Source: a virus (taxonomy: Duplodnaviria; Caudoviricetes). Taken from it: a stretch of DNA of 43,450 bases. The first letter of the stretch is position 1, and the number at the start of each line of letters is the position of its first letter. The position numbers were made by a program, and so were the translations under genes. The notes under the pieces are model-generated. The model ran no database searches and was not told the DNA's origin. It saw only the letters and a program-made list of their open reading frames with translations. Below are positions 1 to 43,450 of the stretch, piece by piece. The stretch is taken from IMG/VR virus record IMGVR_UViG_3300032280_000294, positions 1 through 43,450 of that record; one strand, 5' to 3'.

Positions 1-213
1 CTCTTCGGTATTAACAAGTCCTAGAACAATAGGAGATTCATATTTTAATACACCATATTTACCTTGATGTACTTCTACTAAAGTGTCTATTAAATCTCCC
101 AAATCATCATAAGCCTTCCCAAGCGCTTTATGCTCTCCGTATTTTCTTGATTGCCAATGACTGATACGAAGCTGATTTTGTAGCTTTATTAAATTTACAA
201 TTATCTTGTCCAT
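1..213 (-). CDS. Dps/ferritin-like protein of T4-like phages (partial, runs off the left edge)
   Basis: Not in the ORF track. Hand translation from ATG at 213 (TAATG overlap with the upstream gene) gives MDKIIVNLIKLQNQLRISHWQSRKYGEHKALGKAYDDLGDLIDTLVEVHQG. The HW...H...D...E spacing matches the Dps ferroxidase pattern. Confidence 0.7.
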   Translation of the reverse strand, partial: MDKIIVNLIKLQNQLRISHWQSRKYGEHKALGKAYDDLGDLIDTLVEVHQGKYGVLKYESPIVLGLVNTEE

Positions 214-488
214 TACGCGGCGTTAGGAGAAGGGGTAACTGCAGGTGTAGTAGGAGCAGCAGTAGAAGGCAGTACGATCTTATATTGTTTTAAAGCATCG
301 ATAACAGATTGTGGATTGTTTGCCTTTGTTAAAGCCTGTACGATAGGGTGTTGCTGATCATAGACAGCAGGTGTATTTGTTACTGGTTGTGTCCCAGCAG
401 CAGCTGGTGTTGTTGCAGGAGTTGCTGCAGTTTGAGTTGTAGGAGCTACGTCTTCAACAATACGAGCATATAGAGAATCAAATTTCAT
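213..488 (-). CDS. Small Ala/Thr/Pro-rich protein, possible internal head protein
   Basis: 91-aa ORF. N-terminus MKFDSLYARIVED, low-complexity TPA segments, TAAATA 6 nt upstream of the ATG. Confidence 0.6.
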   Translation of the reverse strand: MKFDSLYARIVEDVAPTTQTAATPATTPAAAGTQPVTNTPAVYDQQHPIVQALTKANNPQSVIDALKQYKIVLPSTAAPTTPAVTPSPNAA

Positions 489-554
489 ATAAAGTATTTA
501 AGCTTGTTTCTGGGATTTTATGGTTCTGGGGCCCAAAAGGTTCTTATAATTCAC

Positions 555-1064
555 TTATTGGGTGTCACCGGTTAAATCAACTGGAGATTTTAAAAATATC
601 GAATTTTTATGAATCTTATCAAAAATATCGTAAAGCTGATGTTTTTGAGCAAAGTACTTCAAAGGCTTATTTGTTGTAATCTTCTCCAATGTTCTTTCAG
701 CAGCAACAATAACGTCAGGTGAATTAAAGTTATTTACCTCACACCACGCAATAGGAAGTAACTTAAAAATTTTGTTGAGTACTTTAGTTAGGCCTTTATA
801 TTTGGCATCTGGAACTGGATAATAAACTATTACTTTTGGGTAAGTAGTCTTTGCATCTTTAAATGTTTGTAAGAATTCATTTAAAGTAAAATGATATATG
901 AGCCTAGTAATAAATGTACTATTAGCTCTGTCCTCTTTGTCAAGGTTAATACCCTGCTTTAAACAAAATTTTTGTACCTCTTTTAGAGATTTTAAAAACA
1001 GAGGGTAATAATCAATGAGACAAAGTCTTTTGGAAGGAATTTCTTTAAAGTAGTCGTTATGCAT
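555..1064 (-). CDS. Hypothetical protein
   Basis: 169-aa ORF overlapping the upstream gene by 8 nt. No motif recognised. Confidence 0.6.
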   Translation of the reverse strand: MHNDYFKEIPSKRLCLIDYYPLFLKSLKEVQKFCLKQGINLDKEDRANSTFITRLIYHFTLNEFLQTFKDAKTTYPKVIVYYPVPDAKYKGLTKVLNKIFKLLPIAWCEVNNFNSPDVIVAAERTLEKITTNKPLKYFAQKHQLYDIFDKIHKNSIFLKSPVDLTGDTQ

Positions 1065-1665
1065 TCTTATTGATTAAAGACTCAATTTGTTCGAACGTCA
1101 AGCCATCTTCCTGGGCCTGATGAACTGTTTCATGGAACATTGCATAAATTTCATTAAACTTATCTTCGTATGAAAGTACCTTCTTATGGTTTTCGGCACA
1201 GTAATCTAAATTACTACGAGCCTTTAGGTTCATAATTTCTTCCATGAGTTGTAATTTAGAACCTAGATACCGCTTAATTTTAAGTATGGTACGTATAGAT
1301 GGAGTATAAGAAGCTCGTTCCTGCTCGTTCAAAGGTTCTTTAATCTTATTACCGCTTTCATCAATAATGCCAAGTTTATAAGCTTTGTAATCGGTTATCT
1401 GCTTACGCAAGAAGTTTAAAAGTATACCGTTGTTTATATTTTCGTCTATAGAGTCTGTTAACATTTGATTGTAATTTATTCCGTGTATATGAATTCCATC
1501 TGGCGAGTATCTGCAGCCTTTACCGTAAGATGTCGAACCGCAGTACGAACATTTAGTCGAATCAGTTGCATGAAAATGTAATTTGTTTGCTGAATGCTTA
1601 CAGCCCCAGCCATAAGATGCTGAATTACAATATATACAACGATCTATTGGTTTGATGTAACCCAT
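1057..1665 (-). CDS. Protein with tandem Cys/His repeats fused to a conserved T4-like domain
   Basis: Two repeats of CxYCxSxSYGxGCxxSxxxxHxH. The later AYKLGIIDESGNKIK segment resembles a conserved hypothetical protein of T4-like phages. Confidence 0.6.
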   Translation of the reverse strand: MGYIKPIDRCIYCNSASYGWGCKHSANKLHFHATDSTKCSYCGSTSYGKGCRYSPDGIHIHGINYNQMLTDSIDENINNGILLNFLRKQITDYKAYKLGIIDESGNKIKEPLNEQERASYTPSIRTILKIKRYLGSKLQLMEEIMNLKARSNLDYCAENHKKVLSYEDKFNEIYAMFHETVHQAQEDGLTFEQIESLINKNA

Positions 1666-1670
1666 ATCTT

Positions 1671-2084
1671 TTATTTATGAATATTCTTCGGTGGTGTCCC
1701 TATTCTTACATTAATAATTCCGTTATAGTACTCATCTTTTAATAAAACATCTCTATTGAGCTGTTCTTTAATTTCTTCGTAAGCTAATTCCCATTTTGAG
1801 CTACACGGTTTTATAATCTCAAATTTAAAGTTATCTTTACCATATTTTATAATATCTTCATTTAATGAAGCGGAAGAACTTGTATAATCTCTCCAATCTG
1901 ATTCAATTAACTCTATACGCTTATTCTTTTTACCCTTAAGAGGCTTTCTCTTAAGCTTTCTTTCGCATTGCTTCTTACCAATATACTTTCTATTGTTTAA
2001 TAGATTAGTTATAAGATATATAAATCCAAATGGAGGTTCATTAAGCTGAACATTTTCTGAGAGTACCCAATGACCGAAATCCAT
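1671..2084 (-). CDS. Short GIY-YIG endonuclease (stand-alone, T4-like phage type)
   Basis: GFIYLITNLLNNRKYIGKK motif, ESDWRDY, catalytic Glu region YEE and C-terminal YYN. 137 aa with no extra DNA-binding domain. Confidence 0.85.
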   Translation of the reverse strand: MDFGHWVLSENVQLNEPPFGFIYLITNLLNNRKYIGKKQCERKLKRKPLKGKKNKRIELIESDWRDYTSSSASLNEDIIKYGKDNFKFEIIKPCSSKWELAYEEIKEQLNRDVLLKDEYYNGIINVRIGTPPKNIHK

Positions 2085-2320
2085 TACTTATTTTTCCTTC
2101 TCTTCTTTGTTTTCTTCTTTTTGCTTTTTCTGTTAAACCTCGAAAACATACCACCAAAAATTGATGTAGGTCTTCTTGCATCCCCTGGAGCGTATGTATC
2201 ACCGGATACCTGATTAGGGTTAGCAGTAGCCTGTACACCAGGCCCGAATGCACTGTCAGCACCTCCGGCGACATTATCTTCACCAAGTACCTGCATTATA
2301 AGCTCTTTAAAGTTTAACAT
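2084..2320 (-). CDS. Small protein with basic C-terminal tail, possible internal head protein
   Basis: Likely start ATG at 2320 (MLNFKELIMQVLGED), 7 nt after TAAATA. Ends RKSKKKKTKKRRKNK. Confidence 0.6.
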   Translation of the reverse strand: MLNFKELIMQVLGEDNVAGGADSAFGPGVQATANPNQVSGDTYAPGDARRPTSIFGGMFSRFNRKSKKKKTKKRRKNK

Positions 2321-2335
2321 ACACACATATTTAAG

Positions 2336-2363
2336 TGGTTTTTTTAAAAAAGCATGTTAAAAT
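2336..2363 (+). promoter_or_regulatory. Sigma70-like promoter of the uvsY-uvsW-55-47-glycosyltransferase operon
   Basis: TGGTTT-16 nt-TAAAAT, then 6 nt to ATG 2370. Sits at the divergence point between the two gene arms. Confidence 0.5.
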
Positions 2364-2369
2364 GTGTTA

Positions 2370-2792
2370 ATGCCTGAAGAAAGCAAATTAGATATATCTC
2401 TTTTACTTGAAAAATATAATGAAGAGATTAAGAAGTATGTTACTGTAGATGAGCTAAATATGAAACAAGTTCAGCTTGATTTACCCAACATACGCCATTT
2501 CTGGGTAGGTAAGTTAATGTCACATAAGCAGGAAATTTTAAAACTAAAGAAGCTTGTAAAGCAAGCTCGTACTAAAATTGTAGAACAAATATCGCGTGAG
2601 TCACCTGTTGGTATGCCTTCTAAGTCTCTAGAAGATGCAATAAACAACCACCCAACAATGCTTAGAATTTACGATGAAATAGCACAGCATGAACTGCTTG
2701 TTGAATATCTAGGTAAGGTAGAAACAAATTTTAGAAGTCTATCGTATGATATTAAGAATTTAATCGAGATAGTTAAGCTCGAAACAACATAA
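2370..2792 (+). CDS. uvsY: UvsY-like recombination mediator
   Basis: About 140-aa helical protein ending in the SYDIKNLIE-type motif, directly upstream of uvsW. ATG 2370 preferred over GTG 2364. Confidence 0.7.
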   Translation: MPEESKLDISLLLEKYNEEIKKYVTVDELNMKQVQLDLPNIRHFWVGKLMSHKQEILKLKKLVKQARTKIVEQISRESPVGMPSKSLEDAINNHPTMLRIYDEIAQHELLVEYLGKVETNFRSLSYDIKNLIEIVKLETT

Positions 2793-4240
2793 TGAATGTT
2801 TTAATTGATTACGATACATCTCGAAAGAAAGGTATATTAGTAACTGAATACTTACCTAATATAAGAGAACATTTTTCCGTTGAAGACAAAAACCAAGTCT
2901 TTAAGAGGCGTTTCGCAGTCGGTTATCGTCCATCGGTAAGACAGTACGCTATTACACCTCAAGGTCGTTTTGAGCCGAGATTAGCACCGACAATAATTGA
3001 ACATATACAAAGTTTAGATATACCTTTTAAAATTACAATAAGTGATAACTTTAAAAAGGCATGCGAACCACCTGTCCTTACTAGCGATAAAATTGTTAAA
3101 CTATCTTTACCTCTTCGGGATTATCAAGAAGAGACTATTACTGCTGCACTTATAAATCGAGGCGGGGTTATTGTTTTACCTACATCAGCTGGTAAGACAC
3201 TTGTTATGGCTACACTTGTAAAAAGTATACAAGAACAAAGTAGTAACTGCAAGACATTAATATTGGTTCCAGATCTTCAGCTAGCTACACAGACGTGTAG
3301 TGATTTTATTGAATATGGTATCCCAGAAAGTGAAGTAACTAAATGGACAGGTAGCTGTGAACCTAACCCTGATGCTAATATTATTGTATCAAATATGCAG
3401 ATTCTTCAATCTGAAAAGCAGGATCTATCTATTTTACAAGATGTAGATTTGTTAATTGTTGATGAGGTACACAAAATCAGGCACGGTAATAAAGTTAACA
3501 AAATTATTGATAAGATACCTGCGAAATACCGCTACGGGTTAACTGGTACTTTACCTGATAACAAAATTGATCAATGGAACATTTTCGGTAAGATAGGAAA
3601 GATAATATACAAAAAAGAATCTATCGATCTTAGACAACTAGAGCATATTTCACAAGTTGTAGTTGCGTTTCTTAAGATTACATACACAAACTTACCTAAG
3701 TTTAAGACACCTAATGCTACTAATCCTACTGAAGGGTATGAAGAGGAAATACAATTTTTACAAACAAATAGTTTCAGAAATCATATAATAACAAAAGTAG
3801 TTAATAGTGTTGACAAGAACACATTAGTAATGGTTGATCGTATTGCCCATGGGGAAGAACTTCATCGTGTATTATCTGCTAATACGACTAAGAAAGTTTA
3901 TTTTGTACATGGCGGTGTAGAGATTAACGAGAGAGAAGAAATCCGTCGTTTAATGGAAGAGGAAAACGACATTATATGTATAGCAATATCTAAAATTTTT
4001 AGTACTGGCATTAATATAAAAAATTTACATAATATTATATTCGCAGCAATAGGTAAAGCTAAAATTAAGATCATTCAATCAATAGGTAGAAGTTTGAGAA
4101 AACACGCTAGTAAAAAACGCGCAACAATTTTTGACCTTTGGGATAATCTACGTTATGGCAACTCTCACGCTATTGAACGCGTAGCTCTTTATGAAAGAGA
4201 ACAAATACAATATACAACCACAGAACTTTACGAGCAATGA
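2792..4240 (+). CDS. uvsW: UvsW SF2 DNA helicase
   Basis: LRDYQ, PTSAGKT (Walker A), DEVH, GLTGT, STGINIKNL, QSIGRSLR. Confidence 0.93.
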   Translation: MNVLIDYDTSRKKGILVTEYLPNIREHFSVEDKNQVFKRRFAVGYRPSVRQYAITPQGRFEPRLAPTIIEHIQSLDIPFKITISDNFKKACEPPVLTSDKIVKLSLPLRDYQEETITAALINRGGVIVLPTSAGKTLVMATLVKSIQEQSSNCKTLILVPDLQLATQTCSDFIEYGIPESEVTKWTGSCEPNPDANIIVSNMQILQSEKQDLSILQDVDLLIVDEVHKIRHGNKVNKIIDKIPAKYRYGLTGTLPDNKIDQWNIFGKIGKIIYKKESIDLRQLEHISQVVVAFLKITYTNLPKFKTPNATNPTEGYEEEIQFLQTNSFRNHIITKVVNSVDKNTLVMVDRIAHGEELHRVLSANTTKKVYFVHGGVEINEREEIRRLMEEENDIICIAISKIFSTGINIKNLHNIIFAAIGKAKIKIIQSIGRSLRKHASKKRATIFDLWDNLRYGNSHAIERVALYEREQIQYTTTELYEQ

Positions 4241-4812
4241 AAACACCAAAAAATAACGAAAACCTTGAAGACGATTTTGATGAAATCTTAAAAAATTTAG
4301 ATGAACCTAAAAAGAGATCTACAAAACGTGTTCGTCGTACAAAAGAAGAACTTAAACCCAATTATGTTGATCCTATTGAAATGGAGAGACAAATTAAAGA
4401 GTACTATAAGACAGGTAAACTTGAAAATAGTTTAGCTGATATGATTCAAAAAATTGGTACACGTCTTGGGTATGCACAAAACTTTATTAACTATAGTTAC
4501 AAACAAGAAATGATTGGAGATGCTATTATCAAGATGATGACAGCTCTTACAAGACATAGGTTTAAATGTGATTCAGGATATAACCCTTTTTCTTATTTTA
4601 CAAAAGTTGCATACAGAGCATTTCAAAATAGAATTAAAAAAGAGAAAAAAGAACACGATACAATTCACCGCTATCAAAACGAGGTATATAGTCTCCTCAT
4701 GGAGTCAGGTCAGATGCCTACAAGAAAGAATAGCAGTCGTTTAGATGATGAAAACGAATCATACTACATCGAGAATGAAGTAGTTAACGAAGTCGAAGAA
4801 GAAACAAAATAA
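4237..4812 (+). CDS. 55: Late-transcription sigma factor gp55
   Basis: NYV, NFINYSYKQEMIGDAI, NPFSYFTKVAYRAFQNRIKKEKK signature. Adjacent to gp47. Confidence 0.92.
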   Translation: MKTPKNNENLEDDFDEILKNLDEPKKRSTKRVRRTKEELKPNYVDPIEMERQIKEYYKTGKLENSLADMIQKIGTRLGYAQNFINYSYKQEMIGDAIIKMMTALTRHRFKCDSGYNPFSYFTKVAYRAFQNRIKKEKKEHDTIHRYQNEVYSLLMESGQMPTRKNSSRLDDENESYYIENEVVNEVEEETK

Positions 4813-4813
4813 A

Positions 4814-5866
4814 ATGCTTAATTTATCCGGTAAAAAAATAGCTTGTATATCTGATATACATCTTGGGGTGCATCAAGACTCCCAGCAATGGCATGCTATT
4901 AATATGAAGTTTGTTCGTTGGCTTGACGAAACGTTGAAGTTAAAAAACATTAATGATATTATTATAGCAGGTGATATATTTCATAACAGACATGAAATTG
5001 GTGTTAATACACTTAACCTCGCGAGTGAGTTTTTTAATGTATTAAAAGATTATAACATTGTAGCTATTACCGGTAACCATGATTGTTATTACAGAGATAA
5101 GTCTGATGTTAATTCAATTTCAATTTTGAATAAAGAAAACATGCAAGTGTTCTCAGAGCTTCGTGTTTTTAATTACCGAAATAAAACGATATGTTTTTGC
5201 CCATGGGGTGTTTCGTTAGATCAAATACCTAAGTGTGATATTCTTATCGGTCATTTTGAAATTTTAAACTTTAAGATGAATCATCACAAAGTTTGTGATC
5301 ATGGTTTTGAAACCGAGAGTATCCTGGATAAGGCAGGACTTGTAATATCAGGACACTTTCATTATAGAGAGCATCGCAAATATTCTAATGGACGTTCTAT
5401 TTTATATCTAGGCTCTCCGTTTGAATTAGATTTCGGTGACAGAGATCAAACTAAAGGTATTAGTATATTAGATTTTGAAACAAATGAGATTGAATTTATA
5501 GAAAATACTTTAACACCGAAACATATTAAACTAAGCTTATCATCTCTGCTTGAAGGTAAAATAACTAATATACAGTCTCTTGTACAGGGTAATATTGTAA
5601 GCTTAAACGTCGATACAAAAATGAAATCAGATAGTATTGACACACTTACTACTCGCTTACTACAGTTTAAACCTTTACAGTTCCGTACAGAGTATAATTT
5701 CTTTGATACAGATAACGCACTTGACGAAGAAATTGATCAGTTAAGCATTGATGTTGAAACTGCATTTCACGAATTTATCAATTTACTTTCTACAGACGTA
5801 GATAAAAATATGATAATCAATAAATGTTTAGAGATATATAAGATATCACAAACTACAAATGAATAA
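4814..5866 (+). CDS. 47: Recombination nuclease gp47 (Mre11/SbcD-like)
   Basis: Metallophosphoesterase motifs SDIHLG, GDIFH, GNHD, GHFE, SGHFH, YLGSP. Confidence 0.93.
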   Translation: MLNLSGKKIACISDIHLGVHQDSQQWHAINMKFVRWLDETLKLKNINDIIIAGDIFHNRHEIGVNTLNLASEFFNVLKDYNIVAITGNHDCYYRDKSDVNSISILNKENMQVFSELRVFNYRNKTICFCPWGVSLDQIPKCDILIGHFEILNFKMNHHKVCDHGFETESILDKAGLVISGHFHYREHRKYSNGRSILYLGSPFELDFGDRDQTKGISILDFETNEIEFIENTLTPKHIKLSLSSLLEGKITNIQSLVQGNIVSLNVDTKMKSDSIDTLTTRLLQFKPLQFRTEYNFFDTDNALDEEIDQLSIDVETAFHEFINLLSTDVDKNMIINKCLEIYKISQTTNE

Positions 5867-6716
5867 TAAAATCGGTATAGGTATAATAACATGCGATCGT
5901 CCAGATTACCTCTGGAACTTAATTGAGTCGTTACATGTCAACGAATTAGAAAAATATAACATTAGTGAACTTATTGTTATTGATGATGGTGAAGAGCCAT
6001 TATCTGATAATACAAAGTATGATTTTAGTAATATAAAGATAATCAGACATACACCAGGTCGTCAAGGTGTAGGTAAAACTAAAAACGACGCTATGGAATA
6101 CTTGCTCAAGCAAGATTGTGAACATATCTTTATTATTGAAGACGATGTAAGAATTAAGAACCTTGATGTTTTTAATCAGTATATACAAGCTGCTAAAGCA
6201 TCAGGTATTTCACACTTTAATTACGGACCTGGTACCCCGTTTAACAGAGTACAGACTCAAGTCGGAGATGTACACAATCGTCACTTACTGGAGCAAAATT
6301 CTAAACCTAATCCGCGTTTGATTGTCGATTACAAGGACGTTAAAATTGCTTTATATCAACATATAGCTGGTACGTTTAGTTATTTTCATGATAGAGTTTT
6401 AAAGAAAGTAGGTTTAATTGACGAGCAATTTTACAATGCTTGGGATCACGTTGAACACACATACAGAATTTTAAAAGCAGGATACCATCCTCCATTTTGG
6501 TGGTTTGCTGATTTAGCTAATAGTGATGATTTATTAGAGATCCAATCTGCAGCACTTGAGCAAAGTTCTATTGCTAAATCAGACGAATGGTATAAAAACC
6601 TATACGAAGGAAGAGAAAAGTATAAGAAGCTACATGGATGGTATCCGAATGAGACGCCATCAGTACCTCAAACAAGTGTCGTACAAATTCTTAAAGCACT
6701 TAAAAAAGTAAAATGA
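5859..6716 (+). CDS. GT-A (family 2-like) glycosyltransferase
   Basis: IGIITCDRP, VIDDG, GVGKTKN, IFIIEDD, GLIDEQF. Confidence 0.85.
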   Translation: MNNKIGIGIITCDRPDYLWNLIESLHVNELEKYNISELIVIDDGEEPLSDNTKYDFSNIKIIRHTPGRQGVGKTKNDAMEYLLKQDCEHIFIIEDDVRIKNLDVFNQYIQAAKASGISHFNYGPGTPFNRVQTQVGDVHNRHLLEQNSKPNPRLIVDYKDVKIALYQHIAGTFSYFHDRVLKKVGLIDEQFYNAWDHVEHTYRILKAGYHPPFWWFADLANSDDLLEIQSAALEQSSIAKSDEWYKNLYEGREKYKKLHGWYPNETPSVPQTSVVQILKALKKVK

Positions 6717-8122
6717 ATGATCTAACTCTTATAACGTGTTCGTATAACACCCCTGAAATAACTCTAACGATGTTAAAGTCGTGGATGGGCGTACATGAAA
6801 GAACACAAAAAATTGTTTTAGTAGATAACTCAACTAATGATGAAACTAAGAAATTATTAGATGAAAACTATATCCCTTATATTTACCGTAAAGGTTACTC
6901 ACACGGTGAAGGTGTTAACGAAGCGTTAAAGCTTTGTAAGACAAAATATGCTCTTTTAGTCGATACAGATGTTTTGTTTAAGACTGATCATAGTGATATA
7001 TTTGAACAATTTAAGAAGATGGATCTTACCTTAATGGGTAAGATTGAAGGCGACCGCGGAGGTAAGAAAATCTATAAACGCGTAAATCCTTGGCATTGCT
7101 TTATCAATGTCGAAAATATTAAAAAGCATAATATTACATTCTTTGATAAGAAGAGAATGGAAGATAGTTTTAAAACGGAAAAGATATATGATATCGGCTC
7201 AACATTCTTAGAGGATGTTAAAAAGGCAGGATTAAAGATAGGAGATGTTGATCTGTCAGAGAAATATTATTATCATTTTGAAGGTATGTCTTGGTATAAA
7301 AACAAGTATGACCCTAATCAAGGAGATACCGGAATTGATTTTGGAGGTACTCATAATGTACAGGGATATGTACAAGCATACGATTACAAATACGAAATTT
7401 TTAACAAAGCTAAAAAGATGTTTGATTTAGTTTTTATAAAAAACAAATACATATATAATGACCCTATTCTTTTAGTTAAGTTTCCGACACGTAATCGCCC
7501 GGAAAAATTCTTTAAAGCATTAGATATATATTACAGCTTACTGTCAGGTAAGCAGAATGTAAGATTTTTAATAACCTGTGATACAGACGATATCACAATG
7601 AATACACCTGAAGTTATTGAGAGATTAAAACAATACAATAACTTAGAAATTATATTCGGTAACAATAAGACAAAGATTGAAGCGATTAACTACGGCTTAG
7701 ATAATCAGAAGTTTAATATTATACTTCTAGCATCAGATGATATGATCCCTGTCGTACAAGGTTACGATGATATTATTGTTAATAGTATGTATGAACATAT
7801 ACCAGACTTTGACGGTATACTTTGGTTTAATGACGGTGTACAAGGTAAGAATTTAAATACACTTTGTATTTTAGGAAATCACTACTATAATCGTTTTAAC
7901 TACATATATAACCCTGAATATAAATCTTTATGGTGTGATGCAGAATTTACTGCAGTAGGTAATATACTTGGTAAGCAAAAATATATTAACCAAGTAATTA
8001 TCCGTCACGAACATCATTCTGTAATTGGATCAGGTAATGATGAGCTTTATATACGTAATGAAAAGTATGAAAGCGAAGACAAACAAACTTATATAAGAAG
8101 ACAACAAAACAACTTTGCATAA
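6713..8122 (+). CDS. Two-domain GT-A (family 2-like) glycosyltransferase
   Basis: Domain 1: ITCSYNT, VDNS, HGEGVN, LVDTD. Domain 2: VKFPTRNRP, ASDDMIP, WCDAEFT. Confidence 0.85.
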   Translation: MNDLTLITCSYNTPEITLTMLKSWMGVHERTQKIVLVDNSTNDETKKLLDENYIPYIYRKGYSHGEGVNEALKLCKTKYALLVDTDVLFKTDHSDIFEQFKKMDLTLMGKIEGDRGGKKIYKRVNPWHCFINVENIKKHNITFFDKKRMEDSFKTEKIYDIGSTFLEDVKKAGLKIGDVDLSEKYYYHFEGMSWYKNKYDPNQGDTGIDFGGTHNVQGYVQAYDYKYEIFNKAKKMFDLVFIKNKYIYNDPILLVKFPTRNRPEKFFKALDIYYSLLSGKQNVRFLITCDTDDITMNTPEVIERLKQYNNLEIIFGNNKTKIEAINYGLDNQKFNIILLASDDMIPVVQGYDDIIVNSMYEHIPDFDGILWFNDGVQGKNLNTLCILGNHYYNRFNYIYNPEYKSLWCDAEFTAVGNILGKQKYINQVIIRHEHHSVIGSGNDELYIRNEKYESEDKQTYIRRQQNNFA

Positions 8123-8862
8123 TGACACATTCCTATTACATATTCGTACACGACCCTAATATTATAAATCTTTTAGAAGAGAGAAAAGAATTTCATAACC
8201 TAAAAGATTATCACTATGTTCTATTAACAAATAAGACTTTTGATAACATACCTAATAATGTTATTGTATCAAAAGATTTTGAACTTAATATTGAAAGCAA
8301 TAAAAATTATTTACAGTTTACAGGTTGGTATTGTTTAGCGGCTAACAAGATTCCAAAAACCGATTACGTAACATTACTTGAATATGATGTACGTGTTAAA
8401 GAACATACACAGAGTAGAATTGAAGAAGCTATTAATACAACAGGTTTAGAATGTTATGGTTTTTCACACCTACCGAAAACGAATTCATTTTTAAATGGTG
8501 ATGTATTCTCAAACGGTCTAGCAGATTACCTAACTCATCGCGGTATTAATGTACGAGATATTATCAGCAATGAACTTAACCCCGATTGGATAGTTACATC
8601 AAATGTTACAATAAAAACAGAGAAGTTTTTTAAACTTGTACGATCTGAATTTTTTATTAACTTTTTAAATTATCTCGGTAATAATAAAATGTCCGGGCAT
8701 TTCTTAGAAAGGTTTATAACCGCCTACCTAACAATTAAACAATGGAATTACGGATTTATTGAAGACTGTGTAACTCATTATGCTGTTGATAGCCATAATA
8801 CCCAGAATCGTAATTACGCTTATCAAAAATTTAAAAAGGAACAACTAACAGATCTTATATGA
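8122..8862 (+). CDS. Putative glycosyltransferase-like protein
   Basis: LLEYD acidic motif and GHFLERF (HxxER as in several GT-A-like families). Translationally coupled within the GT cluster. Confidence 0.5.
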   Translation: MTHSYYIFVHDPNIINLLEERKEFHNLKDYHYVLLTNKTFDNIPNNVIVSKDFELNIESNKNYLQFTGWYCLAANKIPKTDYVTLLEYDVRVKEHTQSRIEEAINTTGLECYGFSHLPKTNSFLNGDVFSNGLADYLTHRGINVRDIISNELNPDWIVTSNVTIKTEKFFKLVRSEFFINFLNYLGNNKMSGHFLERFITAYLTIKQWNYGFIEDCVTHYAVDSHNTQNRNYAYQKFKKEQLTDLI

Positions 8863-9584
8863 AAAAAATACTCATATCTTTTGCATCCTCTCCAAAATGG
8901 TATCGTGCACAAAATATACTAGTACAAAGTGCTAAAAGGTTTGGCTTTAATGGTGTAATAAGTTACACAGATCAGAATACAAAATGGGATTTCATAAACC
9001 GTTATAAAGATATATTTAAGGATAGTAGAGGTTTTGGCTTTTGGCAGTGGAAGTCAATTATACTGCTTGATGCCATGAAGCAAGTTCAAGACGGCGATAT
9101 AGTAGCGTATATAGACAGTGGTAACACAATTGTCTCTAATCTAGATTATATTTTTAATAAATGTATCGAAAACGATATTGTACTGTTTGAAAACAGAGAT
9201 GGTAATTATGAAAGAACAACTCATAAAAATAAAAATTGGACAAAAAGAGATACCTTTGAGTTAATGGAATGTACAGATAGAAAATATTACGAAGCCCCTC
9301 AAATAGATGCTTCATATCAGTTTTATAAAAAAGGAGAAAAAGCATTAACGTTTTTAAATGATTATCGCAAGTATAGTGATAATGAAAATATTATTTCTGA
9401 TCTCCCTAATATAACAGGTCCGGAATCATCAGAGTTTATTGATCATCGACACGATCAATCGATTGCATCTTTATTAGCTGTAAAGTATAATATTGAGCTC
9501 TTGCCTGAGCCGTCTGAATGGGGTAATTATCTTATAGATCGTCCGTATAGGCAGCTATTTTGGCATCACCGAGGAGTATTTTAA
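8859..9584 (+). CDS. Putative GT-A-like glycosyltransferase (HRHDQS type)
   Basis: RGFGFWQWK, YIDSG, DHRHDQS motifs, typical of uncharacterised GT-like proteins in polysaccharide loci. Confidence 0.65.
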   Translation: MKKILISFASSPKWYRAQNILVQSAKRFGFNGVISYTDQNTKWDFINRYKDIFKDSRGFGFWQWKSIILLDAMKQVQDGDIVAYIDSGNTIVSNLDYIFNKCIENDIVLFENRDGNYERTTHKNKNWTKRDTFELMECTDRKYYEAPQIDASYQFYKKGEKALTFLNDYRKYSDNENIISDLPNITGPESSEFIDHRHDQSIASLLAVKYNIELLPEPSEWGNYLIDRPYRQLFWHHRGVF

Positions 9585-10531
9585 TGAACACAAATTTAGT
9601 ATACGTTTTTTTAACCAGTAACTTTAATCAAAAGACATTACCACCAAGTAATGTTTGGAGTTCTACAACTCTGCCTTCATATTGCTTCGATACATTTAAA
9701 TTTAATTCAGCTAAATTTACAACTAGCTATGTTATAGCCGAGAAGAAAGAGATCTTACAATACAAGAATAGTTTCCCAGAAAATACAAAGTTTATTACCG
9801 TTGAAGATAATATATCCAATACAGAAGAGTTTAAAGAAGCTCAAGCTATAATAGATACATTATGGCCAAGACGGTATATGATGGATACGTTTTGGTACAC
9901 TACATTTATACGTGTTTTAGTTTTAGCAATCTTTGTTAAGAAGTATAAATTAGAAAATGTAATTCATATTGAAGCTGATAATTTAATCTTTAGCAAAGAT
10001 ATTGAAAAGGTTTTTAGTATCTTATCAGATGGGGAATTTGCATTCTGTAATGAGGCTCCACATGCATCTGCACCTTCTATTATTGCTTTTAAAGATAGTG
10101 AAGCCGGTTCTAATCTATTAAAGCAGCATATAACACTTTTAAGAAAAGGTGAAAATACATTAAACCCTTACGTAGGTCATTTTAGAAATTATATTACTGA
10201 TATGGCTTTCTTAGATATAATCTATCGTAATAAAAAGAATTATAAGATGCTTCCATGCTTACCCTTCGGTAACCAATCTGAAAATTTTGAAACTCTACAG
10301 ACAGTATTTGATCCTACTTCATATGGTCAATATCTAGGCGGTACAAACAACGGACATGAAAAAGGATTTATAGATCATCGTCATTATGTTGGTCAAGAGT
10401 TAGCTAGTAAAAACATAAACGTAGTTTTTGAAGATAACGCACCGTATCTTTATCTTAAAAATAAAGTACGCATCCCTATTTTTAATCTACACGTACATAA
10501 TAAAAAAAGCATACCGTTGTTTTTATCATGA
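9584..10531 (+). CDS. Putative glycosyltransferase-like protein
   Basis: Likely start ATG 9584 (TAATG overlap). IHIEADNL, DMAFL, FDPTSYGQYLGG, NLHVHNK. Confidence 0.55.
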   Translation: MNTNLVYVFLTSNFNQKTLPPSNVWSSTTLPSYCFDTFKFNSAKFTTSYVIAEKKEILQYKNSFPENTKFITVEDNISNTEEFKEAQAIIDTLWPRRYMMDTFWYTTFIRVLVLAIFVKKYKLENVIHIEADNLIFSKDIEKVFSILSDGEFAFCNEAPHASAPSIIAFKDSEAGSNLLKQHITLLRKGENTLNPYVGHFRNYITDMAFLDIIYRNKKNYKMLPCLPFGNQSENFETLQTVFDPTSYGQYLGGTNNGHEKGFIDHRHYVGQELASKNINVVFEDNAPYLYLKNKVRIPIFNLHVHNKKSIPLFLS

Positions 10532-11322
10532 TAGATGATGATAGTTTCATTATTACTCCGGATAGGTTTTTAAGCCTATCGCATGATTATATTTCTAGAT
10601 ACGGTACAAAGTTTGATTTTGATTCTACTAAAAATATAATTTTTGTTAAACCAGATTTTTTAGATGATTTTGTTACAAGTTATCTACCTAAGATAAACTA
10701 TCCTTTTGTATTAATAACCCACGATTCAGATCATCAGGTTAATGATAACTATATAGCTATTTTAAACCATCCTTATCTAAAACATTGGTTTGGTATGAAT
10801 TGTCACATACTACACGACAAGCTTACACCTATACCAATTGGTATGGCTAATGAAGTTTGGCCTCATGGAGATAAACAAGTTGTATTAAAAGTTATTAACG
10901 AACAGAATGAAAAAAAAAATTTAGTTTATTGTAACTTCGACATTAAAACAAATACTACAGCACGACATCACACTTTATCTGTACTTCAAAATACACCGTT
11001 TATTGATTTTGAATTCAATAGACTAACGTTTGAAGAGTATTTGCGTAAGCTCAGTACATACAAATTTGTTATATCTCCTCCCGGTAATAGTACAGATTGT
11101 CATCGTATATGGGAATCTATTTATGTAGGTACAATACCTATTTGTCTTAAGAGTATTCCTCTAGTAGGGTTTAAAACCTTACCTATATTGTTTATTAATC
11201 AATGGCAGGATATTACTGTAGATTTATTAGAGGAAAAATATAAACTTATTAAGGAGCGCAGTAAAGAAAAATCTGATTTTAATTTTTATAGTCGCTTAAT
11301 CAAAGAAACATCTAATTTATGA
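10528..11322 (+). CDS. Exostosin-like (GT47-like) glycosyltransferase
   Basis: ITHDSD, PIPIG, YKFVISPPGNSTDCHRIWESIYVGTIPI. Confidence 0.78.
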   Translation: MIDDDSFIITPDRFLSLSHDYISRYGTKFDFDSTKNIIFVKPDFLDDFVTSYLPKINYPFVLITHDSDHQVNDNYIAILNHPYLKHWFGMNCHILHDKLTPIPIGMANEVWPHGDKQVVLKVINEQNEKKNLVYCNFDIKTNTTARHHTLSVLQNTPFIDFEFNRLTFEEYLRKLSTYKFVISPPGNSTDCHRIWESIYVGTIPICLKSIPLVGFKTLPILFINQWQDITVDLLEEKYKLIKERSKEKSDFNFYSRLIKETSNL

Positions 11323-12125
11323 AAAAGTACTTTTTAACATGTTCGTATTATTCAAACGACCTCGTAAAAGAAAATCTGTTTAATACATACGGTAAACCAC
11401 AAATTAATAAATTCTGCGAACTGCACAATTTTAAATACATCGATATTAACGAAAAGAATTTTTCTCTTGTTCCGTTATTTGATGGACTGACGGCAACGGA
11501 GAAATCAAACAAGCAGTTTTATAGATGGCATGTAATTAAAACAAATCTCGATCAAGGTATTCTTAAGGACGGAGATATTGTTAACTATATTGATTCAGAC
11601 GTCTTTATTGTAAAACCTGAAGAACCCTTACAGACAAATAAGAGTTTTACATATGCTATCGATTCAGGTAATACTCATTGTACAGGTGTTTTCTCTTTAA
11701 AGATAAATGATTTCACAAGGAGATTAATAAATGGTATCCTCGATAAGGAACGACATAAGAAGCTTATTAAGAAATATATTTTCTGTGAGCATGATTACAA
11801 AGACGAAATTTTCTATTTTAATGATCAGCATGCTTATTATCATTTGGCTGGTATTAAACCTCATAGCTGGACATCGTTTTTTGAATTAGAGAATACAGGC
11901 TTTCATTCTTTGAAAAATGAAGATACTGTTTTTACTCTGGATGAACTTAAAGAAAATGTAGAGATACTTGGACCTGAATGGAACTGTACACATCTTTTAG
12001 AAGAAACAGGTGTTAACGGTGTTCATAACAAATATGACATTGTAAGAACTACAAAAGATAAAGTTATCTATCGTCATTTTGCTGGTGGACAAGAATTCCG
12101 TTTTGCAGAATACGCTAAGAGTTAA
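11319..12125 (+). CDS. Nucleotide-diphospho-sugar transferase (GT34/GT77-like)
   Basis: YIDSDVFI DxD motif, HCTGVF, NDQ, EWN, HFAG. Confidence 0.65.
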   Translation: MKKYFLTCSYYSNDLVKENLFNTYGKPQINKFCELHNFKYIDINEKNFSLVPLFDGLTATEKSNKQFYRWHVIKTNLDQGILKDGDIVNYIDSDVFIVKPEEPLQTNKSFTYAIDSGNTHCTGVFSLKINDFTRRLINGILDKERHKKLIKKYIFCEHDYKDEIFYFNDQHAYYHLAGIKPHSWTSFFELENTGFHSLKNEDTVFTLDELKENVEILGPEWNCTHLLEETGVNGVHNKYDIVRTTKDKVIYRHFAGGQEFRFAEYAKS

Positions 12126-12126
12126 T

Positions 12127-12774
12127 ATGAACCTAACAGATTTTTATAAAAAAATTTACGTTGTACATTATACGCTTTTAGTTGATAGAAAAAGATATCT
12201 CGTACAAAAGTTTAAAGAACTTGGTCTTGAGGATCGAGTAGAGTTCGTCGAAAAGTATCAGGACATATCAGAGTTAGAAGGAGTAACAACCACTTACACC
12301 GCTATTCCAAGAATTATGTGTATTAATCTTGCACATATCTATTGCTACGAAGAACAATTAAAAAATAACTACGATCATATTTTAATACTTGAAGATGATA
12401 CATATCTTGATACATTTGAACCTATTTCATTTTTAAATAAAGTAGCCGAAGAGTTTGTTGAAAATGACGGTGATGTTGCGTTTGTAGGTACTTGCTGTGG
12501 AATGAAGGTTGAAACACCCATACCCGGAAAAACATTATATTATAACCCAGATTATACAACCAGATGTGCTGGTGCATATGTTTTAAACAAACGTTGCGTA
12601 CAAACAATAATTGATACGATCAATCACTATGCTTCTATAGATCATATTTTAAACCCTGTTATAACAGAAAACAAATTACGCTGTTTGTGGTCGTATCCTG
12701 CCTTTGAACAAGGTTCAGAAAACGGAAAATATAAAAGCAACTTATTGCAATATCATCACGAATATCATACATAA
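12127..12774 (+). CDS. Family 25-like glycosyltransferase
   Basis: Likely start ATG 12127. KIYVVHY..LVDRK, LAH, ILILEDD, CAGAYVL, IDH. Confidence 0.8.
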   Translation: MNLTDFYKKIYVVHYTLLVDRKRYLVQKFKELGLEDRVEFVEKYQDISELEGVTTTYTAIPRIMCINLAHIYCYEEQLKNNYDHILILEDDTYLDTFEPISFLNKVAEEFVENDGDVAFVGTCCGMKVETPIPGKTLYYNPDYTTRCAGAYVLNKRCVQTIIDTINHYASIDHILNPVITENKLRCLWSYPAFEQGSENGKYKSNLLQYHHEYHT

Positions 12775-12778
12775 TATT

Positions 12779-13363
12779 ATGATTACCTACCCAACCGTAA
12801 ACGACTTCCCGAAAGCTTTTAATGAAGACATACATCTTCAACAAACTTTCATTGATCTTGTAAAGAAGCACGAACCGGATTTGATCCTTGAAACTGGTAC
12901 TTTCAAGGCCGATACAACAGAGTTTTTTTGCAGCTTTAATTTACCTGTAATTACAACTGAACTTGTTTCAGTGTATTTTGAGGAGTCAAAAATTAAATTA
13001 CAGAATCAAACTAATGTTAAGTTGTTTTTGGGAGATAGTGCTGTTTCTTTACAACAGAATTTTAGTTTAATTCAGGATAAGAAAATTGTAGCGTTTTTAG
13101 ATTCTCATTTTAATAATGATAAAGTTCTAGAAAGAGAATTAGAACTCTTTAAGCATTTAGAAAAGAAGCCTATACTTATTATTCATGATTTCTATGTACC
13201 TGGTACTGATCTTGGATATGATTCTTGGGATGGTCATCGGTACGATTATGTATTTTACAAATCATATTTTGATGGGCTGTATGGAGCTAACGGCTATGTA
13301 CATTCCTATAACAGTGAAGCAACCGGTGCCCGCAGAGGCGTCATTATTGTGGAGCCCGTATAA
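12779..13363 (+). CDS. Class I SAM-dependent methyltransferase (sugar O-methyltransferase-like)
   Basis: Likely start ATG 12779. ILETGTFKADTT, TTEL, LGDS, FLDSH, IHDF. Confidence 0.75.
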   Translation: MITYPTVNDFPKAFNEDIHLQQTFIDLVKKHEPDLILETGTFKADTTEFFCSFNLPVITTELVSVYFEESKIKLQNQTNVKLFLGDSAVSLQQNFSLIQDKKIVAFLDSHFNNDKVLERELELFKHLEKKPILIIHDFYVPGTDLGYDSWDGHRYDYVFYKSYFDGLYGANGYVHSYNSEATGARRGVIIVEPV

Positions 13364-14421
13364 TGAAAGTCTGTATTGTAGGTAACGATTATAAGCAACA
13401 GTTTCCGTTGTTAGAATACGGCGGCATTGAAGCAGCGTTTCAAGATGTTTGTATTGGTACGAACAAATATTTTAAAGATATAAAGTTTTGTGCTTTTGTA
13501 CCGAAAATACTTTTACCTGGTAGTGATGATTATGGTTTTAAAATAATTGAAACCGAAACTGTAGAAACGTCTAAGACAGGTCACCCTGCACATCTATTTG
13601 GTAATGAAGTTCGGGATATAATTAAAAAAGGTAATATCAAACCAGATATTATTTGGTGTTATAGTGCGTGGTCAGTACAAACATTACACGATCTAAACAT
13701 TCCCATAATCTGTACTATTATGGATAGCGGTGGTTGGGAAGATAATAAGTTCTTATACAAAGAGAATATACACTATCGCTTTTCTTCGAAGTATATTTAC
13801 GACCTTGTCTTTAAGGACGCAGACACTAATCCACGTATTAATAATATTAAAAAGCAGAGCTGTTGGTTTATTACAGGTGCTTCTGATGAGGAATATGATT
13901 TTGAAGAGAATAAGAGCGATTATATTCTTTGGACAGCAGGTTTGAACTGGGGTCCAACAGCTAAAGGTTTAGATATCTTTATCAAGTTAGCACGTCTTCG
14001 TACGGATCGTAGCTTTGTTGCATATGGCTCCGGTAACTTAGAGATTGAGAACAGACTTAAAGAACTTAATTGCGAACTAAACAATTTTTATTACGGTGGA
14101 CCTTTACCGAGAGGTTTTATTCATAAGAATGCATTTAGTAAAGCTAAAATGTTTGCTTTCTTAACACAAATACCTGAAGCATTTGGTAGAACAGGTCTTG
14201 AAGCTATTACTAAAGGTACACCAGTACTTGGTTCAACTAAAGGTGCAGTACCTGAACTTTACGGGCCTGCTGGTAAATGTACTGATAGCTTAGAAGAAAT
14301 GTCAAAAATTATTGACATGACTTTTGACACAAAAGAAGTTTTTAATTACGCACAAAAGTTCCATATTAAAAACGAAGTTCAGTTTTTAATTGATAAAAGC
14401 GTAGAAATTATCGGTAAATAA
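13363..14421 (+). CDS. GT-B (family 4-like) glycosyltransferase
   Basis: MKVCIVG, YGGIE, KGLD, EAFGRTGLEAITKGTPVL (EX7E). Confidence 0.88.
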   Translation: MKVCIVGNDYKQQFPLLEYGGIEAAFQDVCIGTNKYFKDIKFCAFVPKILLPGSDDYGFKIIETETVETSKTGHPAHLFGNEVRDIIKKGNIKPDIIWCYSAWSVQTLHDLNIPIICTIMDSGGWEDNKFLYKENIHYRFSSKYIYDLVFKDADTNPRINNIKKQSCWFITGASDEEYDFEENKSDYILWTAGLNWGPTAKGLDIFIKLARLRTDRSFVAYGSGNLEIENRLKELNCELNNFYYGGPLPRGFIHKNAFSKAKMFAFLTQIPEAFGRTGLEAITKGTPVLGSTKGAVPELYGPAGKCTDSLEEMSKIIDMTFDTKEVFNYAQKFHIKNEVQFLIDKSVEIIGK

Positions 14422-14429
14422 TCTATAAT
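14402..14429 (+). promoter_or_regulatory. Sigma70-like promoter for gp46
   Basis: TAGAAA-16 nt-TATAAT, 6 nt before GTG 14436. Confidence 0.55.
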
Positions 14430-14435
14430 AGATTT

Positions 14436-16232
14436 GTGCGAGTAGTCAATTTTAAAAAACTTACTATAAAGAACTTTTTGTCTGTTGGTCAGACACCGGT
14501 TACTATAAACTTTGAGCCTGGAATCAGTGTGATTACAGGTATCAATTACGATAAAGAAGACTCAAAAAACGGTGTTGGTAAATCAACAATTATTGATGCT
14601 CTATACTTTGCGCTTTTTGGTACCACGATTAGAGAGTTAAACAAAGATCTAATTGTAAACTCAATTACGAAAGACAAATGTGAAGTTGAATTAGATTTAC
14701 AACTAACAACAAGTCAAGGAACTAATACGTTTAATATCAAACGCACACTTCAACCAACTAAGTGCTTTATAACTAAAGATGGTGTAGACGTTACGCGTTC
14801 GACATTACCAAAAACGAATGAGTTTATACAAACTTTAATAAATTCATCAGGACCAGTTTTTCAAAATTCGGTCATTATGACCATAAACAACACGGTTCCG
14901 TTTATGGCTCAATCGAAAGTTGAGAAGAGAAAGTTTATTGAAAGCGTACTTAACTTGGAGGTTTTCTCTAAAATGCTTCTCCGTGCAAGAGATGAATATA
15001 ACGAACTAAAAAGAAGTTACGATATTATTTACGCTAAAAAAGAAACACTTGAAAAGCAATATAATTTAAACAATCAACAACTTGAATTGTTTGAGACTAA
15101 TAAGAGAAACAAAATAGAAGATTTAAAGAATAAAATTGCTGTTAATTTAACAACAATTGAATCTTATAAAGAAAAAATTACGAACATACCTGATGATCTT
15201 TATGAGCGTTTAGATGCTAAAGAAAACGATATTGATAATAGAAAAATAATGTTCAATACGGACTACGAAAATGCATCAGCGTCTGTTACTACTACACTTA
15301 CTGAGATAAGATTATTACAAAAACAATTACAAGATATTGAAGAGATTGGAGCTGTATGTACATCTTGTAATAGACCGTACTCTGAAGAAGATCAAAAGCA
15401 TAAAGATTCTGCTAAGAAGAATATTAATAAACAATTAACTAAGCTTAATAAAGATCTCGATAAAAATAAAGATGTAGTAAAAGGTTTCTTAGAGCAAAAG
15501 ACAGACCTTGAAAATGAATCTGCTGATATTCTTAAAAAGAGAAACGCTGTTAACTCTATATTACAAACCAATACCGGTCTGCAAAGTAAAATAGATTTTA
15601 TAAAAGATAACAATTTTACTTTAAACGAATCTGTTATTAGTGCACAGAAAGAAACAAATACTTTATTAGAAGAAGCAGTTAGAGATATAAAAATAGAGTT
15701 AGATGTTTATACAGATGAACTCGATACTATTAATAAAAACTTAAATGTTTTAGATAGTGTTAAATTTGTAGTATCCGAAGAAGGTGTCAAAGCTTATATT
15801 GTTAAAAAGGTTCTTAAATTGCTTAATACTCAGTTAAAGTACTATCTCAATCGACTGCAAACAAATTGCATTTGTGAATTTAATGAGTATTTTGATGAAG
15901 TCATCTACGATGAAAAAGGTGAATTAAAATCATATTTTAACTTCAGTGGAGGTGAAAGAAAGAGGATTGATTTAGCTTGTCTCTTTGCTTTCTTAGACGT
16001 ACGTCGTATGCAAGGAGATATTAACTTCACGACTGTATTCTATGATGAGTTATTAGACTCATCGCTCGATGATAAGGGTGTACAGCTTGTTGTTCATCTC
16101 CTTCGTGAACGTTTTAATAAAAACAATGAGTCATGCTTTATTGTAACCCATAGAGGTAGTGCAATTCTTACAAAAGTCGATAGAACTATTAACCTTGAAA
16201 AAAGAAACGGCTTTACGTATATAGCTTCTTGA
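14436..16232 (+). CDS. 46: Recombination ATPase gp46 (Rad50/SbcC-like)
   Basis: KNFLSVG, NGVGKS, coiled coil with CTSC zinc hook, FSGGE, FYDELLD, VTH. Confidence 0.95.
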   Translation: MRVVNFKKLTIKNFLSVGQTPVTINFEPGISVITGINYDKEDSKNGVGKSTIIDALYFALFGTTIRELNKDLIVNSITKDKCEVELDLQLTTSQGTNTFNIKRTLQPTKCFITKDGVDVTRSTLPKTNEFIQTLINSSGPVFQNSVIMTINNTVPFMAQSKVEKRKFIESVLNLEVFSKMLLRARDEYNELKRSYDIIYAKKETLEKQYNLNNQQLELFETNKRNKIEDLKNKIAVNLTTIESYKEKITNIPDDLYERLDAKENDIDNRKIMFNTDYENASASVTTTLTEIRLLQKQLQDIEEIGAVCTSCNRPYSEEDQKHKDSAKKNINKQLTKLNKDLDKNKDVVKGFLEQKTDLENESADILKKRNAVNSILQTNTGLQSKIDFIKDNNFTLNESVISAQKETNTLLEEAVRDIKIELDVYTDELDTINKNLNVLDSVKFVVSEEGVKAYIVKKVLKLLNTQLKYYLNRLQTNCICEFNEYFDEVIYDEKGELKSYFNFSGGERKRIDLACLFAFLDVRRMQGDINFTTVFYDELLDSSLDDKGVQLVVHLLRERFNKNNESCFIVTHRGSAILTKVDRTINLEKRNGFTYIAS

Positions 16233-16264
16233 TAAAAGCTGTATTAGATTATAAATTATATTTT

Positions 16265-17518
16265 ATGCATCCATTCTCAGTAGTACCCACAGGTTTACAC
16301 TCCACTATAGGCGCCCCAATTGGTCTACCGGTCGGTATACCACAAGTACATAATGTACATCATTCCCCTATACGTGCACCGCTTCCCCCGCCTGAAGTAC
16401 CTGGTCAGGGACTACCCCGAGCTATTAACTACCTTGCTGACTATGGTGGTTGCAGCTTCTATCGATGCATGGCCCCTAACCACATGCTAAACCTTTATCA
16501 GAAGGCCGTAATAACAGAGTTAACGACAATGGTATTAGATCCTCGCTTTTATATGGGAATTTCTTCTGTAAAGGTACAGAGACAGGCAACACCCCATCAA
16601 AGAGAATTTATTAAACAGCTTAAAAACCTATCTAAAGATTTAGGGTTTAGACTTATCTACGAAATCGATGATCTTGTCTTTAGAGAAGATATTCCAGATT
16701 ACAATCGCAATAAGGATGCATTTACATCAGATGAAATCCGTAACAGCATTCTTGATATTATGGGTATGATGGATGAGATTACTGTTACGTGTGATTTCAT
16801 GAGAGATTACTTTATTGACAAAACAGGTAACAAGAACGTCACAGTTGTTCCTAACTATCTACTCAAGTGGTGGTTTGATCGTTACTATAACATAAGCGAT
16901 ATAGCCAAGAAATACGAAAAGAATAAGAGCAAGCCAAAGATTTCTATTTTTGCTTCAGGTACTCACGTTGACGTTGTCAACCGTGTAAATCAAAACGATG
17001 ACTTCGCTGCAGTTATTCAAGCTGTAATAAAGACCCGTAAGCAATTCCGTTGGCAGTTCTACGGTTGCTTCCCGCTACCTTTAAAGCCATTTATTGATAA
17101 TGGAGAGATTGAATTTAAGAACTGGGTACAGCTTCCAGATTTCCCACAAGCTATGGCAGAGTCTGATAGTGTACTTACATTCGCTGCACTACAGGATAAT
17201 AACTTTAATCGTGCTAAGTCTAATATCAAGTTAATAGAAGCGGGAGCTTTGGGTATACCGTGTGTTTGCCCTGATATGGTAACATATAAGGATGCACTGT
17301 TAAAATACAAGACTGGGGATGAGCTTATTGATCAGATCAAGTTTGCCTTGAAGGATCAAGACAAGTACATTAAGCTTTGTAAGCAGTCAAGAACATATTC
17401 TAGTAACTTCTGGCTTGAAGACGAGAAGAACCTTAACAAGCATTTGGAAGTTTATACAACTCCTTTTGGTTCTGATCAAAGAAAGTTCTTGCTGGAAAGT
17501 AATCCAAAAAAGTCTTGA
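16265..17518 (+). CDS. GT-B fold glycosyltransferase between gp46 and DNA polymerase
   Basis: Likely start ATG 16265. ADYGGCSFYR, YEIDD, NNFNRAKSNIKLIEAGALGIP. Pro-rich N-terminus. Confidence 0.8.
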   Translation: MHPFSVVPTGLHSTIGAPIGLPVGIPQVHNVHHSPIRAPLPPPEVPGQGLPRAINYLADYGGCSFYRCMAPNHMLNLYQKAVITELTTMVLDPRFYMGISSVKVQRQATPHQREFIKQLKNLSKDLGFRLIYEIDDLVFREDIPDYNRNKDAFTSDEIRNSILDIMGMMDEITVTCDFMRDYFIDKTGNKNVTVVPNYLLKWWFDRYYNISDIAKKYEKNKSKPKISIFASGTHVDVVNRVNQNDDFAAVIQAVIKTRKQFRWQFYGCFPLPLKPFIDNGEIEFKNWVQLPDFPQAMAESDSVLTFAALQDNNFNRAKSNIKLIEAGALGIPCVCPDMVTYKDALLKYKTGDELIDQIKFALKDQDKYIKLCKQSRTYSSNFWLEDEKNLNKHLEVYTTPFGSDQRKFLLESNPKKS

Positions 17519-17542
17519 TAAGATACAGCAAGCCTATATTAT
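17515..17542 (+). promoter_or_regulatory. Sigma70-like promoter for DNA polymerase
   Basis: TTGATA-16 nt-TATTAT, 6 nt before GTG 17549. Confidence 0.6.
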
Positions 17543-17548
17543 AGAGGC

Positions 17549-20092
17549 GTGTACAGGAACGTAGCTTATAACCCTAGAGAAGGAACTGTATATCTTCGTA
17601 CGTGGTCTGACGAAGGTGTAAGAATAGATACTGAAGTACCGTTTTCACCCTATCTCTTTACGGAGAAGAGAGACGGAACAGACGGTACTTCTATTTTTAA
17701 AACTCCTCTTAAGAAGCATTATTTTAAGAATAGCTTTGAACGTAATCAGTTCGTAAACGACGCATCAAACCCTCGCATCTTTGGTAATCTACCAATCGAG
17801 CAGCAATTTTTAATTGATAGGTATAATAATATTTGTGATAAAGAAGAGTTTAGTAAGTTCCCTCTAAAGGTATTCTTTATCGATATTGAAACTTATTCAC
17901 CGAATGAGTTTCCAGTACCTGAGAAAGCTAAAGACCCTGTAACGTTAATAACTATATTAGATACAGTAACAGGTAAGATTCATACCTGGGGACTTAAGAA
18001 CGACTATACCCCTAAGTTAAAGAATGTTACTTACTATAAATGTAATTCCGAGGAAGAGTTATTTGAGAAGTTTGTAAATTTCTGGAAAGCAGATCCACCG
18101 GATATTCTTACAGGGTGGAATACTGAGCAGTTCGATATCCCGTATATTATTCATCGTGCTAGAAAGCTTCTTAGTGAAGATTTTATTAAGCAGTTATCAC
18201 CAGTAAGAGAGCTTAACTATAGATCTAATTTTTCTAAGTTTGGAAGAGATGTAGGTCGTTGGTATATTACGGGGGTAAGTTGCTTAGATTACATGGAAAT
18301 ATATAAGACCTACTCTAAAGGAGATAGAGAATCTTTTTCTTTGAACTATATCGCAGAGTATGAACTCGGTGAAGGTAAATTAGCTATTAACGCTACTAAT
18401 CTTTCATCTCTTGCAGATCAAGACTGGGAAAACTTTGTTGACTATAATATTCAGGACGTTGATCTTCTCCGTAAGATGGAAGAAAAGCTAAACTATCTTA
18501 AGATCATTCGATTGCTTTCATATAAAGGCCTTACAAATTTTGAGCGCGCATTAGGTAAGGTATCGATTGTAACCGGGGCGATGGCTCTCCAGGCCCAGAA
18601 GCAAGGTTTTATTATTCCTACCTTTAAGAATGAAGGTGAGAGAGATTCTCTTGAAGGTGGATATGTAAGAGATCCGGAGAGGGGGTTAAAGAAAGGTATT
18701 GTAAGCTTTGACGTTAACTCTCTATACCCGAATACGATTATTACACTTAATATATCTGCAGAAACTAAACTAGGAAAGATTGTTACAGGAGATCCTGAGA
18801 CTGATAAAGAGATTCAGATTAAACTAGTTGACGGTAGTATATTCACCATTGCTACATCTAAGCTTAAGCAATTTCTTATAGATGAAAATGTATCCCTTTC
18901 AAAAGCCGGGGTATTATATTCACAGAAGTTTAAAGGTGTTTGCCCTAATTTGATTAATAGTATTTACGAAGAGCGTGTATATGCGCGTGGTCGTATGAAT
19001 GACCTTAAGAAGACAAAGAAATCCGACACCGATACTATATCTTCGATACAGTATTTTGATACATTGCAATATACGCTAAAGATTCTTTTGAATTCTATTT
19101 ACGGTACATTTGCCAATAAGCATTCGTCGTTTATGGATATCGATAATGCATCATCAATTACACTTACCGGGCAAGCGGTTGCTAAGGCAGGAGGCTCTAT
19201 TGTTAATGCTTACGCTAAAGAAAAATTCGGCGTTGATGAGTCATTAATTCTATCTGGTGATACAGATTCGTTGTATATAACAATACAACCTATTCTAGAT
19301 AAACTAGGCATACCGCTTGCTGAGAATAATGAAATTACGAAGAATACACACATTATTACAGACGCTATTGGTAAACATCTGAATACCGAAATTATTAGTT
19401 GGGCTCGTACAGAATTGAATTCAGCGGACCCACGCTTTGAGTTCAAACGAGAAGCTATAGCTGACGTAGGTACCTTCCTGGAAAAGAAACGATACATCCT
19501 ACATATCTTAGATGATGAAGGTGTATCTACGGATAAGTTCAAGTATGTAGGTGTTGAGGTAGCAAGATCGACAACACCGAAACAGGTTAAAGAGGTTATT
19601 AAGAGAACGATTGAAACTGCATTTAAAACACAGGATGTAAAGACAACTAACGCTGTATTTAGAGAAGCGTATGAAACGTTTTTAGCTCTACCGGTTGCAG
19701 AGGCTGCATTTAGAAAATCTGTTAAAGAATATGAAAAATACTCAACAGGTGCTACACTAAACAAATTCAACAAGGGAACACCTTGCCATGTTAAAGCAGC
19801 TATAGCATATAATCTTCTTTTAGAAAAGCTTACCCTCGGTACAAAATACGAAATGATTAGATCAGGGCAAAAGATAAAATACTTTTATGCTAACAAAAAC
19901 CCGTACGGTCTAGATGCTATAGCCTTTACATCTGAGTACCCGATTGAATTTGATAATATCAAAATCGATTATGATAAAATGTTTGGAAAGATTGTCGTAC
20001 CACCTATTGAGAGTGTGTACAATGCCATTGGATGGAGGTTACCGGTTATCGGTAAGGAAGTACAAACTGATCTATTTGACCTGTTCGGATAA
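17549..20092 (+). CDS. 43: Family B DNA polymerase gp43
   Basis: Exo motifs FIDIET, GWNTEQFDIPY, YNIQD. Pol motifs SFDVNSLYP, KILLNSIYG, SGDTDS, KKRY. C-terminal clamp-binding-like DLFDLFG. Confidence 0.97.
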   Translation: MYRNVAYNPREGTVYLRTWSDEGVRIDTEVPFSPYLFTEKRDGTDGTSIFKTPLKKHYFKNSFERNQFVNDASNPRIFGNLPIEQQFLIDRYNNICDKEEFSKFPLKVFFIDIETYSPNEFPVPEKAKDPVTLITILDTVTGKIHTWGLKNDYTPKLKNVTYYKCNSEEELFEKFVNFWKADPPDILTGWNTEQFDIPYIIHRARKLLSEDFIKQLSPVRELNYRSNFSKFGRDVGRWYITGVSCLDYMEIYKTYSKGDRESFSLNYIAEYELGEGKLAINATNLSSLADQDWENFVDYNIQDVDLLRKMEEKLNYLKIIRLLSYKGLTNFERALGKVSIVTGAMALQAQKQGFIIPTFKNEGERDSLEGGYVRDPERGLKKGIVSFDVNSLYPNTIITLNISAETKLGKIVTGDPETDKEIQIKLVDGSIFTIATSKLKQFLIDENVSLSKAGVLYSQKFKGVCPNLINSIYEERVYARGRMNDLKKTKKSDTDTISSIQYFDTLQYTLKILLNSIYGTFANKHSSFMDIDNASSITLTGQAVAKAGGSIVNAYAKEKFGVDESLILSGDTDSLYITIQPILDKLGIPLAENNEITKNTHIITDAIGKHLNTEIISWARTELNSADPRFEFKREAIADVGTFLEKKRYILHILDDEGVSTDKFKYVGVEVARSTTPKQVKEVIKRTIETAFKTQDVKTTNAVFREAYETFLALPVAEAAFRKSVKEYEKYSTGATLNKFNKGTPCHVKAAIAYNLLLEKLTLGTKYEMIRSGQKIKYFYANKNPYGLDAIAFTSEYPIEFDNIKIDYDKMFGKIVVPPIESVYNAIGWRLPVIGKEVQTDLFDLFG

Positions 20093-20308
20093 TTTTATTT
20101 CTTTAGTTTGAATGATACAAATCTCAGCACCTTTTCTTTTTAACTTATAAATTGTATCAACATTAAAATGTCTAAAAGCTTTTTTTATACATTCAGTTCG
20201 AGTAGAAGCGGCTGTATTCCATTGATACAATGGACCTATTTTTATTATATAAATTACTTTTTTTATAATAATGTATTGGATTTTCGGTTTTTTAGACATT
20301 ATTATCAA
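20072..20308 (-). CDS. Small basic hypothetical protein (start uncertain)
   Basis: Fills the otherwise empty 220-nt gap between gp43 and the dpdA-like gene, on the opposite strand. Confidence 0.4.
   Translation of the reverse strand: MIIMSKKPKIQYIIIKKVIYIIKIGPLYQWNTAASTRTECIKKAFRHFNVDTIYKLKRKGAEICIIQTKEIKLSEQVK
20277..20305 (+). promoter_or_regulatory. Sigma70-like promoter for the deazaguanine cassette
   Basis: TGGATT-17 nt-TATTAT, 8 nt before ATG 20314. Confidence 0.45.
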
Positions 20309-20313
20309 TACTT

Positions 20314-21147
20314 ATGTTATTAAGTCACGAGACCCCAATTTCTTTACTTGAAACCTCTAGAGGTTATAATGATTATGATTATGCACTGGTGCATTTGTTT
20401 AAAGATCATCCTGCATATTATGATTTTTTTAAAACTTCTGTACTTGCAGGTAGACACGTACTCTTAGATAATTCTATTTTTGAGCTTGGCACTGCTTATG
20501 ATTCCGATGAATTTGCTTATTGGATTAAAGAATTGCAACCTACAGAATATATTATACCAGATGTATTAGAAGACACTGAAGGTACTATTGAAAGCTTTAT
20601 TAAATTTACAGAAAAGTATCCCGATCTTCCGGGTAAAAAGATTGGAGTAGTACAAGGTAAGACATATAAAGAAATTGTTAAATGCTTTACATTCTTGAAA
20701 GACAAAGTTGATAAGATTGCAATTTCTTTTGATTATTCGTACTACCTTAATGAGGTTCCTTCATTTATAAGTAGCACAATAAAGATTCCAACGGATGTAA
20801 CACTCTATACAAATTGGAATCGTTATGCTTTAGGTAGAGCTAATTTACTACAAAGACTTGATCATGATGAATTAATTGATCATACCACAAAGATACATTT
20901 ACTTGGATGTGCTGTACCTTGGGAATTTTCTTTATATAAGAATAATTTTATTTGTAAGTATATCGAAACAATCGATACATCTAATCCTATTGTTGCTGCT
21001 ATTCTTGGGCATCGTTACAATATAAATATCGGCCTTCAAGATAAATGGTCTGTTAAGCTTGTTGATTTTATCAACTCTACGCTAGACGCAAAACAACTCG
21101 AAGATTCATTATATAATATTTCTATCTTTAGGAGGTTTTGTAAATGA
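20314..21147 (+). CDS. dpdA: TGT-fold deazaguanine transglycosylase (divergent DpdA-like)
   Basis: TGT-like motif series LLDNSIFE, IIPDV, GVVQG, IHLLG, IDTS. No CxCxxC zinc site. In an operon with queF. Confidence 0.7.
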   Translation: MLLSHETPISLLETSRGYNDYDYALVHLFKDHPAYYDFFKTSVLAGRHVLLDNSIFELGTAYDSDEFAYWIKELQPTEYIIPDVLEDTEGTIESFIKFTEKYPDLPGKKIGVVQGKTYKEIVKCFTFLKDKVDKIAISFDYSYYLNEVPSFISSTIKIPTDVTLYTNWNRYALGRANLLQRLDHDELIDHTTKIHLLGCAVPWEFSLYKNNFICKYIETIDTSNPIVAAILGHRYNINIGLQDKWSVKLVDFINSTLDAKQLEDSLYNISIFRRFCK

Positions 21148-21683
21148 GACCTTGGGTAGCTTTATTCAGTCAAACAGGTAGTGAGATTTATAATCTTTCA
21201 AAGAAACTTAACCGTGCACCAGATCTTATTATAACTAATAGACAAGATCTTGACGGCGTCAATCAGGGACTTATTAATGAATTTGGTGCTAAGATTTTCC
21301 AGATTAGTAAATCACCAAGTACTGAAGAGTATAGACATCATATACCTAAAGATGCGTTTGTTACATTACATGGCTGGTTGAGAATTGTTCCAGCAGAGAT
21401 TTGTGAAGAATTTGAAATTTATAATTTACATCCCGCTAACCTATTACTACACCCTCATCTAAAGGGTAAAGACCCTCAGAAGCGAGCTGCTCTAGAACTT
21501 TTAAAGTGGTCTGGAAATACTATTCATCGCTGTACATCAGAGTTAGATGGAGGCAAGGTTGAAGAGTATAGTACAGTATTAATTGAAGGATTACTTGAGT
21601 TTGAAGTTATTAATAAGCTTCACAAAGATGCTACAAATTTGTGGTTTACTTTTCTGAATAAGAGGCTAATATATAGTGCATGA
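21144..21683 (+). CDS. PurN-like formyltransferase (DpdN-like candidate)
   Basis: ALFSQTGS, LHGWLRIV, NLHP, GNTIH..TSELDGG, matching the N-H-D triad of formyl-THF transferases. ATGA-coupled to the dpdA-like gene. Confidence 0.8.
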   Translation: MRPWVALFSQTGSEIYNLSKKLNRAPDLIITNRQDLDGVNQGLINEFGAKIFQISKSPSTEEYRHHIPKDAFVTLHGWLRIVPAEICEEFEIYNLHPANLLLHPHLKGKDPQKRAALELLKWSGNTIHRCTSELDGGKVEEYSTVLIEGLLEFEVINKLHKDATNLWFTFLNKRLIYSA

Positions 21684-22228
21684 AGATAGCTATCTCAGGA
21701 GCTCATAGTCAGGGTAAAACTACTCTTGTAAATGCTTTGCAAGAAAGTGGTTTATTATATGGATTTAAGTTTAAAACTTCTCTAACTAGAGGAATGCAGG
21801 AAGCGGGGTATAGTATTAATGAAGATGGAGATGAGGTAACACAGCTTGCTATTATGGTTAAACATTTTCAGCGTCTCAGTGAAGATGGAAATATAGTTTA
21901 TGATCGCTGTGCGTTAGATGGTTATGCGTACTCTATGGCTTTACCTATAAGACTTAAAGTTTTAGATGTTATTAGAGATCTTTTTCTTTTAATGACAGAT
22001 AAATATGATATTATTTTTTATGTTGAACCGGAACTTCCGTTAATCGAAGACGGTCAACGTACAACGAAGAAAGAGTTTTTTGATAGAGTAGTGCAATCTT
22101 TTGAAGCTTTAATTAAGTCATTTTCTGTACCGGTAGTAAGAATAAAAGGTTCTGTTGAAGAACGAACAAAACAAGTTATACTAGCTATACAAAACAAAGA
22201 AAACGACAACAAATTTTACGAATTATGA
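21680..22228 (+). CDS. P-loop nucleotide kinase-like protein (AAA_28/dNMP kinase-like)
   Basis: GAHSQGKTT P-loop, YDRCALD (DR motif as in thymidylate-kinase-like enzymes), EDGQR lid. Confidence 0.75.
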   Translation: MKIAISGAHSQGKTTLVNALQESGLLYGFKFKTSLTRGMQEAGYSINEDGDEVTQLAIMVKHFQRLSEDGNIVYDRCALDGYAYSMALPIRLKVLDVIRDLFLLMTDKYDIIFYVEPELPLIEDGQRTTKKEFFDRVVQSFEALIKSFSVPVVRIKGSVEERTKQVILAIQNKENDNKFYEL

Positions 22229-23151
22229 GTACAACCAACCTAACTGATATTGCGTCGAAGACATTAGGATCTTCAGCTTCGTACGCGATTTATACAGAGC
22301 AATTTGATCCTACATTGCTTAATCCCATGCCTCGTGCACTTGCTCGAGCTGATCATAACATTACCGGTAATGAGTTTGTCGGTTTTGATACATGGCATTG
22401 CCATGAATCTACGTTTCTGCTTAACAACGGATTCCCTATAGCAGGTACACTAAAGTACACCTATAGAGCTGATTCTGATTTCATGGTAGAATCAAAATCT
22501 GCTAAGCTTTATCTTAACTCGTTTGATATGTGTAAGATGGGCAATACCCCTAAGGAAGCTATTATTGCCTATGAACTTCAAGTTAAACACGATCTTGAAG
22601 AAGCTCTTAAGACGCATGTAGATGTTTGCTTCTTCCCATCAGGTTCTGAGATCGACGGTCATGATGCCGTAGAAGGCTATAATGATTTGTATTGGAAGCT
22701 TTTTGAGAACGCTAAAGATATAAACATTACTGACTATTCTTCTCAGGAAGATCATCTAAAGTTTGTTAAGATTCACCCAGAGGATAATAATCCCGTTACA
22801 AGCCGTTGGTTTACGAATGCCCTGAGGTCTCGTTGTAGACATACAAAGCAGAAGGACACAGGTGCCGCTTACGTTCTTATCAAGTGTGATAACGGCATGA
22901 TGGTTGATCCAGAGTCTTTGTTTAAGCAGATTGTTTCATTGCGCGAGGTTAATGAGTTCCATGAATTTTGCGCTGAAAAGCTTTACACTACTATTATGAA
23001 GCATCCTGAAGTAACTGATTGCTGTGTTACTTTGCTTTATTCCCGTCGCGGTTCCCTGGATATTAATCCGGTAAGGGCGTCGAGTGTCGAATTATTGCCT
23101 GAAGCCTTATTCAATGTGTACAAATACACAAATAAAGCTATGGGACAATAA
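22225..23151 (+). CDS. queF: NADPH-dependent preQ0 reductase QueF (bimodular type)
   Basis: VESKSAKLYLNSF, LRSRC (catalytic Cys), NEFHEFC, YSRRGSLDINPVR. Confidence 0.92.
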   Translation: MSTTNLTDIASKTLGSSASYAIYTEQFDPTLLNPMPRALARADHNITGNEFVGFDTWHCHESTFLLNNGFPIAGTLKYTYRADSDFMVESKSAKLYLNSFDMCKMGNTPKEAIIAYELQVKHDLEEALKTHVDVCFFPSGSEIDGHDAVEGYNDLYWKLFENAKDINITDYSSQEDHLKFVKIHPEDNNPVTSRWFTNALRSRCRHTKQKDTGAAYVLIKCDNGMMVDPESLFKQIVSLREVNEFHEFCAEKLYTTIMKHPEVTDCCVTLLYSRRGSLDINPVRASSVELLPEALFNVYKYTNKAMGQ

Positions 23152-23197
23152 AAACACAGTAGATAAAAAATCAAAATATTATAAATTAATAACGTAT

Positions 23198-23587
23198 ATG
23201 AGTACACCAACCAACATCGTAACATTCCTCGACGCCATCGGCCGCACCCTCATCGGTGAGACGGTTGCTGAGAGCACTACAGCAGAGACTCTTGCTATCA
23301 AGAACCCTGCTATTGTCCACATCATGCCTAATCCTCAGACCGGGCAGCTTCAGCTTCAGATCCTTCCTCTTTTCTTTAAGGAGTTTCTCGCTGATAAGAC
23401 CGAGTCTACGGTTTGGTATTTCAAGCGCTCCAATCTGACTGAGAGCAAGGAGTTCGCCCTTGACTTTAAGCTAGTTGCGCAGTATCAGCAGATCTCTTCG
23501 TTCGTCCCTGACGCCGGAGCAGTACAGGGATCGGTAGGCCAGGAGCCTTCTGAGCCTTCTGTTGTTAAGCTTTTTGACGAAGAATAA
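23198..23587 (+). CDS. Conserved hypothetical protein, possible Sm-like fold
   Basis: Likely start ATG 23198. GRTLIGE..LAIKNPA..LQILP pattern, strongly biased codon usage. Confidence 0.55.
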   Translation: MSTPTNIVTFLDAIGRTLIGETVAESTTAETLAIKNPAIVHIMPNPQTGQLQLQILPLFFKEFLADKTESTVWYFKRSNLTESKEFALDFKLVAQYQQISSFVPDAGAVQGSVGQEPSEPSVVKLFDEE

Positions 23588-23589
23588 GA

Positions 23590-23617
23590 TTGCAATAATA
23601 AAAGCAGCATCTAATAT
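23590..23617 (+). promoter_or_regulatory. Sigma70-like promoter for uvsX-41
   Basis: TTGCAA-16 nt-TAATAT, 6 nt before ATG 23624. Confidence 0.55.
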
Positions 23618-23623
23618 TTCGGT

Positions 23624-24721
23624 ATGGCTAAAAACGAACTCTCTCATTTAAAAGATATTTTTAAATCCGTTGACGACTTGAATCCCGATTCTGCAGTATT
23701 AGATGCTGCTACTTTATCGACTGCTGAGGACTGGATTGATACTGGTTCTTATGCATTGAATGCAATTATTTCAGGTTCCCTGCATAAGGGAATACCTAGT
23801 GGTCGTATTACAGGTTTTGCCGGTCCTTCTATGGCCGGTAAAACTCTTATTATGAATAAGATTATGGCTAATGCACAGAAGAAAGGTTATATACCCGTTA
23901 TTTGGGATTCTGAAGTAGCCGTTGATAAGAAGAGTGCAGAAGGTGCAGGTATGGATACTGCACGTGTAAAATACTATCCTGTAGAAACTATTGAAGATTG
24001 TCGTAATCAGATTTGTGCGTTTCTTGATAACGTTATCAAAGCTGATAATCCTGATCTCAAATTTATTGTAGCCATCGATTCGCTCGGTAACCTCGCTAGC
24101 GCAAAAGAAATTAAAGATACTGCAGCTGGTAAGGAAGCTTCTGATGTCGGTCAGAGAGCTAAGGCGATTAAATCGATGATGCGTACACTTACCTATAAGG
24201 CTGCTAAAGCTAAGGTACCAATTTTGTTTAGTAATCACATTTATGAAGGAATGGAAATGTTTCCTACTCTTGTTAAAACTCAGAGTGGTGGTAAGGGGCC
24301 GATTTATCTTGCTTCGGTTCTTGTACAACTTAGTACTAAGAACGAGAAAGCTAGTGACAATCCTGATGAACAATCTGTGGCTATTGCTCACAATGTATCT
24401 GGTGTCACACTAGGTGCAATGACAGTTAAGAATAGGTTTGTACCATCTTATCTCAAGACTGAGCTTTATTTGAACTTTAAGTCTGGGCTTGACAAACACA
24501 CCGGTCTTTTTGAGATTGCAGAAGCCTTTGGTGTTATTGAAAAACCCGGTCGTACAGTAATGTACAAGGGGGAAAGTCTCGGTTATAGAAAAGATCTCGA
24601 AAAGAGCCCTAAGTTCTGGGATAAGATCTTACCTGAGCTTGAGAGTGTCTTGCAAGAAAAGCTTTGCTACGGCACTAGTTCATCTGTTGATATTGAAGAA
24701 GAAGTCGATAATATCGAGTAA
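23624..24721 (+). CDS. uvsX: UvsX RecA-like recombinase
   Basis: IDTGSYALNAIISG, GPSMAGKT, DSE, IDSLGNL, SGG. Confidence 0.94.
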   Translation: MAKNELSHLKDIFKSVDDLNPDSAVLDAATLSTAEDWIDTGSYALNAIISGSLHKGIPSGRITGFAGPSMAGKTLIMNKIMANAQKKGYIPVIWDSEVAVDKKSAEGAGMDTARVKYYPVETIEDCRNQICAFLDNVIKADNPDLKFIVAIDSLGNLASAKEIKDTAAGKEASDVGQRAKAIKSMMRTLTYKAAKAKVPILFSNHIYEGMEMFPTLVKTQSGGKGPIYLASVLVQLSTKNEKASDNPDEQSVAIAHNVSGVTLGAMTVKNRFVPSYLKTELYLNFKSGLDKHTGLFEIAEAFGVIEKPGRTVMYKGESLGYRKDLEKSPKFWDKILPELESVLQEKLCYGTSSSVDIEEEVDNIE

Positions 24722-26073
24722 TGACCGACACGAGTAATCTCGACCTGGATTATTACGAGAATATTATTCTCTTTAATTCACTCCTAAGTCAGGAGTATCT
24801 TTCATCTATTATTGAGTATACAGATCCTGCATACTTTAATGATAAGAGTATCAAGACTATTTTTAAAGTTATTGCTCAGTTCTTTACTGAACGTGGTACT
24901 GTACCTACTACTACAGAGCTTAAGACTCGTTTAATAACCGAAGATGAAAAGAAATCTTTTAACGAGGTAATAGCTCGATTTAAAGAAATCGATACAAAGT
25001 TTAACAAAGAAGAGCTTCTTGCTAATACTGAACGCTTTTTGAAAGAGCGTTGCTTGTATAAGACGATTGTTGATACGGCAGAAAAATACGCTCAGGGTAA
25101 AGCTGATCCTGCTGAGATATTACAGCAGTTTGAAAAAGCCTATGGTATAACTCTATCTGAGGATATGGGTCATTGGTATTTTGAAGAAGTAGATGAACAT
25201 ATTAAAGAGCTTACTAAGATATATAACCCTATCCCTACAGGATGGAGATTCTTAGATGAAAAGCTCGAAGGTGGTTTATTCCCAAAAACTCTGACGTGTT
25301 TAGTAGGTCAGGTAAATATTGGTAAGAGTATTTTCCTAGGTAATATTGCTGCGAACATGGTTTTAAAAAATGAGAATGTACTTCTCATTTCATTAGAAAT
25401 GTCTGAGTTTATGTACTCAAAGAGAATTAGTGCGCAGCTAACTCAGATTCCGCATAACAGTCTTAAGATGTATACAGATGAACTTAAGCAGCAGGTTAAA
25501 GATATTGAGTCTCGTCTGGATAGTAAGCTCGTTGTTAAGGAGTACGCCCCTAAGACAATTACTACAAGACATATTGATTCGTACATTACAAAACTTACCC
25601 ACAAAGGTTTCAAACCAAGTGTAATAGTTATTGATTATATCAATCTACTAAAACCAATTACAAAGAATTTAAACTCGTATGAGTCTGTTAAAGAGACAGC
25701 AGAGCAGTTGAGAGCATTATCATTCAAATATAATATACCTATTGTTACAGCATCTCAGCTTAATCGCGGTGCGTTCAATACATCAAGCCCTGGTATGGAA
25801 GGAATATCCGAGAGTATTGGTCTTGCAGCAACCTGTGATGTTATTTGTTCGCTGTGGCAAGAAGACGAAGATAGAGAACTTGGTATTATTAATCTTGGCA
25901 TGCAAAAGAATCGATTTGGAGCTAACTTCGGTAGTTGTGCGTTTAGAGTAAAATACGAAACACTGACTCTTGAGGAAGTTAACCCTGATCATTTTACAGC
26001 TGAAACTCCTACAGCTGCTGTAAATGATGCTCATAGTATGCTTCAACGTTTATCGGAACAAAGCGATAGTTGA
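24721..26073 (+). CDS. 41: Replicative DnaB-like helicase gp41
   Basis: GQVNIGKS, ISLEMSE, VIDYINLL, TASQLNR, SESIG, KNRFG. Confidence 0.94.
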   Translation: MTDTSNLDLDYYENIILFNSLLSQEYLSSIIEYTDPAYFNDKSIKTIFKVIAQFFTERGTVPTTTELKTRLITEDEKKSFNEVIARFKEIDTKFNKEELLANTERFLKERCLYKTIVDTAEKYAQGKADPAEILQQFEKAYGITLSEDMGHWYFEEVDEHIKELTKIYNPIPTGWRFLDEKLEGGLFPKTLTCLVGQVNIGKSIFLGNIAANMVLKNENVLLISLEMSEFMYSKRISAQLTQIPHNSLKMYTDELKQQVKDIESRLDSKLVVKEYAPKTITTRHIDSYITKLTHKGFKPSVIVIDYINLLKPITKNLNSYESVKETAEQLRALSFKYNIPIVTASQLNRGAFNTSSPGMEGISESIGLAATCDVICSLWQEDEDRELGIINLGMQKNRFGANFGSCAFRVKYETLTLEEVNPDHFTAETPTAAVNDAHSMLQRLSEQSDS

Positions 26074-26107
26074 ACTTTGATATAAATGATAGTAAATAAT
26101 TACTATC

Positions 26108-26413
26108 ATGATAAACAAAAATGCTTTTGAAGATTTATTCAATAAGAATGACCCACTCTTTCAATTAACTTCAAAAGAATATATCGTTGGTGTTTTAAAG
26201 TTTGGCTCATATCTTTCTATTCTTAACAATAAAAAGCTTAACGCATCCGGTTTATTTGTACAGATATTACAAGATAAAAAACTCCGCGATATGTTTATAT
26301 CAGTTACTGAATCAGAAAATATGAAAAGTGCCTTATTAGGCCTCTTGCAACTTTATCCAGTTCTACTAAAATCGAAGAATACAAAACGTCTATTCAAAAA
26401 ATCGATTAAATGA
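26108..26413 (+). CDS. Hypothetical protein
   Basis: 101-aa ORF with TAAATA 9 nt upstream, ATGA-coupled to the next gene. Confidence 0.6.
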   Translation: MINKNAFEDLFNKNDPLFQLTSKEYIVGVLKFGSYLSILNNKKLNASGLFVQILQDKKLRDMFISVTESENMKSALLGLLQLYPVLLKSKNTKRLFKKSIK

Positions 26414-27078
26414 CAGAACTAGAAAAAAGAATTTACAACAAACATTTAGCTGTTTCCAGATCTTTAAGAAATAAGCCATTTAAGCTTAAAGTAGATTTTA
26501 CGGGGTTTGAAGATAACCCGAAATATGTTTCTATAAAAAGATTAGCTATTTTCTTTACTCGTCATCCAGATGTTAATATGGACATCTACTTTATGGCGCC
26601 TTATAAGTTATATAAGGATGTAGAGCATTTCGATTTAAAATATTTTGCTTCACCGAGAGCTATTAAGGCTTATACAGTTTACAAAAACGAATTAGCTCAA
26701 ACCTCTCCTGATAAACAGCTTGATGAAGTTAAAAAATCTTTAGAGTTTATTACAAAGTTTTGCTTAGAAAAGAAAATACAATTATCTGATTACGCTGATT
26801 ATAAAGACAATGGCATGGAACCAGTTTGGGTGTACCATTTTAAGAGTAATAAAATTAATTTGTATTCCCTTATGGAATTTACAGGCATTTTTACTTATAT
26901 ATCAGAGATGCCCTTTGATGAAAAGACGCTTTTACTAGGTAATTTTGGAAGCAATTTTCTTGATTATCGGTCCAAGTACCAACACTCAAAAGAACTTAAA
27001 CCTTTTTTAAGTAGTACATTTACAAAATTAAAATTTTTTATAGATAAGAGCTTGAACTCATCAATACCTTGTCTATAA
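26410..27078 (+). CDS. Putative helicase loader (gp59-like)
   Basis: 222-aa basic, aromatic-rich protein directly before gp32, as in T4. Call rests mostly on size and synteny. Confidence 0.5.
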   Translation: MTELEKRIYNKHLAVSRSLRNKPFKLKVDFTGFEDNPKYVSIKRLAIFFTRHPDVNMDIYFMAPYKLYKDVEHFDLKYFASPRAIKAYTVYKNELAQTSPDKQLDEVKKSLEFITKFCLEKKIQLSDYADYKDNGMEPVWVYHFKSNKINLYSLMEFTGIFTYISEMPFDEKTLLLGNFGSNFLDYRSKYQHSKELKPFLSSTFTKLKFFIDKSLNSSIPCL

Positions 27079-27079
27079 T
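27052..27079 (+). promoter_or_regulatory. Sigma70-like promoter for gp32
   Basis: TTGAAC-16 nt-TATAAT. Confidence 0.65.
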
Positions 27080-27132
27080 CATAACAAACAAACCAACCCC
27101 AACCTAAACCAACCCAATACCCAATACACAAT
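27080..27132 (+). promoter_or_regulatory. G-free unstructured leader, putative gp32 autogenous translational operator
   Basis: No G from 27072 to 27134, with repeated AACC/CCAA units, directly before the gp32 ATG. Confidence 0.6.
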
Positions 27133-28038
27133 ATGACATTTACATCTAATATGTTTAACGAAATCAAAGACTCCCTATCTAAGAAGGGAGATAGTTCCTA
27201 CAAGGACATCATGAAGTTTGAGCCAGGAAAGACTTATGTCGTTCGTCTGGTACCTAACGTTCACGAGCCTAAGAAGACAATTTATCACTACTACCATCAC
27301 TCCTGGAATAGTCTTGCCAACGGACAGTTTGTAACTGCTCTGTGTCCTTCCACATACGGTGAGACCTGCCCTATTGATTCCTACGTACTGAAGACGTACA
27401 ATACCGGTACCCAAGAAGACAAGGAGTCTATCCGTCCTATCACACGTAAGGAGAACTGGATGGTTAACGCTTACGTTATTACTGATCCTACCAACCCTGA
27501 CAACGAGGGCAAGGTAAAGGTTATTCGCTATGGCAAGGAGCTTGCTAAGATTATTGATTCCGCTATTAACGGTGATGACTCCGACGAGTTCGGTGTTAAG
27601 ATCTTTGACGTTCTTAACGGCTGTTCGTTCAAGATTAAGTGTGAGTCTCGTTCCGCTAATATCGGTAATCGTATGATGACTACATACACCTCTTCTAAGT
27701 TTACGTCTCCGTCTAAGATTGACGTTGATGCTGAAGCAATTCACGAGGCTATCTTCGATCTGGAGAAGTTTAACAAGCCTAAGACTACTGCTGAGCTGCA
27801 GCGTATGCTTGATCAGCATCACTTCTGCGTACAGGATCTCGATACTAAGGAAGAGATCGATGAAGATACCGTACCAGCAAAGCCTGCTCTTTCTACTAAG
27901 AAAGATGACGCTCTTAAGGAAATCTTTAGCGGTATCAAGGAAGAGACTGCTAAGAACGAAACACCTAAGAAGGAGACACCTAAGGCTCAAGTCGATGATA
28001 CTGACGCTAAGCTTAAGGAACTGCTTGCCGGACTCTAA
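27133..28038 (+). CDS. 32: Single-stranded DNA-binding protein gp32
   Basis: VRLVP, H..CPSTYGETCPI, YVITDPTNPDNEGKVKVIRYGK, FD..GCSFKIK, acidic C-terminal tail. Confidence 0.92.
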   Translation: MTFTSNMFNEIKDSLSKKGDSSYKDIMKFEPGKTYVVRLVPNVHEPKKTIYHYYHHSWNSLANGQFVTALCPSTYGETCPIDSYVLKTYNTGTQEDKESIRPITRKENWMVNAYVITDPTNPDNEGKVKVIRYGKELAKIIDSAINGDDSDEFGVKIFDVLNGCSFKIKCESRSANIGNRMMTTYTSSKFTSPSKIDVDAEAIHEAIFDLEKFNKPKTTAELQRMLDQHHFCVQDLDTKEEIDEDTVPAKPALSTKKDDALKEIFSGIKEETAKNETPKKETPKAQVDDTDAKLKELLAGL

Positions 28039-28052
28039 TTTTAACCTATAAT
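28025..28052 (+). promoter_or_regulatory. Sigma70-like promoter for folE2
   Basis: TTGCCG-16 nt-TATAAT, 6 nt before ATG 28059. Confidence 0.6.
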
Positions 28053-28058
28053 ACACAT

Positions 28059-28892
28059 ATGCCAAGAATTAAAACTAACGCCGATATTCCCGATATTCAG
28101 AATACTACTGACGGGTTCCCTAATAAGTACATCCCTAAGGTTGGTACGCGCGATGCTACCCTACCTGTAAAGATCATCCGCAAGGATGGTACCGTTAATG
28201 AAGGATCTGGTAAGTTCAGTATGTATACCGATCTTACCCCTGAGAATAAGGGTACCAATATGTCCCGCTATCGCATCCTGATTGAGGAGGTCGTAGCTAA
28301 GGATGGTTATTATGTACATGAAGTTATTAAGGATCTTCTGCACGAGTGTAAGGCTCGTTTGAAGTCTGATAACGCCTACGTTAAGATTAAGTTTGATTAC
28401 TTTCTTAAGCGTAAGGCTCCTGTCTCTGGAGTTGAGTCCCACATGGATTATCGTGGTAATATGGAAGGCCGTCTTGTTGACGGTAAGGAGCGTCTGTATC
28501 TTACGGTTAACGTAATGTATGCATCCCTCTGCCCTTGCTCTAAGGAGATCTCCGATTACGGTGCCCATAATCAGCGCTCGGTAGCTGATGTTACCGTTGA
28601 GCTTGATGAGTCTAAGGGTATTATGTGGATTGAAGATATTATCGATATCGTTGAGAAGTCTTCTTCCGCCCCTATTATTAACGCTCTTAAGCGTGTTGAC
28701 GAGGCTTACCAGACTGAGCTTATGTATGAGAATCCGGTCTTCGTTGAAGATATGGTTCGTAAGGTAGCGGTCGAGCTTGATAAGGAGCTTGATAACCGTA
28801 TTAAGGATTACTCAGTCGTAGTAAACCATTACGAGTCTATTCACACTTCGGTGGCTTGTGCGTTCATCTCTGCTGGTAGGGAACTAAAATAA
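28059..28892 (+). CDS. folE2: GTP cyclohydrolase IB (FolE2)
   Basis: PDIQ, KGTNMSR, SLCPCSKEIS, GAHNQRS, LKRVDE, ENPVFVEDMVR, ESIH. Confidence 0.94.
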   Translation: MPRIKTNADIPDIQNTTDGFPNKYIPKVGTRDATLPVKIIRKDGTVNEGSGKFSMYTDLTPENKGTNMSRYRILIEEVVAKDGYYVHEVIKDLLHECKARLKSDNAYVKIKFDYFLKRKAPVSGVESHMDYRGNMEGRLVDGKERLYLTVNVMYASLCPCSKEISDYGAHNQRSVADVTVELDESKGIMWIEDIIDIVEKSSSAPIINALKRVDEAYQTELMYENPVFVEDMVRKVAVELDKELDNRIKDYSVVVNHYESIHTSVACAFISAGRELK

Positions 28893-28909
28893 ACAATTAA
28901 AAAGCAAAG

Positions 28910-28950
28910 AATCCTTGCATACGTAGAATAAATAAACGTATGCAAGGATT
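28910..28950 (+). promoter_or_regulatory. 15-bp perfect hairpin that sequesters the endonuclease ATG, with a late promoter in the loop
   Basis: AATCCTTGCATACGT (28910-28924) pairs with ACGTATGCAAGGATT (28936-28950). The loop AGAATAAATAA contains TAAATA. ATG 28940 lies in the 3' arm. Confidence 0.85.
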
Positions 28951-29728
28951 TACTTTTGAATATTTAAAACAACTTACAGTTGGAAAAAAAGAAGCAGGTA
29001 TATATGGAATATTCTGTGAAGCAAATAAAACTGTTTATATAGGCGCTTCAATTAATCTAAGAAGAAGATTGCCATCTCACAGATCTCATCTTAAAAAGAA
29101 TAAACACTGCAATATAGCTTTACAAAATACATTTAACAAATACGGTATTGATACCTTTCAATTTTTAATATTGGAATTATTTGATAATATTACGTCGCAA
29201 AATATAGTTGAAAGAGAATGTTTCTGGATTCAAAAATATAATAATTCTAAGGAAAAATATAAATGTTTAAATTTAGATGTACCTGTAAATAATTGGGATA
29301 AAGATCACGAGATTATAAATTCAAAAAGAAAAAAAATATACCAGTCTAAAGGTATTAAACCTAGTAGAGCTTATACACAAACAGAGGAATATCGCAACAG
29401 ACAAAGTGAAATATTAAAAGGTAGAAAATGTACCTGGCAAAAACAATTAAAAGAAGCTAGACATAAAAGACCTTTAACTGTTTATTCAATGCTTTATTCT
29501 ATACAGGACCCTGCAGGTAATATTCATAAAATATACACCTGGGAGACCTTGAAAAATTTTTTAAAGAGCTATAATATAGATAATAACATACCGTTTCATA
29601 AACGTATTAGTATTGAAAAACTCGTACGGGAAAAAGAAACTAAAGAATTTAAAATATTAGAAATAAACAGAATTAACGAAAACACTAAACAAATGACTAT
29701 AAAATATAAACAAGGAGACCTAAAGTAA
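28940..29728 (+). mobile_element. Free-standing GIY-YIG homing endonuclease (Seg/I-TevI-like)
   Basis: AGIYGIFC..VYIGASINLRRR..H, ERE, LN, then a basic linker and C-terminal domain. Visibly more AT-rich than folE2 next to it. Confidence 0.88.
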
Positions 29729-29729
29729 T

Positions 29730-30113
29730 ATGCAAACTCTCGAGGAACAAATAGCAGCCGCTCAAATTGCGCAGATCTTCGGATCTGCGCTTAAGCAGGT
29801 CGATGAAAATACTGTACAGCAGTCTAGTACTGGACCAGCTACTAGAATTGATCCTCGTTCGTTTCTTACTATAGCGCAAAATCAGGTACAGCAACAAAAT
29901 AATAATGTACAGGAGCGCATTAACAAAGAAGCGGAAATGCTGTACCCGCTTCCGCCTCCTGTAGCTGTACCTCCTCTACCTCCACCAGCTCCGGTTGTAG
30001 AACCCGCTCCTGCTGTAGCTGTATCAAGCGAATTAATTGATGTATTAAAGTCTTTCCATGGGCTATTTGAAAGATTTGTAACTGCTTACGAAAAGAGTGT
30101 CCAGCAAGATTAA
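29730..30113 (+). CDS. Hypothetical Gln/Pro-rich protein
   Basis: 127-aa ORF with a PPPVAVPPLPPPAP tract. Confidence 0.6.
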   Translation: MQTLEEQIAAAQIAQIFGSALKQVDENTVQQSSTGPATRIDPRSFLTIAQNQVQQQNNNVQERINKEAEMLYPLPPPVAVPPLPPPAPVVEPAPAVAVSSELIDVLKSFHGLFERFVTAYEKSVQQD

Positions 30114-30828
30114 ACTACATAGAGAGAGTTTTATACAGAACTTTCTTTCCCCTGTTAGTCGTTTAGCTGATAATGTACCTATCTTTTTTACTGAAGAAGA
30201 GATTTATACAGTATGTGCTAACCAGGATGGTAGTGTAGTTCTACTAGCGTCTTATAATGTCGGTAATGATAAGTCATTTAAGATTAATTTACCTGATATT
30301 AAAAAGTTTGTTCGTCTTTTAGATTGTATAGAGGATGAAGAGCTTCTACTTGATGTAGAGAGCAATTACGTTAATTACGAAACCGATAGTGTACGGTTTA
30401 AGTATTTCTTACTTGAAGAAAGTTATATACAGCGTTGTCCTGCGACACCTGAAAAGATTAAGCAACTTCAATATGATACTACTTTTGATATACCTATTGC
30501 TAAGCTAAACGAAATACTTAAAGGTAGTACTATAACTACTGATTCAGATAAATTGTATCTCTATACAAGAGATAAGAAGATATATGCTGAATTAAACGAT
30601 AGAGAGAGACAGAACATTAATAGCATTACCTATCTCGTTACAGATGTATATGAAGGTAATGCACTCACTGCATGCATACCCTTTACATTAGAAAATATAC
30701 GTCTGCTTTCCGGTCTTAGGACAAATACCTTTAGTGTTAAGGTTAACAACAAGCTTAAGGTAGCTTTATTTGAAATAAAAAATAACTATACAACAATAAA
30801 ATTTGTTATTTCAGCACTTGTAAAATAA
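30097..30828 (+). CDS. 45: Sliding clamp gp45-like
   Basis: 243 aa with a two-domain alpha/beta pattern (INLPDIKKFVRLL, FTLENIRLL, terminal beta strand FVISAL). Replication context. Confidence 0.65.
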   Translation: MSSKIKLHRESFIQNFLSPVSRLADNVPIFFTEEEIYTVCANQDGSVVLLASYNVGNDKSFKINLPDIKKFVRLLDCIEDEELLLDVESNYVNYETDSVRFKYFLLEESYIQRCPATPEKIKQLQYDTTFDIPIAKLNEILKGSTITTDSDKLYLYTRDKKIYAELNDRERQNINSITYLVTDVYEGNALTACIPFTLENIRLLSGLRTNTFSVKVNNKLKVALFEIKNNYTTIKFVISALVK

Positions 30829-30853
30829 ACCTTACTAGTATAAATCTTTTTAT

Positions 30854-31219
30854 ATGTCAAACAAAATCACCACACTCGGATATATCCTTAAGCGCCTTCG
30901 TGACAGCGGTTACTATACGTATAAGATTTTTAACGAGTATTCACAGGTAGATCCACGAGCATGGACGATTGTAATCGACCCTGGTACAGCATCAATTTTT
31001 TGTACCTGTTATGTTAATGATCCGTACCTCGGTGAGTCATATTTTGAATTGTATGACGGTGGTCAGTTTATACCTGGACGTTTAAAGATTAAGACAAGCT
31101 CATTTGAAGTACTTGTCGAACACCTTGTAAAGTTTGGTGTAAATAATAAAGCTGCTGATTACAATCAGAGAAATACTATAACTAATACGAGCATTGAATT
31201 AGAAACCGTTGAAGCATAA
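30854..31219 (+). CDS. Hypothetical protein
   Basis: 121-aa ORF with TATAAATC upstream. Confidence 0.6.
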   Translation: MSNKITTLGYILKRLRDSGYYTYKIFNEYSQVDPRAWTIVIDPGTASIFCTCYVNDPYLGESYFELYDGGQFIPGRLKIKTSSFEVLVEHLVKFGVNNKAADYNQRNTITNTSIELETVEA

Positions 31220-31227
31220 ATATTGTT

Positions 31228-31608
31228 ATGCCAACCGGTGATAATACACCTAAGAAGAAAGTCAAAAGAACTAAAAAGACTATACAGCCAGGTCTTAGCG
31301 GAGACGCTGTACCGGATACAAAAATAGTTAAAGGAGATTTTCAGTCTATACCTGGGGTTGAAAGTTTAATCAAAGAAGCCTTCACAAGATTTTACGACGA
31401 TAAAAATCTTGAAAGGCAGAAGATGAAAGATCTACAACACTTAGATAGTGTTGTAGAAGAATTTTTAAAAGCATATATTATTATAGGTTACGATCTTAAT
31501 GGAGAGAAGGTGCATATTTTTCATGCGGAAAATTCAATGGAAAAAGACTCTCTCATCGAACATATGAGAACTACTTTAATGTCATATCTCAATAAAGAGA
31601 ATAATTAA
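31228..31608 (+). CDS. Hypothetical protein upstream of terminase
   Basis: 126-aa ORF with CATAAATA 5 nt upstream. Confidence 0.6.
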   Translation: MPTGDNTPKKKVKRTKKTIQPGLSGDAVPDTKIVKGDFQSIPGVESLIKEAFTRFYDDKNLERQKMKDLQHLDSVVEEFLKAYIIIGYDLNGEKVHIFHAENSMEKDSLIEHMRTTLMSYLNKENN

Positions 31609-31612
31609 AGTA

Positions 31613-33376
31613 ATGGATGAAGTAGATGGTATTAATGAAGAACCTCTAGATGAGGATCAGTATTACCGAGGTGATAAAAAAATACCAAGTGCAGATGCCC
31701 AATTTAAGTGGACACCTGCGATGGTTAAAGAGTTAGCGAAATGTAAAAAAGATATTATACATTTCGCTGAAAATCATTTCTTTATTACGTCAGTGGATCG
31801 CGGTAAAGAGAAAATAAGTCTTTATACAGCACAAAAAAAAGTTCTTCGTTCATTAGGTAATAACCGATTTGTTTGTTTATTATCTTCACGTCAGTCAGGT
31901 AAGACTACCTTAATGACAATTTACGCTCTTTGGGTAACTTGCTTTAGCGAAGATCAGCGTGTTATTATTGTTGCTAACAAGGAACAAACAGCTATCAACA
32001 TTTTTAAACGTGTTCGTATGGCTTACGAACAATTACCAAATTATCTTAAACCAGGTGTTAAAGAGTATGGTAAGACCGGCGTAACATTTAGTAATGACTC
32101 GAGTATAGGTATTAGTACAACAACATCAACAGCAGCAAGAGGTGAATCCGTCAATTGTATGATCATTGACGAAATGGCGTTTATTGAACAGCACTTTATT
32201 GAAGAGTTTTGGAAATCCGTTATTCCGGTTATTTCGTCAGGTAAGAAGACAAAAATCTTCGTAACATCAACACCCAATGGCACTGATAATAAATTTTACG
32301 AAATATATTCAGGTGCTGAGAAAGAAACTAACGGATGGAGAGCTGAAAGAATTGACTGGTGGGAGGTACCAGGTAGAACCGAGCGATGGAAAGCTCAGAT
32401 GGTAGCTACACTAGGCTCAGAGGAATCTTTCCTACAGGAATTTGGCAATGTTTTCGTAGATGACGGTAACACAGCAATTGGTGCTGAGTTAATTGAAAAA
32501 TTTAAAAATAACAAGAAAAAACCAATATGGAAATCTGATGATAATACATATCAAGTATTTGAGCAGCCCCACAAGGACAACTTGTATATCATTGGGGTAG
32601 ACGTAGGAGAAGGTATAGGCCGGGCCTCCTCTGTAGCTCAAGTCTTTGATATTACTGATTTAACAAATATTAAACAGACTGCTGTATACGGTACCAATAA
32701 CATTGAACCGTATCATTACGCCAATCACTTGGCAAACCTAGCCAACAGTTGGGGTAAACCACCTGTCTTAATTGAGCGTAATAATTGTGGTGCTCAAGTC
32801 ATTGACGCTCTTATTCACAAAATGCAGTATGATAGACTTGTAAGTTACTCTAAAATTTCATCTACAGGTAGTACCACCGTAAATACACGTCATTTGGGTG
32901 TACATAGCCATAACAATATTAGATTCTCAGGTATTACAAACATGAGATATTGGGTAAACTTCCTACAGACGGTATCAATCAACGACATTGAAACTATTAA
33001 AGAATTAGAAACGTTTATTCGTTACCCTAATGGAATCTATAAAAAGAGAAATGATAATTTCTTTGACGATAGAGTTATGGCTATGGTTTGGGCGTTGTTT
33101 ATTCTGGAACCAGAAATTTGTCAACAGTGGTTTCAAATTGATGAATACGATTCTCAAAATAAACCCCTTAAACTAGTTTCGAACGGTTATTTTGATTCTG
33201 ATGCTCAAAGTTACATTATCAAAGACTTAAATAATAATGCACCGGTATTTGTTGATGAACTACCTGAAGAAAAAACTACATACGTGCCTCTCATAACTGA
33301 AGAAGATTATGAAAAAATGTATGATGATTCTGATTTAGAGGATTTAATGAGTTCCGGTTGGAAAACATTATTTTAA
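31613..33376 (+). CDS. 17: Terminase large subunit gp17
   Basis: SRQSGKTT, IIDEMAF, TSTPNG, nuclease GVDVGEG, IERNN, DDRVMA. Confidence 0.96.
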   Translation: MDEVDGINEEPLDEDQYYRGDKKIPSADAQFKWTPAMVKELAKCKKDIIHFAENHFFITSVDRGKEKISLYTAQKKVLRSLGNNRFVCLLSSRQSGKTTLMTIYALWVTCFSEDQRVIIVANKEQTAINIFKRVRMAYEQLPNYLKPGVKEYGKTGVTFSNDSSIGISTTTSTAARGESVNCMIIDEMAFIEQHFIEEFWKSVIPVISSGKKTKIFVTSTPNGTDNKFYEIYSGAEKETNGWRAERIDWWEVPGRTERWKAQMVATLGSEESFLQEFGNVFVDDGNTAIGAELIEKFKNNKKKPIWKSDDNTYQVFEQPHKDNLYIIGVDVGEGIGRASSVAQVFDITDLTNIKQTAVYGTNNIEPYHYANHLANLANSWGKPPVLIERNNCGAQVIDALIHKMQYDRLVSYSKISSTGSTTVNTRHLGVHSHNNIRFSGITNMRYWVNFLQTVSINDIETIKELETFIRYPNGIYKKRNDNFFDDRVMAMVWALFILEPEICQQWFQIDEYDSQNKPLKLVSNGYFDSDAQSYIIKDLNNNAPVFVDELPEEKTTYVPLITEEDYEKMYDDSDLEDLMSSGWKTLF

Positions 33377-33964
33377 ATGGCTACAGCTAACCCAACACAA
33401 CAATCAATACTGAATAGATCGAGTAAAGATAAATTTTTACTCGTTTTAAATTTACCGCCTGTACTCAAAAAACGCTCTATAGAAGATAAAAACATATCGA
33501 TAGACCCTTTACAGGTTAGTGTTCACGGTTCAGTAGTACCAACAATTTCGGTTCCTCCACAGGCTTTAGGGTTTGGCGGTCAAACATATAACGTGACTTC
33601 ATATGCGCGTCCTAATTACGCACCGTTAAAAGTCAATTTTATTGTCGATAACTCATTTAATAACTACTACGTTTTATGGAAATGGCTTAGTATTTTAAAT
33701 GACCCCAGAGAAAGCGAATATTCAGGTACTCCTCCAAATCTCACTACTTATAAGGACAATATTGAAGCAGGTTTACCTGAGTATCAAACCAATATTTCTC
33801 TATTAGCATTAAATGAATATAACGAATCTATACTCGAATTCACATACTACAACGCTTTTATAACAACTTTAGGAGGTATAGATTACAGCTATCGTACATC
33901 AGATTTAATTGAGTCGAGTGCTGAATTTCAATTTAGTCAATTAGATATTAAAAAACTCCTATAA
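33377..33964 (+). CDS. 3: Tail tube terminator/completion protein gp3-like
   Basis: YAPLKVNFIVDNSFNNYYVLWKWL and FTYYNAFITTLGGIDY resemble T4 gp3. Confidence 0.72.
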   Translation: MATANPTQQSILNRSSKDKFLLVLNLPPVLKKRSIEDKNISIDPLQVSVHGSVVPTISVPPQALGFGGQTYNVTSYARPNYAPLKVNFIVDNSFNNYYVLWKWLSILNDPRESEYSGTPPNLTTYKDNIEAGLPEYQTNISLLALNEYNESILEFTYYNAFITTLGGIDYSYRTSDLIESSAEFQFSQLDIKKLL

Positions 33965-33981
33965 AAAAGTATCCGAATTCG

Positions 33982-33989
33982 CATAAATA
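33982..33989 (+). promoter_or_regulatory. T4-type late promoter for the tail sheath
   Basis: CATAAATA (T4 consensus TATAAATA) 14 nt before the ATG. Confidence 0.65.
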
Positions 33990-34003
33990 ATATTATATAA
34001 AAT

Positions 34004-36523
34004 ATGAGACAGATCAATTCTCCAGGCGTAACTATTAAAGAAACTGACCTTTCCCAGTTTGCTACTACGGGTGGTGCAACACGTATCCTTGCCATGGGAT
34101 ATGCCCCTCAGGGTCCAACTGATGAAGTTCTTACAATATCAACAATATCTGAATTTGAACAAATTTACGGTACCCCTCAAACCCCTGCTGAAAGATATTT
34201 TTATCACACCGGTAGACAGGTCTTAAACTCCCCTGCTACTCTTTTAGCAAGCCGATTACCATATGGTCCTGATACAGGCGCCGGTTTTAGTAAGTCTTAT
34301 TCTGCTCTTGTATATCCTGCAGCTTCTGCTACCAATACATTCACTTTACAGGCCCCTGTGCACGTCACATTATCTGAGAACGATTATAATGACATTATTC
34401 AGGGTAACATTACATGGATAAACAGAGGCTACAACACTATTACATCCGGTACATCTGCTAATGGATTTAATCTTACATCTGTTTTCGTACCTTCATTATC
34501 TTCTCCTACTTACAATGGTTTCGCTGGTTTAAGTGCCGTAAGTAACTGCTCCCTTTCGAGTGTTTTATATTACGCTATTGACCCTACTCAGATTACACTC
34601 ACTAATGTAGTTTCTTCGTACTTTATCGCTAATACAGAAAACCGCAATGCTGTTACAGATACAACATATCTTAGTTCCGGTACTGGTTGGTTCGGTATTA
34701 ATACAGGTCTTAAAGGTGAGACATTCTACGTTAAGAGTTTATCAGCGGGTTCGAGCGTTGTTGCTTACTATCGTGGTGTAGTACCTACTGATAATTCTAC
34801 AACTATTAACTTAGTAGCTATTAGCTCAACTGATGTTACCAGCCCGGCTACCCGGTTCAATACAAACAGTAATACGTTTGAAAACGCCGGTGTTGTAATT
34901 CTTAATTCGAGCAAAACAACAGTTAATGAAAACTACGAAGGTTATTACATAGCCGTAACTGATAACAGCGGCTTTGGCCCTGAAACAGATTACACTGCTG
35001 TAACAACAATGTATTCGTTAACCAGCGATAGCGGTCTCTACGGTGTTAATTCTACAAGACTTGGTTTCTCGCTTTCTAGTTCTAAGGACGTCTTAGGTGT
35101 AAATAGTGTTTCTCAGGTTATCGAGTCCGCTCCTACTTACAACTTCAATGATAGCTATTACAATGATTCTGTTGTTGTAAGTGTATTCAAGGTACGCAGC
35201 TCAATTTACGAACCTCAGATACTTTCTTACTCCACAGCAGAGACATTCATCGGTTCGTTTAACCCCAACAAGAAGACAGTTGCCTCTTCTGGTGGTACAC
35301 AACGTTCTTATTACATACAAGACACTGTCAACAACAGCTCTAACAACATTAAGCTGTTTATTAATCCTGAAATTACACGTGGCACAAATTGGTTATCGAC
35401 GGGTGCTAATACACCCAACTATAGCGTACGTACAGATCGCGCCGAGAATGCACTCTTCCCTGTTGGTACATACGTACCGACTTATTCTTATACAGAAAGC
35501 AAGAATGTTGGTAACGTTTATCAGAAAGTAGATCGAGTTTTATCACTAGTAAACTCACCTGAAACCGTTGCTATCGATATTATTACTGATGGTGGTTTAT
35601 CGACAGTATATGCAAATACTACCGGTAACGCTTCTTTTGATGATACAATTTATCAAAATATAAGCACATTGAGAAGCTCAGAAGACAGTGCAATTCAGCG
35701 CTGTAAAACAATACACACTCTGTTTGATACATTTGTAAGCGAAACACGTAAAGATTGCGTATTCATTGCTGACCCGCTTCGTCAAATATTTGTAAATGGT
35801 GCTGTTTCTAAGACACTGTCTGATAGAAATAATACCTATACAACCAACATTTACGGCCCGCTAAAGAATCTCTTCGGTGGACTCAACAGTAACTATTCAG
35901 TAACGTATGGTAACTGGGTCAAGGTTTACGATCAGTTCTCCGATACACAGTCTTATGTACCGTTCTCAGGCTTTGCAGCTGCAGCTTATGCTACTACTGA
36001 CACAGTAGCTAACCCATGGGTAGCACCTGCCGGTTTAACACGTGGTGTTATTCGTGGTATTACGGACATCGCCTTCAATCCTAATCAAAAGCAAAGAGAT
36101 GATTTCTATACAATCTCCGTTAATCCAATTGTATTCTTCTCTGGAGATGGTTATGTTATCTTCGGTCAGAAGACACTTCAGACAAGACCTTCTGCTTTCG
36201 ATAGAATTAACGTCCGTAGGTTGTTCTTAACCTTAGAGCGTGCCACACAGAGTGCTCTCAGATATTTCGTATTTGAACCTAATACAGGCTTCACACGCAC
36301 ACGTCTTATCAATACGATAACACCAATATTTGAAACAGCTAAAAACACTGAAGGTTTATACGATTACTTGATCGTATGTGATGAACGTAACAACACCCCT
36401 GATGTTATTGATGAAAATACATTAGCTGTTGATATATACATCAAACCTGTACGTGCTGCTGAGTACATCTTAGTTAACTTTATTGCGACACGTACTGGAC
36501 AAAACTTCCAGGAGCTTCTCTAA
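34004..36523 (+). CDS. 18: Tail sheath protein gp18
   Basis: SPGVTIKETDLS, GP.DE, PWVAPAGLTRG, GQKTLQ..PSAFDRINVRRLF, FVFEPN, IYIKPVRAAEYI. Confidence 0.96.
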   Translation: MRQINSPGVTIKETDLSQFATTGGATRILAMGYAPQGPTDEVLTISTISEFEQIYGTPQTPAERYFYHTGRQVLNSPATLLASRLPYGPDTGAGFSKSYSALVYPAASATNTFTLQAPVHVTLSENDYNDIIQGNITWINRGYNTITSGTSANGFNLTSVFVPSLSSPTYNGFAGLSAVSNCSLSSVLYYAIDPTQITLTNVVSSYFIANTENRNAVTDTTYLSSGTGWFGINTGLKGETFYVKSLSAGSSVVAYYRGVVPTDNSTTINLVAISSTDVTSPATRFNTNSNTFENAGVVILNSSKTTVNENYEGYYIAVTDNSGFGPETDYTAVTTMYSLTSDSGLYGVNSTRLGFSLSSSKDVLGVNSVSQVIESAPTYNFNDSYYNDSVVVSVFKVRSSIYEPQILSYSTAETFIGSFNPNKKTVASSGGTQRSYYIQDTVNNSSNNIKLFINPEITRGTNWLSTGANTPNYSVRTDRAENALFPVGTYVPTYSYTESKNVGNVYQKVDRVLSLVNSPETVAIDIITDGGLSTVYANTTGNASFDDTIYQNISTLRSSEDSAIQRCKTIHTLFDTFVSETRKDCVFIADPLRQIFVNGAVSKTLSDRNNTYTTNIYGPLKNLFGGLNSNYSVTYGNWVKVYDQFSDTQSYVPFSGFAAAAYATTDTVANPWVAPAGLTRGVIRGITDIAFNPNQKQRDDFYTISVNPIVFFSGDGYVIFGQKTLQTRPSAFDRINVRRLFLTLERATQSALRYFVFEPNTGFTRTRLINTITPIFETAKNTEGLYDYLIVCDERNNTPDVIDENTLAVDIYIKPVRAAEYILVNFIATRTGQNFQELL

Positions 36524-36529
36524 TAAATA
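36522..36529 (+). promoter_or_regulatory. T4-type late promoter for the tail tube
   Basis: AATAAATA 10 nt before ATG 36540. Confidence 0.55.
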
Positions 36530-36539
36530 ATTTAAACAT

Positions 36540-37115
36540 ATGGCACAAAACTTATCAAACTTCTATCAAACAGCCCGCGAAAGAGATTTCGCTCGCCAGT
36601 TCCAATTCCGCGTACAGGGTTTACAGGTTAATGGATTTGCTTTTTCAGAACAGGATCTTCTCTATGTAGAGACTGCCTCTTTACCGGCGCGCGCTATTAA
36701 CAACGTTCAGATCCCCTACATGGGATTAAACTTTAACGTCCCTGGTACAGCTCAGTACCCTGGCTCTGATAACTATGAAATAACATTCCGTTGTGATGCT
36801 AATTACAATATTCGCGCATTACTCGAATCTATTTCATTTGCTACGTTTGATGAGCAGTCTTCAACTGGTGACTTCAATACACCGAGACCTTCTTCTACAT
36901 TAACATTAGAATTGCTTGGTAATAGTCCTTCTGGTAATGTTAATTCAGTTAACAGTGTTGTTAAGACGTTAAATGCATCTAGAACATATACCCTTTACGG
37001 TGTTTATATCCGTCAGGTAGGTGCTGTTCAGTACAATATCGGTAATGCTGGAGATATCGTTAAGATACCTGCTACATTAGCTTATCAGTACTGGCAAGCC
37101 GGTACACCTAGCTAA
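36540..37115 (+). CDS. 19: Tail tube protein gp19
   Basis: FARQFQFRV, TASLPAR, IPYMG, ITFRCD..Y.IR, LAYQYW. Follows the sheath gene. Confidence 0.88.
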   Translation: MAQNLSNFYQTARERDFARQFQFRVQGLQVNGFAFSEQDLLYVETASLPARAINNVQIPYMGLNFNVPGTAQYPGSDNYEITFRCDANYNIRALLESISFATFDEQSSTGDFNTPRPSSTLTLELLGNSPSGNVNSVNSVVKTLNASRTYTLYGVYIRQVGAVQYNIGNAGDIVKIPATLAYQYWQAGTPS

Positions 37116-37158
37116 TACTTAAAAGTATTGAAGTCTATTATTAAATAATAGTAGACAT

Positions 37159-37917
37159 ATGAATAGCCCATTCTTCTTAAATGAAGTTTTACAGTCCCCT
37201 GTTGCTTCTTTATTTAAATCCCCTTTATGGGTCTTGAGATTTGAAAATGTCCCTGTAAACACTATCGCACAAATTAAAGCGTACGAACCCGGTGCTGCAT
37301 TTAGATGGGATATACAAAAGGGCATGGCCGCTGCTACGTCAGATGTATTTTTAAATACAGCTGGCTGTATGTTCGCACAATCAGTTAACATACCCGGTGA
37401 GCAAAACCTTTATACAGTTCAAGGATTAAATTACAATGGTTTTATTCGTGCGAAACTAGGACAAGGTAGACAGGATTTTAGCAATTTACAAATTACATTT
37501 TATGAATCTAATGTAAGTTTTGTTGATAATGTTTTACGGCCATGGACTATTATGACAGGTCATTTAGGTATGGTTCAGAGACCAGATAAGCCATATAAAA
37601 CAAAATTAATTGTCTACCGTTTAGGTAGAAATAAAAAAAGTAATTTAGAAAACCCAGGGCTTAACACACTTGAAGTTACTCAAGCATATTCATTTTTTGG
37701 TGTTTGTCCTATGGAAGTAAGAGATTATGAATTAAACTATACAGCACAGAGCTCCCCTATAAGAAGAGAGGTACAATTTTCTTTTGATTGGTATGACACG
37801 ACATCTGGTTTAGACAGTACAAATACGCAGCCTTTTGCTGAATCTACACCTATTATTAATGTAAGTACGCCTAGTTATAGAAGAGATAATCCTAAAGGGG
37901 TACGGTATACTAGATAA
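37159..37917 (+). CDS. 54: Baseplate tail tube initiator gp54-like (gp19 fold)
   Basis: AQSVNIPGE, LQITFYE, FFGVCP, VQFSFDWY. Confidence 0.6.
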   Translation: MNSPFFLNEVLQSPVASLFKSPLWVLRFENVPVNTIAQIKAYEPGAAFRWDIQKGMAAATSDVFLNTAGCMFAQSVNIPGEQNLYTVQGLNYNGFIRAKLGQGRQDFSNLQITFYESNVSFVDNVLRPWTIMTGHLGMVQRPDKPYKTKLIVYRLGRNKKSNLENPGLNTLEVTQAYSFFGVCPMEVRDYELNYTAQSSPIRREVQFSFDWYDTTSGLDSTNTQPFAESTPIINVSTPSYRRDNPKGVRYTR

Positions 37918-38810
37918 TGAGCTTTTTAAATAAAATAACTTTAAATGATAAAAAGGTTATATATCAAGAATTAAAAGTTAAGCAGTATAAAAACATTTTA
38001 AAATGTTTGCTTGATGAAAGTCCTTCCCCAGATATTCTCTTTTTAAATCTTAATAAAATACTTTTAGAGTCTACTAATTTAACAACTAAAGAATTAGACG
38101 AGCTGGATGTTGTAGACTATATACGTTTATTTTGTATATTAAGAAAAGATAGTATTGGTAATATAGTGTACGCTACAATCACAAACCGGGAAAATACAAG
38201 ATTAGAAATAGATTTAAATGGTAGTATTAACTTAATAGAGTTGTTCAATAAAAAACAAATTGAAGATGTTTTCGAATTTGAAGATTGGAAAATTTATTTC
38301 GGGATACCAAAGATAAAAGATTTTTATATTTCAAGTAGAAATTTTTTTATTAGTAAAGTTTTTTATAAAGATGTTGAATTAAACATTTCTTTAGAAGAAG
38401 TATTAAAATTAATACCAGTAAAAATATTTGTTAAGATTACTCAAATTAGCGAAAAAATAAAAACAAAATTTAAAAAATTTTATTTCTATAAATCAGACAA
38501 TGGTAAGTATGACATTAATTTAAACCTCGATATTAAAGATGTTGTTTTTATTTTTCGGTTATTGTTTAATGATAACCTATTAAATTTTTACGAAACAATA
38601 TTTTCACTCAGTAAATATGCTAATATTACTCCGGAGTATTTAGAAAATTGTACGCCTGGTGAATATAGCATTTTTGCTAAACAACTCGAAAAGCAATTTA
38701 ATGTAAGTTCAGCTACATCATCTAAGCAATTTAATGAGGAACAATTCGTAAATGATATAGATCCTAATAAAGTATTCGGAGACTTTGGAAATAATGTTGC
38801 ATCTGAATAG
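37917..38810 (+). CDS. Baseplate hub assembly protein, gp26-like with gp51-like C-terminus
   Basis: LDVVDYIRLFCILRKDSIG is gp26-like. LLNFYETIFSL..YLENCTPGEYSIF is gp51-like. Confidence 0.6.
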   Translation: MSFLNKITLNDKKVIYQELKVKQYKNILKCLLDESPSPDILFLNLNKILLESTNLTTKELDELDVVDYIRLFCILRKDSIGNIVYATITNRENTRLEIDLNGSINLIELFNKKQIEDVFEFEDWKIYFGIPKIKDFYISSRNFFISKVFYKDVELNISLEEVLKLIPVKIFVKITQISEKIKTKFKKFYFYKSDNGKYDINLNLDIKDVVFIFRLLFNDNLLNFYETIFSLSKYANITPEYLENCTPGEYSIFAKQLEKQFNVSSATSSKQFNEEQFVNDIDPNKVFGDFGNNVASE

Positions 38811-38830
38811 TTTGTAACATAAATGTACAT

Positions 38831-39550
38831 ATGGGCAACAGCCATGAAATTTTAGATCTCATTGAGAAGATTAATATAAACAAAGCTTACGAAGTTTTTG
38901 TACCTTCCAAAAATAAAACGGTTAGTATTAAACCGTTAATTACTCAACAGCTCAAAAATCTCATTGAGAATACAGATCGATATCAATATTTTAATATTGG
39001 TTTTCACAACACATTGACTTCAATTATTATTAATAATATTGTCGATAATGTATATACAGCGAATGATCTAACAGAATTAGACAAAGCTTTTATCGCTTAC
39101 AATATAAGAGTAAGCGATATATCAAATATTTTTAATGATGAAGAAATTAAAAATATAAACGAAGTACCTGTTGAGATACCAAACCCGCTTGAAATAAATA
39201 CATACGACTTTGTTATTAACTGTAATATTCCTTCTCTAACACAAGAAGAAGAATGTAATCAAGCCATAACAAAACTTATTGAAGATAATGCAAATATAGA
39301 TACGAAGACTGTTGTTAGTCAGGTGTTTATATACGAAGTAGCAAAGTACATAACTAATCTAACTGTACAAGGACAAGTAGCTAACTGGGCAAATTTTAAC
39401 GAGAAAGCTCTTTTAGTATCTAAGTTGCCATTAAACATTGTATCAAAAATTATTGATTATATTGATAATGTTAAAAAGATATATAGTGTTATCTTTACCA
39501 CACCTGCAGGCAAAACCATACCATACGACATATCCCTGTTCCTTAGCTAA
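38831..39550 (+). CDS. 26: Baseplate hub subunit gp26-like
   Basis: YEVFVPSKNKTVSIKPL..K and LTELDKAFIAYNIR. Confidence 0.65.
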   Translation: MGNSHEILDLIEKININKAYEVFVPSKNKTVSIKPLITQQLKNLIENTDRYQYFNIGFHNTLTSIIINNIVDNVYTANDLTELDKAFIAYNIRVSDISNIFNDEEIKNINEVPVEIPNPLEINTYDFVINCNIPSLTQEEECNQAITKLIEDNANIDTKTVVSQVFIYEVAKYITNLTVQGQVANWANFNEKALLVSKLPLNIVSKIIDYIDNVKKIYSVIFTTPAGKTIPYDISLFLS

Positions 39551-39568
39551 TAAATAATATTAGCTACT

Positions 39569-41497
39569 ATGCCTGACCCTATTGCCGATATTTCCGGTAG
39601 TCTAACCTCCGGTTTAAACACTATTGCTATGTTGCTTAATCAAAGCAGAGAAAGCAAAGAGAGTAAAACACCGTCACTTACGTTAGAACAGTATAACAAC
39701 TATTTTAAAAAGATTGATGTTTTAACAGAGAAAGTTGAACAATCAAATAAGCAGATAGATAGGGTAAATTTAAATCTCGCAAGCTTGGTATCAGGGTTAT
39801 CAAATACTAATACTGTTTTAAGACAAATCTATGATTTTGTAAGTAAGCGTACACAACCTTTAACAACCCCACAGTTACCTGTAAACACCAATAATGCATT
39901 AGTTGAAGGAAATAATAGACAGCAACAACCTTTAGATTTAACACCTGCTGTAGTTAGAAAAGAACTAGCACCCTCTACTAATACATTTACATCCGTAGTG
40001 CCAGGGCAAAGCGAATTAACACAAGAAACTGAACAATTTTTTGAAAGTCAATCTATTAAAAAATTACTTGCTCTAGCAACAACACAAGCTGAAGGTATTA
40101 CAAGTATAGATAAAAACGTACATAAAATCTTAAAAAAATTAGGCAATGACGAAGATAGTATAACTACAAAACAAGCAGGTGGCGGAGGAGTGTTAGGAGC
40201 TTTAGAGGCATTAGCATTATACGAATTAATGCGACGAGCTTTAGCTGATAAAAATAAACCACCTGCTGAACCACCTGCTGAACCCCCACCTGCCGGCAGC
40301 CGCGGTAAAATACCAACAGGTGGGCTTCCGCCAGAAAGAGTACAACTTATACAGCCTGAATTACCAGCTAGTACACGTCCTGCGTTAGACTATAAAAATA
40401 GTATGGCAGAAAGACCTACTTTGCCAAAACCAGCAAATGCTAGTGAAGTATCTCCCTCCGGAGAAGGAACACCTGAGCCATTTGAAGTACTACCACCTGA
40501 AGCAGAGCCAGCACCTACCGGAAAAACACCTGCAGGTAGTGCAGCAAGTAACACAGCTAAGACAGTTAGTGATGAAGCTAAAGCACTTGCAAGCCTTAAA
40601 GCAGCGAAGTATATAAAAGGTCTAGGGTGGGCGAGTTTATTAGTTACAGGGGGTCTAGAGGCTATGGAGGCTAACAAAGACTATAAAGATATAGAAGAAA
40701 GAGAAAAATTAGGCAAATTATCTCAACAACAAGCTTTAGGGGAAAAAGGACAAATGCTTGGTGAACGCGGAGGTACCTGGGGAACCGGTGCTTTAATAGG
40801 TACTGCCGCAGCAGGAGCTGCGGGAGTAGGTCTTGCTGCTCTATCCGCCCCTGTTTGGTTGGCAGCACTCGGGACATTAGCAGCTGGTGGTCTGGCTGTA
40901 GGAGCCGCGGACTTGATGGGGCTGACAAAAGGGTCTGGTAAACTAATTGGTGGTGCGAGCAAAGCAATTACACCATGGGCTTATGATACGTTTAGTAATG
41001 ATAAAGACAAAGGTAAAGATGAAAAACCTGTAGATCCTTATGGTGTTGATAGACCACAGGGAGACGGTTTCTACAATCCTAGAATACAAAAAGAAAGATA
41101 TAAAAATTACAGACCTGAAAGCTTTGAATCAAAAGGTGGAGAATTTAAGCCATCAGATTCCGGTACTTTTAAACCTGCTCCCACTGAACAATTACAAAAA
41201 TTAGTTATTGAACAACCTAAAGAAGCTACATTATCTTTAAAAGAAATTGCTGACCAAGGATCTACTGCTATTAAAAAATACGATGGTATGATTGATGCAC
41301 TCGGTATGCTTACAAACGCACTATTAACAAATAGTGGTAATAATGACCAAGCTATAGCTAACATACAAGCCCAACTTAATGCCGCTCGTAGTGCTCAACC
41401 TGCAGGCGGACCTAACAACTCTAGCGAACAAGTAGATATATCTGAAACTTCTGTACCTATCGGTATACCGACAATGAGACAAAAATTTAACAATTAA
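39569..41497 (+). CDS. Tape-measure/baseplate hub protein (gp29-like)
   Basis: 642 aa with an N-terminal coiled coil, a Pro-rich linker and Gly/Ala-rich hydrophobic segments. Lies between gp26-like and gp48-like genes. TAAATA at 39551. Confidence 0.55.
   Translation: MPDPIADISGSLTSGLNTIAMLLNQSRESKESKTPSLTLEQYNNYFKKIDVLTEKVEQSNKQIDRVNLNLASLVSGLSNTNTVLRQIYDFVSKRTQPLTTPQLPVNTNNALVEGNNRQQQPLDLTPAVVRKELAPSTNTFTSVVPGQSELTQETEQFFESQSIKKLLALATTQAEGITSIDKNVHKILKKLGNDEDSITTKQAGGGGVLGALEALALYELMRRALADKNKPPAEPPAEPPPAGSRGKIPTGGLPPERVQLIQPELPASTRPALDYKNSMAERPTLPKPANASEVSPSGEGTPEPFEVLPPEAEPAPTGKTPAGSAASNTAKTVSDEAKALASLKAAKYIKGLGWASLLVTGGLEAMEANKDYKDIEEREKLGKLSQQQALGEKGQMLGERGGTWGTGALIGTAAAGAAGVGLAALSAPVWLAALGTLAAGGLAVGAADLMGLTKGSGKLIGGASKAITPWAYDTFSNDKDKGKDEKPVDPYGVDRPQGDGFYNPRIQKERYKNYRPESFESKGGEFKPSDSGTFKPAPTEQLQKLVIEQPKEATLSLKEIADQGSTAIKKYDGMIDALGMLTNALLTNSGNNDQAIANIQAQLNAARSAQPAGGPNNSSEQVDISETSVPIGIPTMRQKFNN
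40259..40282 (+). repeat. 12-nt in-frame tandem duplication (PPAE x2)
   Basis: CCACCTGCTGAA repeated twice. Confidence 0.8.
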
Positions 41498-41506
41498 ATA
41501 TTATAA

Positions 41507-42784
41507 ATGGCTGATGTAATTCTCACAGGTAGTAATTTTCTTAATGGTGTCTCAACAGACGCTTCGGGTAATTCTCTACCTGGAGCTACCACTGCAGCCC
41601 CTACTTTTAATAATGCTCAAAATTTTAGGGATTTAAATATTAGCTCTCCTATTTTTAACGGGAACCCAAATATTATACCTAACCCTAATAATCAAATAAA
41701 TACTACGTTTGATGCCGGTACAACCTTACCAGAAGAAGATATAGAACCTTGGGCTGTAAATACTGGAATTGCACGAGGTTTAAAACAAGGCGAGACACAC
41801 GATGTTGTTAATAACTATTGGTGGACTTTAACACCAAAAACATCTCCAGACGGAGGTGGGCCCCACCCAGCTCGCCTCGAAACACCAACCATTAAATTAA
41901 GAGAATTTAAAACAGTAAGATCTGCTCTTACAAGAGCGTTTGACTTTTATAAAGGTACAGCAGTACAACTCGGTGCCTCTAGTGATAATGATGAATTAAG
42001 AGCTACAAAAGTTAATATTAATGATTTATATGGTTATTATAGCCCCATATCTGGAGCAAGTAGAGATCTTAACCGTACATACATATTACCATATTTTGCT
42101 GATAGCTATTTCGATATACAAAGCTCGTATAGTGATTTTGCTCGACAAATGATTGAAGGAGCTGCTGGTGTTATAAAATCAGGTTTTGGTATAGCGGGTA
42201 ACCTTTTAGGTACTGCAGGAGGTGCGATTGCCGGAAAAGGTAATTTAGCTATTATGGGACAGGGTAGCGCTATAGGTAGTTCAGTAGGAGGAAGTGTAGG
42301 GAGTATGTTAATGGCTATATACGCTATGAACGCTTTAGGTGCCGGAGGTGTTGAAAATTTAATTAAAGCTGTAACTCAATCCCCACGAGCCGGATTTATC
42401 GACCAGCCATTAACATGGAATACTTCTACTCAGAAAACATTTAATATTACTTTTCCTCTCTTTAATAATTACGGAGATGATGCTTTTAATAATTGGAGAT
42501 TGATATGGGAATTAACATACGCAAATTCCTTTAATAAGGCGACAGCTATTACTTCTGAACCTCCTTACTTTTACGAAGTAACAATACCTAATCAATACTA
42601 TACACCAGCCGCGTATGTTAGTAACATTACAGTTAAAAATTTAGGTAATCAAAGACTTATTAAAAATTATATTATACCAGATGCTTGGTTAGTTAGTCTT
42701 ACATTAGTAGACTTCTTTGTACCGAGTAAAAATTTAATGAGACAGGCTTTTGATGGACTTGGTAGTAGAATTAACGCTTCATAG
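41507..42784 (+). CDS. Baseplate tail tube cap gp48-like
   Basis: Gly-rich middle, then KTFNITFPLFN, PP, AYVSNITV, VSLTL. Directly before gp53-like. Confidence 0.5.
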   Translation: MADVILTGSNFLNGVSTDASGNSLPGATTAAPTFNNAQNFRDLNISSPIFNGNPNIIPNPNNQINTTFDAGTTLPEEDIEPWAVNTGIARGLKQGETHDVVNNYWWTLTPKTSPDGGGPHPARLETPTIKLREFKTVRSALTRAFDFYKGTAVQLGASSDNDELRATKVNINDLYGYYSPISGASRDLNRTYILPYFADSYFDIQSSYSDFARQMIEGAAGVIKSGFGIAGNLLGTAGGAIAGKGNLAIMGQGSAIGSSVGGSVGSMLMAIYAMNALGAGGVENLIKAVTQSPRAGFIDQPLTWNTSTQKTFNITFPLFNNYGDDAFNNWRLIWELTYANSFNKATAITSEPPYFYEVTIPNQYYTPAAYVSNITVKNLGNQRLIKNYIIPDAWLVSLTLVDFFVPSKNLMRQAFDGLGSRINAS

Positions 42785-42786
42785 TT

Positions 42787-43134
42787 ATGAAACAGAACGA
42801 CATAAAAGATTTACCTAATTTAGATATTGAAAATTACGAAAACATTTTTAATGTTTATCAAGACGAAAATGATGTTTATTTTTACAACCTTCTCAATAAG
42901 ATTGTATTTCCGGATAATCTCCCTGTTTCCTACTTCATACAATACGTTACTAACCAAGGCGACACATATCCATACATTTCATATAAAACCCTGGGATCCC
43001 CAAATCTCTGGTGGGTAATAGCACTTGCAAACAATATTGATAACCCCACAGCATTACCTGAACCCGGAACAGTTTTAAGAGTACCGTCAATAGGGGTTGT
43101 ACAGACAATACTTGAGCAGATAAGTACACGTTAA
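42787..43134 (+). CDS. 53: Baseplate wedge subunit gp53-like (LysM)
   Basis: GDTYPYISYKTLGSPNLWWVIALANNIDNP..GTVLRVP. Confidence 0.8.
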   Translation: MKQNDIKDLPNLDIENYENIFNVYQDENDVYFYNLLNKIVFPDNLPVSYFIQYVTNQGDTYPYISYKTLGSPNLWWVIALANNIDNPTALPEPGTVLRVPSIGVVQTILEQISTR

Positions 43135-43135
43135 T

Positions 43136-43450
43136 ATGGCCAATAATAATGAGCTAGTATTTAATAACAGAGGTACAACAGGTAATGCTGTAGATTTTAC
43201 ATATAGCAATCAGCTGTTTAGTACTAAGTTCGTACTGTTCAACGGTCAACAAAAATTCACTATACCTCCTAATCTTGTAACGCGTTTACAAATAGATGAA
43301 TCTTTATCTGATTGGGTTGTAAAAGGCTCAATGACTTTAATATACGACTTTGGTTCTGTAGAAAATGAAAAATTAAATCCCTCCAATAACTATATTTTTA
43401 GAAATGATGGTTTAGATATTTTAGAAATAGATATACGGCCTAAGGACCCA
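43136..43450 (+). CDS. Partial baseplate hub protein (gp27-like?), runs off the right edge
   Basis: Not in the ORF track. Hand translation gives MANNNELVF..LQIDESLSDWVVKGSMTLIYD, open to the window end. Confidence 0.5.
   Translation, partial: MANNNELVFNNRGTTGNAVDFTYSNQLFSTKFVLFNGQQKFTIPPNLVTRLQIDESLSDWVVKGSMTLIYDFGSVENEKLNPSNNYIFRNDGLDILEIDIRPKDP

What the first reader, a model, noticed from the sequence alone, without database searches (positions are those of the whole stretch)
20314..23151. Polymerase-adjacent 7-deazaguanine cassette: DpdA-like + formyltransferase + nucleotide kinase + QueF
Seen: four ATGA-coupled genes right after gp43, with TGT-fold motifs, a PurN-type NLHP/D triad, a P-loop with a DR motif, and a complete QueF. 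Established: QueF reduces preQ0 to preQ1, DpdA/TGT enzymes exchange guanine for deazaguanines, and formylated preQ1 made by a PurN paralogue (DpdN) has been reported in phage DNA (from memory, needs verifying). Inference: this phage replaces G with formyl-preQ1. The in-operon NMP-kinase-like gene suggests the base is installed at the nucleotide level and then polymerised, not swapped into finished DNA. That pre-replicative route is poorly characterised.
Basis: partly seen in the sequence, partly recalled or inferred. Interest (0 to 1): 0.88.

Follow-up and report, generated by a model that had tools for sequence, protein, structure and literature searches.

The report
Phage guanine-replacement operon with dedicated kinase
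An uncultured T4-like phage carries the same four-gene block as a phage known to replace every guanine in its DNA with a formylated 7-deazaguanine, so it likely does the same; the small kinase in the block is gained and lost with the base-swapping enzyme across related phages, which suggests, without proving, that the new base is built on free nucleotides before DNA is copied rather than swapped into finished DNA as published.

Summary
In detail: four ATGA-coupled genes follow gp43. They are DpdA3, DpdN, a P-loop kinase and a bimodular QueF, 45/44/32/39% identical to, and in the same order as, genes of Flavobacterium phage immuto_2-6A, whose DNA has fdPreQ1 and no detectable dG (PMC10516641). 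The cassette is therefore a new member of a known system.

That paper never mentions the kinase and calls all such modifications post-replicative. Here the kinase lies within 3 kb of DpdA3 in 43 of 47 dereplicated loci, against 0 of 45 for DpdA1. All 35 kinase loci hold DpdA3. It stays when DpdN or QueF is lost, and unrelated kinases take its place in divergent DpdA3 phages. In six complete relatives it is present in the four with DpdA3 and absent in the two without, while a paralogue is in all six. DpdA3 lacks most of the C-terminal insertion that binds DNA in bacterial DpdA.

Best reading (about 0.55): base exchange on free dG or dGMP, then phosphorylation and polymerisation. Against it: no dGTPase in this lineage, no activity shown, and guanine salvage remains possible. 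This scan noted the same idea on at least 19 other genomes.

The parts
17549..20092 (+). Family B DNA polymerase (gp43-like); the enzyme that would read and, in the preferred model, insert the modified G
   Evidence: PF00136 and PF03104; 82% identical to the polymerase of complete relative G001
20314..21147 (+). DpdA3, 7-deazaguanine transglycosylase family; minimal TGT-type TIM barrel
   Evidence: 44.8% over 99% of its length to immuto_2-6A DpdA3, 45.9% to CP220 DpdA3, 26% to phiST DpdA3. Model pLDDT 92.5; Z 17.0 (rmsd 3.0, 231 aligned) to archaeal TGT 1iq8 and Z 16.8 (rmsd 3.1, 227 aligned) to DpdA 7ui4, tied. No Pfam or NCBIfam family; phrog_19058
21144..21683 (+). DpdN, PurN-like formyltransferase predicted to formylate preQ1
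   Evidence: PF00551 above cut-off; 43.7% to immuto DpdN, the only matches in 50,697 phage records; N94/H96/D135 conserved in at least 85% of 104 homologues; N-terminal LFSQTGS aligns with PurN LFSGNGS
21680..22228 (+). K1, small P-loop (deoxy)nucleoside or nucleotide kinase of the NadR/dNK/TMPK fold; constant partner of DpdA3
   Evidence: PF13521, phrog_2107; 32-36% to the 'thymidylate kinase' beside DpdA3 in Campylobacter and immuto phages; model matches NadR kinase domain Z 17.6, vaccinia TMPK Z 15.7, fly dNK Z 14.8; co-occurrence
22225..23151 (+). Bimodular QueF, preQ0 reductase
   Evidence: PF14819 plus PF14489; 38% to VH7D QueF, which complemented an E. coli queF deletion in PMC10516641; NADPH motif ESKSAKLY and catalytic motifs intact
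28059..28892 (+). FolE2 GTP cyclohydrolase, likely the first step towards preQ0; lies outside the finding's coordinates
   Evidence: PF02649; NF010200 above cut-off; 95% identical in G001, which also has QueD, QueE and QueC

Best explanation
The cassette is the DpdA3-DpdN-kinase-QueF block of formyl-preQ1 phages, and it likely replaces this phage's guanine with formyl-preQ1, probably by building the modified base on free deoxynucleosides or nucleotides before replication. Shown: gene identities, folds, order and co-occurrence. From published work: QueF reduces free preQ0 to preQ1, and the reference phage carries fdPreQ1 with no detectable dG. Inferred: FolE2 and unseen QueD/E/C make preQ0; DpdA3 exchanges the guanine of free dG or dGMP for preQ1; DpdN formylates the amine; K1 phosphorylates the modified unit, which host kinases would handle poorly; gp43 inserts the triphosphate. 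How ordinary dGTP is excluded in this lineage is unexplained. The cassette identity is about 0.9; the confidence given is for the pre-replicative mechanism.
For: 1) Kinase within 3 kb of DpdA3 in 43 of 47 clusters (90% identity, full flanks) and 16 of 19 at 70%; DpdA1 control 0 of 45 and 0 of 7; reverse, 35 of 35 kinase clusters hold DpdA3, 34 within 3 kb. 2) On a 45-row DpdA3 tree the kinase is nearby in 44 rows, QueF in 41, DpdN in 32 with 5 changes, so it follows DpdA3 and not the final side chain. 3) All three phages reported as fully substituted have a P-loop gene within three genes of dpdA3: CP220, immuto, phiST. phiST and MA9V-3 use an AAA_18-type protein and Youna2 and BSP7 a third type, which looks like non-orthologous replacement of one function. 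4) Six complete related genomes: paralogue K2 in 6 of 6; DpdA3, QueD and K1 in the same 4 and absent from the other 2; in 2 of the 4, K1 lies 53 and 71 kb from DpdA3, so the link is not mere adjacency. 5) Kinase fold is that of small-molecule nucleoside and nucleotide kinases. 6) DpdA3 has 57 residues after the predicted nucleophile Asp against 101 in DpdA1, no zinc-type Cys cluster, and 6 against 14 conserved basic positions; the equivalent insertion forms the DNA-binding surface of bacterial DpdA. 7) DpdA3 alone gave no modification in E. coli where DpdA2 worked, and free ADG nucleoside was reported in CP220-infected cells.
Against: No dGTP-destroying enzyme was found in this lineage: MazG 0 of 5 twice, PRA-PH 0 of 5, and none in a Pfam scan of 225 of G001's 283 ORFs. 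MazG-like genes sit beside DpdA3 only in other lineages (immuto, phiST, L414). A purine PRTase follows DpdA3 in the same 4 of 6 genomes, which fits salvage equally well. Net charge does not separate DpdA3 from DpdA1 (median pI 5.3 against 5.7). Polymerase adjacency does not either. One published DpdN is paired with DpdA1. The kinase family also occurs without DpdA3 (Streptomyces phages, K2). L409 has no kinase within 5 kb and L411 none in the DNA held. Loci were the best 80 of 561, 541, 514 and 279 matches, so they lean to close relatives, and the DpdA1 control is mostly one phage group. PMC10516641 concludes the opposite. No activity has been measured.
Confidence: 0.55

Rival explanations
1. 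Published model plus salvage: DpdA3 swaps guanine for preQ1 in finished DNA and DpdN formylates it there. The kinase and the PRTase recycle the released guanine or keep up canonical dNTP supply.
For: All tested DpdA enzymes act on DNA, and PMC10516641 proposes this for the whole family. DpdA3 keeps the TGT/DpdA fold and the conserved aspartates. No dGTPase in this lineage. PRTase follows DpdA3 in 4 of 6 genomes. The authors saw a mildly basic groove on their DpdN model.
Against: DpdA1 phages release guanine from up to 30% of positions yet have no kinase nearby (0 of 45 clusters). PRTase is in only 1 of 5 other DpdA3 phages while a kinase is in 5 of 5. A generic paralogue K2 is already present in these genomes. 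The DNA-binding insertion is short.
Confidence: 0.3
2. Hybrid route: the PRTase attaches the deazaguanine base to PRPP, the kinase and phage ribonucleotide reductase carry it to a dNTP, and DpdA3 only removes leftover guanine from DNA or from the dG pool.
For: PRTase, ribonucleotide reductase and K1 are all in G001; PRTase lies in the immuto cluster; it would explain full substitution without a dGTPase.
Against: PRTase is absent from CP220, Youna2, MA9V-3 and BSP7. The G001 enzyme looks like an ordinary hypoxanthine-guanine PRTase (by inspection). DpdA3-QueF fusions tie DpdA3 directly to free preQ1.
Confidence: 0.12
3. The genes modify tRNA (queuosine-like) or are host-boosting metabolic genes, and virion DNA keeps plain dG.
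For: The model matches tRNA TGTs as well as DpdA (Z 16-17, tied).
Against: Orthologous block in a phage with no detectable dG in its DNA. No zinc site and no Pfam TGT match. Only 11 matches, all in assembled-genome contigs, among 185,579 species genomes.
Confidence: 0.03

Closest known systems
[quoted passage not shown]
   Same: Same four genes in the same order beside a DNA polymerase; 45, 44, 32 and 39% identity.
   Different: T4-like genome with a family B polymerase upstream, not family A downstream; FolE2 in place of FolE; no spacer gene; no MazG/PRA-PH gene found in the lineage; QueC/D/E lie elsewhere (seen in relative G001). The paper does not discuss the kinase.
DpdA3 systems of Campylobacter phage CP220 (dADG) and Cellulophaga phage phiST (dDG)
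   Same: DpdA3 with an adjacent P-loop kinase-like gene; complete G replacement reported.
   Different: No QueF or DpdN beside DpdA3, so a different base; phiST uses an unrelated AAA_18-type kinase and has MazG and DpdL.
DpdA1 (phage 9g), DpdA2 (VH7D, nt-1) and bacterial DpdA (7UI4)
   Same: TGT-type barrel and base-exchange residues; fed by the FolE/Que pathway; DpdA1 also sits beside a polymerase.
   Different: Shown to act on DNA, partial substitution, longer C-terminal insertion, no kinase neighbour. No significant profile match between DpdA3 and DpdA1.
Pre-replicative full-substitution pathways: T4 hydroxymethyl-dC (gp42, gp1, gp56) and Z-phage PurZ/DatZ/MazZ
   Same: Works like, if the best explanation holds: nucleotide-level modifier plus dedicated kinase, sitting between gp43 and uvsX as T4's modification genes do (T4 details recalled, from no call; PurZ/DatZ seen only in a search listing).
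   Different: No homology; base exchange by a transglycosylase would be a different chemistry; no canonical-dNTP-destroying enzyme found here.

Membership tests
DpdA3 | Sequence homology to the DpdA3 proteins named in PMC10516641 | tested here: met
   44.8% immuto, 45.9% CP220, 26% phiST; accessions match table DS1
DpdA3 | TGT/DpdA TIM-barrel fold with conserved catalytic aspartates | tested here: met
   Z 16.8-17.0 to 7ui4 and 1iq8; D52, D83, H195, D221 conserved in at least 95% of 185 sequences. Their pairing with D95/D130/H181/D256 of bacterial DpdA is by order and motif, not by a residue-level superposition
DpdA3 | Genome encodes the preQ0 pathway (FolE, QueD, QueE, with or without QueC) | tested here: inconclusive
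   The 43-kb window has FolE2 and QueF only; syntenic complete relative G001 has QueC, QueD and QueE
DpdA3 | Complete replacement of dG in virion DNA | not testable with these tools
   Needs LC-MS; shown only for immuto and phiST and reported for CP220
DpdN | Short PurN-like formyltransferase co-encoded with DpdA and QueF, grouping with YP_010114479 | tested here: met
   179 aa, PF00551, 43.7% to immuto DpdN, adjacent to DpdA3
DpdN | Formylates preQ1 or dPreQ1 | not testable with these tools
   Only predicted even in the source paper
Bimodular QueF | Two T-fold modules, NADPH motif E(S/L)K(S/A)hK(L/Y)(Y/F/W), catalytic Cys and FHE | tested here: met
   PF14819 plus PF14489; motifs at 89, 200-211 and 245. 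TIGR03138 score 163 is below its cut-off of 293
Thymidylate kinase (database label) | TIGR00041 equivalog score | tested here: not met
   23.6 bits against a cut-off of 83.25; top structural match is the NadR kinase domain
Deoxynucleoside kinase against NMP kinase | Catalytic Glu after strand 2 (role recalled from dNK/NadR) | tested here: inconclusive
   E in 106 of 157 homologues, but S in the window's protein
Pre-replicative full-substitution systems (T4 hmC, Z phages) | Dedicated kinase for the modified nucleotide | tested here: inconclusive
   A co-inherited kinase is present; its substrate is untested
Pre-replicative full-substitution systems (T4 hmC, Z phages) | Enzyme that destroys the canonical dNTP | tested here: inconclusive
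   None recognised in G001 or five other complete relatives, but most G001 ORFs have no family; MazG-like genes are present in immuto and phiST
tRNA-guanine transglycosylase | Structural zinc site | tested here: not met
   No conserved Cys cluster after the nucleophile; only C124 and C199 are conserved

The most novel reading that the evidence does not exclude
DpdA3 is a TGT-family enzyme that has left polynucleotides: it exchanges bases on free deoxyguanosine or dGMP and, with a dedicated kinase, feeds a pre-replicative pathway that swaps all guanine in the genome. [quoted passage not shown]
Probability: 0.5. Interest if true: 0.82.

Novelty: new member of a known kind. Interest (0 to 1): 0.56.

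Why it matters
The cassette itself is published. What matters is the overlooked kinase. Three phages replace all their guanine and nobody has shown how; DpdA3 could not be reconstituted in E. coli. The comparative data name a missing component and a cheap test: co-express the kinase, and assay DpdA3 on dG and dGMP. If the pre-replicative route holds, it is a new reaction for the TGT fold, a guanine counterpart of the T4 hmC and Z-genome pathways, and a tool for making fully G-substituted DNA. DpdA3 is also common in environmental phages (4,049 clusters at 90% identity).

Tried and rejected
Polymerase adjacency as evidence: rejected, 63 of 70 DpdA1 loci have it too. Net charge and pI of DpdA3 against DpdA1: no separation. 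GMP reductase as part of the module: rejected, present in 2 of 5 genomes, one of which lacks DpdA3. PRTase as a universal part: rejected, 1 of 5 named DpdA3 phages. Search for a dGTPase: nothing. Profile comparison of DpdA3 with DpdA1: not significant. Sequence search of the PDB with the DpdA3 profile: nothing. A DpdA2 neighbourhood control failed, only 2 near-identical loci; the VH7D record shows no annotated kinase near dpdA2. Four-base palindrome counts: uninformative. Promoter and terminator scan: background. DpdA3-kinase fusion: none among 4 longer hits, but such a fusion would be about 460 aa and fall in the first search, of which only 120 of 4,049 hits were listed, so this is untested. 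Complex prediction for DpdA3 with the kinase was not available, so binding is unexamined. Literature searches for a published kinase or pre-replicative role found none in the open library; two relevant papers (PMC6854489, PMC3763556) are not held.
Full report
Observation. The window is part of a T4-like phage genome (gp47/gp46, gp43, UvsX, gp41, gp32, terminase and tail genes by inspection; gp43 by Pfam). The four ORFs are at the stated coordinates and overlap by ATGA at all three junctions. A 221-bp gap with an antisense 78-aa ORF separates them from gp43.

Gene 1 is DpdA3. It has no Pfam or NCBIfam family but is 44.8% identical to the DpdA3 of Flavobacterium phage immuto_2-6A, 45.9% to that of Campylobacter phage CP220 and 26% to that of Cellulophaga phage phiST; these accessions are the DpdA3 entries of table DS1 in PMC10516641. 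The model (pLDDT 92.5) matches TGTs and bacterial DpdA equally (Z 17.0 and 16.8). D52, D83, H195 and D221 are conserved in at least 95% of 185 homologues; I pair them with the catalytic residues of bacterial DpdA by order and motif only.

Gene 2 is DpdN (PF00551; 43.7% to immuto DpdN, the only phage-record match). Gene 4 is a bimodular QueF with intact motifs, 38% identical to the VH7D enzyme validated in E. coli. Gene 3 is a small P-loop kinase. It fails the dTMP-kinase cut-off, and its profile and model match NadR ribosylnicotinamide kinase, thymidylate kinases and deoxynucleoside kinases, so nucleoside against monophosphate acceptor is open.

The product. Immuto_2-6A has the same order, dpdA3, a small gene, dpdN, 'thymidylate kinase', queF, then a polymerase, and its DNA holds fdPreQ1 with no dG peak. 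The window has FolE2 at 28059-28892. A complete 218-kb relative, G001, syntenic over the whole window (cassette proteins 63, 88, 72 and 83% identical), supplies QueC, QueD and QueE. Formyl-preQ1 DNA is therefore likely (about 0.9 for the cassette's identity), and this part is published.

The kinase. PMC10516641 has no occurrence of 'kinase' in its text or supplement, sets aside phiST CGPG_00066 as having no homologues in other modifying phages, states that all such modifications are post-replicative, and reports that DpdA3 could not be made to work in E. coli. PMC6884629 notes that a modified dGTP had been proposed for Campylobacter phages, so the idea is not new, but I found no paper that names the kinase as its agent.

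Neighbourhood test. From 166 loci plus the window I formed 79 clusters at 90% identity; 47 had 3 kb on both sides and 32 were dropped. The kinase was within 3 kb in 43 of 47. For DpdA1, 85 loci gave 54 clusters, 45 with full flanks, and 0 of 45 had any small P-loop ORF. In reverse, 80 kinase loci gave 41 clusters, 35 with 2 kb upstream, and 35 of 35 held DpdA3. On a tree of 45 DpdA3 clusters, counting 3 kb upstream to 8 kb downstream, the kinase was present in 44, QueF in 41 and DpdN in 32, with 5 changes for DpdN. Close relatives such as L035 and L145 keep only DpdA3 and kinase in the slot after gp43. These loci are the best 80 of 561, 541, 514 and 279 matches, so they lean towards relatives of the query, and the DpdA1 control is narrow.

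Divergent phages. All six annotated DpdA3 phages I opened have a P-loop gene next to or within three genes of dpdA3: CP220 and immuto the window's type, phiST and MA9V-3 an AAA_18 type, Youna2 and BSP7 a third type with only weak Pfam matches. Among 11 matches in assembled-genome contigs, 7 had the kinase; L412 and L415 end early, L411 has none in the DNA held and L409 none within 5 kb.

Whole genomes. G001 has a second kinase, K2, which forms its own clade. I picked the five largest contigs from a K2 search, all 99-100% complete. DpdA3 and QueD are in three and absent from two; the three each have an extra K1-type kinase and the two do not. In G006 and G008 that kinase lies 71 and 53 kb from DpdA3. 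With G001 this is 4 of 6 against 2 of 6. It is a small sample, but it separates K1 from a housekeeping role and from mere adjacency.

Anatomy. After the predicted nucleophile DpdA3 has a median of 57 residues against 101 in DpdA1, no zinc-type Cys cluster, and 6 against 14 conserved basic positions (the DpdA1 set is less diverse, which inflates its count). In bacterial DpdA the corresponding insertion builds the DNA-binding surface. DpdN is a bare PurN domain whose N-terminal loop aligns with PurN's; that this loop binds the substrate's 5'-phosphate is recalled, not tested. DpdA3-QueF fusions (3 of 4 longer hits) and a DpdA3-DpdN fusion with the kinase directly upstream (L416) tie the genes into one pathway but fit either timing.

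Against. No dGTP-destroying enzyme was found in this lineage (Pfam scan of 225 of G001's 283 ORFs), although immuto and phiST have MazG-like genes beside DpdA3. Without one, dGTP from ribonucleotide reductase would compete, unless gp43 discriminates. A PRTase follows DpdA3 in the same 4 of 6 genomes, as salvage would predict, but it is in only 1 of 5 other DpdA3 phages. Charge and polymerase adjacency do not discriminate. One published DpdN accompanies DpdA1. The kinase family exists without DpdA3 in Streptomyces phages.

Mechanism. I commit to exchange on free dG or dGMP, formylation, phosphorylation by K1 and insertion by gp43 (0.55), ahead of post-replicative exchange with salvage (0.30), a PRTase-led hybrid (0.12) and a tRNA role (0.03). 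Every enzymatic step in this phage is inferred.

Papers. PMC10516641: parts 1 and 3-6 of 7 of the main text, passages of part 2, supplement table DS1 and searched passages. PMC10164549: one section and passages. PMC6884629 and PMC8056088: passages; the latter had nothing bearing on this. PMC6854489 and PMC3763556: not held, known only as cited; either may discuss nucleotide-level synthesis or kinase neighbours. Other papers: search listings only. T4 gene order and functions, PurN and dNK residue roles are recalled. The scan's own notes list at least 19 earlier findings with this idea on other genomes and none on this genome; they are not independent support.

Verdict. A new member of the published fdPreQ1 system, carrying a well-supported but unproven challenge to its published mechanism. 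Interest 0.56; 0.82 if the pre-replicative route is shown.

Noticed in passing
window 5859-14421 and 16229-17518: A run of about ten glycosyltransferase-like or sugar-modifying genes between gp47 and gp46, and one more directly before gp43 that is kept in 19 of 83 clusters. Pfam confirms glycosyltransferase domains for 13363-14421 and 16229-17518 only; the rest were judged by eye. The one beside gp43 could be a second DNA-modifying enzyme.
   Followed up: no
window 20072-20308 (-): 78-aa antisense ORF between gp43 and dpdA3, with homologues in 7 of 83 clusters and in G001 (47%); function unknown.
   Followed up: partly
window 23198-23587: 129-aa gene between queF and uvsX, no family, kept in that slot in 20 clusters whether or not dpdN and queF are present, and in G006 and G008.
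   Followed up: partly
window 28059-28892 and 28940-29728: FolE2 occupies a slot that holds canonical FolE in L019, L034, L035 and L145. It is followed by a GIY-YIG homing endonuclease with no match in G001.
   Followed up: partly
P0121, P0123, P0124; P0122; L416:4998-6362: DpdA3-QueF fusions; a DpdA3 with an unannotated N-terminal domain of about 315 aa; a DpdA3-DpdN fusion with the kinase directly upstream.
   Followed up: partly
G001 177614-179777 and 30259-31586 (L344, L336): Paralogous kinase K2 sits behind queD and queE; queC is followed by a class II glutamine amidotransferase-like gene; a second QueD-like gene lies at 208966-209529. Two kinases could serve two successive phosphorylations.
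   Followed up: partly
L129:12250-13407: A gene that looks like serine hydroxymethyltransferase (by eye, not scanned) directly after queF in a locus without dpdN.
   Followed up: no
L047:12870-13088 and 7 other loci: Small helical protein with an EELMD motif near queC in 8 DpdA3 clusters; only unknown-function PHROGs. A candidate nucleotide pyrophosphatase.
   Followed up: partly
L420 and L421 (G006, G008): DpdA3 stays directly after gp43 but is followed by a ThyX-like gene (by eye), with the K1 kinase moved behind the major capsid gene.
   Followed up: partly
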